From an uncultured Acidobacteriota bacterium (GTDB taxonomy: Bacteria > Acidobacteriota > Vicinamibacteria > Vicinamibacterales > 2-12-FULL-66-21): a stretch of DNA of 64,000 nucleotides. Numbering within the stretch: the stretch's first letter is position 1; the number at the start of each line of letters is the position of its first letter. Where the stretch lies: contig CAVSUB010000004.1 of the NCBI GenBank assembly GCA_963730995.1, positions 552,900 to 616,899 on the forward strand, given 5' to 3'. The translations under genes and the position numbers were made by a program. Below the pieces are notes generated by a model, which did no database searches, had not been told where the DNA came from, and worked only from the letters and a program-made list of their open reading frames with translations. Below are positions 1 through 64,000 of the stretch, piece by piece.

Positions 1-67
1 GTTCGAGGCCGAGCATGGCCTGGATGACGCCTGGGGTCACGTGCATGAGATCGATTCGAGCTTTCAT
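1..67 (-). CDS. AhpD/carboxymuconolactone-decarboxylase-like protein, first 22 codons only (continues past left edge)
   Basis: Minus-strand ATG at 67 preceded by GGAGG. It reads MKARIDLMHVTPGVIQAMLGLE, the usual N-terminus of CMD-family proteins. It is divergent from an ECF sigma start, a common pairing. Too short for the ORF track. Confidence 0.45.
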   Translation of the reverse strand, partial: MKARIDLMHVTPGVIQAMLGLE

Positions 68-198
68 GATGTCTTTCGCCTCCACAAACCAAGACGAATC
101 ACAAATAATCCTGTGACGCCGGCGCCGAGGCACGCCGTTGTCACTGACGGCCTCCGTCATTCGTCTAGTGATCAGGAGGAGTGCAAGGCACGTGAGCC

Positions 199-378
199 AT
201 GGCAGCAACTGACTGGGACGAGGAAACGTTCGAGGCGCATCGACCCCTGCTGTTCTCGATTGCGTACAGGATGCTCGGCAGCGCCAGCGAAGCCGAGGAT
301 GTCATGCAGGACGCGTGGCTCCGGGCGCTGACGAATCGAGCCACGCGGAGGACGAGCTGGGTTGAAGGTGGGATCCGC
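199..378 (+). pseudogene. ECF-type sigma-70 factor, 5' fragment only (region 2), truncated
   Basis: ORF 199..525 begins MAATDWDEETFEAHRPLLFSIAYRMLGSASEAEDVMQDAWLR, a sigma-70 region 2 signature of SigJ-like ECF factors. The resemblance stops around 335-378 and no region 4 appears in any frame. The opposite-strand cytochrome gene ends at 393. Confidence 0.55.
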
Positions 379-392
379 GGATCGTCGCGGTG

Positions 393-1754
393 TCAGGGTT
401 TTTCGATCTGCTTGTGGCAGTACTCGCAGTCCGAGCTGATCGAAGTGCCGTCCTTGGCCACGAGGCTGCCATCGTGGCAGCGGAAGCATCCGGACGACGT
501 TGTGTGTCCGAGGTTGTCCGGATAGGTGCCGAAGGTGACCTTCATCTCGGGAAACACGTTGCGCCGGTAGATGTTCTGCAGCGCGGCGACCGCACCCGTG
601 ACCTGGGCATCGGCGCGCGCCACGTGCGGTGTAGAACTTTCGCAAGTCTCCGTCGATCATCCGCGAGGCGTCGTCGTCGGTCGGGTAGCTCGCCTTCATG
701 AGGCGGACGCCTTCGCGACGGACGAACGGCAGGCCGCGGTCGATCCGGCCCGCCGCGATCGCCACATCCACCGCTTGCTCCGGCGCCGGGGCGACGCGAT
801 GCGCCGGGACGTTGTGGCAGTCGACACAGTCCATCGCGCGCCGGCTGCCGTTGGCGAGCTGTTCGGGCGTCGTCCCCTCGGCGGCGTACTCGCGGACGCG
901 GCCCTGCGCATCCGTGTCACTTGACGTACTGGATGGTCTGCCGCTCGGCGTCCGTGTAGGTGAATTCGATCTGCACGCGCGGATCGGCGTGCCAGTGGAT
1001 GGCGCGGCCGGCCGCGGTCGGCGCACCGGGACCGCCCACGAACAATCTGCAGGATGGTCGCCGTCTCCGTATTCGTCTCGTCGTCGGCGTACTCACGCTT
1101 GACGCGGACGACATCGCCGAATGCCTTGCCGGGCCAGTGACAGTTCCCGCAGACCTCAATCGCGGGACGCAGGTCGGCAACACCGGGAATCGGCCGCGGG
1201 TAGCCGCCCGTTACGACGTGATACAGCTGCCGCAGGCCGTTCATCTTGTACTTGACGAAGGCGCGGCCTCCTTCACCGATGTGGCATTGCACACACGTGA
1301 CCTGTGAGTGCGGCGCGTCCTGCCACGCGGTGAACTGCGGATGCATCGGCGTGTGGCACGTCTGGCCGCAGAACGAGGGGGACTCCATCGAGTGCAGCGA
1401 GCCGTAGCCCGCGACCAGCACGATCACGACGTTGAGGGCCGTCAACGCCGTGAACAGCACCGCCCTGCGGCGGGTCGTCGGCGACCTGAAGTCGATGACG
1501 AACCACTCCCGCTCCGAGCCCGGGTGCCGCAGCAGCCTGCGGCGCTCGAGCCACATCCCGAACGGAATGAGGAGCAGTCCGGCCACAAAGAGTGCCGGCA
1601 CCGCCACGAAGACGACGAGCGACGCGTACGGATTCTCGAAGAGGCCCAGCAGCTCGGCGACGAGCAGGGCGATGAACGCCACCGCCGACTCGCCGTGGCC
1701 AGCACGGCGCCCGACCAGCGAAGCTGGATGTCGGGCGAGGACGCGGTCTCGCAC
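393..1754 (-). pseudogene. membrane-anchored NapC/NirT-type multihaem cytochrome c (six haem sites), frame broken about 3 times as assembled
   Basis: Minus-strand pieces 696..1754, 917..1183, 172..1026 and 393..623 join into one protein. It has two N-terminal TM helices followed by CGQTCH, CVQCH, CGNCH, CVDCH, CFRCH and CEYCH. Frame switches lie near 1045, 925 and 615. Confidence 0.7.
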
Positions 1755-1762
1755 GAACCGCT

Positions 1763-2120
1763 CTACTTCAGGCTCTGCATGTAGGCGACGAGCGCGTCGA
1801 GGTCAGCCGCCGGCAGCTTGCCGTACTTCGCCGGCATGGGCGGCTTCTTGGTCGAGCTCGACTTCTTCGCCATCGCCACCGGATCGACGATCCATTGCCG
1901 GATGTCGTCGGCCGAGAGCTTCGCGCCTACGCCGTCGAGCGGGCTGCTCTTGCCGCCCTTGCCGGCGATGGAATGGCACATCGAACACTTCTGGGCAGCG
2001 TAGACCTCCTGCCCCTTTGGCTGCCGCATCCTGCGCTCGAGCCGGGCGTGGAACGCCGGTGACAAGCGCGAGCGTGATACCTGTGACGAACAGGCTGGCC
2101 TTCATGGTCACTCTCTGCAT
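1763..2120 (-). CDS. periplasmic monohaem class I cytochrome c (one frameshift in a C4 run at 2012-2015)
   Basis: The signal peptide MKASLFVTGITLALVTG lies in ORF 1803..2120. The mature part, with CSMCH and a distal Met, lies in ORF 1763..2065. The frames join at ...AAAKG/QEVYAAQKCSMCH. Confidence 0.7.
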
Positions 2121-2136
2121 TGTGTCTCCCCTTCCG

Positions 2137-2196
2137 CCGTGAAACTCACTGCCGTGAAACTCACCGCCGTGAAGCTCACCGCCGTGAAACTCACCA
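2137..2196. repeat. 4 x 15-bp tandem repeat (CCGTGAAACTCACYG)
   Basis: The units ccgtgaaactcactg / ccgtgaaactcaccg / ccgtgaagctcaccg / ccgtgaaactcacca were read directly. The array covers the porin stop codon and the spacer before the cytochrome c ribosome-binding site. Confidence 0.9.
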
Positions 2197-4416
2197 ATGA
2201 TACAGGAGGCCGATCACCACCGAGTGGGCGGTGTAGGGCCGGTACACGTAGCCCATGACCAGCGAGCTCGGCTGCGCGATGCCGTTGACCACGCTCGGAT
2301 CGAAGGCGAAGTCGTAGATGCTCAGCGGCTCGTACAGGTACGAGAACGAGCGCGGCGAGGCGGCTGGAGAGCCGGTACCGCACGTCGAGTGCAGCTGCTG
2401 CAGCTTGTTGAACACGTTGGGCAGCTGATTGGGCGTCGGTATCGGGCTGCCCGCCGGGATGGCGTAGAGGTAGTTCCCCTCTGCGTGGCTGAAGTCGTAC
2501 GAGAATCGGATGTCAGTGTTCTGCCCGATGCGAGGAGGGTTGGCGTAGATCGAGAAGTAGTGCACCGTCTCGGTCGAATCGGCGGTCCAGTCGCGCAGCG
2601 GATCGTTGAACTGGGCCGTGGACGAATCCCCCTCGTGCGAGCGCTGCAGTCCTTCGTAGCGCTCGTAGTTGTAGCTGCCGCCCGCGCCGAGCCCCTTGGG
2701 ACCGTGGTAATCGGCGGCCAGCGAGAAGGTGCGGCCGGTGGAATCCTGCAGGCCGTAGAAGCTGTTGTTGAAGTTGTCCTTGAGGACGCCGCCTGACACG
2801 CTGAACGTCCAGGCGTCGGACGGCACGATATCGGCCTGTGCCGTGAAGCGGTTCCTCGTGCGATCGGCGAGGTCGTAGTGGCGCATCTCGGGTTGCTCGC
2901 CAATCGCCGTCAGCTGCGTTTCGTCGAGCCCTGAACCGGTGCGATCGCCGTACTCGTATTGCGTCCGGAAGGTGAGCCACGAGGATCCGACGGCATCGGC
3001 CGACACGCGGAACACGTTCTCGCCGGCTCGACTCGATGATCCGCGCATCGTAGCCGTTCGCGTTGTGCGAGTAGCCGACCGTGACCGCGAATGGCATCAG
3101 TTTCGTCCACGTGGCGTCGCCGTCGAAGTTCGTCCGGCTGTGCGCGTAGAGGTCTGGACCGCCCGTGGGCGTCTCCGAGACCGAGCTAGTCGTAGCTGAC
3201 CATGTCCGTGATGGACGTGGCCGGCGTGAGGTTGTTGTAGGTGTAGTTGCGCACGCGCGCGCTGAACCGCCAGTCGGTCGACGGGTGCGAGTTGAGGCTC
3301 AGGTTGGTCGAGAAGACGTGCGCTTCCCCGTCGGTGTTCGCGCGGGGCAGCGCGATCACGCGGCAGCGCCGAGTTGATCGTGAAGGGCTGCAGCGGCTCG
3401 TCGTTGCTCCACAGTCCATAGGAGAAGGAGCCGGTCACCTGCGTCTTGTGCGCCAGCTTGGTGTACCCGCCGAAGCTGATGGTCTGGGCCGAGTTCGACG
3501 GCCAGAGGGACATGCGTCCGCGTCCCGGGTGCGCCGGACGCGTCGTCGAGGCGGAGCGGGCTGTCCCAGACCAGCGTCGGCGCGATGTTGTCGAACCAGG
3601 AGCCGCTGTAGGCGACACGCAGCATGTTGCGCGCGTTCGTCCACTCGGTGCCGATGGTGAGGTCGTTCGTGCGCGAGTCGTAGGGGAGCGGCACCTCGAC
3701 GTCGTTGCTGAAGCCGAAGCTGGCCCCCCAGGGCAGCTCGCCGCTGTGTTTCTGCGTGGTGAAGTTGGCCGTGACGTCGAGGTTCGGCTTCGGCGTCGCG
3801 ACCACGTCGAAACGGCCGATGTCGCGCCGCTCGCGCAGGTCGAACGCCGGCGCCAGCGGGACGTACAGGTTGAGTTTCGCCGGATCGCCGTTCTGGATCG
3901 CGCGCTGCGTCGCGTCGTCGAGCACCAGCGTGCCGCCGCTGCCCGTATACGGCGTCATCGTATCGACGCTGTAGAACTGCGGAATCTGCTGCCAGCTGCC
4001 GCTGAGCGACAGCTTGCCGATCCGCTCGTAACTCCCCATGAACTCCTGGTCGCGGTAGCCGACGTTCTCGGCGCGCGCGTGGAAGTCCCACGTACCGTCG
4101 GGCTTGGCGAACGAGTAGCGGAAGTTCGAGAACAGCAGCCCATCGCGCTGGTCCTGGTACCGCTGGTAGCGCGCCTGATCGCCGTCCACGCTCGTGAAGC
4201 GGCCCCCGATGAGGAATTCGCGCTCGGTCGGCTCGAAGAGACTGCGCGACGCGTCCTCGTCGGCCGCCGCGGGCTCGGCCGCGGCGGCTGCCGGCTGCCG
4301 GCCGGCTGGGTCTGAGTCGATGGGGACGCCGGCGGTTGGGCGGTTCCCTGTGCGAGTGCGGCACCTGGCGCGGCGAGGCCGAGCAGGGCGATCGTCGTGA
4401 TGGCGAATCGGCGCAT
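2191..4416 (-). pseudogene. MtrB/PioB-family outer-membrane beta-barrel (porin partner of a decahaem cytochrome), frame broken about 7 times as assembled
   Basis: The signal peptide is MRRFAITTIALLGLAAPGAALAQG (ORF 3955..4416). The body is spread over ORFs 3356..4420, 3097..3618, 3186..3419, 2513..3097 and 2191..3048. It shows alternating beta-strand patterns, an SWQQIPQFYS motif like the IPHxYS of PioB/MtrB, and an aromatic C-terminus ...LLYHW. It sits directly downstream of the decahaem gene. Confidence 0.65.
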
Positions 4417-4429
4417 ACAACGGCTCCGC

Positions 4430-5451
4430 TTACCGCATGAAGAACTGGCCCGATGGGTGATTCGAGCCGTGCACGTTCGAGTGGCAGTTCACGCACGATC
4501 TGCCGAACATCCGGTTGCTCTTGTTGGTGGTGATCTGGTCCTTGTCGTAGAGCGTCGCCGGGTGTTTGCTCGCGATGTGACAGCGCTGGCAGAGCATCGG
4601 CATGCGGACCACGAGCATCCGGTCGTTGGAGGATCCGTGCGGATCGTGGCAGGTCGCGCAGTTCTCGCGCACCGGCGCGTGCTCGAAGAGCATCGGTCCG
4701 CGCATCTCGGTGTGACAGCTCGTGCAGAACTCGGTGACGGAGCCGCCGGTCTTCAGGTTCTTGACGTTGGTCATCGAGCCGTGCGGGTTGTGGCACGAGC
4801 TGCAGGACATCTTGCCCTCGCGCACCGGCATGTGCGCGACCGCGCGTTCGGTCTTGGCCACCTGCAGCCGGTGACAGCCGACGCACACCTGCGTCTCGGT
4901 CGGCTTCACCAGCTGGGCCTGCATCGATTGCGGCGCGTGCACGCTGTGGCACGTGGTGCAGGTCAGGTTCCGCGCCGCATGAGCGCTGCCCTTCCCAGCC
5001 CGCGTGCGTGCCGCGGTTGTGGCAGGACAGACAGGTCTCGTTGACCTCGCTGGGCGTCAGGGCTTTGAACTTCTTGATGTGCCCCTTCGCGTCGTCGTCC
5101 ACGTGTGCCTGCCCTGGACCGTGGCAGCTTTCGCATCCGAGCGTGCCGGCGGGTGAACGCGGATCCTTGGCCTGGCCGTGGCGCGAGTGCGTGATGCTCT
5201 TTTCCTCCGGCTCGTGACAGAGCACGCAGGCGTCGGTGCCGGCGTAGCCCGGAGGCAGGTTGGTGGGCGTTGCCTGGGCAGGCGGTGTCTGGGCGGGCGT
5301 TGTCGCCGCGGGAGCTGTCCCCGCGCGGTGGCTGCTGCGCATCGACCAGGCGATCGGCCGTCACGCCGACCCACACGATCCACGCGATCAATCCGAGCCT
5401 GAAGAGAAGCGGATTCCGATTCACGCGTCGCGACCCGCGCGCAACTTTCAT
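4430..5451 (-). CDS. DmsE/MtrA/PioA-family periplasmic decahaem c-type cytochrome (two frameshifts as assembled)
   Basis: Signal peptide MKVARGSRRVNRNPLLFRLGLIAWIVWVGVTA, then ten CxxCH sites: CVLCH, CESCH, CLSCH, CTTCH, CVGCH, CSSCH, CTSCH, CATCH, CQRCH, CVNCH. The protein is about 340 aa once ORFs 4963..5511, 3435..5342 (first ~120 aa) and 4430..4942 are joined. The breaks lie at 5319-5322 (a C4 run) and near 4988. Confidence 0.8.
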
Positions 5452-5671
5452 ACCGCCGGTGGAGGCGCGACACCTGCCGGAATTCAGTGGCATTCTGTGA
5501 CTTCGCCGCACTCACGCCAAGGCGACCGGCTCCGATATTCCGTGACGGCTCCAACATACCGTAACCGCCGCGGGCCGTTTCACGAAGCAAATCGCGTCGA
5601 ATCAAAGACATCGCCCGGAACCCCAAGGCATGTTGCTTGCACTTGGGGTGGCTTCTCGAAAGGAACCGCCC

Positions 5672-8600
5672 ATGGAAGAACGGGACCGATCCTCCCGCCA
5701 GCAGCTCAATCGCCGTGACTGGCTGAAAGCCAGCATCGGCGGCGGCACCGGGCTCGCGCTCGGCGGCCTGCTCGACGTGCCGGCGGTAAGAGCGGCGGCG
5801 CAGGAACTTCAAGCTGGCGAACGTCAGCGAGTTCACGACGTCCTGCAACTTCTGCTCGTGCGGGTGCGGCATGGTCGCGTCGGTCCGGGACGGCAAGCTC
5901 CTGAGGATGGAGGGCGACTACGACCACATCGTGAATCGCGGGTCGCTGTGCGTCAAAGGCATTTCCATGTTCGCGACGCACACCTCCCCCAGCCGGCTCA
6001 CCACGCCGCGCTACCGCGCGCCGGGCAGCGACCACTGGGAGGACATCTCCTGGGACGACGCGATTAACCGGGTGGCGCAGAAGATCCGGAAGACGCGCGA
6101 CGAGACGTGGATCGCGACCGAGAAGGTGGATGCGCCTAAACTCGTCGTGGATTCCGCGGCGGGAGATCGGATCGAGAGCGCCCCGCGGTTCGTCCCTCAG
6201 GAGGGCGGCCCCGCAGAAGTGCCCGTCAATCGGACCGACGCGATCGGCTTCATGGGCGGCGCGCAGAACACGAACGAGGAGTGCTACCTCTTTCAGAAGG
6301 CGGCCCGGCTGCTCGGCATGCCCTATGTCGAACACCAGGCCCGACTTTGACATAGCCCCACGGTCCCCGGTCTGGGGGCCACATTCGGTCGAGGCGCGAT
6401 GACCAACCACTGGGTCGACTTGCAGAACTGCAAGACGATCCTCGTGGAAGGCAGCAACGTCGCCGAAAACCATCCCATGGCCTTCAAGTGGATCCGGAAG
6501 GCCCAGGAGAACGGGGCGACGATCATCCACGTCGATCCGCGGTTTACGCGGACCTCTTCGGCAGCCGACGTCTACGCGCGTATCCGGCCCGGCACCGACG
6601 CCGCGTTTCAGAACACGATGATCAGCCACATCATCGTGAACAAGCTGTACGACGAGGATTACGTCGTCACGCACACCAACGCCCTCTTTCTGGGCGACGA
6701 GGCATTCGACTTCAAGGACGGGCTCTTCAGCGGGTTCGACGCGGAGCACCACAAGTACGACACCAAAACCTGGGGATACCAGCTCGACCCGAAGGGCAAG
6801 CCGCGGATTGCCAAGAGCCTCGACGACCCGCACTGCGTGTTCTCGCGTCTGAAGACCTTCGTCTCGCGGTACACGCTGGAGATGGGCGAGCGCATCACTG
6901 GCATCCCTGCCGATCAGATTCGCCAGATCGCGGAGACGATGGCGAAGAACCGGCCGGGATCCATCCTGTATGCGCTCGGGATGACGCAGCACACGACGGG
7001 CGTGCAGGGCATCCGGGCGTTCACGATCCTGCAACTCCTGCTCGGCAACATCGGCAAGCCGGGCGGCGGCGTCAACGCGCTGCGCGGCGAGCCGAACGTG
7101 CAGGGCGCGTGCGACATGGCCGTGCTCTACAACTACATGCCGGGCTATCTCAACTCGGCGACCAATGCCGAGCCGACGATCTACCACTACGTGCGCAAGA
7201 ACGGGATCGCCGACAGCCGCTACCTGGTCAACACGCTCAAGGCCTTCTTCGGAGACGCCGCCACCAAGGAGAACGGCTACGCCTACGAGTGGCTGCCCAA
7301 GCGCGACGCCGCCAAGGACTACGGCACGCTGCCGATGTTCGAGGATGCGCTCGCCGGCAAACTGAAGATGCTCTGGATCGTCGGCCAGAACCCCGCGGTC
7401 ACGCTGCCCAACCTCAAGCTGACGTTCGATGCGATGGCGAAGCTCGAGACGCTCGTCGTCCAGGAGATCTGGGAAACGGAGACGGCGGCATTCTGGAAGC
7501 GTCCGGGCGTGGACCCGAAGTCGATCAACACCGAGGTGATCCTGCTGCCAGCGGCGTTCTTCATGGAGAAGAACGGCACCATCAGCAACTCGGGCGGCAT
7601 GGTGCAATGGCGCCACGCCGCCGTGAAGCCACCGGGACAGGCCAAGCCGGACGGCGAGATCGTGGACCTCGTGTTCCGCAAGGTCCGCGATCTCGTGAAG
7701 GACTCGACGGCGCCGCGCGACGAGATCATCAAGAAGGCGTTCTGGACCTACACCACGGCCGAGGACGTCCTGCGCGAGATCAACGGGTACGCCCTGCGCG
7801 ACAATCCGGAGACCGGCCTCAAGAAAGGCGACCTCATTCGCAAAGTCAGCGATCTGCGAGCCGACGGGTCCACCTCGTCGGGCGCCTGGATCTACGCGGG
7901 AGTGTTCGCGAACGGCGAGAACCTCTCGAAGCGTCGCGATTCGCAGACCGATCCCGGAGGCCTCGGCCTCTTCCCGGGCTTCGGGTGGACCTGGCCCAAC
8001 AACATGCGAATCCTTTACAACCGTGCCTCGTGCGACCGGGACGGCAAGCCGTATCCGGGGTCGAAACCGATCGTCTGGTGGGACGAGAAAGCGAAGCGCT
8101 GGACAGGGCATGACGTGCCGGACGTTCCTGTCGCGACTGACGGTCCCGACACGCCAAACGGCCAGCGGCCCTTCCACCTCGGCGCGGAGGGCGTCGGGCG
8201 CCTCTTCGCGGCCGTGTATTCGGACCCCGACCCCCGGTATACCGATTACTGGCGCGACGTGGCCTACGTGCCGAAGGACGGCCCGCTCCCGGAGATGTAC
8301 GAACCCATCGAAAGCCCGGTGGAAAACGTCCTTCACCCGGAGGTGAAGAGCAACCCGACGGTCAAGTATCCGCGCGTCCCGTCGCATCAGCCCATCGGCA
8401 CCGCCGAGAAGTACCCCTACGTGCTGATGACGTCGACCGTCGCCGAACACTGGTGCTGCGGCTCGACGACGCGAAACATTCCCTGGCTCAACGAGCTGAT
8501 TCCCGAACCGGTGCTCGAGCTGCCTGTCGTCCTCGCTCAGAAGCTCGACGTGAAATCGGGGGATTGGGTCCGCGTTTCGTCGGCGCGGGGTGAGCTCGAG

Positions 8601-8846
8601 GTCAAGGCCCTCGTCACGCCCCGCATGAAGGCGCTGAAAATCGGCGAGCAGGAGGTCACCGTCGTCTGGATGCCGTACAACTGGGGCTTCCAGGGGCTGT
8701 CGACCGGCCCGAGCGTCAACCACCTCACAATCGACGCCGCGGATCCCGGAGCGGGAACCCAGGAGAGCAAGGCCTGCCTCGTCAACGTCGTCAAGACCGG
8801 CCGCTCGGCCGCGCGAAGATCCGTCTCACCGAGGGGGCGCACATGA
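5672..8846 (+). CDS. fdnG: formate dehydrogenase catalytic subunit, FdnG-like, Tat-exported, selenocysteine at UGA 6348-6350; one frameshift near 5808
   Basis: Twin-arginine signal NRRDWLKASIGG and a 4Fe-4S motif CNFCSCGCG. The stretch VEHQARL-UGA-HSPTVPGLGATFGRGAMTNHW is colinear with E. coli FdnG NQARVUHGPTVASLAPTFGRGAMTNHW. ORFs 5871..6350 and 6399..8846 are in the same frame. Confidence 0.9.
6351..6395 (+). promoter_or_regulatory. candidate SECIS hairpin downstream of the Sec UGA
   Basis: CCCC-GGUC-U-GGGG at 6365-6378 could form a stem capped by a GGUC loop, as I recall for E. coli fdhF. It starts about 17 nt after the UGA. Not folded computationally. Confidence 0.5.
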
Positions 8847-11038
8847 CGTCGGAACCTTCCACGGGCCCGATCAGGGCGACGCTGATCGACATCGCCAACT
8901 GCATCGGCTGCCGGGCGTGCCAGGTGGCCTGCAAGCAGTGGAACGAGCGCGAGGGCGAGGACACCGAGCTCGAAGCTGACCTGGGGTTCCAGAACCCGGC
9001 GGTGCTCAGCGCGAAGACGTACACCCTCATCAAGTTCCTCGAGATGGAGAACCCGGCCAAGCCGGGCGGGCTGGATGCCAATTACGTGATGCAGCGGTGC
9101 CTCCATTGCCTGGAGCCGGCCTGCGTCTCCGCCTGCCCGACGACCGCGCTCCAGCGCCAACCCGACGGTCCGGTGTCGTACGACGCCGACGAGTGCATCG
9201 GCTGCCGCTACTGCATGCTGGCGTGTCCGTGGGACGTGCCGACCGCGGATTGGAATTCGCGCGCCCCGAAGATCTCGAAGTGCACGCATTGCGCCGACCG
9301 CGTCGCTCAGCCGGTGCCGATCGCGTTCAACGGACAGGCGTTGTCCGAGGACGCGGGTAAGCGGTTCGCCGACACCATCGCGGTTCCCGCCTGCGTCAAG
9401 GCGTGCCCCGCCGACGCCCTGCGCTACGGAACCCGGGACGAGATGCTGGCGCTCGCGCACAAGCGTATTGCGGACCGGCCCGACAAGTACGTCGACCACG
9501 TCTACGGAGAGAAGGAGCTGGGCGGGACGAGCGTGCTGTATCTGTCGAGAGTGCCGTTCGATAAGCTCGGCTTCCCGACGTATGGCGAGAAGCCCTTTCC
9601 GGCCTTCACCAAGACGGCGCTCGGCGCCGTTCCCCCCGCCGTGATGGCCGTCGGCGCCCTGCTCGGCGCCGCGTACGCCTCCTTCCGAAAACGGGTTCAG
9701 AAGGTGGCGGACGCCTCGGCTGCGTCGAAGCATTCCGAACACCACGGCCACGTCGAGTTCGAGCCTCTCCGGAAGGAGCTGATGACCCCCTTCAACTGGG
9801 TCCTCCTCCTGATCATGGCGTTTGGCGCCATCACGTTCGTCGCGCGGTTCGCTCTGGGGCTCGGCGGAAGCACGAACCTCTCCGACACATACCCGTGGGG
9901 CCTGTGGATCCTCTTCGACCTTGTGTGGATCGCGGTGGCCGCGGGCGCCTTCGTGCTGGCCGGCGTGATCTATGTCTTCCAGCGAAAGGACCTCTACGGG
10001 CTGGGGCGCACCGCCGTCCTGATGGGCCTCCTGAGCTACTCCTTCGTGACGGTCACTCTCGTCGCCGACCTCGGGCTGCCCTGGAACTCATACCAGCTCG
10101 CCCTCCAGGCTCCGGAGCACTCGGCGATGTTCGAGGTCTCGTGGTGTGTCGGCCTCTACGTCACGATCCTCCTGCTCGAGTTCCTGCCAGTGCCCTTCGA
10201 GCAATGGGGATTCCAGCGAGCCGCGGCGGTCTTGCGGAGATGGAACGGCGCCTACGTTGCGGCGGCGGTGACGCTCTTCGTCTACCTGATGTCGCGCAAC
10301 CTCCTCTACGCCCTCGCGACGGCCGTGGTCTTCGGCACCCTCGCCTGGATCTTCCGCGCGCGGGACCAGAAAGCCGAACCGATCATGCTCGCGATCGCCG
10401 CCGTCACGCTGTCGACCATGCACCAGAGCTCGCTCGGCTCCCTGTACCTGCTGATGCCGAACATGCTCGCCTCGCAGTGGTGGTCTCCCGTGATGCCCGT
10501 TTCCTTCTTCCTGTCGTCGATCGCGGCCGGAACCGCGCTCGTGATCCTCATCGACATGTGGATCTCGAAGGGGTGGCGCCGCCCGCTCGAGATCGCGCGG
10601 CTCGCCTCGGTCGGGCAGATCGCATTCTGGGCGCTGCTCGCCTACCTCGTGTTTCGCCTCGGCGACATGGCGATCCGCAACCAGCTCTCCGGCGCCTTCG
10701 CCGGAAGGCTCGGAATGGCCTTCGCGGCCGAGATTCTTCTCGGTGGCGTGCTTCCGCTCATCCTGCTGGCCCGCAAGTCGCTTCGGCAGCGTGCGGACGT
10801 GCTGTTCGTCGCGGCCCTCCTCACGGTCCTCGGCGTGGCGTACAACCGCATGAACGTCGTCCTCTTCGCGATGACTTTCCGGGGCCGGATGCCCTGGGGC
10901 GCACCGGAAGTGTACGCGCCGTCGATCGTCGAGTGGGGCGTGTCGATCGGCCTGATCGCCGCCACCATCTTCTTGTTCGGTCTCGGCGCGCGGCTGATGC
11001 CCGTGCTGTCAAAGAATGAAGTGGCGCACACCGCATGA
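8843..11038 (+). CDS. formate dehydrogenase Fe-S subunit (FdnH/HybA-like, four 4Fe-4S motifs) fused to an NrfD/PsrC-like polytopic membrane domain
   Basis: N-terminal motifs CIGCRACQVACK, CLHCLEPACVSACP, CIGCRYCMLACP and CTHC..., then a TM anchor. These are followed by about 430 aa of repeated TM helices typical of NrfD-type quinone-interacting subunits. The start overlaps the fdnG stop (ATGA). Confidence 0.8.
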   Translation: MTSEPSTGPIRATLIDIANCIGCRACQVACKQWNEREGEDTELEADLGFQNPAVLSAKTYTLIKFLEMENPAKPGGLDANYVMQRCLHCLEPACVSACPTTALQRQPDGPVSYDADECIGCRYCMLACPWDVPTADWNSRAPKISKCTHCADRVAQPVPIAFNGQALSEDAGKRFADTIAVPACVKACPADALRYGTRDEMLALAHKRIADRPDKYVDHVYGEKELGGTSVLYLSRVPFDKLGFPTYGEKPFPAFTKTALGAVPPAVMAVGALLGAAYASFRKRVQKVADASAASKHSEHHGHVEFEPLRKELMTPFNWVLLLIMAFGAITFVARFALGLGGSTNLSDTYPWGLWILFDLVWIAVAAGAFVLAGVIYVFQRKDLYGLGRTAVLMGLLSYSFVTVTLVADLGLPWNSYQLALQAPEHSAMFEVSWCVGLYVTILLLEFLPVPFEQWGFQRAAAVLRRWNGAYVAAAVTLFVYLMSRNLLYALATAVVFGTLAWIFRARDQKAEPIMLAIAAVTLSTMHQSSLGSLYLLMPNMLASQWWSPVMPVSFFLSSIAAGTALVILIDMWISKGWRRPLEIARLASVGQIAFWALLAYLVFRLGDMAIRNQLSGAFAGRLGMAFAAEILLGGVLPLILLARKSLRQRADVLFVAALLTVLGVAYNRMNVVLFAMTFRGRMPWGAPEVYAPSIVEWGVSIGLIAATIFLFGLGARLMPVLSKNEVAHTA

Positions 11039-11817
11039 CCCGGGACGTGTGGCTGGCGCGGCATCCCTACCTGCAGCCGGTCGCGGACGTGCAATCGCTC
11101 GTCGAAGCGGCGGCAGACGGGATTGCCGTCCCCAGCGCGCCGACCCCCGACTGGGAGCATTACGCCGCGGACTTTCACGCGGGCATGCCGTTGCTGCGGA
11201 GCTCCACGGTTGCGTTCGACTTCAGCGCGGTCGAAACGGCCGTTCACTCGCTTATCAGGAGTCTTGCGTCGGCTTCATTGCCGGAACCGCTGGCGGCACC
11301 GTGCCGGGACCTCGAAGCGGAGATCGAGACGACGGATTCGCGCTCGCCGGGGCATCCCGGACTGCTCCACTACCTGGGATGGGTAGTCCTGGTTCGTTAC
11401 CTGGCACCGGTCGTCAGCGCCTTCGATGCGTGGCGGGACGAGGAGCAGTGGCTCCGCAACTATTGCCCGATGTGCGGCGAGCCGCCGACGATGGCGCAGC
11501 TGGTGGGGAAGGATCCGGGCCGCATGCGCATGCTGTCGTGCGGCCGCTGCCGCACCCGCTGGCGCTACAGCCGCACCGCTTGTCCGTTCTGCGACGCGCA
11601 GGGCGAACATCGTCTGGCAGTGGTGGCGGTCGAAGGCGAGGCGGGATTGCGCATCGACTACTGCGACGGGTGTAGCGGCTATCTCAAGACCTACGACGGC
11701 GAGGGGAGCGAGAGCGTCCTGCTCGCCGACTGGACGTCACTCCACCTCGACATGATTGCCCGCGATCGCGGCCTCAAGCGGCTGGCTGCGTCGCTCTACG
11801 ATCTCGACGCGCGCTAG
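11035..11817 (+). CDS. fdhE: formate dehydrogenase accessory protein FdhE
   Basis: Paired Cys motifs CPMCGE..., CGRCRTRW, CPFCD and YCDGCSGYLK are characteristic of FdhE. The start overlaps the upstream stop (ATGA). Confidence 0.85.
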   Translation: MTRDVWLARHPYLQPVADVQSLVEAAADGIAVPSAPTPDWEHYAADFHAGMPLLRSSTVAFDFSAVETAVHSLIRSLASASLPEPLAAPCRDLEAEIETTDSRSPGHPGLLHYLGWVVLVRYLAPVVSAFDAWRDEEQWLRNYCPMCGEPPTMAQLVGKDPGRMRMLSCGRCRTRWRYSRTACPFCDAQGEHRLAVVAVEGEAGLRIDYCDGCSGYLKTYDGEGSESVLLADWTSLHLDMIARDRGLKRLAASLYDLDAR

Positions 11818-12051
11818 ACCGCTCGCCCGATCGCGCGCGCCCCGCAAACAGGCTCCGCTTTTCAGATCTCCTTCAGCGCAACGAGCCGCGCCCGATCAGC
11901 TGACAGCTGACGGCGAGAGCCGCTCAGGCGTAGGCATCGGTCACATTCCTCCCTCGCGGTCCGTCATGCTGGTGACGGACCACTGGTGATAGCTTCTTCC
12001 TCACAAAAGCACGAACTTCCGCTTCGGGCTCCGTCTTCTGAGGAGGTCCCA

Positions 12052-12266
12052 TTGAACTGGAACAGGTGGATTCGGCAGACGCACCGCTGGGTGGCCATTG
12101 CCTTTACGGTGACGGTCATCGCCAACTTCATCGCGCTGGCACAGGGGGTGGGATGCCGCCGCCGTGGGTGACCTACTCGCCGTTGCCCCCGCTCGCCTTG
12201 CTCCTGTTCACCGGTCTGTACATGTTCGTGCTTCCGTATGCCACCAGGTGGCGCAGCGGCCGGTGA
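12052..12266 (+). CDS. small two-TM membrane protein (frameshift in a G5 run at 12143-12147)
   Basis: GAGGAGG followed by a TTG start. The protein LNWNRWIRQTHRWVAIAFTVTVIANFIALAQGV continues in ORF 12066..12266 as MPPPWVTYSPLPPLALLLFTGLYMFVLPY. Confidence 0.4.
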
Positions 12267-12271
12267 CAACC

Positions 12272-12760
12272 ATGAAGAAAGCGACAACCACGATGATCAA
12301 GACGATGAAAAGGAAGAGTGCCTCGAAGCTAGGAGAAGGAGGAGACTCTCCCTCCCGGCTGATAGATGCGAGGATCAAGGAGGTGGGTGACTGGCGTGGC
12401 GAGATGCTCGCACGCGTCCGAATGCTCATCAAGCAGGTCGACCCCGAAGTGGTCGAGGAGTGGAAGTGGAGAGGGGTTCCGGTGTGGTCGCACGCCGGAA
12501 TGATCTGCACAGGCGAGACGTACAAGAATCTCGTAAAGGTTACCTTCGCCAAGGGCGCCTCACTGGAGGACCCTTCGGACCTCTTCAACTCCAGCCTCGA
12601 GGGCAACACCCGTCGCGCCATCGACTTCCATGAGGGCGACAAGATCGATGAAAAGGCGTTGAAGGCGCTCATTCGCGCCGCCGTGGCGTTGAACACGTCG
12701 GCTCGAGCTGCCGCTCGCCCACGCGGAACCCGGACTCCTCAAAGCCGAGCGATACGCTGA
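12272..12760 (+). CDS. DUF1801 (YdhG-like) domain protein
   Basis: ATG at 12272 inside ORF 12164..12760. The segment IKEVGDWRGEMLARVRMLIKQVDPEVVEEWKWRGVPVWSH...VKVTFAKGASL is typical of DUF1801. Confidence 0.7.
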   Translation: MKKATTTMIKTMKRKSASKLGEGGDSPSRLIDARIKEVGDWRGEMLARVRMLIKQVDPEVVEEWKWRGVPVWSHAGMICTGETYKNLVKVTFAKGASLEDPSDLFNSSLEGNTRRAIDFHEGDKIDEKALKALIRAAVALNTSARAAARPRGTRTPQSRAIR

Positions 12761-12820
12761 TTTCCCTGTGGGCTCCGCGACCCCAACCCTCTTGCCGCGA
12801 GGTGGCGGGTCCGCGTCAAT

Positions 12821-13575
12821 TCATTTCGACGAGGATCCAAGGATGTCCAGCGTCTTCCGGATCAATGAATCGAGATGGGGTGGCCTCAGAATATCGACAT
12901 GGCCACAAGGCAACTCGAACACGGAGAGGCGGTCGGCGGTAACGACAGTCGCCCAGGCGTCGCGGGCAGGCACGAGGCGATCGAAGACGCCCTGATGCTC
13001 CTGCCTGGACGTCAGTACGTGGACGCGCCCGTTGTAGGGACGAGGACGAAAGTCCTGTGCGGCCCGATACGTCTTCCTGTAGGGCACCGCTTTCCTGACC
13101 GGGTCACCCTTGACCGTGCCGATCAGGCGCTCCTTCAGGCCCCGCAGCCGCCACTGGATATTGCGCAGTCGGCTCGACAGCGCTGACCTGTCGCCCAGTG
13201 CGGAAGGCGATAGTCCGGTGCGGATGAGACTCGCAACGGCGGCCAGAACAGAGCGCTGTTCGAGTACAACGGGGTAGGAGTCCCAGAGAATCAACTCCTC
13301 GACGCGTTCCCCTGCCTCGCTGAGTTGGCACGCCATCTCGAACGCGACAAGGCCACCGAACGAAAATCCGACGAAACAGTAAGGGCCATTCGGGCAGATT
13401 CGACGGACCTGCGAAACCAGGACGCGGCGACCTCCTCGATCGCGGTGCTGTGAGGGTCGTCGGCCCTGATCGGCGGAAACGCCAGGCGATCGAAGTAAGG
13501 ATGGCGCCCGGCCAGTGCCTTGACCATCGGCGCTGGAAACACTCCGTAGCCTTCCATGACCGGAACGTAGAACAC
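12821..13575 (-). CDS. thioesterase-domain (alpha/beta hydrolase) protein, one frameshift near 13400, start unclear
   Basis: ORF 13291..13575 (FYVPVMEGYGVF...) and ORF 12821..13336 join through a third frame that carries GFSFGG (the GxSxG motif). The C-terminal part ends ...CGHVDILRPPH. Confidence 0.55.
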
Positions 13576-13668
13576 GGGTGTTCCGGGGCCGTCGCCGAGC
13601 AGGCCGACACCCTCAGCCGATGGCGGCCGCCCCGGGGAGAGCCTGCCAGATCGTGCTGTTGAGTTCGG

Positions 13669-14559
13669 TTACCCCTTTCCGTCCTCGGCCATCAGGATCC
13701 GTTTGACCTCCTGGAGCTCGTTTTTCTTTGCCTCGGTCACCCTGGGAAACGAGAGCTCGAGGTCGGCCATCGTCTGCCAGACGATCGCAGCCACGGCCAG
13801 GCGCGTGAACCATTTGTTGTTCGCAGGGACGACGTACCACGGCGCGTGCGACGTGCTCGTGTTCGCGAGCATGTCCTCGTAGGCCTTCATGTAGTCGTCC
13901 CAGAACGTGCGCTCCTTGGCATCGCCGATCGAGAACTTCCAGTTCTTGTCTTCTTCGTCGATGCGCGACAGGAACCTGCGGCGCTGTTCGTCCTTCGAAA
14001 CATTCAGGAAGAACTTGAGGACGACCGTGCCGTTGTTGGTGAGGTACTCTTCGAATGCGCAGATTTCCCGGAAGCGGCGCTTCCAGATTCCTGACCCTTT
14101 CAGATTTTCGGGAAGCTGCTGGGATGCGAGGATCTCCCGGTGCACGCGCGCGACGAGGACTTCTTCGTAGTACGACCGGTTGTGGATGCCGATGCGTCCG
14201 CGCTCGGGGAGCGCCTTCATCGAACGCCACAGATAATCGTGGTCCCGCTCTTCGGCCGACGGACCCTTGAACGAGAACACCTGGCACCCTTGCGGGTTGA
14301 CGCCGGAGAGCACGTGCCGGATTGCCCCGTCTTTCCCGGCGGCGTCCATGGCCTGAAAGATCACCAGCACCGAGTACGTGTCCTGCGCGTACAACAACGC
14401 CTGCTGCTTGGACAACCGCTTGACGCCATCCAGCAGCATCGTCTTGGCCTTGGTGGCGTCCTTCACCGAGCCGGTCCAGTCCGGATCGTACTTCTTGAGT
14501 CGAACCTTCCGGCCCGGAGGTACGGACAACCGCTGCATCAACTTTCGGATTTCTTTCAT
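13669..14559 (-). CDS. ppk2: polyphosphate kinase 2 family protein
   Basis: MKEIRKL start with an AAGGAG ribosome-binding site. FQAMDAAGKDGAIRHV (Walker A-like) and the DHDYLWR and HNRSYYEEV motifs are typical of PPK2. Confidence 0.85.
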   Translation of the reverse strand: MKEIRKLMQRLSVPPGRKVRLKKYDPDWTGSVKDATKAKTMLLDGVKRLSKQQALLYAQDTYSVLVIFQAMDAAGKDGAIRHVLSGVNPQGCQVFSFKGPSAEERDHDYLWRSMKALPERGRIGIHNRSYYEEVLVARVHREILASQQLPENLKGSGIWKRRFREICAFEEYLTNNGTVVLKFFLNVSKDEQRRRFLSRIDEEDKNWKFSIGDAKERTFWDDYMKAYEDMLANTSTSHAPWYVVPANNKWFTRLAVAAIVWQTMADLELSFPRVTEAKKNELQEVKRILMAEDGKG

Positions 14560-14606
14560 CGTGATCTCCTTTTTCGCAGGAATGATTAGCGTTCTTGTGG
14601 GAATCG

Positions 14607-15581
14607 TCAACGCCTTACCGTGACGCGGTCGCCGATCTCAATGGTCATCAGGTCTTCGCCGAATTGAACGGGTCCTGCGTACGCCTGCCTGACGAGCGGA
14701 AGCGTGGCCGCAGGGTCGACGTTGTAGTGGGAGAAGACGGCGAGCTTTGGCTTCACGCGCTCGAAGATTCGTCCGGCTTCCGCGCCGTCCGTGTGATGCT
14801 CGGCGATGACCCGGCCCTGCCTGCGTGTTGTCCGCGTGCCTGGAATCAGCTCGTCCGGTGGACCGATGAGCACGGGGTCCTGTTTCGATCTGCCGACTTC
14901 GTGAATCAGCAGGTCAACACCCTGCGAGAACTTGACGAGATTGTCAGAGGGCTTCGTGTCTCCGGACAAAACGGCGGAGTGGCCCCGGTAGTCGATCCGG
15001 TATCCAAACGCCGGGCTCACCGGCGAGTGATCGACCAGAAATGCTGTGACCTTGACGTCGTTGGCCGTGTAGACGACGCCCTCGTGGATGTCTGTCACGT
15101 TGGCTTTAATGCCGTCTGCCGGAAACTTCTCGTCGACATCGCGCCGAATCCGAATGTCGAACGCGAACGCCTTCTGCAGGTGGCCGACCATGTCGCGTGT
15201 GCCGCGCGGCCCCCACACCTGTAACGGCACGGAGCGGCCCGAAGATGCCCACGGAAACAAGTAGAGCTCCGGCAGCCCGGCAATGTGGTCGGAATGAAGA
15301 TGCGTCAAGAACACCTTCGTCACTCCGGCGGGATTGATCTTCAGCCGGGCGAGACCAGTCATCAGGCTTCGGCCGCAGTCGAACAGCAGCGTCTCCGAGC
15401 CGGCCGTCACCAGGGTGCTGATGCCCAGTCGTTGCGCATTGGCAACCGGACCACTGAGCGTTCCCAGGAGCGTCACCTTCAAGAGGGAGTCGTCCGTCCG
15501 CCCGGCCGGCTCCTGCGAGCGCATGGTGCCGTGCGCAGCAATGAGCAGCAGACCCACGAGTAGACCGAATCTGGCTTTCAT
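14607..15581 (-). CDS. secreted MBL-fold metallo-hydrolase
   Basis: Signal peptide MKARFGLLVGLLLIAAHG and the HxHxDH motif THLHSDHIAG. Confidence 0.8.
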   Translation of the reverse strand: MKARFGLLVGLLLIAAHGTMRSQEPAGRTDDSLLKVTLLGTLSGPVANAQRLGISTLVTAGSETLLFDCGRSLMTGLARLKINPAGVTKVFLTHLHSDHIAGLPELYLFPWASSGRSVPLQVWGPRGTRDMVGHLQKAFAFDIRIRRDVDEKFPADGIKANVTDIHEGVVYTANDVKVTAFLVDHSPVSPAFGYRIDYRGHSAVLSGDTKPSDNLVKFSQGVDLLIHEVGRSKQDPVLIGPPDELIPGTRTTRRQGRVIAEHHTDGAEAGRIFERVKPKLAVFSHYNVDPAATLPLVRQAYAGPVQFGEDLMTIEIGDRVTVRR

Positions 15582-15725
15582 CCTCGCCTTTCGGGCAATC
15601 CGACCGATGTCCTTGTTCGACCCCGCTTTAGGCCGTCGATGCCTCGATGCCTTCGCGCGGATGGTCTCAAAGGTATCCCATAAGAAAATAGACGTGAGAA
15701 CTTGAAGTGGGGAACGTCAATCATA

Positions 15726-15905
15726 TCAGCGGCCCGCGCCTGCTCATGGCAGGACGCGCAGGCGTGCGTCCGGTTGCCGGAAAGCCGCGTGTCGTTAGAA
15801 CAGATGTCGTCCGAGGTCGACCTTCGCCTCGGTCATGGGGCTGTCGGCTGGAATCGTCGGTGGCGGAAAGCCCGAGGGTACGCCCACTGTGCCGCGGCAA
15901 GACCC
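15726..15905 (-). pseudogene. remnant of a di-haem cytochrome c peroxidase/MauG-family gene (N-terminal ~50 codons, frameshifted, truncated)
   Basis: The minus strand reads ...[22 protein letters not shown], then stops. After a +1 shift it reads DTRLSGNRTHACASCHEQARA. This matches the conserved CCP N-terminal block (DNP.T..KV.LG..LF.D..LS...SCASCH). Nothing CCP-like follows. Confidence 0.5.
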
Positions 15906-15951
15906 GACTCACGGTGATACGATTCGGACCGATTTGCGCTGAAAGGGTCGA

Positions 15952-16383
15952 ATGGCACTTCTCACAGCGAGAGCCGCGGCTGAAAGGCTCGGAGTCGGGT
16001 ACTCCACGATCAAACGGTGGGTCCGCAACGGCAAGGTCCGAACGACTCGGACCGAGGGCGGTCATCATCGAGTCGCGGATTCGGAGATCGAAAGACTGCT
16101 GGCACGTCAACAGGCGCCTCCACGCCGGCGTGTGACCGCTCCAGTCGATGCCGAGTCGCTGGGGGGATTGAGCGCGCGGAATCGTCTGTGGGGATTCATC
16201 GACGAGGTGCGCGTGGACGGCCTTCTCGCCCAGGTCCGCCTTCGGATAGGCAACCAGGTGCTCACCGCGGTCATCACTGCTGATGCGGTTCGAGCGCTGA
16301 AGCTTCGAAGGGGCGAGGATGCTATCGCAATCGTGAAGTCGACCGAAGTGATGATCGCGCGGCCGTTCAAAGGGCCGAAATGA
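15952..16383 (+). CDS. HTH (excisionase/MerR-type) plus TOBE-domain regulator, putative molybdate/tungstate-responsive
   Basis: N-terminal LLTARAAAERLGVGYSTIKRWVRNGKV and C-terminal SARNRLWGFIDEVRVDGLLAQVRLRIGNQVLTAVITADAV, a TOBE/Mop fold signature. Confidence 0.75.
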   Translation: MALLTARAAAERLGVGYSTIKRWVRNGKVRTTRTEGGHHRVADSEIERLLARQQAPPRRRVTAPVDAESLGGLSARNRLWGFIDEVRVDGLLAQVRLRIGNQVLTAVITADAVRALKLRRGEDAIAIVKSTEVMIARPFKGPK

Positions 16384-17078
16384 GTCTGAGAACTCCCCGG
16401 CCGCTGTGTATGCGCGCATTGATTGTCTCGGCCGCGTTCAGCCTGATCATCGTCTCGCCCTCCAGTGCCAGCAACTTTCGACAGGCGGCGGTGGACGGGG
16501 CGACGGGCCCCGCCGGGGCGATTCCCTACTTTGTCGCTGACGGCACCGGCCGGACGGGTTACCGCGCCGGAGATCGGGAGCTTGCGACGTGGGCACTCGC
16601 CGCGTGGCAGCGGAGTGCCGGCCCCACGCTGCGATTCGAGCAGGCACCTGAGAAGCAGGCACTGTTGCGGGTGTACTGGGCCGATCCGGCCGACGGCCAG
16701 TACGGTGAAATGGTGCCCTTCATGGTCGGAGAGCGGCGCGGCGCGGCACTCTACATCCGACCAGATACTGCGGCGCTCGGTCCTGAGATCGCTCGTCACA
16801 CCCGCGGCGACCCACTGCTGCGTGACAGCATCGTCTATCTGACGTGCCTCCACGAGCTCGGGCATGCGCTCGGGCTGCACCACACGGACGTGTTCGCCGA
16901 AATCATGTACTCCTTTCAGTTCGGCGGCGACCTGGTCGAGTATTTCATGCGCTACCGTCGGCAGCTCAGATCGAGAGCCGACATCGCCGCCGTTTCAGGA
17001 TTGGCCGCGTCCGACATCGAGCACCTGAGAGCCTTGTACTCCGCGCGCCAGCCGCTCCTTCGGTTACCATCCCCATAG
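16380..17078 (+). CDS. matrixin-like (M10) zinc metalloprotease, secreted
   Basis: The motif HELGHALGLHHTD is present, along with a signal-like N-terminus. The start overlaps the upstream stop (ATGA). Confidence 0.75.
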   Translation: MSLRTPRPLCMRALIVSAAFSLIIVSPSSASNFRQAAVDGATGPAGAIPYFVADGTGRTGYRAGDRELATWALAAWQRSAGPTLRFEQAPEKQALLRVYWADPADGQYGEMVPFMVGERRGAALYIRPDTAALGPEIARHTRGDPLLRDSIVYLTCLHELGHALGLHHTDVFAEIMYSFQFGGDLVEYFMRYRRQLRSRADIAAVSGLAASDIEHLRALYSARQPLLRLPSP

Positions 17079-17114
17079 CCCAGCCTTCACTAGTCCATTG
17101 ATGAGGGAGTGAGT

Positions 17115-18254
17115 ATGCACGTGCGCCGCGCCTTCGCTTCTGCAACGGTTCTCGCCACGGCGATGTTGGCGTGGTCGTCAGCCACGTTCGCACAAGGCGG
17201 GGCGCCCCAGGCACCGCCCGCAGGTCAGGGCCGTGGTGGCGGGGGAGTGGCGTTCGGACCGCCCACCGACAAGACGCCCTATGACGACTACACGGGCTTC
17301 ACGAAGATCTTCGACGGCAAGACGTTCACGAACTGGCTGGGCGAGACGGACGTGTGGTCCATTCAGGACGGCACGCTCCACGCCGACACGACCAAGACGC
17401 CGGGGCAGCATCACATCCATTACGTCGGGCCCGGTGCGGTGATGCGTGACTTCACACTCAAGGTCGAGGTGAAACTCTCCGCGACTGGCGCCAATGGCGG
17501 CGTCCAATACCGCAGCCGGCTCCTCCACCCAGCACACGGCGGGTCGATCGCCGATCCGCTCGGCAAGCCGCTGCCCGCCAACGTGACGACGATGGATCAG
17601 GCGGTGGCGGCGGGGATCACGTCCGCGCCCGCCCCGCGGGGCGGGGGCCCGGGTGCCGCGGGAGGCCGAGGGGGCGCGCCGGGTGCGGGCCCCGGCGGCG
17701 CTCCGGGCGGAGGCGCTCGCCCGGGCGGTCCCGGCGCCACGTCCCCTCCTGACGCGAATGCCTGCGTCGGAGAAGTCGGCCGCCTCAGACCCGCAGCGCC
17801 GTCTGCGGCACAAGGGACCGCGCCCGGTGCTGCGCCGACCGGGAATCCCTGGCAGGTGAGCGGCTACCAGTTCGACATGGATTCGGCCAACCAATACACC
17901 GGTCAACTCTATGAAGGTCAGGGACGCAACATCATCACGTCGCCCGGCACGATCGGCATGCTGCTGCCGGGCGCCTGCAAGATTCTGCTCGGCACGATCA
18001 ATCCCGATCCGAAGTCGGCCGTGAAGCCGCATCAGGGACTCGACGGCGAGTGGCAGCAGATCGAAATCATCGCCCGCGGCAACACGCTGGTCCACATCAT
18101 CAACGGCCAGGTCATGTCGGTCACGATCGACGACGACCCGTCAGCGCGCGCGCCGCAGGGCATCCTGTCACTGCAGCTCGAGGGCAGTGGTCAGATCTGG
18201 TATCGCAACGTCTACCTCAAAGCGATCGACAAGCCGCTGGAATTCCCGCGTTGA
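17115..18254 (+). CDS. DUF1080 (3-keto-disaccharide hydrolase-like) domain protein with a Gly/Pro/Ala-rich insert
   Basis: Signal peptide, then FDGKTFTNWLGETDVWSIQDGTLHAD. The C-terminal part reads WQQIEIIARGNTLVHIINGQVM...GILSLQLEGSGQIWYRNVYLK. A low-complexity insert lies at about 17610-17850. Confidence 0.7.
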   Translation: MHVRRAFASATVLATAMLAWSSATFAQGGAPQAPPAGQGRGGGGVAFGPPTDKTPYDDYTGFTKIFDGKTFTNWLGETDVWSIQDGTLHADTTKTPGQHHIHYVGPGAVMRDFTLKVEVKLSATGANGGVQYRSRLLHPAHGGSIADPLGKPLPANVTTMDQAVAAGITSAPAPRGGGPGAAGGRGGAPGAGPGGAPGGGARPGGPGATSPPDANACVGEVGRLRPAAPSAAQGTAPGAAPTGNPWQVSGYQFDMDSANQYTGQLYEGQGRNIITSPGTIGMLLPGACKILLGTINPDPKSAVKPHQGLDGEWQQIEIIARGNTLVHIINGQVMSVTIDDDPSARAPQGILSLQLEGSGQIWYRNVYLKAIDKPLEFPR

Positions 18255-18299
18255 GCCAATCGGTCGCCGCGATGTTCAGGCGTGAGCACGCGGCGGCCG

Positions 18300-20086
18300 C
18301 TACGCCGCCGGTGCCCCCGGCACCTGAAGTGCGTGCGCACCCACTCTTCGAATCGATCGCACATCGCCGCTTCGCCGTCGCTCGTGTCGGCCAGCAGCGC
18401 GTCGCCGTGCACGATACGGATGTGCGCATCGAGTGACGCCGGCACGATCTCGGGATAGTGGCGTGTGGCCGCGGCGCGCATCGACGACTCGGCACGCGCG
18501 CAGGCCTCTTCCGCGCTGGCGTTGCAGTCTTCGGCCAGATGCCGGGCAGAGAAGCCTTCGCCGGTCAGGCTGCGGAGCATCTGGTTGTGATCGACGCTGT
18601 TGCCCGGCTCCCAGTAGTGGGCGGCGAGCGTCGGCCCAATCGCCGGGTTGTCGGTCAGATAGCCCGACCTCGCCCAGCAGGTGCGCGCGCGTCTGCGCGA
18701 CCGCCATGTACGCGAGCAGGTATCCCTGATACGACGCGGCCGATTCCTGATTGAGCAGATGCGGAATCGCCAGGAGCGGCCGGGGGCTTTCGACGCCGAG
18801 CACTCGCACCTCCGTCTCCCGCGCCAGCGCCAGCACGCGCTCCGGGGTGAGGTCGTCGTCTGCCATCTGATACAGCGCGGACTCGAAGTACGGGACGACG
18901 GCGATCGAGCGGGCGTCGAAGGCGCGCATCGGTTGGCTGCTGGCGATGCGGTCCAGGATGAGCGACGGCTGGAATCGGCTGCCCGTCAGCGGACGCGGCA
19001 TAGCGCATCATCCAGTCTGCATCCGACAGCAGCTGGTCGCAGAACATCGACTGCGTTTCCGCGTAGGCCATCGACGTCGGCGGGTACTCCTGCGAGAAGC
19101 AGGGCGAGTTCTGGACCACGTTGGCGAAATGCGCGGCGTGGCCGCCTTCGTGGAACAGCGTGTTGATGGCGCGGAGGCCGCTGCCGACCTGATCCGGTTT
19201 CGCCTCCGCGGTGAAGTTGATCGCGGCAGGCACCCAGCGCCCGGTCTCGGTGATCCAGCTCGGCACCGGTCCGTGGCAGAACCCGTTCTGATGCTTGCCC
19301 GGACGCTCGAGCAGGTCCAGCTGCATCGTCGCACCCCGAAACTGGATCCCGAGCCGGCGGAAGCTGTCGATCCAGCGACGCAGCGCGAGTCCGAAGGGCA
19401 GGTACGGGTCGAGCCGGCGGATGACGTCGCCGGATGCATGGAACCGCAGATTCCAGGGCGCGGTGGCGGCTGCACCGTGACGCGTGCGAAGGTCCGAGAG
19501 GGCGCGTGCGTTGGCCGCGTCGGTCTGCCGGACGAAGTCGTCGAGCAGATGCAGCAGCGCCGGCGTCTGCCATGCGCTCGTTCTTCTGCAGCTTCAGGTC
19601 GAAGTAGTTTTCGTAGCCGAGCGCGCGGGCAAAGCGGTTGCGGAGGCGGACCAGCTCCAGGAACCCGTGATCGAGGACCCACCGTTCGATGTCGCGGAAG
19701 GCGTCGAATGAGCTCTTTCGCCGCTCTTCGACGCGATTGGTCGCCAGGTTGGTGGCCAGCATCGGCAGCGAGGCGACTTCCCACTCTCCCTGGTCGTTCA
19801 GATGCCGCGGCTCGTGTGCACGCTTGCGCTCGAACAGGACGGATTCGGCATCGACGATCTCGCGCATGAGCGTGCGGCCGTCCGGGCTGTCGATGATGTT
19901 GGCTTCGAACAGCGCCAGCCATCCGCCGAGGCCATGCAGCAGGGCGTCGCGCTCGGCGCCCGGCGGAGCCGCCCGGACAGCCGCCAGCTCGTCGCGGGTT
20001 TTCGTCAGCTTGGCAGGATCTCCGATGAATTCCTTATAGGCGCCCTCGGCGCGCGCGAAGGCGGCGTGGTCGTCGCTCGTGGCCAT
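18300..20086 (-). pseudogene. M3-family oligoendopeptidase, frame broken about 4 times as assembled
   Basis: ORFs 18986..20086, 18655..19326 (with HEGGH zinc motif FHEGGHAAHF), 18300..19001 and 18212..18580 join into one colinear protein of about 590 aa. The breaks lie near 19562, 19005, 18662 and 18320, the last in a G5/C5 run. Confidence 0.7.
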
Positions 20087-20246
20087 GTAGGTCGCCCAGA
20101 ACAGATCCTCTTTGGTCTCTGTGCACGGCGACGTAGGCGTGGTTCAGGTAGTCGAAGTACTCTCGCGCGCTCTGCATGTCTGCGATCGTATCTCCGTCCA
20201 CGTTCGCGTCACAGTCTAGGTGGACAGGAATGGATCTCAGGTGCTT

Positions 20247-20280
20247 GGGGTCAGACCCGGGGGTCAGACCTGGGTCTGAC
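20247..20280. repeat. GGGGTCAGACC-type palindromic repeat
   Basis: ggggtcagacccgggggtcagacctgggtctgacg lies between convergent genes. A related copy sits at 55821-55842. Confidence 0.7.
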
Positions 20281-20281
20281 G

Positions 20282-21535
20282 CTAGCTGGACCGATGCATC
20301 ACCTGCGGGCAGGACATTTTCTCCTGTTCCGCGAACGCCTCCGCAATTCTCAACGCAACGGCCGACGGGTCCGCGAAGGAGATGTTCGAAGTCACGGACA
20401 CCACGAGACCGCGTTCGGGAAACACCAGGAGCGACGTCGAACCACCCAGCATGACAGCCTCCGCCAGCAGGGGCCGGCCGCAGCCCGCCACTCGCGTTGG
20501 TTCGCCCGCGAGTGGAACTGTCTCCAGGTCCCAGCCAAGCCCGTAGCTGTTTTCCTCTCCCGAGGTCAGCCTCTGTGGTCTCTGGAGCATTCCGATGGTG
20601 TCGGGCTTCAGCAGCTTGCCGTTGCTGACCGCGATCCCGAACTGCACCAGGTCGGACGGCGTGGACAGGAACGCGCCGGCTCCGGCGAAGCAGGAGTAGT
20701 CCACTTCGGTCGCCACTTCGGGACCGTAGTGCGTATCCTCGTTGAACCTCGGGAAATAGAAGGTCGCGCGGTCCGGGATCGGTTCCTTCGGGGAGTCGGT
20801 CGTCGTGTCGCCCATGCCCAGCGGCTCGAAGATCTGACTGCGCATGAACGCCGAAAACGGCTCGTTCGCAGCGGCCTCGATCGCCGCGCTCACCAGGACC
20901 CAGCCATACGTCGAATACCTGAACTGCGTGCCCGGCTCGAACCGCAGCGGATCGACCGCGAACTTCTGCACGCCCTCCAGCGCCCGCTCGCAGTGCGCCG
21001 ACGGCATGTAGTCTTCTTCACCGCGGTAGTGCCTGACGCCTGCCAGATGTCCCATCAGCTGGCGCAGCGTCACGGGCCACTGTTTTGCCGGAAACGCGGG
21101 CACGTACGTCTGAATCTCGTCGTCCAGTTTGATGCGGCCTTTCTCCAGCAGCAGGCCGACGGCGGCCGACGTGAGCGCGACGGAGGCCGTTCCAATCCTG
21201 AACCGCGTTTGTGGCGCGACCGGCGCACGATTATCGAGATCCGCCCAGCCAAAGCCTTCGGCCCATACGAGGTCGCCACCCGCACCGACCGCTACCGATA
21301 GTCCCGGCAGGTTCTGCTCGGTGATCGCAGTCCGGACGATCTGCCGCCCCTGCTCGACCGCGCCGGCCCACTGTCGCGACAAGGCCCCGTGCGTTACGGA
21401 TGGCACGGCCTTCGGGTCCGGGTGCAGCGGCGTCGCGGTGGCGCTCACGTAGGCAAAGAGCCCCAGAATCGCCGCGAGCAACAGGCCGACGGCCACCACG
21501 AACAGAGCGATCCACGTTTCTTTCCGACTCTTCAT
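20282..21535 (-). CDS. beta-lactamase-fold serine-hydrolase homologue with a degenerate active-site motif
   Basis: TM/signal MKSRKETWIALFVVAVGLLL. The sequence is colinear with class C/esterase family proteins (PGLSVAV...FRIG....). The SxxK position reads TASV and the YxN position reads YST. Confidence 0.7.
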   Translation of the reverse strand: MKSRKETWIALFVVAVGLLLAAILGLFAYVSATATPLHPDPKAVPSVTHGALSRQWAGAVEQGRQIVRTAITEQNLPGLSVAVGAGGDLVWAEGFGWADLDNRAPVAPQTRFRIGTASVALTSAAVGLLLEKGRIKLDDEIQTYVPAFPAKQWPVTLRQLMGHLAGVRHYRGEEDYMPSAHCERALEGVQKFAVDPLRFEPGTQFRYSTYGWVLVSAAIEAAANEPFSAFMRSQIFEPLGMGDTTTDSPKEPIPDRATFYFPRFNEDTHYGPEVATEVDYSCFAGAGAFLSTPSDLVQFGIAVSNGKLLKPDTIGMLQRPQRLTSGEENSYGLGWDLETVPLAGEPTRVAGCGRPLLAEAVMLGGSTSLLVFPERGLVVSVTSNISFADPSAVALRIAEAFAEQEKMSCPQVMHRSS

Positions 21536-21587
21536 ATCTCTCGTGGGGGCTTCAGGCCTCGGCCTTCCTTGCACGTGCCAACGCCGT

Positions 21588-21606
21588 AACTTTACAATGC
21601 AAAGTT
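21588..21606. promoter_or_regulatory. imperfect inverted repeat AACTTTACAATGCAAAGTT, candidate PadR operator
   Basis: An AT-richer palindrome in the divergent spacer upstream of the PadR gene. There is no direct evidence of binding. Confidence 0.25.
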
Positions 21607-21823
21607 ATTCGTGTCAACGTGAAGAAGAGCCAGGGTAGCCGATACCGTATATGTTGCGGACCGCGACCCGCGATGCGGAGCGCGCGTTTTTCCACGCCAG
21701 CGTTAGCTTGCTGGAGCGGACCGTGTTTCGCCGGCATTCGGAGAATCTGACAAGGTAGTGGCTAGCAACCTTTTTCCACTCTCCACCGTCTATGTGCTTT
21801 GGGAGTATAGTCTCAAGGCACAC

Positions 21824-22183
21824 ATGGACAGATTCCGACCTGAATCCTTTCTTCCCTTGACTCCGGTGGCGTTCGAGATCCTGCTCGCGCTGGCCGACGG
21901 CGAGCGCCACGGCTACAGCATCCTGCAGGAAGTCGAACGCCGGTCGGGCGGCACGGTGTCGCTGCATGCCGGCACGCTGTATCGCGCCCTCGCGCGGCTG
22001 CTGGAAAGCGAGCTCATCGAAGAGCTGACAGAAGCACCCGATCCGAACAATGACGACGACCGGCGGCGGTATTACCGGCTGACGACGCGCGGCATCGCCG
22101 TGGCGAAGTCGGAAGTCGCCCGGCTGGAGGGGCAGCTGTCGGCCGCTCGCTCGCGGCGACTGCTGAAAGGTGCCCGGACGTGA
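21824..22183 (+). CDS. PadR-family transcriptional regulator
   Basis: LTPVAFEILLALADGERHGYSILQEV...GTLYRALARLLESELIEE...RRYYRLT. The ATG at 21824 is preferred over the GTG at 21758. Confidence 0.85.
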   Translation: MDRFRPESFLPLTPVAFEILLALADGERHGYSILQEVERRSGGTVSLHAGTLYRALARLLESELIEELTEAPDPNNDDDRRRYYRLTTRGIAVAKSEVARLEGQLSAARSRRLLKGART

Positions 22184-24897
22184 TGCGCAGGCTCTTCTCA
22201 CTGGCACTGTTCGCCTATCCCCGGGCCTTCCGCCGGCGATTCGGCGACGAAATGTACGACGATTTCCGTCGCAGGCCCCTTGGTACGGCCGGCACGCTAC
22301 GCACCCTGGGGACGCTTGCGATCAACGGCCTCGCTGAACGCTGGTCGGCGGTCGTGCGGTGGGCGTGGTTCTCGAACGCGACTCCCCACTTGTACGAGCC
22401 TACAGGCAGGCACCATATGTTTCTCGATACGCTTCGCGCGGACGTCAGGCACACGATTCGGCTCGCGGTCAAGACGCCGGTCTTCACAACGTTGACGATC
22501 CTGACGCTCGCCCTCGGTATCGGCGCCACCAGCGCGATCTTCGCCGTCATCAACGGCGTGCTGCTGAGAGCGCTGCCTTACCGCGATGACGCGCAGCTCG
22601 TGAACGTCTGGAGCAACAACACCAGCGAGAGCCGGCCGCGCAATCCGCTTTCGCCGGCGAACTTTCTCGATTTCCAGAGAATGAACACGACGCTCGACGG
22701 CCTCGAAGGCTACTTCGCTATCGTGACGCCGACCCAGCTGAAGGCCGACAGCGGCACCGAAGTGGTCTTCGGGCTGTTCGTCACGTCGAATCTGTTCAAC
22801 ATGCTGGGCCGCTCCGCCGCGCTCGGCCGCGCGTTCGCTGCCAACGAACAAGCGCCGGCCGTGGTGTTGAGCGACGGGTACTGGCGGCGGCGCTTTGGCG
22901 CCGATCCTGGCATTGTCGGCAGGCAGCTGACGCTCTACGGGATGCCCTACCAGGTGATCGGCGTGATGCCGCGCGACTTCGTCTTCCCATATCCCGGCAT
23001 GCTCGGGCCGAGCGGATTCACGCGCGTCACCAGCATCGACTTGTGGCTGCCGATCACCTACTCCGGCCCGGTGGCCGCCTCGAACCGGATGCTGACGCCG
23101 AGCGGGGAGGTCGTTCGCTCCGCTCACTGGTGGGGCGCGATCGGCCGCGTCAAGCATGGAGTGCCGTTGCAGCAAGTAGACGCCGACCTGAAGCGAATCG
23201 CCGCGCAGCTCGAGCAGGCGTACCCGTCCACGAACAAGGGCTGGAGCACAACCGTCGTGCCCTCGATCGATCAATCCGTGGGAGCGATCCGTCCGGCGTT
23301 GATGATCCTGCTCGTCGGCATCGCGTTCGTGCTGATCATGGCGTCGGTGAACGTTGCGAATCTGCTGCTGGCCCGCAGCGTCGCCCGTGAAAAGGAGCTT
23401 GCGACTCGCGTGGCGCTGGGGGCTCGCCGGTCGCGGATCGCGCGACAGCTGCTCACCGAAAGCCTGCTGCTCGCGGCCGCGGCGGGCATCGCCGGTCTGC
23501 TGGTGATGTGGTCGACGTTGACCACGCTCATCGCGCTGGCGCCGGCCGACATCCCTCGCATCAACGAAGTCACGATCGACTGGCGGGTGCTGCTGGCGGC
23601 GTCGCTCACCACGATCCTCACCGGCCTCCTCGTGGGCGTGTTGCCGGCGATGAGCTCGGCGACGGTCAACCCGCAAGCCAGCCTGCAGGACGCCAGCCGC
23701 GGATCCGTTGGGAGCGGACTCCGACGCCGCGCCCGCGCCGCACTCGTGATCGCCGAAGTCGCGCTCGCCGTCGCGATCACGACCGGAGCCGGGCTGCTGC
23801 TCCGCAGCTTCGTGTCGGTGACGAACGTCAATCCGGGCTTCGAGACCAAGGGAGTGCTCACCTGGCAGATGAACCTGCCGCCGCACCTGACCGACAACGC
23901 CGATCGCCTCGCGTTCTACCAGGACTTCTTCACCAGGATGGAAGCGCTGCCCGGCGTGGTATCGGTCGGGGGCACCACCCGAGTGCCGCTCGGCAGCACG
24001 TCCGTGTCGACCACGCTGCAGCGCGAGGGCTATCCGCTGCCCGCCGCCGAGCTGCCGGAAGTCCAGTTCCGCCGCGCGATGCACAATTACTTCCAGGCGA
24101 TGGGCATCCCGATTCGCAGCGGCCGCGGCTTCGATGCCACCGACACCAGCACGGCGCCGCCAGTCGCCATCATCAACGAAACGATGGCGGGCAAGCTCTT
24201 TCGGAATCAGGATCCGATCGGACAACACGTCAGGATCGGCTCGACGCCAACCGGCCCGTGGACGACGATCGTCGGGGTCGTCGGGGACGTCCGTCACGGC
24301 GGCCTCGAAGACGAACCGGAGCCGGAGATGTACATCAACTACCTGCAGGGCCCGCCCGTATCGCCGTTCATCGTCATGCGCACCGCCGGCGATCCCGCGC
24401 TGCTCGCGGAACCGGTTCGCGCGGAGATGCGCCGCATCGACAAGAACATTCCGCTCTACGACATGCGGACCATGGCGAGGCTGCGGTCGGAAGCGATCTC
24501 GACACGGCGCTTCATCCTGCTGATCGTTGGCGCGTTCGGCGTCCTGGCACTCGGACTTGCCGCGATCGGCGTCTACGGAGTGATGTCGCTGATCGTCAGC
24601 GAGCGCACGCGCGAAGTTGGGGTGCGGCTCGCGCTCGGCGCGAAACCGTCCCAGCTGTTGGGGATGATTGTCGGGCAGGCGGCGACGCTCGGTGCAATCG
24701 GCGTCGCGATCGGAGTGCTCGTCGCCTTGCCGATGGCGCCGCTGCTCGCCGGACAGCTGTACGGCATTCACTCGATCGATGCGGCCACGTTCGTCAGCGT
24801 GCCAGCCGCGCTGTTGCTGATCTCGGCGCTCGCGGCGCTGGTGCCGGCGCGCAAAGCGATGCGAATCGATCCGGTCGAGGCGCTGCGACTCGAGTGA
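22180..24897 (+). CDS. ADOP-family duplicated MacB/FtsX-like permease with an N-terminal prefix domain
   Basis: 905 aa with two MacB-periplasmic/FtsX halves. The canonical start LRADVRHTIRLAVKTPVFT is preceded by about 85 aa (LFAYPRAFRRRFGDEMYDDF). The start overlaps the PadR stop. Confidence 0.85.
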   Translation: MMRRLFSLALFAYPRAFRRRFGDEMYDDFRRRPLGTAGTLRTLGTLAINGLAERWSAVVRWAWFSNATPHLYEPTGRHHMFLDTLRADVRHTIRLAVKTPVFTTLTILTLALGIGATSAIFAVINGVLLRALPYRDDAQLVNVWSNNTSESRPRNPLSPANFLDFQRMNTTLDGLEGYFAIVTPTQLKADSGTEVVFGLFVTSNLFNMLGRSAALGRAFAANEQAPAVVLSDGYWRRRFGADPGIVGRQLTLYGMPYQVIGVMPRDFVFPYPGMLGPSGFTRVTSIDLWLPITYSGPVAASNRMLTPSGEVVRSAHWWGAIGRVKHGVPLQQVDADLKRIAAQLEQAYPSTNKGWSTTVVPSIDQSVGAIRPALMILLVGIAFVLIMASVNVANLLLARSVAREKELATRVALGARRSRIARQLLTESLLLAAAAGIAGLLVMWSTLTTLIALAPADIPRINEVTIDWRVLLAASLTTILTGLLVGVLPAMSSATVNPQASLQDASRGSVGSGLRRRARAALVIAEVALAVAITTGAGLLLRSFVSVTNVNPGFETKGVLTWQMNLPPHLTDNADRLAFYQDFFTRMEALPGVVSVGGTTRVPLGSTSVSTTLQREGYPLPAAELPEVQFRRAMHNYFQAMGIPIRSGRGFDATDTSTAPPVAIINETMAGKLFRNQDPIGQHVRIGSTPTGPWTTIVGVVGDVRHGGLEDEPEPEMYINYLQGPPVSPFIVMRTAGDPALLAEPVRAEMRRIDKNIPLYDMRTMARLRSEAISTRRFILLIVGAFGVLALGLAAIGVYGVMSLIVSERTREVGVRLALGAKPSQLLGMIVGQAATLGAIGVAIGVLVALPMAPLLAGQLYGIHSIDAATFVSVPAALLLISALAALVPARKAMRIDPVEALRLE

Positions 24898-24903
24898 ACT
24901 TCG

Positions 24904-24936
24904 AGCCTGGCGCGGGCTGAAGCCCGCGCCCTACAT
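24904..24936 (-). repeat. REP-like palindrome, GTAG-headed (copy A, reverse orientation)
   Basis: The reverse complement reads CATGTAGGGCGCGGGCTTCAGCCCGCGCCAGGC. Compare the copies at 28216 and 36914. Confidence 0.7.
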
Positions 24937-25212
24937 GTGAACTTCGACCCCGCAGCGTCGCTCTTCCGCGAGTGCCAAGCTCTCGATCCTGCCCTAGAAC
25001 CTCTTCCGCCAGCGACGTAAGACGACCTCCAGGTTCACGTTCGCCTGAGGCATCGCATGCGGCGTCATATTGATATCGTCGGTATGAGTGGACGTTCTCG
25101 CACCAACACCCCATCCTTGGTCGGCGACCGGTCGTTGTCATGGCCCGGTCGAAGGACTGATCTCGATACTCAATCTGCTGCGAATGACGAGGCGGGAGAA
25201 CAGGCGGCGATC

Positions 25213-26067
25213 ATGACCCCCAAAGTGCACGCGATTCAGACTGGCACGGTACGTGTTCGCCCGAAACAGATGGCGGCGACCGCTCGCGGTCAAATGCGAC
25301 TGGCGGCGGTGTTGCTCGACGACGAGTGGTCGGAGTGGGTACCGATCTACGCCTGGCTGATCGAACACGAAGAGGGGGCCATCCTCGTAGATACCGGTGA
25401 GACATCGCGCGTGCACGAGCGCGGCTATCATCCGCGGTGGCACCCGTTCTATCGGCGAGCATCGCGGTTTCGCGTGCGACCCGACGACGAGATTGGTCCT
25501 GTCTTGCGTGCGATGGGCGTTGCGATGACCGACATTCGTCACGTCGTCCTGACCCATCTCCACACCGATCATGCCGGTGGGCTGGCGCATCTCGTGGGTC
25601 AGCGCATCTGGGTGGATTCGCGAGAACTCGATGGAGCACGCGGGCTTCCGGGTCGAGTCAAGGGATATCTGCCGCACCGGTGGCCGCAGTGGATCGACTT
25701 CGAGCCGGTTCGGTTCGAGCCGCGACCGTTCGGCCCGTTTCCGGAACGGATGCCGTTGACCAGCCGCGGCGATGTCTTTGTCGTGCCGACACCAGGCCAC
25801 ACGCCAGGTCACGTGTCCGTCGTCGTCGAAGGCGAGGTGTCGGTCTTCATCGCCGGTGACACGAGCTACACCGAGGATCTCTTGCGGGCCGGTGTGGTTG
25901 ACGGCGTCAGCCCCGACGAAAACGTGGCGCGCAAAACGATGGCGCGCATCCGGCAGTTGGCGGCGGACCTGCCGCTCGTGTACCTGCCGTCGCACGATCC
26001 CGCGGCCGCGGAGAGGCTGGCGCACATGCGGCCGATGGCGGCGTCCAGTCTCGAGCCGTGCGGTTGA
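25213..26067 (+). CDS. MBL-fold metallo-hydrolase (N-acyl-homoserine-lactonase-like)
   Basis: HLHTDHAGG motif plus PTPGHTPGH. The start MTPKVHAIQTG lies inside ORF 25057..26067. Confidence 0.75.
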   Translation: MTPKVHAIQTGTVRVRPKQMAATARGQMRLAAVLLDDEWSEWVPIYAWLIEHEEGAILVDTGETSRVHERGYHPRWHPFYRRASRFRVRPDDEIGPVLRAMGVAMTDIRHVVLTHLHTDHAGGLAHLVGQRIWVDSRELDGARGLPGRVKGYLPHRWPQWIDFEPVRFEPRPFGPFPERMPLTSRGDVFVVPTPGHTPGHVSVVVEGEVSVFIAGDTSYTEDLLRAGVVDGVSPDENVARKTMARIRQLAADLPLVYLPSHDPAAAERLAHMRPMAASSLEPCG

Positions 26068-26222
26068 CGGCCCCGCCCATCACTCGTCCTTAGGAATCCT
26101 CCGAAACGGCCCGTTGGGCGGCAAGCCCCGGAGCGCTTTCGGACCCGCTCGTTCGGACTCATGCACCCTTGCGATCTCTCGACCGGGCCGCTGGGCAGGG
26201 GCGCTATTCTTATGGACGGAAC

Positions 26223-28196
26223 ATGAACAGACCTTCGATAGTCACCAGCGCGGCTCTTCCGGTGTTCGCCATCCTCCTCCTGGTCCGCGCCGTTTCGACG
26301 CAGGAACCACGGAATCAGAGCGCCGCGGCGCTGAAGAACCCGGTCGCGGCGACGCCAGAGTCAATCGCGGCGGGCCAGAGGGGCTACGACGCCAACTGCG
26401 CCAGCTGCCATGGCAACAGGGCCCAGGGTGCCGTCAAAGCCGGCGTCGTGATCTCAATCATCCAGGAGCAGGGCGGAAAGCAGCCTCCCGATCTGACCGA
26501 CGACGCATGGGACCATGGCGCGACCGATGGCGAAATCTTCTCCGTCATCAAGAAAGGCGTGCCGCCCACGATGATGGCAGGCTGGGACGGCAGGCTGTCG
26601 GACACCGAGATCTGGAACATCATCAACTACATCCGCGCGCTCCCGACGAACAGGAACATCACTGCCGCGGCACCGGTTGCCGCAGACGCGAACGCGACGC
26701 CACGGCCGACACTGGAGCTGGCCGACTACGTCCAGATGCCGATGACTGGCGAAATCGGCGGCGAGAACACGCGCGGACAGATGGCGCGCGTGAACTTCCT
26801 GCGCGACGAGCCGGGAGGGCGACGCTTTTTCGTGAACGATCTCAACGGACCGCTCTACATCCTCGACAAGCAAACGAAGAAGCTGACGAAATACCTGGAT
26901 TTCAACGGCGTTGGTGAGCGGCCGGGTCTCTTCGCGAGACTGACGTACGAGCGAAACCTCGCAACCGGTCTCATCAACGTCATTTTCGATCCGGACTACG
27001 CGCGTAACGGGGTCTTCTACACGATCCACATGGAAGACCCCACGATCGCGGCGCCCGCGGAGCCGAAGGCTGGCGCCGTGCCCGGCCTCGCCGTCTCGGG
27101 CTACCGGACCACGCCGGCGATCGTGACGCCGACACTGCCTGGCGCAACGATCGACCGCGAGTCCGTCGTGGTTGAGTGGACCGATCGGAATATCACGAAC
27201 ACGACCTTCGAAGGCACCGCGCGAGAGGTACTGCGGATACAGCTGCCGTCGCCGATCCATCCGCTGGGTGAGATGACGTTCAATCCGACTGCCCGGCGCG
27301 GCGACGCGGACTGGCGCGTGATGTACATCGGCAGCGGGGATGCAGGTACCGGCGAGCAGCGCGACATCCGCCGGCTGAATCCGCAGCGACTCGACAACCT
27401 GGCCGGGAAAATCCTCCGCATCGTGCCCGATCTGCGCGAACACACCGCCACGAGCACGGTGAGCGAGAACGGACGCTATCGCATTCCGAACGACAATCCC
27501 TTCGCTTCCGTCGAGGGAGCGCGCAAGGAGATCTGGGCCGCGGGTTTGCGCAATCCCCATCGTCTGATCTGGGACGTGGACCCCGCTCAACCCGCAGCGC
27601 CGCGCCTGTTCGCGTTCAGCATCGGCCTGGCCTCGTGGGAGACGATGGTGATTGTCAAAAAGGGGGCGAACTACGGCTACCCGCTGCGTGAGGGCCCTCA
27701 GGCCAGGACGTCCGAAGGGATGGTCCCCGTGCCGGCGGACGACACCATCCCGCTGCAGATCACGGACACGATCACGCGCGGCACAGTGAAGCCGACTTAT
27801 CCCGTGATCGCCTACCCGCATGCCGCCAGCGGCGGCGACGCGATTGCCGGTGGGGTCATCTATCGCGGCAGCCGTATCCCCGCCCTGAAGGGCAAACTGA
27901 TCTTCGGCGACATCACGACGGGCCACGTCTGGTACTCCGACATGGCCGACGTGCTGGCCGCCGACGACGGCAACCCGGCGACGCTCGCCGCGATGCACGA
28001 GATAGATGCCGGCCTTCGCCGCCTCGTCGAACAGACGTTCCGCGCACGCGGGGGGCAGGGTGACGCGCTGCCTGGCGCCGCCGCCGTCGCGGGTCGCGGC
28101 CGCGTGGATGTTCGGTTCGCCGAGGACAGCGCCGGCGAGCTCTACATCCTGACGAAGACTGACGGCATGATCCGCCAGGTCGTGGGTTTCCGCTAA
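26223..28196 (+). CDS. secreted cytochrome c domain fused to a sorbosone/glucose-dehydrogenase-like beta-propeller
   Basis: Signal peptide, then CASCHGNRAQG with MMAGW. This is followed by about 500 aa with GSDH-like blocks (NDLNGPLYILD, GLRNPHRLIWD, NYGYPLREG). Confidence 0.7.
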   Translation: MNRPSIVTSAALPVFAILLLVRAVSTQEPRNQSAAALKNPVAATPESIAAGQRGYDANCASCHGNRAQGAVKAGVVISIIQEQGGKQPPDLTDDAWDHGATDGEIFSVIKKGVPPTMMAGWDGRLSDTEIWNIINYIRALPTNRNITAAAPVAADANATPRPTLELADYVQMPMTGEIGGENTRGQMARVNFLRDEPGGRRFFVNDLNGPLYILDKQTKKLTKYLDFNGVGERPGLFARLTYERNLATGLINVIFDPDYARNGVFYTIHMEDPTIAAPAEPKAGAVPGLAVSGYRTTPAIVTPTLPGATIDRESVVVEWTDRNITNTTFEGTAREVLRIQLPSPIHPLGEMTFNPTARRGDADWRVMYIGSGDAGTGEQRDIRRLNPQRLDNLAGKILRIVPDLREHTATSTVSENGRYRIPNDNPFASVEGARKEIWAAGLRNPHRLIWDVDPAQPAAPRLFAFSIGLASWETMVIVKKGANYGYPLREGPQARTSEGMVPVPADDTIPLQITDTITRGTVKPTYPVIAYPHAASGGDAIAGGVIYRGSRIPALKGKLIFGDITTGHVWYSDMADVLAADDGNPATLAAMHEIDAGLRRLVEQTFRARGGQGDALPGAAAVAGRGRVDVRFAEDSAGELYILTKTDGMIRQVVGFR

Positions 28197-28215
28197 GTTC
28201 GCCACTTGTGTTTTT

Positions 28216-28248
28216 CACGTAGGGCCGGGCCTTCAGGCCCGTCCAGGC
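28216..28248 (+). repeat. REP-like palindrome, GTAG-headed (copy B)
   Basis: CACGTAGGGCCGGGCCTTCAGGCCCGTCCAGGC lies between convergent gene ends. Confidence 0.7.
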
Positions 28249-28251
28249 GGA

Positions 28252-29208
28252 CTAAGCCATCGCCGAACGCACGGTCGCCCGGATCTTTTCCATCGCCGTC
28301 TTGAGGTTCTCGTCCGCGCTGTGGGTCCAGTATTCCTTGTTGAACAGCTCGAGCGAGAAGTAGCCGCGAAATCCGTTGTCTCGCATGTCGCGGAGGATCT
28401 GGCGCAGCGGCGCAACCCCGTCGCCCGGGTAGACGCGATTGCCGTCGTTGAGCGTGGACGAATCGGCCGCCTGCGGATAGTCGTTGAGGTGCATCACGTG
28501 CAGCGAGGCGCCGTTGATCTGCTTGAGCGCCGTGAAGGGCGTCCCGCTCTTGTAGAGATGAAACACGTCGAGCAGCAGGCTGGCGTCGGCGCGTCCGGCC
28601 GCGACGGTCACGTAGATGCCGTGTGACAGTGGCCCGAGCACCGGATGGGTCCCCCAGAGCTCGAGCAGCGGCGACACGCCCATCTTCTCGCCCAGTTCGA
28701 GCGCCTCGCGGTAGTACTTCGCGGCGTTGTCCAGGGTGACGGCGGCGCGACTGTTGCCAGGCGGGGCCGCGATTCGCTTGCCGTCGATCTGCGCCACCTT
28801 GTCCATGTCTGCCTTCAGCTTCTCCATCGACGCCGCGCGCCGAGCGTCATCGTCGTCGAGAATCGAGTTGAAGGCGATGGCATCCTCGACGGTGAGGCCG
28901 GCGTCGGCGATGCGTTTGCCCAGATCCTTGAGCGTGCCTCCCTTGGCCGTGTAGGCGTCGAGTTCCGTGATCCAGGGCTCGATCGCGTGGAACCCGGCCT
29001 TCGACGCGGCGTCAATGACGCCGGCGATATCGAGATTGTTGCCGCGGATCGTGCTCGTGTTCAGGCAATAGCCGAAGGGCTCATTCGCCGGGCGCGCGCG
29101 CGGGGCAGCGGCCTTTGGCGCCTGGGCCTCAACGGCTGGAGGGGATACGACTCCGGCGCTGAACGCCGCCGCGGCGGTCCCGAGTACTTCTCGACGTGAG
29201 AATTCCAT
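28252..29208 (-). CDS. Tat-exported sugar phosphate isomerase/epimerase (xylose-isomerase-like TIM barrel)
   Basis: The start MEFSRREVLGTAAAAFSAG is a Tat-like signal. The family blocks GFHAIEPW, LLELWG and HVMHLNDYP are present. Confidence 0.7.
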   Translation of the reverse strand: MEFSRREVLGTAAAAFSAGVVSPPAVEAQAPKAAAPRARPANEPFGYCLNTSTIRGNNLDIAGVIDAASKAGFHAIEPWITELDAYTAKGGTLKDLGKRIADAGLTVEDAIAFNSILDDDDARRAASMEKLKADMDKVAQIDGKRIAAPPGNSRAAVTLDNAAKYYREALELGEKMGVSPLLELWGTHPVLGPLSHGIYVTVAAGRADASLLLDVFHLYKSGTPFTALKQINGASLHVMHLNDYPQAADSSTLNDGNRVYPGDGVAPLRQILRDMRDNGFRGYFSLELFNKEYWTHSADENLKTAMEKIRATVRSAMA

Positions 29209-29230
29209 TTCGCGAATCACCTCCGCTCCG

Positions 29231-30997
29231 TCATTTCGTCGTTTTCGCCGGCAGCAGGCCCTTCTCGACGAGGACAGGCGGACGACGATGTCTCGTCGCC
29301 TGCTCGTAGGCATAGGCATAGCCCAGGAGATCGCCGTCCTGCCACGGGCGTGCGGAGATCTCGAGCCCGAACGGCAGCCCCGTGGCGTAGAAGCCAGCCG
29401 GGACCACTATGGCCGGCACGCCGATCATGTTCACCCAGCTGGTGTCGCTGTGCGGACCGCTGCTCAAGCGGCCGCTCTGCGGCATCGTTTCGTCGGGCGG
29501 GGGCATCTGCGTGGCAGGGTAGACGAGGCCGTCGAGGCGCAGCCGCTCGAAGACTTCGGCGTAGGCATCGAGCGCCTTTCGCCGCGGTGCGTGGTAGTTC
29601 GCCTCTGCCTCCGGGTCCGTTTCGAGCTTCCGTTGGACCACGGCGGTCTGTCGCTCGCCATCGACGCCGGATCCGGCGTCGCCCGTGATGACCGGCGGAA
29701 GCGCCGAACCGACAACCTTCTGATACTCGGCGGCCGAGTGATATTGCGCGGGACCGAAGCGCTGCAGGAACGCTTCGGTTCCCTCCGCGATATACGGGCG
29801 TGTGTAGATGCCAGCGGCGATATCGGTGAAGCTGTCCGGCAGAATCGAATCGTCGAAGATCACGGTGGCGCCGGCTGCGCGCAGCCCCTCGATCGCTTTC
29901 ATGAACGCTTCGCGCGTCTCCGGTTGCAGCGGCACTTCCTCGTCACGTCTTCTCTGCGCGGCGGCCTGCGCGGAGCCCGATGAGGCCGCGCCATGAAAGG
30001 GCACGCCGGTTCCGCGCATGATGAACGCCGGCACCCCGAAGCGTTTGCCCTTGAGGGCGTCGGCCTTCAAGTAAGAGATGTACGGACCCGGCTGCGCCTT
30101 CCCTGCGGCATCGGCCGTTCGGGGATCCAGAGGATCGGCTCCGGCCATCACGTTGAGCGCGATAGCGGCGTCGGTGACGGTTCGCGCGATTGGCCCGGTG
30201 TTGTCGAGGAGCCAATCGAGCGGGGCGATGCCGGCGATGCTGACCAACCCGCGCGTCGGAAACACGCCCACCACCGCGCTCGTCGCGGACGGCATTCGAA
30301 TGGAGTTGCCGGTGTCGGTGCCGGTGCCGAGCATCGCGAGGTTGGCCGTCACGGCCGTCACGGTGCCGCCGGACGATCCACCAGGACTGAAGCGCACGTC
30401 GTACGCGTTGCCCGTTCGGCCGAAGGCGCTGCTGCGGTTTGTGTCGCTTGCAGCAAAGTCGGGCATGTTCGTCTGGCCGATGATCACGGCCCCGGCGGCT
30501 TTCAGCTTGCTGACGACCGTCGCATCGGCCGGCGCGACGAGCTCATGGCCCGGGATCCTGTAGCCCTTCCATCCGTCGCTCGTGACGAGGCCCTCGACGC
30601 TGGTGTTCGCTTTGATGACGATCGGTACGCCCCACATCGGCGCGGGCTTGAAGTCGCTTCCGCCAGCACGGGCCTCGGCGTCCTCCCGCGCAGCGATCTT
30701 CAAGGCGCCAGGCCCGTCGACATACTCGATCGCGCGGTAGATGCCGTTGTACCTTTCAATCCGGGCGAGGTACCACTGCACGACGTCCGTGACCGTGTAT
30801 TTGTGCGTGGCATACAGCCGGTGAAGCTCTTGGATGCTGATTTCGAGGAGATCACGATCTATCGCCGGCTGCGCTTCGTTGATGGTTGTGGGGACCGCTG
30901 CGGTTGGAGTGCGTGTCTGAGCGGAGAACGGTCGCAGAAAAAGCCCGACACTGGCGATCGTCAACAGAACCAGTCGTGCGCACGGTCTGGAGCTCAC
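29231..30997 (-). CDS. amidase (amidase-signature family), secreted
   Basis: GGSSGGTVTAVTANLAMLGTGTDTGNSIRMPSA is the amidase signature. A GTG start at 30997 gives the signal peptide VSSRPCARLVLLTIASVGLF. The ORF upstream of that point looks non-coding. Confidence 0.8.
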   Translation of the reverse strand: MSSRPCARLVLLTIASVGLFLRPFSAQTRTPTAAVPTTINEAQPAIDRDLLEISIQELHRLYATHKYTVTDVVQWYLARIERYNGIYRAIEYVDGPGALKIAAREDAEARAGGSDFKPAPMWGVPIVIKANTSVEGLVTSDGWKGYRIPGHELVAPADATVVSKLKAAGAVIIGQTNMPDFAASDTNRSSAFGRTGNAYDVRFSPGGSSGGTVTAVTANLAMLGTGTDTGNSIRMPSATSAVVGVFPTRGLVSIAGIAPLDWLLDNTGPIARTVTDAAIALNVMAGADPLDPRTADAAGKAQPGPYISYLKADALKGKRFGVPAFIMRGTGVPFHGAASSGSAQAAAQRRRDEEVPLQPETREAFMKAIEGLRAAGATVIFDDSILPDSFTDIAAGIYTRPYIAEGTEAFLQRFGPAQYHSAAEYQKVVGSALPPVITGDAGSGVDGERQTAVVQRKLETDPEAEANYHAPRRKALDAYAEVFERLRLDGLVYPATQMPPPDETMPQSGRLSSGPHSDTSWVNMIGVPAIVVPAGFYATGLPFGLEISARPWQDGDLLGYAYAYEQATRHRRPPVLVEKGLLPAKTTK

Positions 30998-31129
30998 GGC
31001 GCGACGATTATGGCATGGCGGCAGTCGAGGTGGCTCACCGGGGGCGCCAGATGCGCCCTGGACTTGTTCGAGTCGGGGGAATCTCGATCGCCTCGTTACA
31101 AAAGAATCACACGCATCACGTACTGTCTC

Positions 31130-31489
31130 ACGCTTGAATCGCAGTGGACTACGTCCGAGCGCGACGAGTTCGATCTCATTACGAGCGTGGGGTGGGCCCG
31201 GAAACTCTCTCGCGGCGTGTCGCTGGGCGTTGAAGCCATCGGCGAAGACCTCGAGGGTTTCTGGGACTCGCAAGAGGCTGGGGGGGGTGCCCGGTTGCTC
31301 GCCGGCCCGAGCATCCACGTCGCGCCTGCGGGGCGACGGTGGCAGTTCACGGCGACCGGTGGTCCTGTCTTCCACTCGTCGGACACGGGACGCACCAGCA
31401 GCGCTCTCCGTGATCTTCCGCCCGACACTGCCCGTACGAGCTACGCGCTCAAAGCCTCACTGTCAATCGCGCTGACGTCCGAGAGATGA
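31130..31489 (+). pseudogene. possible C-terminal fragment of an unidentified beta-strand-rich protein
   Basis: The tail of ORF 29993..31489 reads WTTSERDEFDLITSVGWARKLSRGVSLGVEAIGEDLEGFWD...WQFTATGGPVFHSS. There is no credible start or N-terminus. Confidence 0.2.
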
Positions 31490-31565
31490 CGCTGAGCCAC
31501 GGAGAATCACGCGAGTCGAGCGAAGTTCGCGAGCGCCACGCGCCCGGCTGGAGTAACCTGACACC

Positions 31566-33995
31566 GTGACCGAAGGCATTGACGATCGGCGTCCCCTCTC
31601 GAGCGATGAGCTGCAGAAGATCGATGCGTATTGGCGCGCAGCGAACTATCTCTCCGTCGGCCAGATCTACCTCTACGACAATCCCCTGCTGAGACAGCCG
31701 CTCACGCGCGAGCACATCAAGCCGCGACTATTGGGCCATTGGGGTACGACCCCCGGTCTCAATTTCATCTACGTCCACCTGAATCGGATCATCCGCAAGT
31801 TCAACCTTTCGATGATGTACATCGCCGGTCCAGGGCACGGCGGACCCGCACTCGTCGCCAACACGTATCTGGAAGGTACGTACAGTGAGGTCTATCCGTC
31901 CGTCTCGCAGGACGAAGCGGGCATGAAACGCCTCTTCACGCAGTTTTCGTTTCCGCTGGGGATTCCGAGTCACGTCGCGCCGGAAACGCCAGGATCGATC
32001 CACGAAGGCGGCGAGCTGGGGTACTCGCTCTCTCATGCCTACGGCGCCGCCTTCGACAATCCGGACCTGCTCGTCGCATGCGTGATCGGCGATGGCGAGG
32101 CGGAGACGGGCCCGCTTGCGACCAGCTGGCACTCGAACAAGTTTCTCAACCCGGCGACCGACGGCGCCGTGCTGCCGATCCTCCACTTGAACGGGTACAA
32201 GATCGCGAACCCGACGGTGCTCGCGCGAATCAGCCGCGACGAGCTCTTCGACCTGCTGTCTGGATACGGCTACACGCCGCACTTCGTCGAAGGCGATGAG
32301 CCAGCGGCGATGCACGAGCGCATGGCGGCGACGCTCGACAGAGTTGTCGAGACCATCCAGCGTGTGCAGACGCAGGCACGCGCCGGCATCGCCACCGAGC
32401 GGCCGCTCTGGCCCATGATCGTCCTCCGCTCGCCGAAAGGATGGACGGGTCCCAAGGAAGTCGACGGGAGGAAAACAGAAGGATCCTGGCGAAGCCATCA
32501 GGTGCCGATGGGGGAGATGCACGAGAACCCCGAGCACGTGAAGCTTCTCGAACGCTGGATGAAGAGCTATCGGCCCGAGGAGCTCTTCGACGCCGAAGGG
32601 CGGCTGCGTTCGGAGCTCGCGGAACTTGCGCCGAAGGGCACGTCCCGAATGAGCGCTACTCCGCACGCAAACGGTGGCCTCCTGCTGAAGGATCTGAAGC
32701 TGCCTGATTTTCGGGATTCCGCCGTCGCGGTTCCACGTCCAGGAGCCGTCGATGTCGAGGCCACCCGCGTGATGGGCGCGTTTCTTCGGGGCGTCATGAG
32801 CAGCAACCTCGAATCGCGCAATCTTCGCCTGTTCAGCCCGGACGAGTTCAATTCCAATCGCTGGCAGGACGTGCTTTCGGTGACAGACCGGGCGTGGGAC
32901 GCGGCTCGCGTTGCAGACGATGAGCACCTGGCGCCGACGGGACGCGTAATGGAGATGCTGTCCGAGCACCAGTGCCAGGGCTGGCTCGAAGGCTATCTTC
33001 TGACCGGCAGGCACGGCTTCTTTTCATGTTACGAGGCCTTCATCCACATCGTGGACTCGATGGTCAATCAGCACGCGAAGTGGCTGAAGGTCTGCGCGGA
33101 CATTCCCTGGCGCAAGCCGATCGCGTCGCTCAACTACCTGCTCTCGAGCCATGTCTGGCGTCAGGATCACAACGGCTTCAGCCACCAGGACCCCGGCTTC
33201 CTCGACCACATCGTGAACAAGAAGGCGTCGGTGGTGCGCGTGTACCTGCCGCCGGACGCGAATACGCTGCTGAGCGTGACCGACCATTGCCTTCGCAGCC
33301 GCAACTACATCAACGTCATCGTGGCGGGCAAGCAACCGGCGCCGCAGTGGCTCACCATGGACGAGGCCATCCAGCACTGCACCGCGGGGCTGGGCCGCTG
33401 GTCGTGGGCCAGCAACGACGAAGGCGGTGAGCCGGACGTGGTCATGGCCTGCTGCGGAGATGTCCCCACGCTCGAGACGCTCGCGGCGATCACGCTCCTG
33501 CGCGAGCACATTCCACACTTGAGGGTTCGGGCGATCAATGTTGTCGATCTGATGAAACTGCAACCTTCCGAAGAGCATCCCCACGGGTTGTCGGACGACG
33601 CATTCGACGCCCTGTTCACACGCGACAGGCCGATCATCTTTGCGTTCCACGGCTATCCAACACTCATCCATCGGCTCACGTATCGGCGGACGAACCACTC
33701 CAAGCTGCACGTTCGTGGCTATAAGGAAGAGGGCACGACGACCACGCCCTTCGACATGGTCGTTCGGAATGACATGGACCGCTTCCATCTGGTGATGGAC
33801 GTGATCCATCGCGTACCCGGCCTGGCCAGGAGCGCCGGGCACGTGAAGCAGCTCATGCTGGAGCGCCTCGAGGAGCACACCCACTACATCGGCAGGTACG
33901 GCCGGGACGTGCCCGACATCCAGAACTGGCGCTGGGGCGGGGCGGTCGACGCCGCGCAGCAGGGATCGCGATCGGAGACAGCGGCGGACTTCTAG
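31566..33995 (+). CDS. xfp: xylulose-5-P/fructose-6-P phosphoketolase
   Basis: [37 protein letters not shown] and [15 protein letters not shown]. The 809-aa length is typical. Confidence 0.95.
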
Positions 33996-34080
33996 TAGGA
34001 AATAACGCCTGAATCAGTAGCAGCCGCTCCGTTGTCGCGACTGCGAAATCAGGGCCGAACCGCAGGACGGCACGCTACAA

Positions 34081-34136
34081 GCTGCCAGCTGAGAGCTGAC
34101 GGCTGAAAGCTGAAGGCTGAGAGCTGAGAGCTAACT
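34081..34136. repeat. 8 x 7-bp tandem array GCTGARR
   Basis: The units gctgcca gctgaga gctgacg gctgaaa gctgaag gctgaga gctgaga gctaact sit immediately before the pgm ribosome-binding site. Confidence 0.9.
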
Positions 34137-34149
34137 GAAGAGAGGATGA

Positions 34150-35787
34150 ATGCCGCACGCGCTCGCGGGCCAGGGGGCCCCCTCCGGAACGCTGATCGAT
34201 GTCCGTGCGCTCGAGCGTGAATTCTTCGAGCGGGTGCCTGACCCGGGGGACATCCGTCAACGCGTCGCGTTCGGCACCAGCGGCCACAGGGGGACGCCGC
34301 TCGATGGGAGTTTCACCGCGGCGCACATCGCGGCGATCACCCAGGCCATCTGCGAGTATCGACGGCAGAACGGCATCGACGGTCCGCTCTACATCGGCAA
34401 GGACACGCACGCGCTGTCCACGCCAGCCCAGGAAACCGCTCTCGAAGTGCTCGCCGCGAATGGCGTGCAGACGATCGTCCAGCAGCACGACGGCTTCACG
34501 CCGACGCCGGTCGTCTCCCGGGCGATCCTCGCGTGGAATCAGCGGACGGGCGATCGGTCGGCGGATGGAATCGTCGTCACGCCGTCGCACAACCCGCCGG
34601 AGGATGGCGGATTCAAGTACAACCCTCCGCACGGCGGTCCTGCCGATACCGGCGTGACCCGCTGGATCCAGGACCGTGCGAACGAGCTGCTGCTGGCGAA
34701 GAATGCCGGAGTCAAGAGGGTCACAGGGGCCGTCACGAACGCGCCCGGTATCCATCCGGAAGATTTCGTCCAGCCGTACGTCGACGACCTCCAGAACGTC
34801 GTCGACCTCGAAGCGATCCGGGACTCAGGCGTGACGATTGGAGTCGATCCCCTGGGCGGGGCCTCACTCGCGTACTGGGAGGCGATTGCCGACCGCTACC
34901 GGCTGAACCTCACCATCGTGAACCGGAAGATCGACCCCACCTTCGGTTTCATGACGCTCGATCACGACGGACGAATCCGCATGGATTGCTCGAGCCCTTA
35001 CGCGATGGCCAGCCTGGTCGCGCTTCGCGAGCAGTATCAGGTGGCGCTCGGCAACGACCCGGATGCGGACAGACACGGCATCGTGACGCCGTCCGCGGGG
35101 CTCATGAACCCGAACCACTTTCTTGCCGTCGCGATCGAGTACCTGGTGGCGAATCGCCCCTTGTGGTCGCCGTCGGTCACTGTCGGCAAGACTGTGGTCA
35201 GCAGCACCATGATCGATCGCGTCGTCAACGGATCCGGACGGCGCCTTTCGGAAGTGCCCGTCGGATTCAAGTGGTTCGCGCCAGGCCTGTTCGACGGCAG
35301 CCTGTGCTTCGGCGGCGAAGAAAGCGCCGGGGCGAGCTTCCTGCGGAAGAACGGCGCTGTCTGGACGACGGACAAGGACGGCTTGATCATGGGACTGCTC
35401 GCGGCGGAGATCGTGGCGCGCACCGGCGAAGATCCCGGGATCCGCTACAGGAAAGTGGAGCAGCGCTTCGGCGCTTTTCACTACACGAGAATCGACGCTC
35501 CAGCGACACCCGAACAGAAAGCAAGGCTCCAGAAGCTGTCGCCGGAGGACGTGCGCGCGACCAGCCTTGCCGGCGAGTCGATCGAGGCGAGGCTGACGCG
35601 CGCGCCTTGGAACGATGAACCGATCGGCGGTCTCAAGGTCGTGGCGCGAAGCGGATGGTTCGCGGCAAGACCTTCGGGAACGGAGAACGTGTACAAGATT
35701 TACGCGGAGAGCTTTCGCAGCGCGTCGCACCTGGCCGATATCGTGTCCGAGGCGCAGACCATCGTCTACGGCGCGCTTGCCGTCTGA
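34150..35787 (+). CDS. pgm: phosphoglucomutase (alpha-D-glucose phosphate-specific)
   Basis: The active-site block [15 protein letters not shown] is present. The 545-aa protein is colinear with Pgm. Confidence 0.9.
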
Positions 35788-35804
35788 CCATCGTCCAGGG
35801 TCCG

Positions 35805-36920
35805 ATGCGGTTGCTGATATTGAACGCGGGGTCGAGCAGCCTGAAGTACAGCGTCATCGACGCCGTCGATGAGCAGGTCTGGATGCAGGGCCAGAGCAGC
35901 GAGGGGCAGAGCGTCCGCGCGGTCGTCGATGAAGTGCGGTCGCGATGGTCCCTGCAGCCGATGGGTGGAATCGAAGGGGTCGTGCATCGGGTGGTGCACG
36001 GCGGCACGCGTTTCACCCAGGCCGTCCGGGTCACTCCCGAAGTCCGCAGCGGCCTGAACGAGCTGAACGAGCTCGCGCCTCTTCACAACCCGCCCAGTCT
36101 CGCGATCATCGACGCCGCAATGGCGCTGTTACCGGGTGTCCCACACGTAGCCGTGTTCGACACGGCCTTCCACGCGACGCTGCCTCCCGAGGCGTTCACC
36201 TATGCGTTGCCGGGCGAGTGGACGGCGCGCTGGGGGCTTCGGCGGTTCGGCTTCCACGGCTTGAGTCACGCCTACGGAGCTGAGCGCGCCGTGCAGATGC
36301 TGAACCGTCCCGCGGATGGCGCGCGGGTGATCGTCGCGCATCTGGGCAGCGGCGCGTCCGTCACCGCAATCCGGGACGGCCGCTCCATCGACACGTCCAT
36401 GGGCTTGACGCCGCTCGAAGGACTCATGATGGGCACCCGAAGCGGTTCCGTCGACCCTGGACTTCTCCTGCACCTTCAGCTCCGTTGCGGAGTTTCTGCA
36501 GGAGCGCTGGAACACGCACTGAATCACTCGTCCGGGCTGCTCGGCGTGTCGGGCGTGTCGGCGGACATGCGAGAAGTCGCGGAGGCTTCACACGGAGGAG
36601 ACTCGAGGGCGTCGCTGGCGATGGCCATCTTTGCCCATCGCGCGCGTCAGGCGATCGGCGCGTCGGCCGCCACATTGGGAGGGGTCGACGCCCTCGTGTT
36701 CACCGGCGGCATCGGCGAGCACAGCGGAGAGGTCCGCGCCGCTGTCTGCGACGGCCTGGCGTGCGTCGGACTCGACATCGACCTGGACGCGAACGCGAGC
36801 GCCCAGCCCGACGCTCTTATCTCGACTACCGCGTCGCGCGCCGCGATCCTCGTCATAACGGCACGCGAAGATCTGATGATGGCTCGTGCCGCGCGCGCCT
36901 CACTTGCGTGTGGCACGTAG
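35805..36920 (+). CDS. ackA: acetate kinase
   Basis: The start MRLLILNAGSSSLKYSVID at 35805 lies inside ORF 35655..36920. The blocks HRVVHGG, NPPSL and FDTAFH are present. Confidence 0.9.
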   Translation: MRLLILNAGSSSLKYSVIDAVDEQVWMQGQSSEGQSVRAVVDEVRSRWSLQPMGGIEGVVHRVVHGGTRFTQAVRVTPEVRSGLNELNELAPLHNPPSLAIIDAAMALLPGVPHVAVFDTAFHATLPPEAFTYALPGEWTARWGLRRFGFHGLSHAYGAERAVQMLNRPADGARVIVAHLGSGASVTAIRDGRSIDTSMGLTPLEGLMMGTRSGSVDPGLLLHLQLRCGVSAGALEHALNHSSGLLGVSGVSADMREVAEASHGGDSRASLAMAIFAHRARQAIGASAATLGGVDALVFTGGIGEHSGEVRAAVCDGLACVGLDIDLDANASAQPDALISTTASRAAILVITAREDLMMARAARASLACGT

Positions 36921-36946
36921 GGCCGGGCCGTCAGGCCCGGCCACGC
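36914..36946 (+). repeat. REP-like palindrome, GTAG-headed (copy C), contains the ackA stop codon
   Basis: CACGTAGGGCCGGGCCGTCAGGCCCGGCCACGC. The TAG of the GTAG head (36918-36920) is the ackA stop codon. Confidence 0.7.
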
Positions 36947-36970
36947 GGGATTAGACTGGCGTCAATGGAA

Positions 36971-37079
36971 GCTCTCAGCTCTCAGCTCTCAGCTCTCAGC
37001 TTTCAGCTTTCAGCTTTCAGCTGTGCGCTCAGTCGTAACCACCGATCGGCTGAGAGCTGATAGCTGATAGCTGACAGCT
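36971..37079. repeat. inverted pair of heptamer arrays: (GCTCTCA)x4 (GCTTTCA)x3 ... (GCTGAGA/GCTGATA/GCTGACA)x4
   Basis: The left array is 36971-37023 and the right array is 37048-37079, in complementary orientation. Together they can form a long imperfect hairpin between ackA and the next gene. Confidence 0.9.
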
Positions 37080-37120
37080 ACACCACCACACATCTGCTAG
37101 TCTTAGCGCCGGAGACGCTC

Positions 37121-39961
37121 ATGAATCTTCGCGCGGGCCTCGCCATCGTCGCCCTCATCCTCACCACTGCCGCCCAAGACCTTTCGAGCCAATCAGCCCC
37201 AGCGACGGTACCAGGTGAGCGGAACTACACCCTCGAGGCGACCATGCTCGGCTTTCGAGGCGTCGGCGGAGCGATCGACGGCATCCGCAATCCAACGCTC
37301 ACAGCGCTGACGGGCGAGACCGTTCGCATCACCATCGTGAACGGCGAGCTCATGGTGCACGACATCGCGGTCGAGAAACTGAACGTCAAGAGCGCGCAGA
37401 TTCTCGACAAGGGCGTCAGCACCAGCATCACGTTCGTGGCGAAGGCGAACGACACATACTTCTGCACGGTGCCGGGTCATCGCGCGGCGGGCATGGAAGG
37501 GCGCATCGATGTGTCTGACGCCCCGCGCGTCCCACCTGAAGGTGAGTTGCCGGTCGCGAACGGGAAACCGCTCGATCTGGGCTTCGAGTCAGGCACGCTC
37601 GAGAACTGGACGGTCGAAGGCGACGCCTTTGCTGTCGTGAGCGGCCAGGCCGCTTCAGGAACCGGAGCATCGGTCAGCGGGCGGGCCGGGTCGTATTCGG
37701 TCAGCAGCATGGCGGGCGGGAACTCGCGTCGGGGCACGCTGTCGTCCACGCCGTTCCGCGTCAGCGCGCCCTACGCGAGCTTCCTGATCGCGGGCGGTGC
37801 CTTCGCAAGCACCCGGGTGGAGCTGGTCACCGCCGGCGACAACAAAGTGTTCTACACGATCTCCGGCGCCAACCACGACATGCTCCGGCCGGCGGTTGTC
37901 GATCTGTCCGGCTACGTCGGACGCGACATCTTCGTGCGCGTGGTGGACGACGAGACGGGGGCGCCGACCGCCGTGTATCTCAAGGAGAGCCCGTGGGCCC
38001 ACATCAACTTCGACAACTTCAGGTTCCACGCGTCGAAGCCGTACTTTCCGAACGAGATCACCCCGACCGAGACGGCGATCCTGCCGCCGATGGATCCGGT
38101 GCCGCACGCGGGCCTCTCACCAAAAGAGGCCGCAGCCGCCATGACCGTGCCGAAGGGTTTCACCGTCAAGCTCGCGGCGGCCGAGCCGGACGTCGTGCGG
38201 CCGATTGCCTTCACACTCGACGACCGCGGCAGGCTGTGGGTTGTCGAAGGACACACCTATCCGCTGCGCGCGCCGGAAGGCCAGGGTCAGGATCGGATTC
38301 TGATCCTGGAGGACACCAACGGCGACGGACGCCTCGACAGCCGGAAGGTGTTCATCGAGAACCTGAACCTAGTGAGCGGCATCGAGATCGGGTTCGGCGG
38401 CGTGTGGGTAGGCGCCTCACCGTATCTTCTGTTCATTCCTATCAAGGATGGCACGGACGTTCCGGCCGGACCTGCGCAGGTGATGCTCGACGGCTTCGGC
38501 TACGAAGACACGCACGAGACGCTCAATACGTTCACCTGGGGACCGGATGGATGGCTCTACGGAACCCACGGCGTCTTCACCCATTCGAACGTCGGCAAGC
38601 CCGGGACACCTGAATCGGAGCGCACGAAGCTCGACGCGGGCGTGTGGCGGTTCCACCCGACGAAGCACACGTTCGAGGTGTTCGCCGAGGGCACCAGCAA
38701 CCCGTGGGGCCTGGCATTCAACGACTACGGCCACGCCTTCGTGACGGCCTGCGTGATCGAGCATCTCTACCACATGATCCAGGGCGCGAGGTTCAAGCGG
38801 CAGGCGGGCGACCACGTTCAGCCGTACACGTACGACGACATCAAGACCATCGCGGATCACGTGCACTGGGTGGGACGTCAGGGGCCGCACGCAGGAAACA
38901 GCCGCTCGGCAGCCGCGGGGGGTGGTCACGCGCACGCCGGGGCGATGATCTATCTCGGCGGCGACGGCTGGCCGAAGGAGTACCGCGACACGATCCTGAT
39001 GAACAACATCCACGGGTTCCGCACCAACGCCGATCGGCTCACCAGACAGGGTTCCGGCTATGCCGCAGCGCACGGCCCCGACTTCCTGCTGGCGAACGAC
39101 TCGTGGAGCCAGATGATCAACTTCCGATACGGACCCGACGGATCCGTTCACGTCATCGACTGGTACGACAAGAACCAGTGCCACAGCACCAATCCCGATA
39201 TTCATCAGAAGACGCTCGGGCGCATCTTCAAGATCAGCTATCAGACGGACAAATGGGTGAAGGTCGACCTGACCAGGCTCTCGTCGGAGCGCCTGGTGGA
39301 GCTGCAGCTCAATCGGAACGACTGGTACGTTCAGCACGCGCGCCGCATCCTCCAGGAGCGCGGGCCGGATCCAACCGTGCACGCGCGCCTGAAGCAGATC
39401 CTGAGCGAGAACCCCGACGTCACCCGCAAGCTCCGCGCGCTCTGGGCCCTCCATGCCACCAACGGCCTCACCGAGCAGGATCTGCTGCAGCTGATGGGTC
39501 ACGAGAGCGAATACATCAGGAGCTGGGCAATCCAGCTGTCGCTCGAGGGACGACAAGCATCGGACGCGATGCTCGCGCAGTTCGCGAAAATGGCCAGGGA
39601 GGATCAGTCCCCGCTCGTGCGGCTCTATCTGGCCAGCGGACTCCAGCGCGTCCCGCTCGCGAAGCGCTGGAGCGTGCTCGAAGGACTCTTCGCGCACGCC
39701 GAGGACGCCAGCGATCCCAACCTGCCGTTGATGGTGTGGTACGCCGCTGAACCGGTCGTCGAGCTCGATATGCCGCGCGCGATGGGTCTCGCCGGTGACT
39801 CGAAGTTGCCGCGGCTCTTCTCGTTTGCCGTGCAGCGGGTCGGAGCACTCGGCTCGCAGGACGCCCTCCGCGCTCTCGCCGAGCGCCTCGGAAGCACGAC
39901 GGATCCCGCCCGGCAGAAGGATCTCGCCGGCGCGATCGTCCAGATCGTCGGACGTCAGTGA
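37121..39961 (+). CDS. secreted multidomain protein: cupredoxin, LamG-like beta-sandwich, PVC-type membrane-bound-dehydrogenase domain and HEAT repeats
   Basis: Type-1 copper ligand pattern MVHDIAV ... YFCTVPGHRAAGMEGRIDV. GFESGTLENWTVEGDAFAV follows. Next comes GLSPKEAAAAMTVPKGFTVKLAAAEPDVVRPIAFTLDDRGRLWVVEGHTYP...ILEDTNGDGRLD. The C-terminus has HEAT-like repeats. No CxxCH motif is present. Confidence 0.7.
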   Translation: MNLRAGLAIVALILTTAAQDLSSQSAPATVPGERNYTLEATMLGFRGVGGAIDGIRNPTLTALTGETVRITIVNGELMVHDIAVEKLNVKSAQILDKGVSTSITFVAKANDTYFCTVPGHRAAGMEGRIDVSDAPRVPPEGELPVANGKPLDLGFESGTLENWTVEGDAFAVVSGQAASGTGASVSGRAGSYSVSSMAGGNSRRGTLSSTPFRVSAPYASFLIAGGAFASTRVELVTAGDNKVFYTISGANHDMLRPAVVDLSGYVGRDIFVRVVDDETGAPTAVYLKESPWAHINFDNFRFHASKPYFPNEITPTETAILPPMDPVPHAGLSPKEAAAAMTVPKGFTVKLAAAEPDVVRPIAFTLDDRGRLWVVEGHTYPLRAPEGQGQDRILILEDTNGDGRLDSRKVFIENLNLVSGIEIGFGGVWVGASPYLLFIPIKDGTDVPAGPAQVMLDGFGYEDTHETLNTFTWGPDGWLYGTHGVFTHSNVGKPGTPESERTKLDAGVWRFHPTKHTFEVFAEGTSNPWGLAFNDYGHAFVTACVIEHLYHMIQGARFKRQAGDHVQPYTYDDIKTIADHVHWVGRQGPHAGNSRSAAAGGGHAHAGAMIYLGGDGWPKEYRDTILMNNIHGFRTNADRLTRQGSGYAAAHGPDFLLANDSWSQMINFRYGPDGSVHVIDWYDKNQCHSTNPDIHQKTLGRIFKISYQTDKWVKVDLTRLSSERLVELQLNRNDWYVQHARRILQERGPDPTVHARLKQILSENPDVTRKLRALWALHATNGLTEQDLLQLMGHESEYIRSWAIQLSLEGRQASDAMLAQFAKMAREDQSPLVRLYLASGLQRVPLAKRWSVLEGLFAHAEDASDPNLPLMVWYAAEPVVELDMPRAMGLAGDSKLPRLFSFAVQRVGALGSQDALRALAERLGSTTDPARQKDLAGAIVQIVGRQ

Positions 39962-40020
39962 TGGCGGATGCCGCCGAGGACAAAGTGCTGGTACCGGGCC
40001 AGTTTGGCTGCGCGCCCGGC

Positions 40021-40306
40021 ACGGAGGGGACGGAGAGAGCGGAGTTCACAACGGAGAAACGAAGAGAACGGGGGACGAACGGAGAAGAGGATGTGGTTCG
40101 ACTCGGCGGGTGGGCGTGACGCCGGCCGCGGCCGGCGTCCGAGTGGCGAGGGGTCGCGACGGACGCAAGTGGCCCTCGGCACCCACCCACTTGCGCCCGT
40201 CGCGCCCCTCGTCACTCGACCGCGCTCCGCGCGGTCACGCCCGCGGGGGCTGGGTCTTCTCCGTTTCGTCTTCGTTCGCTCCGTTGCTCCGTTGTGAACT
40301 CCGTTG
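40021..40306. repeat. ~285-nt compound palindromic element (nested inverted repeats)
   Basis: Outer arms 40039-40089 and 40254-40306 share GGAGTTCACAACGGAG and ACGGAGAAG. The central stem of about 31 bp pairs 40141-40172 with 40187-40217. There is a 22-nt perfect palindrome gacgccggccgcggccggcgtc at 40118-40139 and a hairpin gaccgcgc-tcc-gcgcggtc at 40218-40236. Confidence 0.8.
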
Positions 40307-40354
40307 CCTTCGCAACCTCCTGCTCGCGTCCGCCCCAGCTTCTCGGCAGTCGAT

Positions 40355-40585
40355 CTGACCACTACCCAGGTGCTCCAATGCTTGCCCGCTCTGCCACCCC
40401 GGAGTACACTCGTACGGTTCGAGGCTGGCGCGTCGCACCGCGGCCCGGAACCTGTGCAATTTCAGCCTGCGAACCGCGTCAGGGCCGGAAGGCAGCAGCG
40501 CTAAGCAGACACTGACATGTGCCGCAGGCCCTTCCGGGTCGCGGTGGGCCGCGCGAGCAGCGGGCCGGCCGATCCCGTCACAATC
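40355..40585 (+). ncRNA. ffs: signal recognition particle RNA (boundaries approximate; possibly the long, Alu-domain-containing type)
   Basis: GUCAGGGCC-GGAA-GGCAGCAGC at 40478-40499 matches the universal domain IV (E. coli 4.5S GUCAGGUCCGGAAGGAAGCAGC). Helix 5 extends by pairing 40421-40452 with 40531-40563. The RNA lies directly upstream of dnaX, as in Bacillus. Confidence 0.75.
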
Positions 40586-40605
40586 AGCGTTCAAGCCATC
40601 CAAAC

Positions 40606-42375
40606 GTGTCCAGTTATCAGGTCCTCGCTCGGAAGTGGCGTCCGCAGCGCTTCGACGACGTCATCGGTCAGCGCGGCGTGACGCAGACGTTGCGCAATGC
40701 GATCGCCGTCGGCCGCATCGCGCAGTCGTTCGTCTTCTCAGGGCCGCGCGGCGTTGGCAAGACCACCACCGCGCGCATCCTCGCGCGATGTCTCAACTGC
40801 GAGAAGGGCCCCACCGGCGACCCGTGCGGCCAGTGCGACGCCTGCGTCGAGATCGCGCAGGGCCGCGACATGGACGTGCTCGAGATTGACGCGGCCACGA
40901 ACACTCAGGTCGACAAGGTCCGCGAGGTGATCATCGCCGGCCTCGGGATGTCGCCCGTCCGCGACCGCTACAAGATCTTCATCATCGACGAGGTTCATCG
41001 ACTCTCTCCGCAGTCGTTCGACGCCCTCCTCAAGTCGATCGAAGAGCCGCCGCCACATGTCGTGTTCATGATGGCGACGACCGAGATCGAAAAGGTACCG
41101 CCCACCATCCAGTCGCGCTCCCAGGTCTTCGAGCTGAAGTCGATTGGCGTCAAGCCGATTGCGGATCAACTGCGCCGGATCTCGGACGCCGAGGGCATTC
41201 AGGTCGACGATGCCGCGTTGATGCTCGTGGCGCGCGCGGGCGACGGCAGCATGCGCGACGCGCAGAGCGCACTCGACCAGGTGATAGCCTTCGCGGGTCA
41301 GACGATTGTCTCCGAGGATGTCGCGACGGTCCTCGGCCTCGTCCGGCGCGACGTCGTTCTGGATATCGCCGATGCGGTGGCGCGGGAGGATGCCGCGACG
41401 ACGTTTCTACTGGCCGGCCACGCGGTCGAATCCGGCTACGACCTGCGGCTCGTCATCCGCGAGCTGGCGCGCCTCACGCGAGACCTGCTCGTGGTTTCGA
41501 TCGACGCCTCACGGGTGAACGATCCGGAGATTGCGGCCGACGGCGAGGGCGAGCGGCTCCGCGCCCTGGCGACGCAGTTCTCGGCAGAGGATCTGATGCG
41601 CGCCTTCGAGGTCCTGACGAAAGCTGAAGTCGACATCCGCGCGTCGATGCAGCCGCGCTACCACCTCGAGATGGCGCTCCTTCGCTGGATTCACCTGCGG
41701 AGGCTCGTGCCCCTTTCGAACCTGATTCATGGCCTCGACGCCCAGGCGCCTGCGGCGCCACGCACCGCTCCACAGGTCGCGAGACCCGCCGCTGGCGAGC
41801 CTCGGCTCTCGGCACCGATCACGCCTCGTCCGGCGCCGGCGGCGGCGGGGAATGCAGCGACGGTCCGAGCTGTCGAGGCACGCCGGGAGCAGGGGAAGGC
41901 GACCCCGTCGTCACCCGGGCTCATCGACAAGCCGCTGACGGTGCGAGCGCCGAACGAGCCAACACAGGGCACGCCAGCGGTGAGCGATCCAGCCGCCCTC
42001 AAGGCAGCCTTCCTCGCGGAAGTACAAAAGGCGAAGAAGTTCTTCTACGGAACGGTGATCGCCCAGGCGCATCACATCGACGTCGAACCCGATCGCATCG
42101 TCATCGCCTTTGCACCGCAGCACAAAGCACTGCGGGTGCAGGTCGATCCGGTCCGGCCGACGCTCGAAGACATTGCCTCGCGGCTGGCCGGCCGCCGCGT
42201 CGCCGTTGTCGCGACCGAGATTGCGTCGGCCGAACAGCCGGCGGAAGGGAAGCCGGGCGAACCCGTCGGTCAGGACCGGCAATCGCAGCTGCGTCAGCAG
42301 GCGCTCGCCGACAAGAGCGTTCAGGCGCTGCTGGACGTCTTCGGAACCGAAATCAAGGAAGTCGAAGAACGCTGA
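40606..42375 (+). CDS. dnaX: DNA polymerase III subunit gamma/tau
   Basis: A GTG start gives VSSYQVLARKWRPQRFDDVIGQ. GPRGVGKTT (Walker A), the CGQCDAC zinc module and the IFIIDEVH and SRSQ motifs are present. Confidence 0.9.
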   Translation: MSSYQVLARKWRPQRFDDVIGQRGVTQTLRNAIAVGRIAQSFVFSGPRGVGKTTTARILARCLNCEKGPTGDPCGQCDACVEIAQGRDMDVLEIDAATNTQVDKVREVIIAGLGMSPVRDRYKIFIIDEVHRLSPQSFDALLKSIEEPPPHVVFMMATTEIEKVPPTIQSRSQVFELKSIGVKPIADQLRRISDAEGIQVDDAALMLVARAGDGSMRDAQSALDQVIAFAGQTIVSEDVATVLGLVRRDVVLDIADAVAREDAATTFLLAGHAVESGYDLRLVIRELARLTRDLLVVSIDASRVNDPEIAADGEGERLRALATQFSAEDLMRAFEVLTKAEVDIRASMQPRYHLEMALLRWIHLRRLVPLSNLIHGLDAQAPAAPRTAPQVARPAAGEPRLSAPITPRPAPAAAGNAATVRAVEARREQGKATPSSPGLIDKPLTVRAPNEPTQGTPAVSDPAALKAAFLAEVQKAKKFFYGTVIAQAHHIDVEPDRIVIAFAPQHKALRVQVDPVRPTLEDIASRLAGRRVAVVATEIASAEQPAEGKPGEPVGQDRQSQLRQQALADKSVQALLDVFGTEIKEVEER

Positions 42376-42419
42376 TTCGGGTGTGGGCGGTGTGGCCGCC
42401 TGAGCGATAAGGATCACGA

Positions 42420-42719
42420 ATGAACATCCAGCAGATGATGAAACAGGCCCAGCAGATGCAGGAACGCATGCAGAAGCAGATGGCCGACATGCGGATCGAG
42501 GCGACGGCCGGCGGTGGCATGGTCACCGTGGTGATGAACGGATCGAAGCAGGTGCTCTCGCTGAAGATCGATCCGGAAGCCGTCTCGAAAGACGATGTGG
42601 AGATGCTTCAGGACCTGATTCTCGCGGCGATCAACGACGCGCAGCGCAAGGCCGACGAGGCGATGTCGCAGCAAATGAGCGGCATGATGGGCGGTATGAA
42701 GATCCCAGGCCTGTTCTGA
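42420..42719 (+). CDS. ybaB: YbaB/EbfC nucleoid-associated protein
   Basis: The 99-aa protein reads [21 protein letters not shown]...[11 protein letters not shown]. It occupies the conserved dnaX-ybaB-recR position. Confidence 0.9.
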
Positions 42720-43315
42720 TGTCGCGTCCTGATCCGCTGGGCAGGCTGATCGAGCAGCTGCAGCGCCTGCCGGGCATCGGGGCGAAAAGCGCGCAGCGGC
42801 TCGCCTTTCACATCCTCAAGACCCCGCGCGAGGAGGTCGAGCGTCTCTCCGACGCGATGCGGGAGGTCAAGGATCGCGTCAGCTACTGCTCGATCTGCAG
42901 CAACATCACCGACGCCGATCCCTGCTACTACTGCACGCACCCGTCGCGCGACCACCGCATCATTTGCGTCGTCGAGGAACCGGAAAACGTGACGGCGGTG
43001 GAGAAGACGCGCGACTTCAGGGGCGTCTATCACGTATTGATGGGCGCGCTGTCGCCTCTGCACGGCGTCGGCCCGGACGACTTGAAGATCAGGGGATTGC
43101 TGACGCGAGTCGCCGCCGGCGGCGTCGAGGAAGTCATCCTCGCGACAAATCCCAATGTCGAAGGGGAAGCGACCGCGATCTATCTGGCGAAGCTGCTGAA
43201 GCCCCTGGGCGTGCGCGTGACGCGTATCGCGATGGGCGTGCCCGTGGGCAGCGACCTCGAATATGCGGACGAGGTCACGATGCACAAGGCGATGGAGGGA
43301 CGGAGGGAGATCTAG
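42719..43315 (+). CDS. recR: recombination protein RecR
   Basis: [17 protein letters not shown] (HhH), the C4 zinc finger [16 protein letters not shown] and a Toprim block are present. Confidence 0.95.
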
Positions 43316-43317
43316 AC

Positions 43318-43527
43318 GGGACTCGGGATCCGGGATCAGGGATCAGGGATGCGGGAGAATCTCCCGTTGGATACATCGACAGAGTCCGCATTTTTACAGC
43401 CGCGGGGCCCCACCCCCGCGGCCACTCGGCGCTCGCTTCGCTCGAACCTGGTTACCGGCGACAGCCTGCTTTCAGTTGGGATTTCGAAGCTCTTACGGAT
43501 CCCTGATCACTGATCCCCGATCCCGAC
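43318..43527. repeat. inverted pair of heptamer arrays (GGGATCN)x6 ... (TGATCCC-type)x4 around a ~135-nt spacer
   Basis: Left array 43318-43359: gggactc gggatcc gggatca gggatca gggatgc gggagaa. Right array 43496-43527: cggatccctgatcactgatccccgatcccgac. The spacer holds the hairpin gccgcgggg-cccca-ccccgcggc. The element lies between convergent recR and the 43532 gene. Confidence 0.9.
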
Positions 43528-43531
43528 ATTA

Positions 43532-45844
43532 TCAGGCAGCTACCGCCTCCTCGTCCCCGAGCAGGTGTCGCAGCTTCAATACCAGGCTCACCCAGTAGAT
43601 GTTCGCGCCGATCGCGGCCAGCACGACGATCCCCGGCAGCGCGTAGATCAGGGCGAACGCCATGATGCCGTAAGGCATGGCTGCGCGCGTGGCGACGAAC
43701 GAGATCTTCCAGATGAGGCGTGACCAGCGTGTCGGCTCGGTCCTGAAGCGCGCCTTGGCGATCGCGTGGAGCCGCTCCGGCTGACCGGCGGTCAGGCGGC
43801 TGCGCAGGTAGATGAGCAGCCCGAACGTGAGGACCATACCTGCCAGCGCTGTCCCGCCGAGCCAGTAGAAAATCGCCCACTGGGTCTGTCGAACGGCGCC
43901 GATCGTGAGCCCGACGAAAATCGCGAGGTAGTAGGAGTAGTCGCCGACGGTCTCGATCCAGCATCCCAGCGCCGACTCCTGATATTTCAACCGGGCGATC
44001 TCGCCATCGCACCCGTCCAGGACGCTGGCGGCAAGCGACAGGAACCCGCCCAGGACGCCCGTCCAGTAGTGCCCGATGCTGAAGAGCCATGCCGCATAGA
44101 ACCCGATCGCGACGAGGATGACGGAGAGCTGGTTGGCCGTGAGCGGCGTCGGGATCAGCGTGATGCTGATTGGCAGCGAGATCCGGCGGTTGAAGCGTGC
44201 GACCCTGGCGTCGGTGTCCTTGTAGCTCGCGCGCCGGATCGTCTGTTCCGCCTCGCCGAGCTCGCCATCCGTCGTGATGCGCAGCGCCAGCCTGGCGCGA
44301 CCTGCCGCGACGTCCAGACCGGATGGCAGCGGCAGCGCACGAGTGCGCCTCTCGCGCAGTTCGGCAAGGATCCGCTCGCGATCGATCGCGACGGCCGCAG
44401 GTACGCGCAACACGCCGCTTTCGGGCCACTCAACTCCGGCCGGCACGTCGACCACGGCGTCGTTTCCACCATGCACGGGCACCGCGCGAGCGGCAGAGAG
44501 AAGGGCATGCGCCACGATGGTTCCGGGGCCAACGACAGAAACGGGCTCGGACGCGTCGAGCGCGCGAACGGCGGCCTGCCACTCGTCTTCATTCGTCGCC
44601 ACGGTGACGCGCCCGCCGAGGTCGCGGACGATCTTGCGCAGCCGTCTGGTCTCGCTCGAGCGGCACTCATTGGAGCTTGGCGCCCACGCCACGATTCGCG
44701 CATAGCCCGCCTTGAGGGACGCGCGTAGCACGCGCTCCGCCAGCGCCAGTCCCGCAAGCCGCGCCGACGGTTTCACCACGACGTCGTCGTCCTGCGGGAA
44801 ATAGAAGATCGTCGGATGGCGGTTCGAGCGCTTGTCGATGCCGTTGCTGGCGTCGGCGGTGATCTCCGTTCGTCGCGCACGCGGATAGATCGCAAGGCCG
44901 AGACCCGCCCAGAACAGGCCTCGCAAGCGTCGTGCGAGAGCGAGTGCGGCTCCGCCGCCCGCAGCGCCGACCGCGGCGGCAGCCGCGAGGCTCGAGGCTT
45001 CCAGCGCTCCAAGGTTGGCAGGGATGAAGGCCGATCCAAAGCTGGCGACCCGGGAGAATGTCTCCACCGCCAGCGCGCCGTTCAGCGTGATCGGCGTCGC
45101 CGTCGACCTCAGAATGACCCAGCACTCGAGCGCCATGCAGACGTACGCGCCGACGGTCGCGACGAGGAGAATCGCGAGGCGTTTCGGATTGCCGCGCACA
45201 AGTTCGAGCGTCTGGCGCTCAACGGCGGAGACGAATCGCGAAATCCTCCGCGACGACCACTGCGTACCCATCGTTTCGTCGAAGCGTCGAACCCAGGATT
45301 GAAAGTACGTGCCGTGGCCCGATACGACGATGGCGGTCATGACCGCGATGAGCCCGCCGGTAATCGCGAACGCACGGAAGACGCGGAACCAGACGGGCGT
45401 GAGCGGCAAGCCGATCAGCGCCAGCACAGATCCCACGCCGACGATGATCGTGGTGCCGACGAGATAGGCGAGGCGCTCGAGGGCGACAGCAGCCGTGGCT
45501 TCGCGCGGATCGATGGAGTCGGCGAGCAGCACGACCTTGAGCGGCTCACCGGCGATTCCGCGCAGCGTCAGATAGCTGAAAGCCTCCGCCGCCAGGCGCA
45601 CCCGCGCGAGTCGCAGGAAGCTGACCTTCAGCGGTCTCGGAAAGCACCAGGCCCACGCCCAGGTGCGCACGAGATGCCAGAGCCCGCTGACGACGAGTAC
45701 GAGCGGGAGGGCGATGCCGAGCTGACGGATCGTTCCGACGGCGAGCCTGAAGTTGATGTAGTAGAGGGTGACGAAGAAGAGAATGACGCCGATGCCGAGC
45801 GCGCCCCAGCGGACGAATCTCCTCTTCGCAGGCTCCGCGCTCAT
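43532..45844 (-). CDS. three-part fusion: flippase-like (LPG-synthase-TM/UPF0104) membrane domain, degenerate nucleotidyltransferase-like linker, CDP-alcohol phosphatidyltransferase
   Basis: The start MSAEPAKRRF overlaps the upstream stop (ATGA). About 330 aa are polytopic and resemble the protein of 47009..48040. The C-terminal motif is DGCDGEIAR-x8-GCWIETVGD, i.e. DxxDGxxAR...GxxxD/ExxxD. Confidence 0.7.
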   Translation of the reverse strand: MSAEPAKRRFVRWGALGIGVILFFVTLYYINFRLAVGTIRQLGIALPLVLVVSGLWHLVRTWAWAWCFPRPLKVSFLRLARVRLAAEAFSYLTLRGIAGEPLKVVLLADSIDPREATAAVALERLAYLVGTTIIVGVGSVLALIGLPLTPVWFRVFRAFAITGGLIAVMTAIVVSGHGTYFQSWVRRFDETMGTQWSSRRISRFVSAVERQTLELVRGNPKRLAILLVATVGAYVCMALECWVILRSTATPITLNGALAVETFSRVASFGSAFIPANLGALEASSLAAAAAVGAAGGGAALALARRLRGLFWAGLGLAIYPRARRTEITADASNGIDKRSNRHPTIFYFPQDDDVVVKPSARLAGLALAERVLRASLKAGYARIVAWAPSSNECRSSETRRLRKIVRDLGGRVTVATNEDEWQAAVRALDASEPVSVVGPGTIVAHALLSAARAVPVHGGNDAVVDVPAGVEWPESGVLRVPAAVAIDRERILAELRERRTRALPLPSGLDVAAGRARLALRITTDGELGEAEQTIRRASYKDTDARVARFNRRISLPISITLIPTPLTANQLSVILVAIGFYAAWLFSIGHYWTGVLGGFLSLAASVLDGCDGEIARLKYQESALGCWIETVGDYSYYLAIFVGLTIGAVRQTQWAIFYWLGGTALAGMVLTFGLLIYLRSRLTAGQPERLHAIAKARFRTEPTRWSRLIWKISFVATRAAMPYGIMAFALIYALPGIVVLAAIGANIYWVSLVLKLRHLLGDEEAVAA

Positions 45845-46653
45845 ACCGCCTCCGCCTGCCCACTCCAGCGCGCACACAACGCGCGCCGGGGGGCCCGGCG
45901 CGATGTCGTCAGCTGGGACTCGGCAGTCTCGAGGTCGGCCACGGTGTCGATGTCGAACCACGCCGCGCCGGCAACGTCGACCGCACGCATGGCGCCGCGC
46001 TGGGCCAGCCTGCGGATGCCGGCGCTGAGTGTCGTGTCGGCCTCGGCGACGGCGGAGTCCAGCGCGGGGAACAGTGATGGATCGCAGACGAACAGGCCGG
46101 TGTCGAGCGCGTCGTATCGGCCGAGCTCCTTGCCGATTGCCGTGATGCGATTTCCGGACAGCCGAACTTTTGTCGCTTCCGCGGCCAGGTCTGGATCGGC
46201 GAGCGAAGAGTCGACGGCGAGCAGCGACTCACCAGGCTGCGCCGGCGTGCGGAGCAGCCTCGAGAGCACCGATGCGTCGAACAGGTGGTCCCCCATCAGA
46301 AGCGCGAAGCGCCGATCCCGGAGAGTTCTGCGCGCAGCGAGAACCGACAGCCCGTTCTCCAGCTGCCAGTCGGGATTGTAGAGAAAGTTCACGAGGGCGC
46401 CGGCCGGGACATTGGCTTCGACGAGGGCGCGCAACGTGCGCGCGCGGTAGCCGAGCACGATGTGAAACGTGTGGATCCCTGCCTCGCGCGCCGTGTGCAG
46501 CGTTCGAAGTATCAGCGGCTGGCCCAGAACAGGCTGCAGGAGCTTTGATTCAGACGATCCGTTCTTGAAGCGATCTCCGTTGCCGGCGGCGAGCACAAGC
46601 GCGTCTCGAACGGTTCGGGTGGCGGCTGCCGGGATATGCGGGATGACGTTCAC
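45841..46653 (-). CDS. sugar/alcohol-phosphate nucleotidyl(cytidylyl)transferase
   Basis: LVLAAGNGDRF (GxGxR motif), ...LLMGDHLF... and ...YDALDTGLF. The start is taken as GTG 46653; the alternative is ATG 46827. Confidence 0.7.
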   Translation of the reverse strand: MNVIPHIPAAATRTVRDALVLAAGNGDRFKNGSSESKLLQPVLGQPLILRTLHTAREAGIHTFHIVLGYRARTLRALVEANVPAGALVNFLYNPDWQLENGLSVLAARRTLRDRRFALLMGDHLFDASVLSRLLRTPAQPGESLLAVDSSLADPDLAAEATKVRLSGNRITAIGKELGRYDALDTGLFVCDPSLFPALDSAVAEADTTLSAGIRRLAQRGAMRAVDVAGAAWFDIDTVADLETAESQLTTSRRAPRRALCARWSGQAEAV

Positions 46654-47008
46654 GGTGACCTCGTCTTGGCGATCGCACGCAGGAGCGAGGTCGGATACCG
46701 CCCCGAACGTTGCAGTCCTGTTGAACGAAACTGACGGGCCGGCACGCGCCGCAACCCTCCTCAAAGCAATTGGACGCGCGGCATGCTTGTAAGGGTGCAG
46801 CGAAGCCCGCGTAGGGCGGAGCGACACAAGCAGAGCCGCTGTCGACCTGCGGCACTATCGAGGGCGTAGAAACGCTGCGCCGAGGCTCACACCGGCGACG
46901 AAAGTGGGGATGCAACAGTGTGGCCGGTAGGTCGTCGTCCTCGACGAGACAACACGTGGGGCTACGAAGCAGTCGGACGGGAAGCGCTCAGCTGTCGGCC
47001 AGCCTGTT

Positions 47009-48040
47009 CTATTCGGGCGTTCGATTCAGCTGCGGATCTGCGAGCACGCTCGTGGCGCTGAGTCCGCGTCTGACCAGCAGCAGGGTCCCGATTCCGGTCC
47101 AGCAGATCATCCGCACTTTCCGCACGAGGCCGAGCGTCGTCCCGAGTGTCGTCCCAAGTCCGAGGACGCCGGTGAGGAACGCCGTCCCGGCTTCGCTCAC
47201 ACCCATTTGAAGCGGAACGAACTTGAAGACGACCGTCAGCAGCCGTCCGGCGGCTTCGACAATGAACGCGATGACCAGCGACGGCTGGGCGCCGAGCAGC
47301 CACCAGAGCGTGATGTAGGCCTCGAGAACTCCAAGCGCGTGAAAGAGCAGTTCGGCGCCGACGATCGGGACCATCAGCGTGCCGCGCCGGCTGGCGAACG
47401 TGTAGATCTGGTCCTCGAGCGCGCGCACAGTCGCGATGCGCCGCTCGCTCGCGGATCCCGGAAGGACCGCGGCGAGCGTTCGGCTGACGACGGCGGGACG
47501 CATCCACAGCAGAACGACCGCGAGTCCAAACGTCACGGCCACTCCCGCGATCGCGACCTCGCCAATCTCGCGCAACTGCCAGGGAATGTCGAAGACGAAG
47601 AGGAGCGCCGCCATTCCCGCTGCGATCATCGCGGCCACCGACAGCGTGTAGAGCACGTTCTCGATCGCGAGTGCGGTCACCGCGGGACCAAGCGGGACTC
47701 CGCGCCGTACGAATGCCGCCTTGGCGGGCTCGCTCGCGAGCGGTCCGAGCGGCAGGAGATTCCCCAGCGCATCGCCGGCGACAACGGCGCCGAAGGCTTC
47801 ACTGAAGCGCAGACGATAAGGCGGTTCGATCGAGAGCATCCACGCCACCGCGCGAAGCGCGAACCGTACACCGCCGAGCAGCACGATCCAGGCGAGCCCC
47901 CAGCCGACCTGCGCGAAGCCGGCACGGATGTCGTCGATGCCGATCCGGCGAACCCACCACACCAACAGCAGCACGCCGCCGACGGTCGTGAGCGCACCAA
48001 CCGCCGTGAGCGGGCGTCCCGGGCGCTGGTCGGCCATCAC
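47009..48040 (-). CDS. flippase-like (LPG-synthase-TM/UPF0104) integral membrane protein
   Basis: 343 aa and polytopic. It reads RRIGIDDIRAGFAQVGWGLAWIVLLGGVRFALRAVAW...GDALGNLLPLGPLASEPAKA, as in this family. Confidence 0.65.
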   Translation of the reverse strand: MMADQRPGRPLTAVGALTTVGGVLLLVWWVRRIGIDDIRAGFAQVGWGLAWIVLLGGVRFALRAVAWMLSIEPPYRLRFSEAFGAVVAGDALGNLLPLGPLASEPAKAAFVRRGVPLGPAVTALAIENVLYTLSVAAMIAAGMAALLFVFDIPWQLREIGEVAIAGVAVTFGLAVVLLWMRPAVVSRTLAAVLPGSASERRIATVRALEDQIYTFASRRGTLMVPIVGAELLFHALGVLEAYITLWWLLGAQPSLVIAFIVEAAGRLLTVVFKFVPLQMGVSEAGTAFLTGVLGLGTTLGTTLGLVRKVRMICWTGIGTLLLVRRGLSATSVLADPQLNRTPE

Positions 48041-48059
48041 GCCATCATATAGTCGGCGG
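48041..48059. promoter_or_regulatory. 19-nt repeat GCCATCATATAGTCGGCGG (copy 1), contains a -10-like AT-rich core next to a start codon
   Basis: It abuts the GTG/ATG start of the 47009..48040 gene. It differs at one base from the copy at 48408-48426. Confidence 0.3.
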
Positions 48060-48137
48060 GTCTGGTCGAGTGTAGAGGTCTGTGGAGGTCCCGCTGCGGT
48101 TCGTGGTGGTTCGCGTGCGAGATTCCGCGAAGTACGC

Positions 48138-48344
48138 TCAGCGCTTCTTCACTGTCTTGCGTGCGGCCGTCTTGCGCGCGGCCTTCTTGCGGGCCGTCTT
48201 CTCGGTCTTCGAAGTCTTCGCCAGGTCGGCGCGGTGGGCGCGCTCGTACGTCTGGATGTCCTTGAAGCGTCCGCCCGCGTCGCGGACGGCATAGAGCTTC
48301 TTGCCTTTGCTACTGCGATGAGTGGTGCGCCGGGCCTTCGCCAT
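48138..48344 (-). CDS. small lysine/arginine-rich basic protein
   Basis: The 68-aa protein reads MAKARRTTHRSSKGKKLYAVRDAGGRFKDIQTYERAHRADL... followed by a KKAARK repeat tail. I recall it as a small conserved family, but its function is unknown. Confidence 0.5.
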   Translation of the reverse strand: MAKARRTTHRSSKGKKLYAVRDAGGRFKDIQTYERAHRADLAKTSKTEKTARKKAARKTAARKTVKKR

Positions 48345-48407
48345 GGAACCTCCAGATCGCCCGCATCATGCACGATTTGGTAGTGCGGGCGCAACCGCCC
48401 GTATCGC

Positions 48408-48426
48408 GCCATCATATAATCGGCGG
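48408..48426. promoter_or_regulatory. 19-nt repeat GCCATCATATAATCGGCGG (copy 2) with TATAAT 8 nt before the ATG of the next gene
   Basis: TATAAT lies at 48415-48420 and the ATG at 48429. Confidence 0.3.
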
Positions 48427-48428
48427 CT

Positions 48429-49043
48429 ATGCTCCCCGCGTCGCTTCAGACCCCCGCCGCGATCGTGCTCGTGGCCGGCGGCCTGTTGTCCTGCTTCGCC
48501 GGCCACCGGGTTTTCCGTGTCGTGCTCGGGATTTACGGCTTCATTCTGGGTGCGCTGCTGGCCAGCTCGTTCATGGGCGCCGAGCAGACGCTCTGGATGA
48601 TCGTGGCGGCGTTGGCAGGCGGACTCGCGGGATCGGTGATCCTGATCCTGGCGTATTTCGTCGGCGTTGCGCTCATCGGTGCCGGCGTCGGCGCGCTCAC
48701 GGCGAACGTCGCCTGGGCGGCCTTCGGCCGCGAGCCAGGAATGTGGGCGGTCATTCTGCTGGCGATCGCGGGCGCGCTCGCAGCGCTCGCGCTTCAGCGC
48801 TACGTGATCATTCTCTCGACCGCGTTCGGCGGAGCGTGGACGGCGATCGTCGGCGGCCTCGCGCTCGCAGGCGATCGCGTGGCAAATCAGGCGGCGTCGA
48901 AAAACGACGTCTGGTTGGCGTATCCCTTGAATCCGGCACCCGGGCAGCGCTGGGTGCTTCTCGTCTGGTTCGTGATGGGGTTGATCGGCGCGTTCGTTCA
49001 GCTCGGCATCACGGCCAAAGGAGGCAAGCAGCGATCGGCGTAG
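48429..49043 (+). CDS. DUF4203-like multi-TM membrane protein
   Basis: Six or so Gly/Ala-rich TM helices, with FRVVLGIYGFILGALLAS near the N-terminus. Confidence 0.55.
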   Translation: MLPASLQTPAAIVLVAGGLLSCFAGHRVFRVVLGIYGFILGALLASSFMGAEQTLWMIVAALAGGLAGSVILILAYFVGVALIGAGVGALTANVAWAAFGREPGMWAVILLAIAGALAALALQRYVIILSTAFGGAWTAIVGGLALAGDRVANQAASKNDVWLAYPLNPAPGQRWVLLVWFVMGLIGAFVQLGITAKGGKQRSA

Positions 49044-49076
49044 ACGTTGAGAGCGCGCCAAGGGCGCGGAGGGCAG

Positions 49077-49157
49077 GTCCGGCCCGCTTCCGCCGCGAAG
49101 CGGCTTCGGCGAGGTCTCGCCGGAGCGCTATGCGCGAAGGCAGGGGCGAAGCCCCCG
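49077..49157 (-). repeat. ~80-nt palindrome-rich repeat (left copy, inverted relative to 49621-49704)
   Basis: The reverse complement aligns with the right copy: cgggggcttc..ccttcgcgc.tagcgctccggcgagacctcgccgaagcc... Confidence 0.75.
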
Positions 49158-49175
49158 GTTAAACACGGAGATTGA

Positions 49176-49616
49176 ATGGCGACATTTTCGCGGCATGCCG
49201 ATGTGGAGTGGACTGGCTCGATCATGGAAGGCAAGGGGCAGGTCAAGGCCGGAAGCGGCGCGTTCGCGCTGCCGGTGACGTTCCCCGCGCGCATCGGCGA
49301 GCCGGCCGGGCACACGAGCCCTGAAGAGCTCGTCGCGTCGGCGCACGCCGCCTGCTTTGCGATGGCGCTGAACGCCACCGTCGGCCGCAAGGGCGGTTCG
49401 ATTGGCAGAACGCTCATCACGGCCACCGTGACCGCTGACAAGGGCGAGTCCGGGATCAAGCTGACGACGTCGAAGCTGAAGGTCATCGCGGAGGGACTTC
49501 AGGGAATCGACAAGAGCGAGTTCGCGGCCGTCGCCAAGCAGGCGGAGGCCGGCTGTCCGATCTCGAACGCGCTTCGGGGGTCGATGCAGATCGAGCTCGA
49601 GACGGAAGTCCGGTAG
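49176..49616 (+). CDS. osmC: OsmC-family peroxiredoxin
   Basis: [19 protein letters not shown] and [11 protein letters not shown] provide the two conserved Cys residues. The protein is 146 aa. Confidence 0.9.
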
Positions 49617-49620
49617 GACA

Positions 49621-49704
49621 CGCTGTAGAGCGGGGGCTTCCGCCTTCGCGCGAAGCGCTCCGGCGAGACTCGCCGAAGCCTTGGCGGAGGCGGTCAGACC
49701 CCCG
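49621..49704 (+). repeat. ~80-nt palindrome-rich repeat (right copy)
   Basis: gtagagcgggggcttccgccttcgcgcgaagcgctccggcgagactcgccgaagccttggcggaggcggtcagacc, with internal palindromes ggcgagactcgcc and cttcgcgcgaag. Confidence 0.75.
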
Positions 49705-49750
49705 CTTTCTTTGGACAGGTCACCGTCAACTCGCAGGAGGCCAGACACGC

Positions 49751-50202
49751 ATGCGTCTTATCACAGCGTCGCTCATCGCTCTGGCGACTCCTGGCGGGAA
49801 CCGATCAGGCCGGCGGAGATCGTGCAAACGACGAATGCCGCCGTGCGCGACGTCGTCCGGCAATACGTCGACGCTCGCGAGGCGCGCGATCCCAAGGCCG
49901 TCGGCGCGCTCTTCACGGCGGACGCCGATCAGCTCGTGTCGTCGGGCGAGTGGCGGCTCGGGAGGGATAACGTCGTATCGGGCAGTCTTGCGTCTTCCGC
50001 GCAGAGCGCAGGCAAGCGGACGATCGACGTGGAGCGCGTGCGCTTCGTTTCGACAGACGTCGCGATTGCGGATGGGCGCTACTCGATCACCGGCGAGGGC
50101 AGCGATCGCCGGATGTGGTCCACGTTCGTGATGGTGAAGGAAGCGGATGGCTGGAAGATCGCAGCCATCCGTAACATGCTGCCGGCGCCGGCGGCCAAGT
50201 GA
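49751..50202 (+). CDS. SgcJ/EcaC-like (DUF4440, NTF2-fold) protein, 1-2 frameshifts in the signal-peptide region
   Basis: The signal peptide [12 protein letters not shown]... is in the frame of ORF 49751. The mature domain [41 protein letters not shown]...WKIAAIRN is in ORF 49681..50202. Confidence 0.6.
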
Positions 50203-50279
50203 TCAGGCCAGGGTGCCAACGTGCCAAGGTGCACTGAGGCACCTGGACCAAGGCACTCTGGCATTTGTCATTTATCCCG

Positions 50280-51405
50280 CTACTCCACAACCTTGATCAC
50301 GAACCCGCCCGCAGCAGAGATGGAGTTGACTGTGATGTAGAGCGCTCCGTCGCTGCCGACCGCGATGCCGCCCGGTGCGACGAATCCTCCCGTAACCGTC
50401 GGGGTGATATTGACGGGCGTGCCGCCACCCGGGGGGATGCGGAGCAGAGCGCCGGGTGGACCGAACGGCGGCGCGCCAGCCGGCGCGCTAATCTCGAGCA
50501 CGTAGAGGGAGCCGTCTTTGCCGAACGCGATGTCGATGATCTTCGTGAAGCCGGTCTGGTAAACGACCGGACTCCCGCCTCCGGAGGGTACCCGCCAGAC
50601 ACTCGCCGCGCCGCCGGGGAATGGCCCGCCCGTCAGCTGTCCGACGTACAGGTCTCCGTCGGGGCCGAGGGCGACCGAGGTCGGAACCGCCTGGAAGGGT
50701 GGGAACGGCGCTGCGCCGCGTGGGAACACGGCCAGGTTCGATATCGAACCATTCGCGGCGACGGCGTTGAGCGAATTGCCGCCGGCGTCGGTGTAAATTG
50801 TGCGGCCGGGCCCGGCGAGCAGACCGTAGGGATTGGAGTCCGGAGGCTCGACGCCGTCGGGGTTGGCGATGTTTTCGAAGGCCGCAAGGTCCTCTTCGAA
50901 CGACCACTTGCCATTCGGCTGGAAGCGGATCAACCGGCCGAATTTACTACCGACCGACGCGAACGCCGGATCCTGCCGCTTGTCAGGATCCGCGCCCAAT
51001 CCGATCGTGACGTATCCATTACCGAGCCCTTGAAAGTCGACGTCGTGCGGCCCGGTCGCCAGGTTGCCGCCCGTCGGGGCGATTGACGGCAAGTGGTCGA
51101 GGATACGATCGAAGGGAGTGCCCGGAGGACTGCCAGGAACGATCTTTCGTGACTCCGCCGGTCGCTCCGTAGCACTTGGTCAGCCCGTCGCTGCCGACGA
51201 TGCACGGACCGCTGCCACCAGAGCCGGCTTCAGCGACGTAGAGCGCGCCGTCAGGTCCGAAATTCAGGCCGCGCGGGTTGACCAGATTGCTGGCGATGGT
51301 CGTGACGGTGGCCCTGGCCTGGAGCACCGACGTGAGGGAACTGGTCGCCAGTAGGGTAACCCCGACGCCGAAAACGAGCGCGGACAGACGCCACCTGTGA
51401 CTCAT
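50280..51405 (-). CDS. ScyD/ScyE-family beta-propeller protein, one frameshift near 51110
   Basis: The N-terminal part (ORF 51019..51459) reads MSHRWRLSALVFGVGVTLLA...NPRGLNFGPDGALYVAEAGSGG. The remainder is in ORF 50280..51092 (GPDGDLYVGQ, GKDGSLYVLE, GSDGALYITV). Confidence 0.65.
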
Positions 51406-51578
51406 AAGACCTTCCTTTGCTGTGGGTGTGCGGGTGTGTGCGGGTCCATATCTGAGCATTATTCAGCTCGACCGTCAATCAGCACGGATGCACTGATGAG
51501 CCCGTGCGACAATGTCCCTGACGTAGACATGGACAAACTGACCGCAGGCCGGTCAGCGATGTCGGCGGACCGCCCGTC

Positions 51579-52322
51579 GTGATGGTGTTGATCCTGCTGC
51601 TGCTCGCCGGCATCGTCGCGGGTGTGCAGAACGCTCTTGCAGGCGGCGGTTCGTTCGTCACGCTCGGGGTCCTGGTCCTAGCCGGACTCGAGCCGCGGGC
51701 CGCGAACATCACGTCGACGATCGCCTTGTTTCCTGGCCAGGTGACAACCGGGTACGCAGGCCGGCGGCTGGCATCGGGCACCCCAAGGCTCTCGTTCACG
51801 GCGCTGTTCGGAATCAGCCTGGCCGGCGGCGTCCTGGGTGCGGCCCTGCTGCTTGCGACGCCGCCGACGTTCTTCGCCAGTCTCGTGCCGTGGCTGGTGC
51901 TGTTCGCAACCGGCGTCTTCGTCTGGGGCTCGTTCGTCCGTCGCCCGTCGGCGGGCGCCAATCCAGCCGGTCCCGGCTTCGCTTCGGCGGCGCAGTTCCT
52001 GATCGCGATTTACGGCGGCTATTTCGGCGGCGGGATCGGCTTCCTGATGCTGGCGGCGCTGACCGTGGCCGGCCTGCCGGTCCGCCCGGCCTCGGCGACC
52101 AAGAATGTGCTGGCGGCGACGATGAATGCGTCGGCGGTGGCGCTGTTCCTGTTCTCGCGCGACGTCCATTGGCTGCACGCCGCGATCCTCGGCGTCGGCG
52201 CGATCGTCGGCGGGCTGGTCGGCGCCGCGCTGCTGTCCAGAGCCAACGAGCGCTGGCTGCGTATCGGCGTGATCGTTCTCGGCGCGCTGCTGAGCGTCGG
52301 CCTCTTCCTCCGCCGGCGCTGA
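51579..52322 (+). CDS. TauE/SafE-family sulfite/anion exporter
   Basis: 247 aa with 7-8 TM helices. GVQNALAGGGSF is at the N-terminus, and the internal repeat is typical of the family. Confidence 0.75.
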   Translation: MMVLILLLLAGIVAGVQNALAGGGSFVTLGVLVLAGLEPRAANITSTIALFPGQVTTGYAGRRLASGTPRLSFTALFGISLAGGVLGAALLLATPPTFFASLVPWLVLFATGVFVWGSFVRRPSAGANPAGPGFASAAQFLIAIYGGYFGGGIGFLMLAALTVAGLPVRPASATKNVLAATMNASAVALFLFSRDVHWLHAAILGVGAIVGGLVGAALLSRANERWLRIGVIVLGALLSVGLFLRRR

Positions 52323-52393
52323 GCGGCGGTTGCGCCGACTCGGGCGATTCGGTACACTAGGAAGTCTTTCCCGAGCGGTCCTGCGCTCACCGT

Positions 52394-53655
<1,262 letters not shown>

Positions 53656-53666
53656 AACTGCTCCGC

Positions 53667-53924
53667 CTACATGTTGTCGATGATAAGACACTGGTGGGAG
53701 CCCGGCGCCGATCCATGCCGATTTGCTCTCAGGAACTCGTCGAGGTCAGTCGCCAAATACCTGATTGCGCGCCCAAGCCGTACGGATGCTGGGCCTTTGC
53801 TCCGATGCCGCCACGCTCGAAGGGTAGCAACCTTCAGTCCGAGTCTGGCCGCGGCATCGGCCTCTGTGAGCGCTTGGTTGCTGGCGTTCAGCACCACTGG
53901 TTCTGCATTTTCGAGGGATGTCAT
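53667..53924 (-). CDS. excisionase/AlpA-like helix-turn-helix protein
   Basis: The protein reads MTSLENAEPVVLNASNQALTEADAAARLGLKVATLRAWRHRSKGPASVRLGRAIRYLATDLDEFL. The ribosome-binding site is GAGAGGA. Confidence 0.7.
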   Translation of the reverse strand: MTSLENAEPVVLNASNQALTEADAAARLGLKVATLRAWRHRSKGPASVRLGRAIRYLATDLDEFLRANRHGSAPGSHQCLIIDNM

Positions 53925-54001
53925 TGTTGCGTCCTCTCTATGGAAACGCCGGACGCCGCCGCACTGGCGGCGTCCGGGATCGACCGATTTACGAAGCGGC
54001 C

Positions 54002-54296
54002 TCAAGTGCGTGTCTCCTCGTACTCCGCGTACACCTCCAGCACGAAATCACGCACGCGCTCCTGTGCCGCTGCGTCAGCGAGCGGGCGCAGCAGCGCGAA
54101 GCTGCGGCGCTCACCGTTGACCGAGTACCTGCCGCGCCGGGAACGTGACGTTGCGGCCACCGCCACTTCGTCGCTCCCACACGGCGAACCCGATCAGCTT
54201 CAAGCCGTCGAGCACGCCGTCGGTGAAGTGCAGCTCGGCATCCGCGAATTTGCCTGGGGGGTTGCCTTTGTCGTTCGGAACGATCTTGACGACCAT
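54002..54296 (-). CDS. small conserved hypothetical protein (one frameshift near 54120)
   Basis: An AGGAGG ribosome-binding site precedes the start. MVVKIVPNDKGNPPGKFADAELHFTDGVLDGLKLIGFAVWERRSGGGRNVTFPARQ continues after a 1-nt shift as YSVNGERRSFALLRPLADAAAQERVRDFVLEVYAEYEETRT. Confidence 0.55.
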
Positions 54297-54430
54297 GATG
54301 TGACCTCCTGAAAAGCTCGCCTTCTCGGCGAACGGGTGGCCTGCTGTCGTTGGTCGCGTGAGCTAATCGTCGGGGATCAGCGGCGCTCCGTCGGCGCGCG
54401 CGAGTTGCGCAGCATGAGCGGGCCACCCGC

Positions 54431-54461
54431 TTGACACAATAGGCATATATCTGCGCATAAT
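54431..54461 (+). promoter_or_regulatory. sigma-70-like promoter candidate (TTGACA ... CATAAT) ending 6 nt before the PadR ATG
   Basis: TTGACA lies at 54431-54436 and CATAAT at 54456-54461, a rather long 19-nt spacer. The ATG is at 54468, which implies a leaderless or very short-leader mRNA. Confidence 0.35.
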
Positions 54462-54467
54462 GGCGGC

Positions 54468-54827
54468 ATGCGACGGAAGCCTGGCACCCTCGTACCCCTG
54501 GAGGTCGCCATCTGCACGGCGGCGGCCGCATTGCGGCGCCGGGGTATTGACGAATTTCACGGATACGAACTCGCCAAACAGCTGGCCGACATCAGCGATC
54601 GGCGACTGCTCACCGCCTATGGCACCTTGTATCGCGCGTTAGCTCGTCTGGAAACCATGGGACTCCTTGAGAGTCGTCGTGAAGATCCGACGGTCGCTGC
54701 ACAGGAGAATCGGCCCGGCCGGCGTCTGTATACGCTTACCGCGCTTGCCGAGTCGGTGGTACGCGAGTCGTCGGCTTCACGCCGACGCACTCCCGTCCGC
54801 CGCCGACGCGGAGAGGCTCCTGCATGA
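54468..54827 (+). CDS. PadR-family transcriptional regulator
   Basis: FHGYELAKQLADI...AYGTLYRALARLETMGLLESRRE...GRRLYTLT. Confidence 0.85.
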   Translation: MRRKPGTLVPLEVAICTAAAALRRRGIDEFHGYELAKQLADISDRRLLTAYGTLYRALARLETMGLLESRREDPTVAAQENRPGRRLYTLTALAESVVRESSASRRRTPVRRRRGEAPA

Positions 54828-55558
54828 CACGCTTCACGTCCTTCGTCATGGCGTGCGTGCGCTGCTGGACGCGCCTGTACACTTGGCGCTTGCCGCTAGC
54901 GGTTCGTGATGCGAGGCGCGAGGAGATTGAATCGGATCTGTGGGAGAGCTCGCATGACCCCGGCATGAATCAGGCGGAGCTCGCCATCCAAACGGTGATG
55001 CGTATGACGCTGGGCGTCGCCGACGATCTCGCATGGCGGTTCGTGCAGCTGACGGTAACCACGCACGTGACACTTCGCTCCCTGATGGCGGCTGCCGTGC
55101 TCTGCATGCTGCTGCTGTTTGCGATGCTGTCTCAGTTGACGAGAGACGTGCCGCCGCTGCCCAGGCCACCCGTCGCGTCGCTGCAGGTGCATAGGAGGGT
55201 CCCGGATCCGCCGCCTCCGCCACCCCCGCCGGATGCCACACCTGGGTGGAAACCGATCTTTCAATACGGTCGAACCTCGTACTCGGTAGTGACGGAAGGG
55301 CCTCCCCCGGTCCTCATCAAGGAAGTGCAACCGATCTACCCACCAGTGGCTGTGGCGGGCGGACTCGAAGGACTAGTGCGGGTGCAGGCGACGATTACTG
55401 AAGGGGGGCGGGTGATCAGTGCGGAGGTCGCGCCAAGCGGGATCCTGGGGCACTCCGCAATCGCCGCAGTCCAACGATGGCAGTTTGCCGCTGCCCCCAA
55501 CGGCCTGCAGCGTCCGGCGCTGCTCACCGTCCGCGTAAGCTTCGGACGCTCGCCATGA
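54824..55558 (+). CDS. PadR-coupled single-pass membrane protein with a cytoplasmic prefix domain, Pro-rich linker and TonB C-terminal domain
   Basis: The start overlaps the PadR stop (ATGA). The N-terminus reads RLYTWRLPLAVRDARREEIESDLWES and the TM helix is AAAVLCMLLLFAML. PPPPPPPP follows. The C-terminus reads VQPIYPPVAVAGGLEGLVRVQATITEGGRV...AIAAVQRWQF (TonB_C). Confidence 0.7.
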   Translation: MTRFTSFVMACVRCWTRLYTWRLPLAVRDARREEIESDLWESSHDPGMNQAELAIQTVMRMTLGVADDLAWRFVQLTVTTHVTLRSLMAAAVLCMLLLFAMLSQLTRDVPPLPRPPVASLQVHRRVPDPPPPPPPPDATPGWKPIFQYGRTSYSVVTEGPPPVLIKEVQPIYPPVAVAGGLEGLVRVQATITEGGRVISAEVAPSGILGHSAIAAVQRWQFAAAPNGLQRPALLTVRVSFGRSP

Positions 55559-55820
55559 CGCCTGTGGTAGCACGCCGTGCCGTCGGCGCATTGGCGCCGT
55601 GCTCCGGATCGTCCCGATAAGCAGGCGATGATGTTTCCGATGCATGGTGTTCGGGTGTCGTCGTTATGAACAGATATATGCAGATAAGGGTCGCCCCAAT
55701 TTGTTGGCGTCTGCGTGAGTCGTTGCGGAAATCGTCGCATGGCGTGTGGGTGAACCGCCGCCCACCTCCACCACCGCCGCCCATTCCCGCTAGGCCTCGG
55801 GCAAGTGCACCAGGTTGTTC

Positions 55821-55842
55821 GGGGTCAGACCGGGGTCTAACC
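55821..55842. repeat. GGGGTCAGACC-type palindrome (second copy)
   Basis: ggggtcagaccggggtctaacc. Compare the copy at 20247-20280. Confidence 0.6.
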
Positions 55843-55867
55843 TCAGTTCAAGAGAACGAAGGATGAG

Positions 55868-56728
55868 ATGGCGAAGAGCTTCGGAGTCGCACTCGGCGTC
55901 GTAGCCGTCGTTTCGCTGGGCGCCTTGGCGCGGGAGCGCAGCACGCAGCAACAGATGCCTCGCGACCGTACGGCCAACGAGCAGCGGAGCAGCGACCGCG
56001 CGGCGTTCGAACGGAGAGTTTCGGAGTTAGAGCAGACGGCCGGCGCGCAACCGGCGAACGCGTCAGTCCAGCATCTGGTCGGATCTCTCTATTTCGAGAA
56101 AACCCGCGATCAGTCGCTGACGGCAGACGAGAAGCGCGCGTACATCAAGCGCGGACTCGCGGCCGAAGACCGCGCCCTCGCGGCGGATCCCGACTACATC
56201 GAGGCGCTTGTGTACAAGAACCTGCTGCTTCGTACCCAGGCGACCCTTGAAACCGACACGGAGCTCCAGGCATCACTGCTGCACGAGGCCGACACGCTGC
56301 GCAACCGCGCGCTCGAACTGCAACGGGCCCGGCCTGCGTCGTACACCATACCGGAAGGCACGGTTGTCACGCCCGGCCCGCCGCCGCCCCCGCCTCCGCC
56401 GCCTCCTGGAGGAGTCGACGGCCCGATCAACTGGGTCTACGCGGACACTGCTATCACCGCCGTGGGGAAGGCCCCAGTCAAGACCAAGGACATGCGTCCC
56501 GTCTACGCGCCGATGGTGATTGCGAGTGGCTATAAGGGTGAAGTGGTGCTCGAGGCGAAGATCGACGTGGCGGGCAAGGTCGCCCAGCTGCGGGTGATCA
56601 AGAGCCAGCCGATGCTGACGCAGGCTGCCATCGACGCTGTGCGCCAGTGGGAGTTCGACCCTGCGACCGTCGAGGCCGCGGGCTCACTGATCACCGTGAA
56701 GGCCACGTTCACGCCGCCGACACGCTGA
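55868..56728 (+). CDS. TonB-family protein (TPR-like region, Pro-rich linker, TonB C-terminal domain)
   Basis: An N-terminal anchor, then PGPPPPPPPPPPGG, then RPVYAPMVIASGYKGEVVLEAKIDVAGKV...AIDAVRQWEFDP. Confidence 0.75.
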   Translation: MAKSFGVALGVVAVVSLGALARERSTQQQMPRDRTANEQRSSDRAAFERRVSELEQTAGAQPANASVQHLVGSLYFEKTRDQSLTADEKRAYIKRGLAAEDRALAADPDYIEALVYKNLLLRTQATLETDTELQASLLHEADTLRNRALELQRARPASYTIPEGTVVTPGPPPPPPPPPPGGVDGPINWVYADTAITAVGKAPVKTKDMRPVYAPMVIASGYKGEVVLEAKIDVAGKVAQLRVIKSQPMLTQAAIDAVRQWEFDPATVEAAGSLITVKATFTPPTR

Positions 56729-56762
56729 AACCCAGTAACGCCAATTTCCAGCTCCCAGCGCG

Positions 56763-56776
56763 TCTCTTCGAAGAGA
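56763..56776 (+). terminator. perfect 14-nt palindrome tctcttcgaagaga 35 nt after the TonB stop (no U-tract)
   Basis: Read directly from the sequence. Its function as a terminator is assumed from position only. Confidence 0.25.
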
Positions 56777-57004
56777 GTTCGTTGGAGTTGGAGGTTGGAT
56801 TGGGAGGTTGATGAACGCGGTGGCGACGATCCTCGAGCATGGCGCTCATCGTCACCCACGATCAGGTTTCGGTGGTCGGTGCCGTCCGCCGATGTAGCGG
56901 ACGGCACAACCTCTGAAGCCAGCCGAGCACCCGGTTTCCAACTGCCAAGCGTTTGGCTCACTAAAATGGGTCCTCCCTAACGCCGGAGTGTAGAACAGCG
57001 GGCA

Positions 57005-58363
57005 ATGGTCCAACGAATTCCCCTTCTGCTCCTCGCTGCATTCCTCCTGCAGCCGGCTCGGGCAGAACGGCCAACCGCATTCTGGAACGTCTCGGCCGTC
57101 GACACCGCGGCCGGGACCTTGCGCGCTGGAATGGTCGTGGAGGTGGCGGATGGTCGTATTACCCGCGTCGCGCGCGCCACCGGCGCCAGGCCGGCGAACG
57201 CCGTGGTCGTGGACGGCGCGGGCAAGTTCCTCATCCCGGGCCTCTGGGATTCCCACGTGCACCTGACGAAGCTGGGCGCGTCCAGCCTGCCGGTGTTCAT
57301 CGCGAACGGTGTGACGTCGGTGCGGGACATGGGCAGCGATCTCGCGGAGGTGTTGCAGTGGCGACGCGACATCGTCTCCGGCACGCGTGTCGGTCCACGC
57401 ATCAAGACCCCGGGGCAGATTCTGGAGTCGGCGGCCAACGTGGAGCGGATGAAGCGAGAAGGCACGGTCGAACCGGTCGACCGCATCCGCGTGTCCGTCG
57501 GTTCCCCTGAGGAAGCGCGGGACGCCGTGACGCGTCTGGCGGATGGCGGTGCAGATTTCCTGAAGGTCCGCACCGTGGCAGACGAGGCCACTCTGCGCGC
57601 GATCGCAGCCGCCGCTCGTTCGCGCGGTCTGCGCCTGACCGGGCACCCAGTCGCATCGCCAGACGTACTTGCCGACATCGGGATCGGCAGCGTGGAGCAC
57701 GTGCTGACGTTCCCGCCGCTCGACATCCCGTTCGCGCAGCGCCGGGCACTTTTCGAACGTATGCGCACCGCCGGCGTTCGCATGGGCACGACGACCGTGA
57801 ATCTGGAACAGTCCGTCCTCGTGCCCTACGACACGGCTGTCGCCCGACTGAACGCGGACCCGCTGCGACGCTATGTGGGCGAGTACCTCGCCTCCGACTG
57901 GACCGAGCAGGTCGAGGAGAAGAAAGGGCCCGAGGCGGCGCGCGCCCTTGAGGATTTCGCGCGGGCCTTACCGAACACCTACCGTGACCTCCGCGAGATG
58001 CACGCCGCAGGCATGGAGTTCCTGGCCGGCAGCGACGCCGCCGTCGTGTTCATGTATCCCGGCTTCAGCCTGCATGGCGAACTGGACAGCCTCGTTCACC
58101 ACGTGGGGTTGACGACCGCGGAGGCGTTGCGGGCGGCGACGATCAACCCTGCCCGCTTTTTCGGTCTGGAGGGCGAGCTTGGCGCCATCCGCCTTGGATA
58201 CCGAGCCGATCTGGTGCTCCTCGAGAGCAACCCCCTGAACGATATTCGCGCCACAGGGCGAATCGCGGGCGTCATGCATGACGGCCGCTGGCTGGACCGA
58301 CATGATCTCGATGCGTTGCTCGAAGCCGCCACGAGGGAGGCGCGTGGTCAAAAAGCACCGTAG
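57005..58363 (+). CDS. secreted amidohydrolase-family metallo-hydrolase
   Basis: Signal peptide MVQRIPLLLLAAFLLQPARA, then GKFLIPGLWDSHVHL (HxH metal site). The C-terminal part reads GAIRLGYRADLVLLESNPL. Confidence 0.8.
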   Translation: MVQRIPLLLLAAFLLQPARAERPTAFWNVSAVDTAAGTLRAGMVVEVADGRITRVARATGARPANAVVVDGAGKFLIPGLWDSHVHLTKLGASSLPVFIANGVTSVRDMGSDLAEVLQWRRDIVSGTRVGPRIKTPGQILESAANVERMKREGTVEPVDRIRVSVGSPEEARDAVTRLADGGADFLKVRTVADEATLRAIAAAARSRGLRLTGHPVASPDVLADIGIGSVEHVLTFPPLDIPFAQRRALFERMRTAGVRMGTTTVNLEQSVLVPYDTAVARLNADPLRRYVGEYLASDWTEQVEEKKGPEAARALEDFARALPNTYRDLREMHAAGMEFLAGSDAAVVFMYPGFSLHGELDSLVHHVGLTTAEALRAATINPARFFGLEGELGAIRLGYRADLVLLESNPLNDIRATGRIAGVMHDGRWLDRHDLDALLEAATREARGQKAP

Positions 58364-58627
58364 GTAGGGCAGCCACGCCGCAGGTCCGAATCCGTAGAAC
58401 CCTGGGCGACTACACAGGAGCAATCCTTAGCTGCGTTGCCCCTTCCTTCGGCAGGCTCGATTCCCGTCCGGCGCACCACTCTTCGAGGGGTTCCCGGCAA
58501 CGATGACGGACCCGAGTGAGCCCACACTTCGACGAGAATCGATAGACGCTGCGCGACTTCTCGTTATTGATTTCCCCGGCACAAAATCTGCCGGCGCAGG
58601 CGGTCTCAGGCTCGCAACGATACGCCA

Positions 58628-58945
58628 ATGCTGATTTCGCTGAGCGGCTTACCAGGAACTGGCAAGACAACCGTAGCAAGCCTCGCGGCCGGGGAATTGA
58701 GCGCGGTCTACTTACGGATCGATTCGAATCGAGCGACCGATGCGTCGAGCGGGTCTTGCGGTCGAAGGCGTTGGATACGAAATCGGGCAGCCGCAGCAGC
58801 GGACAACCTCGCGCTCGGCCGCACCGTCATCGCGGATTGTGTCAACCACTGGCCGCTGACGCGTGATGCATGGCAGCAGGTGGGCCAGCATCGTCATGTT
58901 CGAGTCACCGCGTCTGCCCCGAACGGCAACTGCCGTTTCTCGTGA
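58628..58945 (+). pseudogene. P-loop kinase/AAA-family ATPase, internally frame-disturbed and 3'-truncated
   Basis: The protein starts MLISLSGLPGTGKTTVASLAA (Walker A). A middle stretch only reads family-like in another frame (IERPMRRAGLAVEGVGYEIG), with shifts near 58733 and 58795. NLALGRTVIADCVNHWPLTRDAW follows. The ORF ends early, against the convergent permease. Confidence 0.5.
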
Positions 58946-58947
58946 CT

Positions 58948-61527
58948 CTATTCGATGCGTAACGCCCACATCGGATCCAGTCCCGCCGCGCGCCGTGCCG
59001 GGATGAACGCCGCGACGAGCGTCGCTAGGACGAGTAGCAGCGCGGCGCGTCCCAGCAGCGCCGGGTCCCACGGGCGCACGTCGAACAACCGACTCGCGAT
59101 CAACGCGCCCGAGACGATCGCCGCGGGAATGCCGAGCGCCAATCCGACGCTGACCTGCACGAACGCTCCGCGCAGCACCATCCCGACGACCGACGCCCGG
59201 TCCGCGCCGAGCGCCATGCGCACGCCAATCTCGGCCGTCCGCCGCTCGACGGTGTACGCCGTGATGCCGTAGAGCCCCACGGCTGCGAGCAGGAGCCCGA
59301 TCGCGCCGAACAGCCACGTCAGGCTCGCGATCATGTCTTGCTGCGCGAATTGACGGCGAACGACGTCGGCATATGGTTGGACGCGGCCCATCACGACGTC
59401 CGGAGCGACCGCCGCCAGTTGGTCGCGCACCGCGGCCGCAAGTCCCGGCGGATTGCCGGGCGCCCAGATCACGATGTTGTACAGGTAGTGCGACCAGAGC
59501 TCGCGGCTTTCGAGCTCTCGATCCTGGAACGTCGCGCCCTGCGCTTCCGGCACGAAGTACATCGCCGGCACCGCGTGCAGCGTCGACGGAAAGTAGCGGA
59601 CGTCGGCCGCGACGCCGACGATCTCGTACAACCCGGCGTTTTTCCCCGCCGCAGGGCCGAAGTGCTTGCCGATCGGATTCTCGTTTGGAAAGAACTTCCT
59701 CGCGTACGCTTCGTTGATCACGGCCACGCGGCGCGCGGTAGCGTTGTCGGCGTCGACGATCGGCCGTCCTATGACGATTCGGTCGCCGATGGTTTCGAAG
59801 AAGCTCGGCATCACGCGCGTCCACGCGGACGAGACATCGTCTCTCGGGCCCGGCTCGGGCTGACCCGACATGCGCACGTCATGCGACCAGTAACTGCCGC
59901 TCATCGGCGCGTAGAGCGCCGCGCTCGCGGTGCGCACGCCGGGGAAGGCGCGCAGACGGGTTTCAATCTCGCGGAAGAGCGGGAGCAATTGCTCTTGCGG
60001 CTGGTTGGACAGCTTCGAGTCGATCGACACCAGATAGCGGCCGTCGGCCGCGAAGCCGAGGTTCTGATGCTCCAGATTGTACAGGCTCTGGCCCAACATC
60101 GCGGCCGCGCTCAGCAGCACAACCGAGACGGCCGCTTGCGCGATCGCGAGCGCTTTCTGCGCGCCGGTCGTCTCTGAAGCCGTGCGGGTCGATCCACGCA
60201 TGGCGTCCATCGGGTCGGCGCGCGACGTGATCCACGCCGGCACGATGCCGAAGAGCAGCGCCGTCATCAGCGACACGGCAAGCGCGAACAGCAACACCGG
60301 CATCGAGGGCGCGGCGCTCACCGGAACCCACGCATCCTGGAACGCCAGATGCACGATCAGGCGCGCTCCGGCCCAGGCCACCGCAATGCCGGCGGCGCCG
60401 CCGATGCCGGCGAGCACCGCGCTGTCGATCAGCGCCTCGCGCACGAGCCGCGCGGGCGATGCGCCGATCGCCGCGCGCATCGCCGTCTGGCGCGCGTGCC
60501 TCAAATTGCGCGCGAGGAGAAGGTTCGCAATGTTGGCGCAGGCGAGCAGCAGGACGCAGATCGCGGCGGTCAGCAGCAGCCACAGCCCATCCTCGTATTG
60601 TTCGCGCATCAGCGACACGCCGGCGCCACCCGGTGTGAGATGCAACGTCTGCTCGTTCCACCGCGCGCGGTCATGCGCGCTCATGTCGAGGCGGTGGCTC
60701 GCCAGCCACTGGCGCAGCTCGCCCTGCAGCTGTGCCTCCAGCGTCCGCGGGTTCGTTCCCGGTCGCACCCGCCCGATCAGATCGAGCCAGGCCAGGCCAG
60801 GATTCTCGAGGCGAGACGTCGCGCCGGCGATGAGCGGTTCTGTCGTCAGCGGCAGCCACATGTCAGGCATGTCCGAGGCGGCGACTTTCGCTCCGAAAAA
60901 GCCGGGCGGCGCCACGCCGATGATCGAAAACGCCCGACCGTTGATGTCGAACGGCGCGCCGATGACGGACGGATCGGATCCGTACTTTTCCTGCCACGTA
61001 TGGAAGCTGATCACCGCGACCGGCAGCGCACCCCGCACATCGTCGGCGTCGGTGAACAGACGCCCGCGCCACGCGGAGATCCCGAAGGTTTGGAAGAAAT
61101 TGCCGGACACGAACTCGCCGAGCCGCGACTGCACCGGCTCCCGCGAGCCGGCGCGGCGGACGCCGACGTAGCCGTTACCCGTGCCGACCTGGAACGCGGC
61201 GAGCTGCTCGAACGCGGCGGTGTCGGCGCGGAAACGTTGGTACGCTTCCCACGAGAATAGTGTCCAGTCGTTCTCCGCCGCGTGATTGCTCTGCGTGTAT
61301 CCGGTCGAGTAGCAGCACGTGACGGCGTCGCCGATGCGCCAAAGCTGCTCCGGCTTCGCGACCGCCAGCGATCGCAGCATGACCTGCTGAATCAGGGTGA
61401 AGATCGCGGCCGTCGCGCCGATGCCGAGTGCCAACGTCACGACAGCAGTTGCGGTAAAGCCCGGTGATTTGTTGAATCGCCGCAGCGCGTACTTCACATC
61501 GGCCAGCATGTCGACGAGGGCATTCAT
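58948..61527 (-). CDS. ADOP-family duplicated MacB/FtsX-like permease (second copy)
   Basis: The start is MNALVDMLADVKYALRRFNKSPGFTATAVVTLALGIGATAAIF. The protein has two FtsX halves and ends ...GLDPMWALRIE, like the first copy (...RIDPVEALRLE). Confidence 0.85.
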   Translation of the reverse strand: MNALVDMLADVKYALRRFNKSPGFTATAVVTLALGIGATAAIFTLIQQVMLRSLAVAKPEQLWRIGDAVTCCYSTGYTQSNHAAENDWTLFSWEAYQRFRADTAAFEQLAAFQVGTGNGYVGVRRAGSREPVQSRLGEFVSGNFFQTFGISAWRGRLFTDADDVRGALPVAVISFHTWQEKYGSDPSVIGAPFDINGRAFSIIGVAPPGFFGAKVAASDMPDMWLPLTTEPLIAGATSRLENPGLAWLDLIGRVRPGTNPRTLEAQLQGELRQWLASHRLDMSAHDRARWNEQTLHLTPGGAGVSLMREQYEDGLWLLLTAAICVLLLACANIANLLLARNLRHARQTAMRAAIGASPARLVREALIDSAVLAGIGGAAGIAVAWAGARLIVHLAFQDAWVPVSAAPSMPVLLFALAVSLMTALLFGIVPAWITSRADPMDAMRGSTRTASETTGAQKALAIAQAAVSVVLLSAAAMLGQSLYNLEHQNLGFAADGRYLVSIDSKLSNQPQEQLLPLFREIETRLRAFPGVRTASAALYAPMSGSYWSHDVRMSGQPEPGPRDDVSSAWTRVMPSFFETIGDRIVIGRPIVDADNATARRVAVINEAYARKFFPNENPIGKHFGPAAGKNAGLYEIVGVAADVRYFPSTLHAVPAMYFVPEAQGATFQDRELESRELWSHYLYNIVIWAPGNPPGLAAAVRDQLAAVAPDVVMGRVQPYADVVRRQFAQQDMIASLTWLFGAIGLLLAAVGLYGITAYTVERRTAEIGVRMALGADRASVVGMVLRGAFVQVSVGLALGIPAAIVSGALIASRLFDVRPWDPALLGRAALLLVLATLVAAFIPARRAAGLDPMWALRIE

Positions 61528-61894
61528 CTGTCTCAATTGGACCATCAGGATAGTGAGGCTATGCCCGTCGTCCGGACAGGTCAACTCGTGTCATCGGGAA
61601 CGATAAACGCCGCAGGGATCATCGACCGTGAGTCTGGCGCCCGGACGGTACACGAAGCGGGAGTGATCGCACGTGCGACTACACGGCTGGAGAGGGCAGC
61701 CGAAGGGTCTCGTCAGACGACGCCGAGTTGTAGTCAGATGATCCGGAACACGATCGACGTCGGTCAGGTGAGAGCACCGAGGCGTCGCTGCGATGCCCGC
61801 CTGTTCGCATTGCGCCGCTGACGGCGCTCACACCAATTCAGGGTTCTTCAGGAACCCATCAGGACTCTGTCATTGACAGGCACTACCCTCCAGT

Positions 61895-62380
61895 GTGGAG
61901 GGAAATCAGATGAACATGCTCTCTGTAGCCATTCGTCGTTCGGTCATTATCTTGGTCATCGCCTCTTCGGTGATAGGGATAGCGGTTGCCGCCAGCGCGG
62001 CTGGGGAGTGCGGCGGCGAACTCACTGTCGACGACCGACTCCTCTTTGGGTCTGTCCGCCTGACCACGGGCACGACCGAGGGCCCGATCGCTCGCGTGCT
62101 CGCTCGAGCTGCCAGCGCGAGCCCTGCCGACGGGGTTGCGACACCGCGCATAGTGGACGGCGGGCGGGCACGGCGAGCCGTCCTGCGCACACGAAGTCAG
62201 CCGGCGACGGCGCCGAACCGGTCGTGGGTGAGGCGGCATCCGGTTCTCTTCGGTACACTCGTTGGCGCCGCTGCGGGTGCGGGCCTCGTTCATGCGACGG
62301 TGGGTGCGGAGGCAGCTTTCGTCGGGTTCTACGGCGGCGGGGCTGCGGGAGGTGTGGTCGGGTTGGTCGTGAGCCGGTAG
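61895..62380 (+). CDS. hypothetical secreted/membrane protein with a C-terminal glycine-zipper helix
   Basis: The N-terminal TM/signal is SVIILVIASSVIGIAVAASA. The C-terminus reads LFGTLVGAAAGAGLV...GGGAAGGVVGLVV. No family was recognised. Confidence 0.35.
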   Translation: MEGNQMNMLSVAIRRSVIILVIASSVIGIAVAASAAGECGGELTVDDRLLFGSVRLTTGTTEGPIARVLARAASASPADGVATPRIVDGGRARRAVLRTRSQPATAPNRSWVRRHPVLFGTLVGAAAGAGLVHATVGAEAAFVGFYGGGAAGGVVGLVVSR

Positions 62381-62490
62381 AGACGGCGCAGATTCGTCAA
62401 CCCTTGGCGACTACCCGCGAGCTATCTGTGCCGAGCACCTTCACGACAGGCAAATGTTGTCGGGCCGGCAGGGACTCGTGGCGGCAAAGG

Positions 62491-64000
62491 TTACCGTGAA
62501 GGCCGCGGGCGCCAAACAGCGTCCGGCTTCCATGTGGGGCGGTCCGGTTGTTGGGCGACGCGGTAGCCGACTTCGAGCAGAATCTGGAGGTCTTCCACGG
62601 CGCCGAGTAGATCCCAATCGGGTTTGATCACGTCCGATGCATCGTGGTAGTCGTTCGCGATATAGTCCGCGCGCTTCTTTTGTCCAAAGCCAGCGGGTTT
62701 CCCAACATACTCGACCCCGGGAGCCGTTTCGAGCGAAGGGACGCCGACGCGAGCGAATTCGTAGTGGTCGGAGCGGAAGTAGAAGCCGAACTCCGGGGCT
62801 GTATCTCCCGTAAGGATGCGGCCCTGGCGTTGAACGGCTTCGGCGGTGAGATCGTCCATCGTGGAATTGCCGATGCCAACAATGCTGAAGTCCCTGGTGC
62901 GTCCCCATCCCCAGTTGCTGAAGTAGTCGAGATTGATATTCGCGACGGTAGAGGCGAGAGGATAGAGCGGGTGGTCCACGTAGTAATGCGCGCCCAGTAG
63001 TCCCTTTTCCTCGGCCGTCGGCCAAAGGAAGACCATAGTGCGTTTCGGTCGCGGATTGAGCGAACGAAAGGCACGGGCAAGTTCAAGTACGCCGGCGGTT
63101 CCGGCGGCGTTGTCACTCGCCCCGTGAAAGATCCGATTCCTTTCCCGACCGTGGTGGTCCCAGTGGCCGCTATAAATCACGTACTCGTTCTTGAGAGCCG
63201 GATCACTGCCTTCGATCTTGGCCAGAATGTTCTGCGATTCGAACCTGCGCACCTGGTTGGTCACTGTTATGGTGACGCGCGCAGAGAGTGCGACGGCCCG
63301 GAAGCCGGGCGCGGCGGCCGCGGCGCGTGCTCTTGCGAAATCGTTGCCGGTGGCAGCGAATATCGTGGCGACTTTATCGATGCTGACAAGAGCTTGCGCT
63401 TTTAACTGCCGGCGTTCGTTGCCGTCACGCAGGGTCATGTTCTCGCGCGCGTTGTTTTCCCAAACGTAACGAAACGGCTGGGCGGGCGGAACAAGGAGGA
63501 CTGCGGCTGCTCCGTGGTTGAACGCAGTCGCCAGCTTTGTTCCGTTTCGGCCGTAGACGGTCAGGGCGTTGCCCAAGAAGACTCGTTCGTCGAGTTTGGT
63601 GGAGTCACCGGAGTCGGCGACGGGCGGATCGCCGGTGATGACGATGACAGTCTTGCCCTTTACATCAACACCGGCGTAGTCGTTCCATTTGTATTCGGGC
63701 GCCACGACTCCGTAGCCGGCAAAGACGACGTCGGAATCACGGACTTCGATCCGCTCGTCAGGCAAATTCGACCACAGGACAAAGTCCTCAGCCGGCGACA
63801 TCGGAATGTCCTCGCCGCTAACGGTGATCGCGAGGCTGCCTCGCGAGCGGGTACCGTACAAAGGCACCTTCTGCACAAAGCCGCCTGCCGGTGTGCCAGG
63901 CTGGAGGCCGATGCCTTTGATCTGCGAGATGACATATGCGACGCTTTTTTCCTCGCCAGGAGTGCCCGGCAGGCGGCCGTCGTATGCGTCAGAGGAAAGT
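62491..64000 (-). CDS. M28-family aminopeptidase (with PA domain), 5' end beyond the right edge
   Basis: SGHWDHHG, HGASDNAAGTAGVLELARAF and LWPTAEEKGLLGAHYY are the M28 metal ligands. The frame stays open from 63876 to 64000 (...DGRLPGTPGEEKSVAYVISQIKGIGLQP...). Confidence 0.8.
   Translation of the reverse strand, partial: LSSDAYDGRLPGTPGEEKSVAYVISQIKGIGLQPGTPAGGFVQKVPLYGTRSRGSLAITVSGEDIPMSPAEDFVLWSNLPDERIEVRDSDVVFAGYGVVAPEYKWNDYAGVDVKGKTVIVITGDPPVADSGDSTKLDERVFLGNALTVYGRNGTKLATAFNHGAAAVLLVPPAQPFRYVWENNARENMTLRDGNERRQLKAQALVSIDKVATIFAATGNDFARARAAAAAPGFRAVALSARVTITVTNQVRRFESQNILAKIEGSDPALKNEYVIYSGHWDHHGRERNRIFHGASDNAAGTAGVLELARAFRSLNPRPKRTMVFLWPTAEEKGLLGAHYYVDHPLYPLASTVANINLDYFSNWGWGRTRDFSIVGIGNSTMDDLTAEAVQRQGRILTGDTAPEFGFYFRSDHYEFARVGVPSLETAPGVEYVGKPAGFGQKKRADYIANDYHDASDVIKPDWDLLGAVEDLQILLEVGYRVAQQPDRPTWKPDAVWRPRPSR

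What the first reader, a model, noticed from the sequence alone, without database searches (positions are those of the whole stretch)
393..5451. Four-gene porin-cytochrome electron conduit (decahaem + MtrB/PioB porin + monohaem c + NapC/NirT-type hexahaem) in an Acidobacteria-like context
Four co-oriented genes lie on the minus strand with 8-13 nt spacers:
- a periplasmic decahaem cytochrome of about 340 aa with exactly ten CxxCH sites (DmsE/MtrA/PioA size and layout);
- a beta-barrel of about 740 aa ending ...LLYHW, with an IPQFYS block like PioB/MtrB;
- a small class I cytochrome c (CSMCH);
- an inner-membrane cytochrome with two TM helices and six haem sites of NapC/NirT type, a CymA-like quinol dehydrogenase role.

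These are the same four parts I recall for the mtoDAB-cymA cluster of the Fe(II) oxidiser Sideroxydans. They are functionally equivalent to MtrAB/CymA of Shewanella and PioAB of Rhodopseudomonas. Such conduits are best known in Proteobacteria. The first haem site of the membrane cytochrome reads CGQTCH (CX3CH), which is unusual.
Basis: partly seen in the sequence, partly recalled or inferred. Interest (0 to 1): 0.75.

Follow-up and report, generated by a model that had tools for sequence, protein, structure and literature searches.

The report
Soil Acidobacteria outer-membrane electron conduit genes
The four genes really do encode an MtrA/MtrB-type electron conduit across the outer membrane plus two partner cytochromes, but this cluster is common in soil Vicinamibacterales, is already auto-annotated as such, and its broken reading frames look like assembly errors.

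Summary
Window 393-5451 (minus strand) holds four co-oriented genes:
- a DmsE/MtrA-family decahaem cytochrome with ten CXXCH;
- an MtrB/PioB barrel;
- a class I monohaem cytochrome c;
- a six-haem inner-membrane cytochrome.

The first two pass NCBI's curated HMM cut-offs once the frames are repaired. About 17 frameshifts break the genes. At least 12 are single extra bases, and 95-100% identical contigs from four unrelated metagenomes lack them. Intact proteins 91-97% identical exist. An unrelated peptidase gene in the window carries three frame breaks of the same sense (one base to skip). The shifts are therefore most likely assembly errors, not gene death.

It has three transmembrane helices, a conserved CX3CH site and five CXXCH sites, which is the published ImcH architecture. 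The small cytochrome is a likely His/Met type, not MtoD-like.

The same gene order occurs in 60 of 72 related loci, all but three labelled Vicinamibacterales, Vicinamibacteria or Acidobacteriota MAGs. A selenocysteine formate dehydrogenase cluster adjoins it in 14 of 83 loci.

The direction of electron flow is unresolved; I favour outward flow, from quinol to extracellular acceptors. Verdict: a new member of a known kind, of modest interest.

The parts
4430..5451 (-). mtrA-like gene: periplasmic DmsE/MtrA-family decahaem cytochrome c. 339 aa after repair, ten CXXCH, N-terminal signal-like segment. Broken by single extra bases near 5325 and 4988.
   Evidence: TIGR03508 scores 253.5 bits against a cut-off of 192.2. 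Match to MtrA in the solved Mtr complex 6R2Q_A at E = 1.1e-66. Frame repair. Both extra bases are absent from metagenome contigs.
2191..4416 (-). mtrB/pioB-like gene: outer-membrane beta-barrel porin, 741 aa after repair. Frame breaks at about 4290-4313 (13 nt missing in a Pro/Ala-rich linker), 3520-3529, 3360, 3189, 3028, 2389 (1 nt missing) and 2352.
   Evidence: PF11854 scores 295 bits over profile positions 3-635 of 635, and TIGR03509 scores 254.4 against 240.05. Sequence match to 6R2Q_B at E = 5e-12. An AlphaFold model of the 91%-identical intact homologue P0241 is nearly all strand, and its best fold match is 6R2Q_B at E = 1.4e-22. Frameshifts.
2134..2195 (-). 15-nt tandem repeat (GGTGAGTTTCACGGC x 4.1). 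It starts at the mtrB stop codon and fills most of the mtrB to cytochrome c spacer.
   Evidence: Tandem Repeats Finder score 110. Sequence read. Four matches in the window against 0.17 expected. Found elsewhere only in the close relative L001.
1763..2120 (-). Class I monohaem cytochrome c: about 118 aa, signal-like N-terminus, CSMCH, and a KKPPMP motif typical of a Met sixth ligand. One extra base at 2010.
   Evidence: PF00034 at E = 1e-11 and PF13442 at E = 1e-9. Best solved relatives are CcoP-type domains; there is no MtoD match at E <= 0.01. The extra base is absent from contigs of three metagenomes.
393..1754 (-). ImcH-type inner-membrane cytochrome: 452 aa after repair, three transmembrane helices, CX3CH (FCGQTCHTPM) next to helix 3, then five CXXCH. 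Extra bases at 1713, 1687, 1684, 1047, 918 and about 617.
   Evidence: Motif positions and hydrophobic segments. Spacing equals that of published ImcH homologues. All 120 listed homologues have one CX3CH plus five CXXCH. The intact JGI protein P0121 is 97% identical. Only helix 3 and the first three haem sites resemble NrfH/NapC. Extra bases are absent from metagenome contigs.
5672..8846 (+). Divergently oriented fdhA: periplasmic formate dehydrogenase-N alpha subunit. It has a twin-arginine signal and an in-frame TGA (selenocysteine position) at 6348-6350. One extra base near 5807 separates the signal from the enzyme.
   Evidence: TIGR01553 scores 1024.8 bits against a cut-off of 814.2. Translation. 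The extra base is absent from contigs. Codon third positions diverge about 10 times faster than first and second positions against L001.
8843..11038 (+). Fusion of a four-cluster iron-sulfur subunit (HybA/HmcB/FdhB-like) with an NrfD/HybB-type membrane quinone-interacting domain. Intact, 731 aa.
   Evidence: Best NCBIfam matches are HmcB, HybA and FDH-beta over residues 12-293, and the Ni/Fe-hydrogenase cytochrome b subunit and HmcC over residues 306-723. All are below their equivalog cut-offs.
11035..11817 (+). fdhE-like accessory gene, 260 aa.
   Evidence: TIGR01562 FdhE at E = 2.8e-17, below its cut-off. The Pfam family FdhE_central is recorded for the homologues.

Best explanation
What it is: a Vicinamibacterales (Acidobacteriota) operon for a two-component outer-membrane porin-cytochrome conduit.
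- An MtrA-like decahaem cytochrome is threaded through an MtrB-like barrel.
- The conduit is wired to the quinone pool by an ImcH-type membrane cytochrome (three helices, six haems).
- A periplasmic class I monohaem cytochrome c sits between them.
- There is no MtrC-like surface cytochrome.

Frameshifts: the roughly 17 frameshifts are most likely consensus errors of the source assembly, so the genes are probably intact in the organism.

Proposed working, which is inferred and not shown:
1. Quinol is made by dehydrogenases such as the adjacent selenocysteine formate dehydrogenase.
2. The ImcH-type protein oxidises the quinol at the periplasmic face.
3. Electrons pass through the periplasm, by way of or alongside the monohaem cytochrome, to the decahaem.
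4. They cross the outer membrane along its ten-haem chain.
5. They reduce soluble or chelated Fe(III), Mn(III/IV) or humic quinones at the cell surface.

Identity of the parts is well supported (about 0.9). The outward direction is only a preference (about 0.5).
For: Identity:
- Curated HMM cut-offs are passed by the decahaem and the barrel.
- Both match the solved Mtr complex 6R2Q, chain A at E = 1e-66 and chain B at E = 5e-12.
- The modelled barrel's best fold match is 6R2Q_B at E = 1.4e-22, against 7e-7 for the next hit.
- ImcH architecture: three helices, CX3CH and five CXXCH at spacings 25/48/107/113/20. The Solibacter ImcH homologue listed in PMC6295460 has 24/49/102/117/20.

Module:
- The gene order is conserved in 60 of 72 loci, and all four genes are present in 66 of 72.

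Frames:
- At least 12 single extra bases are absent from every covering contig that is 95-100% identical, in four independent metagenomes. Two further sites (about 3520 and 4988) are absent from only part of the covering depth.
- Intact proteins 97% (P0121) and 91% (P0241) identical exist.
- There is no in-frame stop after repair.
- An M3 peptidase gene at 18.3-20.1 kb shows three frame breaks of the same sense, inferred from its translations.
- fdhA carries the same kind of shift yet shows strong third-position bias.

Outward flow:
- ImcH has been implicated only in quinol oxidation so far (PMC6295460).
- A quinone-reducing formate dehydrogenase adjoins the cluster in 14 of 83 loci in three different arrangements.
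- Genes resembling pyruvate:ferredoxin oxidoreductase, phosphotransacetylase and acetate kinase recur beside it in other loci.
Against: - No function has been tested in any Vicinamibacterales.
- A probably high-potential His/Met cytochrome c between a quinol oxidase and a low-potential MtrA-type chain is awkward for outward flow. It fits the Mto model of Fe(II) oxidation better, since MtoA haems span +30 to -350 mV.
- Lack of an MtrC-type surface cytochrome is typical of Fe(II) oxidisers (no other multihaem ORF in the 64 kb).
- Formate dehydrogenase adjacency holds in only about 17% of loci.
- The source reads could not be found (best word share 0.42), so the frameshifts are not directly disproved.
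- Three shifts are shared with the related assembly L001.
- The 13-nt gap in the mtrB linker could be real.
- The frameshifts are strongly clustered in 0.6-5.9 kb, and I can explain that only by inference.
Confidence: 0.5

Rival explanations
1. Same hardware, opposite direction. The conduit takes electrons from extracellular Fe(II) or another reduced donor. It passes them through the decahaem to the His/Met cytochrome c and on to a cbb3/aa3 oxidase. The ImcH-type protein feeds some electrons into the quinone pool. This is the MtoAB-MtoD-CymA / PioAB logic.
For: - The conduit has two components and no MtrC-like partner, as in MtoAB/PioAB.
- A class I monohaem cytochrome is conserved inside the operon in 60 of 72 loci.
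- Its proline-rich Met motif suggests a potential above that reported for MtoA-type haems, which would make decahaem to cytochrome c transfer downhill.
- Cultured Vicinamibacterales are aerobes, and Luteitalea pratensis has a cbb3 oxidase (PMC5900883).
Against: - ImcH homologues had been found only in Fe(III) reducers and implicated only in quinol oxidation.
- The organisms are described as heterotrophs.
- Neighbours, where informative, are a quinone-reducing formate dehydrogenase and fermentative or anaerobic genes.
- No Cyc2, HiPIP or carbon-fixation genes were seen in the window.
Confidence: 0.3
2. The cluster is a genuinely decayed set of pseudogenes in this strain. The frameshifts are real mutations.
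For: - About 17 frame breaks fall within 5.3 kb, while the next 6 kb is intact.
- Three shifts are shared with the related assembly L001.
- A truncated sigma-factor gene abuts the cluster, and synteny with L001 ends at 392.
- First and second codon positions differ from L001 relatively more in these genes than in fdhA.
Against: - At least 12 of the roughly 17 lesions are single-base insertions, not the mixed, deletion-biased spectrum expected of bacterial pseudogenes (general knowledge).
- There are no premature stops in the repaired frames, and all haem motifs are kept.
- Contigs 95-100% identical lack the insertions.
- Frame breaks of the same sense hit a peptidase gene and the fdhA signal peptide, and fdhA is under clear purifying selection.
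- L001 shows the same kind of single-base insertions spread over 11 kb.
Confidence: 0.08
3. The conduit serves a non-metal extracellular or periplasmic reaction. One example would be electron delivery to a surface reductase, as DmsEF does for DMSO reductase. Another would be redox balancing with soluble shuttles only.
For: - The best NCBI family for the decahaem is named after DmsE.
- PMC13264449 notes that such clusters may relate to DMSO-type metabolism.
Against: - No DmsAB-type reductase lies next to the cluster. The only molybdoenzyme nearby passes the formate dehydrogenase-N equivalog cut-off.
- No surface reductase was seen in the fetched loci. They were screened only for the seven reference proteins and by ORF clustering.
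Confidence: 0.1

Closest known systems
MtrAB of the Shewanella MtrCAB complex (structure 6R2Q)
   Same: - A decahaem cytochrome with ten CXXCH that aligns end to end with MtrA (E = 1e-66).
- A large barrel whose sequence (E = 5e-12) and model (E = 1.4e-22, TM 0.52-0.58) match MtrB.
- The two genes are adjacent and in the same order.
   Different: - No MtrC/OmcA-type extracellular decahaem lies in the cluster or anywhere in the 64 kb window.
- The inner-membrane partner is of the ImcH type, not CymA.
- The periplasmic partner is a monohaem class I cytochrome, not the tetrahaem STC/FccA (the latter from general knowledge).
mtoD-mtoA-mtoB-cymA cluster of Sideroxydans lithotrophicus ES-1 (and PioAB of Rhodopseudomonas)
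   Same: Four functionally equivalent parts in one cluster, with no surface cytochrome (PMC4412085):
- a decahaem cytochrome;
- a porin;
- a small monohaem cytochrome c;
- a membrane multihaem cytochrome that interacts with quinones.
   Different: - The small cytochrome has a PPMP Met-ligand motif and no detectable similarity to the solved MtoD at E <= 0.01. MtoD is bis-His and lacks the proline-rich loop.
- The membrane cytochrome has three helices and six haems with CX3CH, where CymA has one helix and four haems.
- The gene order differs.
- The host is a heterotrophic Acidobacteriota lineage.
ImcH of Geobacter sulfurreducens and its homologues
   Same: Three N-terminal transmembrane helices, an atypical CX3CH right after the third helix, further CXXCH sites, and NapC/NirT-like similarity limited to helix 3 and the first haems. 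The motif spacing equals that of the six-motif homologue of Solibacter usitatus listed in PMC6295460.
   Different: - Six haem sites where Geobacter ImcH has seven.
- It lies directly in an operon with mtrAB-like genes. The 2018 survey found this for no imcH. A 2026 MAG survey mentions ImcH- or NapC/NirT-like genes beside small decahaem-porin pairs (PMC13264449).
- Direct sequence comparison with Geobacter ImcH could not be made here.

Membership tests
DmsE/MtrA family decahaem c-type cytochrome (TIGR03508) | Scores above the curated whole-protein cut-off of the family model | tested here: met
   253.5 bits against a cut-off of 192.2, over profile positions 1-258 of 258.
DmsE/MtrA family decahaem c-type cytochrome (TIGR03508) | Ten CXXCH haem-binding sites in a protein of about 300-350 aa | tested here: met
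   Ten CXXCH in the 339-aa repaired protein. 115 of the 120 listed homologues also have ten.
DmsE/MtrA family decahaem c-type cytochrome (TIGR03508) | Encoded next to an MtrB/PioB-type barrel gene | tested here: met
   A 13-nt spacer to the barrel gene. The two are adjacent wherever the fetched sequence reaches the barrel gene: 79 of 83 loci, the other four being contigs that end before it.
MtrB/PioB decahaem-associated outer-membrane protein (TIGR03509 / PF11854) | Scores above the curated cut-offs over the full length of the models | tested here: met
   TIGR03509 scores 254.4 against 240.05. PF11854 scores 295.4 against 23, over profile positions 3-635 of 635.
MtrB/PioB decahaem-associated outer-membrane protein (TIGR03509 / PF11854) | Large (about 26-strand) beta-barrel fold like MtrB | tested here: met
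   The model is of the 91%-identical intact homologue P0241: mean pLDDT 65.8, pTM 0.60, about 26-28 long strands. Its best fold match is 6R2Q_B at E = 1.4e-22 and TM 0.52/0.58; the next hit is at 7e-7.
ImcH family inner-membrane cytochrome | Three N-terminal transmembrane helices, an atypical CX3CH next to the third, then 5-9 CXXCH (as defined in PMC6295460) | tested here: met
   Hydrophobic segments at 11-42, 41-70 and 96-121. CGQTCH at residue 129 and five CXXCH. Spacing 25/48/107/113/20 against 24/49/102/117/20 in Solibacter Acid_0432. The pattern is conserved in 120 of 120 homologues.
ImcH family inner-membrane cytochrome | Significant sequence similarity to Geobacter sulfurreducens ImcH (GSU3259) | not tested
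   No reference ImcH sequence could be obtained. No ImcH model matched in the Pfam or NCBIfam scans, and no solved structure other than NrfH matched.
CymA (NapC/NirT tetrahaem quinol dehydrogenase) | One N-terminal transmembrane helix and four CXXCH in about 190 aa | tested here: not met
   452 aa, three helices and six haem sites. The NapC/NirT and NrfH models match only residues about 97-206 and score below the NrfH cut-off (52.4 against 134.2).
MtoD (Sideroxydans periplasmic monohaem shuttle) | Sequence relatedness to MtoD, bis-His ligation, and no proline-rich distal loop | tested here: not met
   The solved MtoD is not among the matches at E <= 0.01. The window protein has a KKPPMP motif. 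MtoD's features are taken from PMC4412085. The ligation itself cannot be tested here.
MtrCAB three-component conduit | An MtrC/OmcA-type extracellular decahaem gene in the cluster | tested here: not met
   No other ORF with more than one CXXCH exists in the 64 kb window outside the cluster. None was seen in the related loci, which were screened only with the seven reference proteins.
Formate dehydrogenase-N alpha subunit (TIGR01553), for the neighbouring gene | Equivalog model cut-off passed, selenocysteine or cysteine at the active site, and a twin-arginine signal | tested here: met
   1024.8 bits against 814.2. In-frame TGA at 6348-6350 within ...HQARL-U-HSPTV, and an RRDWLK signal.

The most novel reading that the evidence does not exclude
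Vicinamibacterales carry, almost order-wide, a hybrid electron-export or electron-import module. It joins a Shewanella-type MtrAB outer conduit to a Geobacter-type ImcH membrane cytochrome through a His/Met monohaem cytochrome, and it is often placed beside a selenocysteine formate dehydrogenase. The 2018 survey of such systems did not see this wiring. If it is active, members of a common soil bacterial order would be unrecognised players in soil iron, manganese or humic redox cycling.
Probability: 0.45. Interest if true: 0.55.

Novelty: new member of a known kind. Interest (0 to 1): 0.33.

Why it matters
Vicinamibacterales MAGs are frequent in soil, rhizosphere and mine metagenomes. The word search found runs of all three kinds holding about 40% of this stretch's words. 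Their isolates are described as aerobic heterotrophs (PMC5900883).

A conserved, complete route from the quinone pool to the cell surface would give these bacteria a way to respire Fe(III), Mn(IV) or humic substances during anoxic spells, or to draw electrons from Fe(II). It would also add a large, uncounted population to soil metal-cycling budgets.

The operon is also a natural example of an ImcH-type cytochrome paired with an MtrAB-type conduit, which helps in understanding how these modules are mixed.

For this particular window the main practical lesson is a caution. The broken frames are probably an assembly artefact and should not be read as gene decay.

Tried and rejected
- Plain tblastn with intact homologues merged frames into long low-identity alignments and could not place the shifts. 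I replaced it with my own frameshift-aware protein-DNA alignment.
- Two GC3-phase heuristics for mapping frameshifts over the whole window were too noisy to use.
- The search for the source reads failed. The best run holds only 0.42 of the sampled words, so near-identical metagenome contigs were used instead.
- The hypothesis that the errors arise because the cluster is unusually conserved among co-occurring strains is only partly consistent. The cluster is closer to L001 (third-position differences 3-6%) than the fdh genes are (11-13%). However, fdhA has higher metagenome depth and no errors beyond its 5' end.
- The MtoD relationship was rejected, and the CymA relationship was rejected.
- The 15-nt repeat was sought in the 84 loci fetched by then as a possible conserved regulatory site. 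It occurs only in L001.
- The ImcH biochemistry paper (PMC10601379) is not held.
- A phylogeny against MtoA, PioA, MtrA and DmsE was not possible, because only MtrA (from the PDB) was available as a reference.
- The promoter and terminator scans gave nothing above chance.

Full report
**Observation**

Window 393-5451 carries, on the minus strand, four co-oriented genes. None is a single open reading frame: each is spread over two or three frames. I aligned intact homologous proteins to the DNA with a frameshift-aware alignment. This gave four products:
- a 339-aa cytochrome with exactly ten CXXCH (4430-5451);
- a 741-aa protein ending LLYHW and containing IPQFYS (2191-4416);
- a cytochrome c of about 118 aa with CSMCH (1763-2120);
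- a 452-aa cytochrome with CGQTCH plus five CXXCH (393-1754).

The spacers are 13 nt, about 70 nt and 8 nt. The middle spacer holds a 15-nt x 4 tandem repeat.

**Identity of the parts**

- The decahaem cytochrome passes NCBI's curated cut-off for the DmsE family (253.5 bits against 192.2). The barrel passes the cut-off for the MtrB/PioB family (254.4 against 240.05; Pfam PF11854 gives 295 bits over the whole model).
- Against solved structures, the decahaem aligns with MtrA of the Mtr complex (6R2Q_A, E = 1e-66) and the barrel with MtrB (6R2Q_B, E = 5e-12).
- I modelled an intact homologue that is 91% identical (P0241). The model is almost entirely long beta-strands (pLDDT 65.8, pTM 0.60). Its best fold match is MtrB at E = 1.4e-22, against 7e-7 for the next hit.

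**The membrane cytochrome is ImcH-type, not CymA-type**

- It has three hydrophobic helices.
- A CX3CH site lies directly after the third helix, followed by five CXXCH. Motif spacings are 25/48/107/113/20.
- Zhong and Shi (PMC6295460) define ImcH homologues by exactly these features. Their supplementary table lists a six-motif homologue in Solibacter usitatus with spacings 24/49/102/117/20 and three helices.
- All 120 listed homologues of the window protein keep FCGQxCHxPM plus five CXXCH.
- NapC/NirT and NrfH similarity covers only helix 3 and the first three haem sites, and is below the NrfH cut-off. The same is reported for ImcH.
- I could not compare it directly with Geobacter ImcH, so membership rests on architecture.

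**The small cytochrome**

It is an ordinary class I domain (PF00034, PF13442). Its closest solved relatives are CcoP domains, and there is no match to MtoD at E <= 0.01. It has the proline-rich KKPPMP motif typical of His/Met ligation, whereas MtoD is bis-His and lacks that loop. Any likeness to MtoD is therefore functional at most.

**Frameshifts**

I count about 17 frame breaks between 617 and 5807.
- Most are single extra bases in the window: about 617, 918, 1047, 1684, 1687, 1713, 2010, 2352, 3028, 3189, 3360, about 3520, 4988, 5325, and 5807 in the fdhA signal peptide.
- There is one missing base near 2389 and a 13-nt gap in the Pro/Ala-rich linker of the barrel (4290-4313).
- The source reads could not be found; the best run holds only 0.42 of the sampled words.
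- Short-read-derived contigs of four unrelated soil and mine metagenomes, 95-100% identical to the window, lack the extra base at each listed site. For 12 sites this holds at all of the covering depth. At about 3520 and 4988 it holds for part of the depth, and the change at about 617 could equally be two missing bases.
- Intact proteins 97% (ImcH-type, P0121) and 91% (barrel, P0241) identical exist. The intact JGI contig L085 shows the same set of window-only bases.
- The repaired frames have no stop codons and keep every haem motif.
- The same kind of lesion is not confined to this cluster. An M3 peptidase gene at about 18.3-20.1 kb changes frame three times in the same sense. The related assembly L001 carries more than 30 single-base insertions spread over 11 kb, including in fdh genes that are intact in the window.
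- Three shifts (918, 4988, about 5800) are shared by the window and L001. However, fdhA, which carries one of them, shows a tenfold excess of third-position differences between the two. It is therefore under selection, and that shift cannot be an old real mutation.
- A lesion spectrum this dominated by single-base insertions is also unlike natural pseudogene decay, which is deletion-biased (general knowledge).

I conclude that the shifts are most likely consensus errors (about 0.9). I cannot explain with evidence why they are so concentrated in the first 5.9 kb. A mosaic or low-coverage stretch of the contig is my inference. It is supported only by two observations: this stretch has lower divergence from L001, and there is a synteny break with a truncated sigma-factor gene at about 392.

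**Distribution and context**

- The first protein search returned 7,571 proteins at E <= 1e-20. The 120 listed are 68-87% identical. JGI names them DmsE family, and the one NCBI-named hit is labelled Vicinamibacterales.
- One scan of species-representative genomes found 340 relatives. Of the best 80, all but three are labelled Vicinamibacterales, Vicinamibacteria or Acidobacteriota MAGs, many from one long-read MAG series.
- Of 72 loci with enough flanking sequence, 60 have the same four genes in the same order, and 66 have all four.
- The divergently placed neighbour in the window is a selenocysteine formate dehydrogenase-N alpha subunit (1025 bits against a cut-off of 814). It is followed by an iron-sulfur/NrfD-type fusion protein and an FdhE-like gene.
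- This fdh cluster adjoins the conduit genes in 14 of 83 loci, in divergent, convergent and co-directional arrangements.
- In other loci, genes that look like pyruvate:ferredoxin oxidoreductase, phosphotransacetylase and acetate kinase recur nearby. I judged these by eye and did not confirm them with profiles.
- No MtrC-like or other multihaem gene exists elsewhere in the 64 kb.

**Mechanism**

Shown: the parts and their conserved linkage.

Inferred:
- The decahaem sits inside the barrel and spans the outer membrane, as in 6R2Q.
- The ImcH-type protein exchanges electrons with the quinone pool at the periplasmic face. The positive-inside rule places its haem domain in the periplasm.
- The monohaem cytochrome acts in the periplasm.

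Direction is open. I favour outward flow, from quinol to extracellular Fe(III), Mn(III/IV) or humics, for three reasons. ImcH is so far implicated only in quinol oxidation. The recurring neighbours supply quinol or belong to anaerobic metabolism. The hosts are heterotrophs.

The main rival, at about 0.3, is inward flow as in MtoAB/PioAB. It is supported by the lack of a surface cytochrome and by a probably high-potential His/Met cytochrome conserved inside the operon.

**Comparison and novelty**

- Candidate mtrA/mtrB homologues in Acidobacteria, including the subdivision 6 isolate Luteitalea pratensis, were noted in 2018 (PMC5900883).
- PioA/PioB homologues in Acidobacteria were noted in 2023 (PMC10654088).
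- A 2026 MAG study describes small decahaem plus porin pairs, most with an ImcH- or NapC/NirT-like gene. The paper does not give the phyla of that group, but most of its cluster-bearing MAGs are Gammaproteobacteria or Acidobacteriota (PMC13264449).
- The 2018 survey of quinol oxidases found no mtrAB next to any imcH. The pairing is therefore a recent and little-studied observation, but not new here.

The window adds one more, error-ridden, instance of a family that annotation pipelines already name. It is a new member of a known kind. The biology of the family remains untested and is of moderate interest for soil redox cycling.

**What led nowhere**

This is listed in the separate field.

Noticed in passing
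window 5672-11817 (+): A formate dehydrogenase cluster lies divergent to the conduit genes. fdhA has an in-frame TGA (selenocysteine position) at 6348-6350 and a twin-arginine signal. It is followed by an unusual fusion of the iron-sulfur subunit with an NrfD/HybB-type membrane domain (731 aa), then an fdhE-like gene. The cluster adjoins the conduit genes in 14 of 83 related loci, in three arrangements.
   Followed up: partly
window 2134-2195 (-): A 15-nt tandem repeat (GGTGAGTTTCACGGC x 4) starts at the mtrB stop codon and ends about 15 nt before the cytochrome c start. It occurs elsewhere only in the 95%-identical relative L001, where its length differs. Its function is unknown.
   Followed up: partly
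window 199-392 (+): The N-terminal 45 or so residues of a SigJ-like ECF sigma factor (TIGR02957, E = 4e-15) break off where the ImcH-type gene ends. Synteny with L001 also stops at 392. This is either a rearrangement junction or a chimeric join in the assembly.
   Followed up: partly
window about 18250-20140 (-): An M3-family peptidase gene (HEGGH motif) is split over three frames by three successive frame breaks (0 to 1 to 2 to 0). Each takes one skipped base to mend, the same sense as in the cytochrome cluster. This was judged from the translations, with one Pfam hit to the middle fragment.
   Followed up: partly
window 392-11822 versus L001: The conduit genes differ from L001 at 3-6% of third codon positions, whereas the adjacent fdh genes differ at 11-13%. 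This suggests recombination or a mosaic consensus. Three frameshifts (918, 4988, about 5800) are shared by the two assemblies.
   Followed up: partly
loci L083, L022, L033, L054, L067, L073 and others (flanks of the conduit genes): In up to 19 of the 84 loci fetched by then, ORFs recur beside the cluster that look like pyruvate:ferredoxin oxidoreductase, a dihydroorotate-dehydrogenase-like protein, phosphotransacetylase, acetate kinase, glycogen phosphorylase and a debranching enzyme. They were recognised by eye only.
   Followed up: no
window 26169-28193 (+), 31566-33992 (+), 52408-53691 (-): Three unrelated genes:
- a cytochrome c domain fused to a glucose/sorbosone dehydrogenase domain;
- a full-length phosphoketolase;
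- a phage-type integrase.
All are intact.
   Followed up: no

Follow-up and report, generated by a model that had tools for sequence, protein, structure and literature searches.

Two overlapping genes of an uncultured acidobacterium, here termed B and C, may constitute a Kennedy-type CDP-inositol pathway that provides the headgroup of a membrane lipid and carries a built-in flippase-like domain. Judged from homology and gene context, we hold the chance that this reading is right to be about even. The neighbouring gene A is a syntenic neighbour and not an obligate member of the B-C module.

Layout and domains of the locus

The window, by which we mean the whole 64,000-nucleotide stretch of DNA that was analysed, was predicted to hold three co-oriented genes, and these were found as open reading frames on the minus strand:

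47009-48040, minus strand: gene A, stand-alone UPF0104 membrane protein, 343 aa
46654-47008, minus strand: A-B spacer, ~355 nt
45841-46653, minus strand: gene B, IPCT-like cytidylyltransferase, 270 aa, GTG start
46570-46584, minus strand: G-loop GNGDR of gene B (GxGxR motif)
45841-45844, minus strand: ATGA in which the stop codon of B overlaps the start codon of C, translational coupling
43532-45844, minus strand: gene C, three-domain membrane fusion, 770 aa
44885-45826, minus strand: C residues ~7-320, UPF0104/LPG_synthase_TM domain, flippase-class, ~8 TM helices
44225-44812, minus strand: C residues 345-540, degenerate cytidylyltransferase-like (CT-like) cytosolic domain, GxGxR loop absent
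43535-44224, minus strand: C residues 541-770, six-TM CDP-alcohol phosphotransferase (CDP-AP) of AF2299/DIPPS type
43940-44017, minus strand: CDP-AP motif DGCDGEIARLKYQESALGCWIETVGD, translation checked

The ATGA overlap and the intact GxGxR loop of B had both been foreseen in the original prediction, and a GGAGG sequence lies immediately 5' of the overlap. The reading frame of B spans 45841-46827, with the GTG start at 46653 backed by homologues and by the Pfam match (NTP_transf_3, 51.2 bits). In sequence comparisons gene B is nearest to three solved inositol-1-phosphate cytidylyltransferases (IPCTs): its top three PDB matches were 2xme (67.6 bits), 4mnd (66.3 bits) and 4jd0 (60 bits), and the fourth dropped to 28 bits, a margin of ~35-40 bits over other nucleotidyltransferases. 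The top NCBIfam model was likewise the IPCT half of IPCT/DIPPS (115.5 bits, next family 56.9), at a score far under the equivalog cut-off of 580.

Gene A and the N-terminal domain of C were both expected to be of the LPG-synthase-TM/UPF0104 type, and domain HMMs scored them as such (PF03706, cut-off 33.4: 62.9 bits over profile positions 7-290 of 302 for A, and 54.2 bits over positions 3-295 for the domain of C). Gene A also matched HpnL with 85.4 bits, below its cut-off of 195.65. The ~8 TM helices of C were read from the helix pattern of the AF2 model, and a Foldseek search with the UPF0104 model gave no link to MprF. For the nucleotidyltransferase-like linker suggested in C, which is 770 aa long and not 771, the fold was upheld and the sequence agreed only weakly. 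Residues 345-540 were modelled with pLDDT 84-91, and Foldseek covered the CT-like and TM domains jointly on AF2299 (E 1e-6) and also matched the KdsB, IspD and MurU cytidylyltransferases; in sequence there was a local match, ARLAGLPLAERVLRAALRAGY, to AF2299 residues 42-63, and hhalign matched the domain weakly to the profile of B. The G-loop in the fused CT domain is kept only in truly bifunctional relatives.

The C-terminal domain scored 22.4 bits for CDP-OH_P_transf (cut-off 22) and matched AF2299 (4o6m) at E 2e-17 with phmmer and 1.4e-20 with a profile, and AfDIPPS (4mnd) at E 8e-8, whereas the BT1523-type PIPS model matched C only at E 0.053. The motif DGCDGEIAR-x8-G-x3-E-x3-D (D610-x2-D613-G-x2-A-R618-x8-G627-x3-E631-x3-D635) does not vary among 36 homologues that are 65-86% identical, including the predicted Glu at the third acidic position. 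The homology of B and C agrees with the kinship to IPCT/DIPPS that had been proposed for this pair.

The alcohol substrate

It had been thought that the substrate could not be read from the sequence, but relatives of the module point to inositol-1-phosphate. In the G187 operon an inositol-phosphate synthase (MIPS) gene lies directly upstream of a B-like gene, followed by UPF0104 and CDP-AP genes. This B-like gene is 40% identical to B (E 2e-44), and identity to B is 40-42% for the B-like genes of G187 and a Silvibacterium MAG. In G024, MIPS adjoins a CDP-AP of the window's clade. The window's own genome encodes MIPS, which does not stand beside the module in the window. In the suggested check for co-occurrence, MIPS was present in 18 of the 19 genomes that carry a CDP-AP of this kind, compared with 158 of the other 282 (Fisher p = 4e-4, kinship ignored); this is weak evidence because MIPS is common in the phylum (58%). 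The homology of B, the gene context in the relatives and this co-occurrence lead us to read inositol-1-phosphate as the probable substrate.

The same Kennedy-type logic could instead serve another alcohol, such as glycerol-phosphate, glycerate-phosphate, an aminocyclitol or another polyol, and yield a different lipid headgroup. COG1213-type cytidylyltransferases are promiscuous in the kind of substrate they take, and the many phospho-alcohols they accept include 3-phosphoglycerate, phosphocholine and phosphoglutamine (bioRxiv 10.1101/2025.01.09.632243); the ligand bound by AF2299 was CDP-glycerol (PMC4634129). The unlinked MIPS and the sub-threshold equivalog score of B would also fit, as would the oxidoreductase and aminotransferase found alongside the CDP-AP in the relative G024, which suggest a modified cyclitol. 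The three top solved relatives of B are nevertheless all IPCTs, the G187 B-like gene directly follows MIPS, and MIPS co-occurs with the CDP-AP; we regard a different alcohol as unlikely, while taking it seriously.

Conservation of the module and its product

B-C is a conserved two-gene, translationally coupled module. The two genes adjoin or overlap across Vicinamibacterales relatives, in G248 and in a second fused clade from Terriglobia and Binatia, and their tight juxtaposition is repeated in G248 and L065-L070. In the second clade C is 30% and B 42% identical, and the partners are a CarboxypepD_reg/TonB-type outer-membrane barrel, a DUF5686/TP_0789(LolA)-like protein and an EEP phosphoesterase. 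An unfused module in the order B, UPF0104, CT-like+CDP-AP occurs in three other Acidobacteriota (G011, G291 and G187), with a single TGA parting the UPF0104 and CDP-AP halves in G011, and in G098 the CDP-AP adjoins UPF0104. Linkage or fusion of UPF0104 to the window's CDP-AP clade recurs in independent contexts. Soil-metatranscriptome contigs span the genes and the B/C junction, with a flat coverage that could be DNA carry-over. Phosphatidylinositol was found in an acidobacterial isolate (PMC12935467), and both types of Bacteroidetes inositol-lipid cluster have LPG-synthase-like and carboxypeptidase-regulatory-like neighbours (PMC9246714).

The product could instead be a soluble phosphodiester if B made CDP-inositol or CDP-glycerol and C transferred it onto inositol-1-phosphate or glycerol-3-phosphate, giving a compatible solute precursor of the di-myo-inositol-phosphate (DIP) or glycerophosphoinositol type, with UPF0104 as anchor, regulator or exporter. 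AF2299 and DIPPS, the nearest solved relatives of C, use soluble substrates and are stated to process no lipids, and the six-TM architecture that they share with C has been tied to soluble acceptors (PMC4634129). Some C homologues carry the JGI label CDP-inositol inositolphosphotransferase, and where the genome's PIPS-like gene has its RxR and ERPER sites, C keeps the aligned arginines. In PIPS structures these sites presumably bind the acceptor phosphate and, if so, the acceptor of C could be phosphorylated. Classical loci with MIPS, IMPase and bifunctional IPCT/DIPPS do occur in the phylum, the DIP-type locus of G164 carrying the IMPase, but they lack UPF0104 and are split from the window's clade in the CDP-AP tree (support 99/97). 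In the UPF0104-coupled loci read, the CDP-AP never had a phosphatase next to it, and the organisms bearing the module are soil and rhizosphere mesophiles, whereas DIP is to our knowledge known from (hyper)thermophiles only. With the repeated coupling to UPF0104 and the barrel and LolA-like genes of the second clade also against it, a soluble product appears improbable.

Gene A had been counted as part of the cluster and might be a second, obligate flippase subunit alongside B and C, since A and the N-terminal domain of C fall in one Pfam family, and A is adjoining and co-oriented in 28 of 28 close Vicinamibacterales loci whose sequence reaches far enough to tell. The TM198/OsmC and recR flanks are common to these loci too, so the adjacency may be inherited. 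Orthologues of A with 54-55% identity are kept in G407, G321 and G238, all of which lack B-C; the order in G407 is TM198-A-recR, and in G321 different genes fill the recR-to-A interval. In G248, B-C sits in another context beside an integrase, with the A homologue on a separate contig. The unfused and second-clade modules contain no second UPF0104 gene, and the spacer that separates A from B varies in length between relatives, matched no Rfam family and gave no match above chance in a promoter/terminator search. Because G407 and G321 keep A without B-C, and B-C of G248 sits elsewhere without A, we place A outside the module. Gene A is a UPF0104 paralogue of its own, conserved in the family, and happens to lie beside the B-C insertion site; a three-gene system is quite improbable.

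In G291 and G229 the module is accompanied by large proteins of the alkaline-phosphatase superfamily, which includes the LtaS, EptA and OpgB transferases; the window's own genome has no homologues of these partners. Those partners, the barrels of the second clade and the MIPS-dependent inositol of the Bacteroides thetaiotaomicron capsule (PMC9246714) would suit an acceptor that is a lipid-linked envelope intermediate or glycoconjugate (lipid A-core, undecaprenyl-linked glycan or capsule precursor) to which phospho-inositol is added before flipping, but no glycosyltransferase, Wzx/Wzy or lipid A gene adjoins in the window, and we consider this the least probable reading. Orthologues in a capsule or teichoic-acid locus, which the original prediction had named as a possible refutation, were not seen among the loci examined.

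Known systems and the proposed pathway

The comparison supports the earlier remark that no characterised system with this three-part fusion was known. The putative 'alternative' inositol-lipid cluster of Bacteroides vulgatus and Prevotella (Heaver et al. 2022, PMC9246714) follows the scheme proposed for B-C, with an NTP-transferase proposed to form CDP-inositol and a CDP-alcohol phosphatidyltransferase proposed to act with it on diacylglycerol (DAG). By its described gene content it too has an LPG-synthase-like (UPF0104) gene nearby, and of the modules compared with it only those of the second fused clade match its carboxypeptidase-regulatory-like neighbour. B-C differs in that UPF0104 is fused to the transferase via a degenerate CT-like domain, a HAD hydrolase is absent, MIPS is unlinked in the window and the phylum is another.

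AF2299 of Archaeoglobus fulgidus (4o6m, 4o6n, 4q7c), the top sequence and fold match, resembles C in its degenerate N-terminal CT-like domain, its six-TM CDP-AP and the identical DGCDGEIARLK, but its third acidic position is Asp and it carries no UPF0104 domain. AF2299 has been co-crystallised with CDP-glycerol, and we know of no established physiological reaction for it. The bifunctional IPCT/DIPPS enzymes of the DIP pathway (4mnd, 2xme, 4jd0) perform the same two chemistries, forming CDP-inositol from CTP and inositol-1-phosphate before CDP-alcohol transfer. Those enzymes join an active IPCT to the transferase in one chain and yield a soluble solute, whereas in B-C the fused CT-like domain has lost its G-loop, the active-type cytidylyltransferase would be the separate gene B, and the transferase belongs to a distinct, UPF0104-coupled clade. 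With MprF, the aminoacyl-phosphatidylglycerol synthase/flippase, C shares a design in which a headgroup synthase is joined to a flippase-class domain of the LPG_synthase_TM type, but the MprF synthase is an unrelated aminoacyl-tRNA-dependent DUF2156 domain absent from C, and the synthase/TM order and the chemistry differ. The bacterial PIP synthase route (CDP-DAG plus inositol-1-phosphate, then a phosphatase) uses the same superfamily and headgroup precursor as B-C with donor and acceptor roles swapped.

In the proposed CDP-inositol pathway, B would join CTP and L-myo-inositol-1-phosphate, supplied by the genome's MIPS, to form CDP-inositol. The CDP-AP domain of C would then transfer phospho-inositol at the cytoplasmic face to a membrane-resident alcohol, releasing CMP. 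Diacylglycerol would be the simplest acceptor and give phosphatidylinositol, and ceramide or another lipid is also possible; the genome already holds a PIPS-like gene (C13:1392959-1393546, 133 bits), so a second route to plain phosphatidylinositol would be redundant. As in AF2299, the degenerate CT-like domain may serve as a structural scaffold, and B may dock onto it. The fused UPF0104 domain may present the lipid acceptor or move the product to the outer leaflet, a role suggested solely by membership of the class to which the flippase part of MprF belongs and by the recurrent linkage. If this pathway is correct, an inositol-phosphate membrane lipid would be built and moved by a two-gene module in a soil acidobacterium.

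Organization and conservation of the locus

The window (G+C ~65%) corresponds to C4:552900-616899 of G000, an 8.3 Mb Vicinamibacterales (Acidobacteriota) genome in 13 contigs. Three minus-strand reading frames were found between recR and a TM198-family gene:

42719-43315, plus strand, recR, flanking the block
43532-45844, minus strand, gene C, 770 residues
43940-44017, minus strand, CDP-alcohol phosphotransferase (CDP-AP) signature of gene C, DGCDGEIAR-x8-G-x3-E-x3-D
GTG start at 46653, minus strand, gene B, 270 aa, with an NTP_transf_3 match
47009-48040, minus strand, gene A, 343 aa, a full-length LPG_synthase_TM/UPF0104 protein
48429-49043, plus strand, TM198-family gene, the other flank

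ORF calls and Pfam matches bore out the original prediction of three frames and their domains, small details aside. The three-part build of gene C stood, with its length corrected from 771 to 770 aa, and B does lie beside A, with its start amended to one backed by homologues and a spacer of ~355 nt between the two genes. The stop of B and the start of C overlap as ATGA, with GGAGG upstream. An Rfam E-value scan of 43000-48600 for a riboswitch or leader RNA in the A-B spacer gave chance-level matches only, and a promoter and terminator scan revealed none exceeding shuffled expectation. Soil metatranscriptome contigs matched A, B and C at 98% identity or more, one of them spanning the B/C junction (45651-46191); depth was flat with the spacer covered as well, and DNA carry-over is possible. 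Over 43300-48300 the metatranscriptome runs X1 and X2 gave the same contigs at the same depths, being duplicate filings of a single data set. Depth was high (~80-88) at 43300-43466, directly downstream of recR.

We found the order OsmC, TM198, A, B, C, recR, ybaB, dnaX in 30 public loci at 60-77% identity, all from Acidobacteriota or Vicinamibacterales metagenome-assembled genomes (MAGs) except for one contig labelled Dehalococcoidia. Such synteny is inherited as a block and therefore says little on function. The Dehalococcoidia-labelled contig (JBAROU010000096.1) carries the Vicinamibacterales TM198-A-B-C synteny at ~60% identity and is probably mis-binned. In five MAG copies (L014, L019, L024, L025 and L030) the fusion gene was split by frame changes or a ~300-nt gap, probably reflecting long-read assembly errors rather than pseudogenes.

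The original prediction of a three-gene A-B-C unit did not hold. When 151 genomes of the order were sampled, the fusion was patchy, occurring in 7 of 12 members of the window's family and in two further genomes (G388 and G248). One relative, G407, has TM198, A, recR and dnaX and lacks B-C, and another, G321, has an MFS or cytochrome-c gene between recR and A; their gene A orthologues are 54-55% identical. Conversely, G248 carries an overlapping B-C pair near an integrase and unrelated genes, with its A homologue on a separate contig. Because of these three arrangements, we conclude that gene A is conserved in the family and adjoins an insertion point that varies, and that B-C, a mobile module, is the unit. 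Compared with contigs L062 and L063, the interval from recR to A (43316-47008 in the window) varies within the family, holding B-C here, nothing in G407 and the MFS or cytochrome-c gene in G321.

Domain architecture of gene C and affinities of gene B

Pfam analysis of gene C gave LPG_synthase_TM at residues ~7-320 and CDP-OH_P_transf at ~570-675, with zero matches at residues 345-540. The C-terminal match to the CDP-AP family (PF01066) was barely over the cut-off (22.4 against 22), and the AlphaFold2 model placed about six transmembrane (TM) helices beyond residue 570. Of the eight residues of the signature D-x2-D-G-x2-A-R-x8-G-x3-D-x3-D, seven are kept, with Glu631 standing in for the third Asp, as had been claimed. 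Across 36 aligned full-length homologues (65-86% identity) no motif residue varied, Glu631 included; this Glu is a conservative replacement that has become fixed, rather than evidence of decay. Glu also occupies this site in five other relatives, and Asp in six aligned relatives and the genome's own phosphatidylinositol-phosphate synthase (PIPS)-like gene. Among solved structures, the C-terminal part was closest to the Archaeoglobus fulgidus protein AF2299 (PDB 4o6m; E 2e-17 by phmmer, 1.4e-20 by profile), with DGCDGEIARLK identical, followed by A. fulgidus DIPPS, the transferase of the di-myo-inositol-phosphate (DIP) pathway. Where the PIPS-like protein has its RxR and ERPER sites, gene C keeps arginines. 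Assignment of gene C as a PIP synthase was rejected (E 0.053 on NF052561).

The original prediction had described the middle of gene C as a degenerate nucleotidyltransferase-like linker, and structure prediction supported this. The AlphaFold2 model was of moderate confidence overall (pLDDT 72), with an alpha/beta middle domain at 84-91. Foldseek aligned the middle and TM domains together on AF2299 (E 1e-6, 429 columns across both domains), and the middle domain alone on the KdsB, IspD and MurU cytidylyltransferases. A local motif in the middle domain, ARLAGLPLAERVLRAALRAGY, matches AF2299 residues 42-63. The GxGxR loop is absent from this cytidylyltransferase-like (CT-like) domain. Using hhalign, the B profile matched it only weakly, over the stretch that matches AF2299 (32 columns, probability 25%), too weakly to prove from sequence that the domain is a paralogue of B; the fold evidence is stronger. 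An N-terminal CT-like domain has been described for AF2299 and DIPPS (Clarke et al., PMC4634129), and gene C shares the AF2299-type architecture in that a degenerate cytosolic CT-like domain directly precedes a six-TM CDP-AP. On the strength of these fold and motif matches and the described CT-like domain, gene C is a UPF0104 domain joined to an AF2299-type protein.

Profile searches likewise confirmed the UPF0104 identity of both A and the N-terminal domain of C, which matched LPG_synthase_TM (PF03706) over nearly the whole profile at 62.9 and 54.2 bits, respectively (cut-off 33.4). Neither protein is an MprF, as no aminoacyl-PG synthase domain (DUF2156/LPG_synthase_C) was matched in A or C by Pfam. 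Although the gene A model was of good quality (pLDDT 87, pTM 0.85), a Foldseek search of the PDB for an MprF-like fold gave no match with E below 0.06. HpnL (TIGR03476) was also rejected, with scores of 85.4 for A and 51.4 for C against a cut-off of 195.65 and no hopanoid genes in the neighbourhood.

The best solved relatives of gene B were three inositol-1-phosphate cytidylyltransferases (IPCTs), 2xme from A. fulgidus (67.6 bits), 4mnd (66.3 bits) and 4jd0 (60 bits), the last of which we take to be the T. maritima IPCT; the next nucleotidyltransferase was MurU at 28 bits. In NCBIfam it scored highest with the IPCT half of IPCT/DIPPS (115.5 bits), the runner-up family reaching 56.9, and its G-loop is intact (GNGDR). 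Against the equivalog cut-off of 580 for bifunctional IPCT/DIPPS (NF041135), C scored 57.6 and B's 115.5 is far under, and neither is assigned to that family.

Relatives of the module and a probable link to inositol

A neighbourhood census of ~20 loci, read from ORFs and Pfam, revealed an unfused version in the same order (B, UPF0104, CT-like plus CDP-AP) in other classes of the phylum, in G011 and G291. In G011 a lone TGA divides the UPF0104 and CT-like plus CDP-AP halves, and in G098 the CDP-AP gene adjoins UPF0104. In two unrelated acidobacterial lineages, represented by G291 and G229 (L046 2905-8185; L049 6028-11040), the unfused module is accompanied by a protein of ~800 aa without a Pfam match and one of ~900 aa of the alkaline-phosphatase superfamily (Phosphodiest/Sulfatase), neither with a homologue in the window's genome. 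G011 also encodes, upstream of its unfused module (L045 11703-13785), a 365-aa nucleotidyltransferase and a 332-aa protein that, with its HRDLMSRNL motif, resembles a kinase of the APH/choline-kinase type; the two could form an AmgK/MurU-like pair, or an alcohol kinase here could supply the pathway.

Several of these neighbourhoods involve inositol-1-phosphate synthase (MIPS). An operon in G187 encodes MIPS, a protein 40% identical to B (E 2e-44), LPG_synthase_TM and CT-like plus CDP-AP. Together with the solved IPCT relatives and the G-loop, this indirect evidence points to gene B as a putative IPCT. In G024 (L059, G024:C7, 6202-13081) MIPS adjoins a CT-like plus CDP-AP gene of the same kind as the window's, in a cluster that also holds a Gfo/Idh/MocA oxidoreductase, a class-III aminotransferase, a 302-aa ATP-grasp-looking protein and an NTP-transferase; the cluster may specify a pathway to an aminocyclitol-phosphate, as headgroup or as solute. 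In G164 and G047, MIPS (with IMPase in G164) lies next to a bifunctional IPCT/DIPPS that matches NTP_transf_3, keeps the GxGxR loop and has no UPF0104. That arrangement is of the classical DIP type, whereas the window's module is UPF0104-fused and has lost the G-loop in the fused domain. In a small tree of transferase domains, the G164 and G047 proteins and the genome's PIPS-like protein were split with support 99/97 from ten degenerate-CT proteins, including those of the window, G187 and G024.

Co-occurrence with inositol-phosphate supply, proposed earlier as a check, was also found: across the phylum sample MIPS was present in 18 of 19 genomes with such a CDP-AP compared with 158 of 282 others (Fisher p = 4e-4, kinship ignored). 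Two genes of the window's genome bear on this supply and on classical lipid synthesis:

C9:340409-341746, MIPS, on a contig other than the window's
C13:1392959-1393546, stand-alone PIPS-like gene, 114-133 bits on PIPS and AIPS models, under the equivalog cut-offs

The neighbours of this MIPS were uninformative.

An exhaustive search (E below 1e-30) returned 172 representative clusters at 50% identity, among them ~800-aa fusions only 30-32% identical to C. At 90% identity this second clade comprises at least 196 clusters, some named Silvibacterium sp. and Candidatus Binatia MAGs, and the first more than 760. A conserved second-clade operon on Silvibacterium-like and Binatia contigs (L065-L070) encodes a CarboxypepD_reg/TonB-type outer-membrane barrel, a DUF5686/TP_0789(LolA)-like protein, a B-like protein 42% identical to B, the fusion and Exo_endo_phos. 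The five genes look as though they both make and traffic an outer-membrane lipid.

Heaver et al. (PMC9246714) described for Bacteroides vulgatus and Prevotella a putative "alternative" inositol-lipid cluster, as yet unconfirmed, in which MIPS has nearby a CDP-alcohol phosphatidyltransferase, a HAD hydrolase and an NTP-transferase that is proposed to form CDP-inositol. By their account, LPG-synthase-like (BT_1521) and carboxypeptidase-regulatory-like (BT_1527) neighbours are common to both Bacteroidetes cluster types. Judged by gene class, the window holds an NTP-transferase, a CDP-AP and UPF0104 (here fused), but lacks a nearby HAD hydrolase and has MIPS on another contig, though MIPS adjoins the module in G187. 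The accessory gene classes of the Bacteroidetes clusters recur with the B-C module in Acidobacteriota and Binatia, which provides the strongest outside support for an inositol-lipid reading.

Proposed mechanism and significance

We infer a mechanism of four steps. B would make CDP-inositol from CTP and Ins-1-P supplied by the genome's MIPS; at the cytoplasmic face, the transferase domain of gene C would pass phospho-inositol to a membrane alcohol; the CT-like domain would act as a scaffold; and the UPF0104 domain would present the acceptor or flip the product. The predicted topology is consistent with this: with ~8 TM helices in the N-terminal domain and a basic N-terminal end, the CT-like domain would be cytoplasmic, like that of AF2299.

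The model is weakest on the identity of the acceptor. According to PMC4634129, AF2299 and DIPPS do not process lipids, and the PIPS-like gene together with MIPS suggests that the organism can already make phosphatidylinositol (PI) by the classical route. For these reasons, and given the kept arginines, the product may differ from plain PI: it may be an envelope glycoconjugate, an inositol-phosphoceramide, or an existing lipid to which a second phospho-inositol is added. PI has been reported in small amounts in an acidobacterial isolate (PMC12935467); nothing relevant on Vicinamibacteria polar lipids was found in the literature searched. The window's genome also holds PgsA-, PssA- and Pcs-like genes. 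In the pgsA-like gene (G000:C13:530978-531722), the PF01066 match is split between two frames that overlap (profile positions 1-104 and 98-151), indicating a frameshift or assembly error in an essential lipid gene.

It is very likely that B makes a CDP-alcohol that gene C transfers. The alcohol is probably inositol, and a lipid product is favoured slightly less strongly; for the statement combining all three, the balance is even. The finding of B-C is real and the family is uncharacterised. The fusion represents a variation on both the IPCT/DIPPS-AF2299 theme and the CDP-inositol route proposed for Bacteroidetes.

Bacterial inositol lipids are thought to be rare. To our knowledge, their only proven route uses CDP-diacylglycerol and PIP synthase, and a CDP-inositol (Kennedy-type) route has so far only been proposed, from Bacteroidetes genomics. 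The B-C family offers a compact, heterologously expressible two-gene test object for the latter. UPF0104 is a very large family of which MprF is, as far as we know, essentially the sole characterised member, and its physical linkage here to a defined synthase could give it a second assignable substrate. The B-C family is abundant in soil and rhizosphere metagenomes and, because its presence varies between close relatives, may represent an envelope trait that is adaptive for major soil bacteria. More tentatively, and with considerable doubt, B-C could be the core of a widespread undescribed system in which an inositol-phosphate lipid is made by a reverse route (CDP-inositol plus lipid alcohol) and exported by the fused flippase-like domain, with the sister clade delivering it via LolA-like and outer-membrane-barrel partners. 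If true, a Kennedy pathway for inositol lipids like that of eukaryotes, complete with its own trafficking, would exist in abundant soil Acidobacteriota and Binatia.
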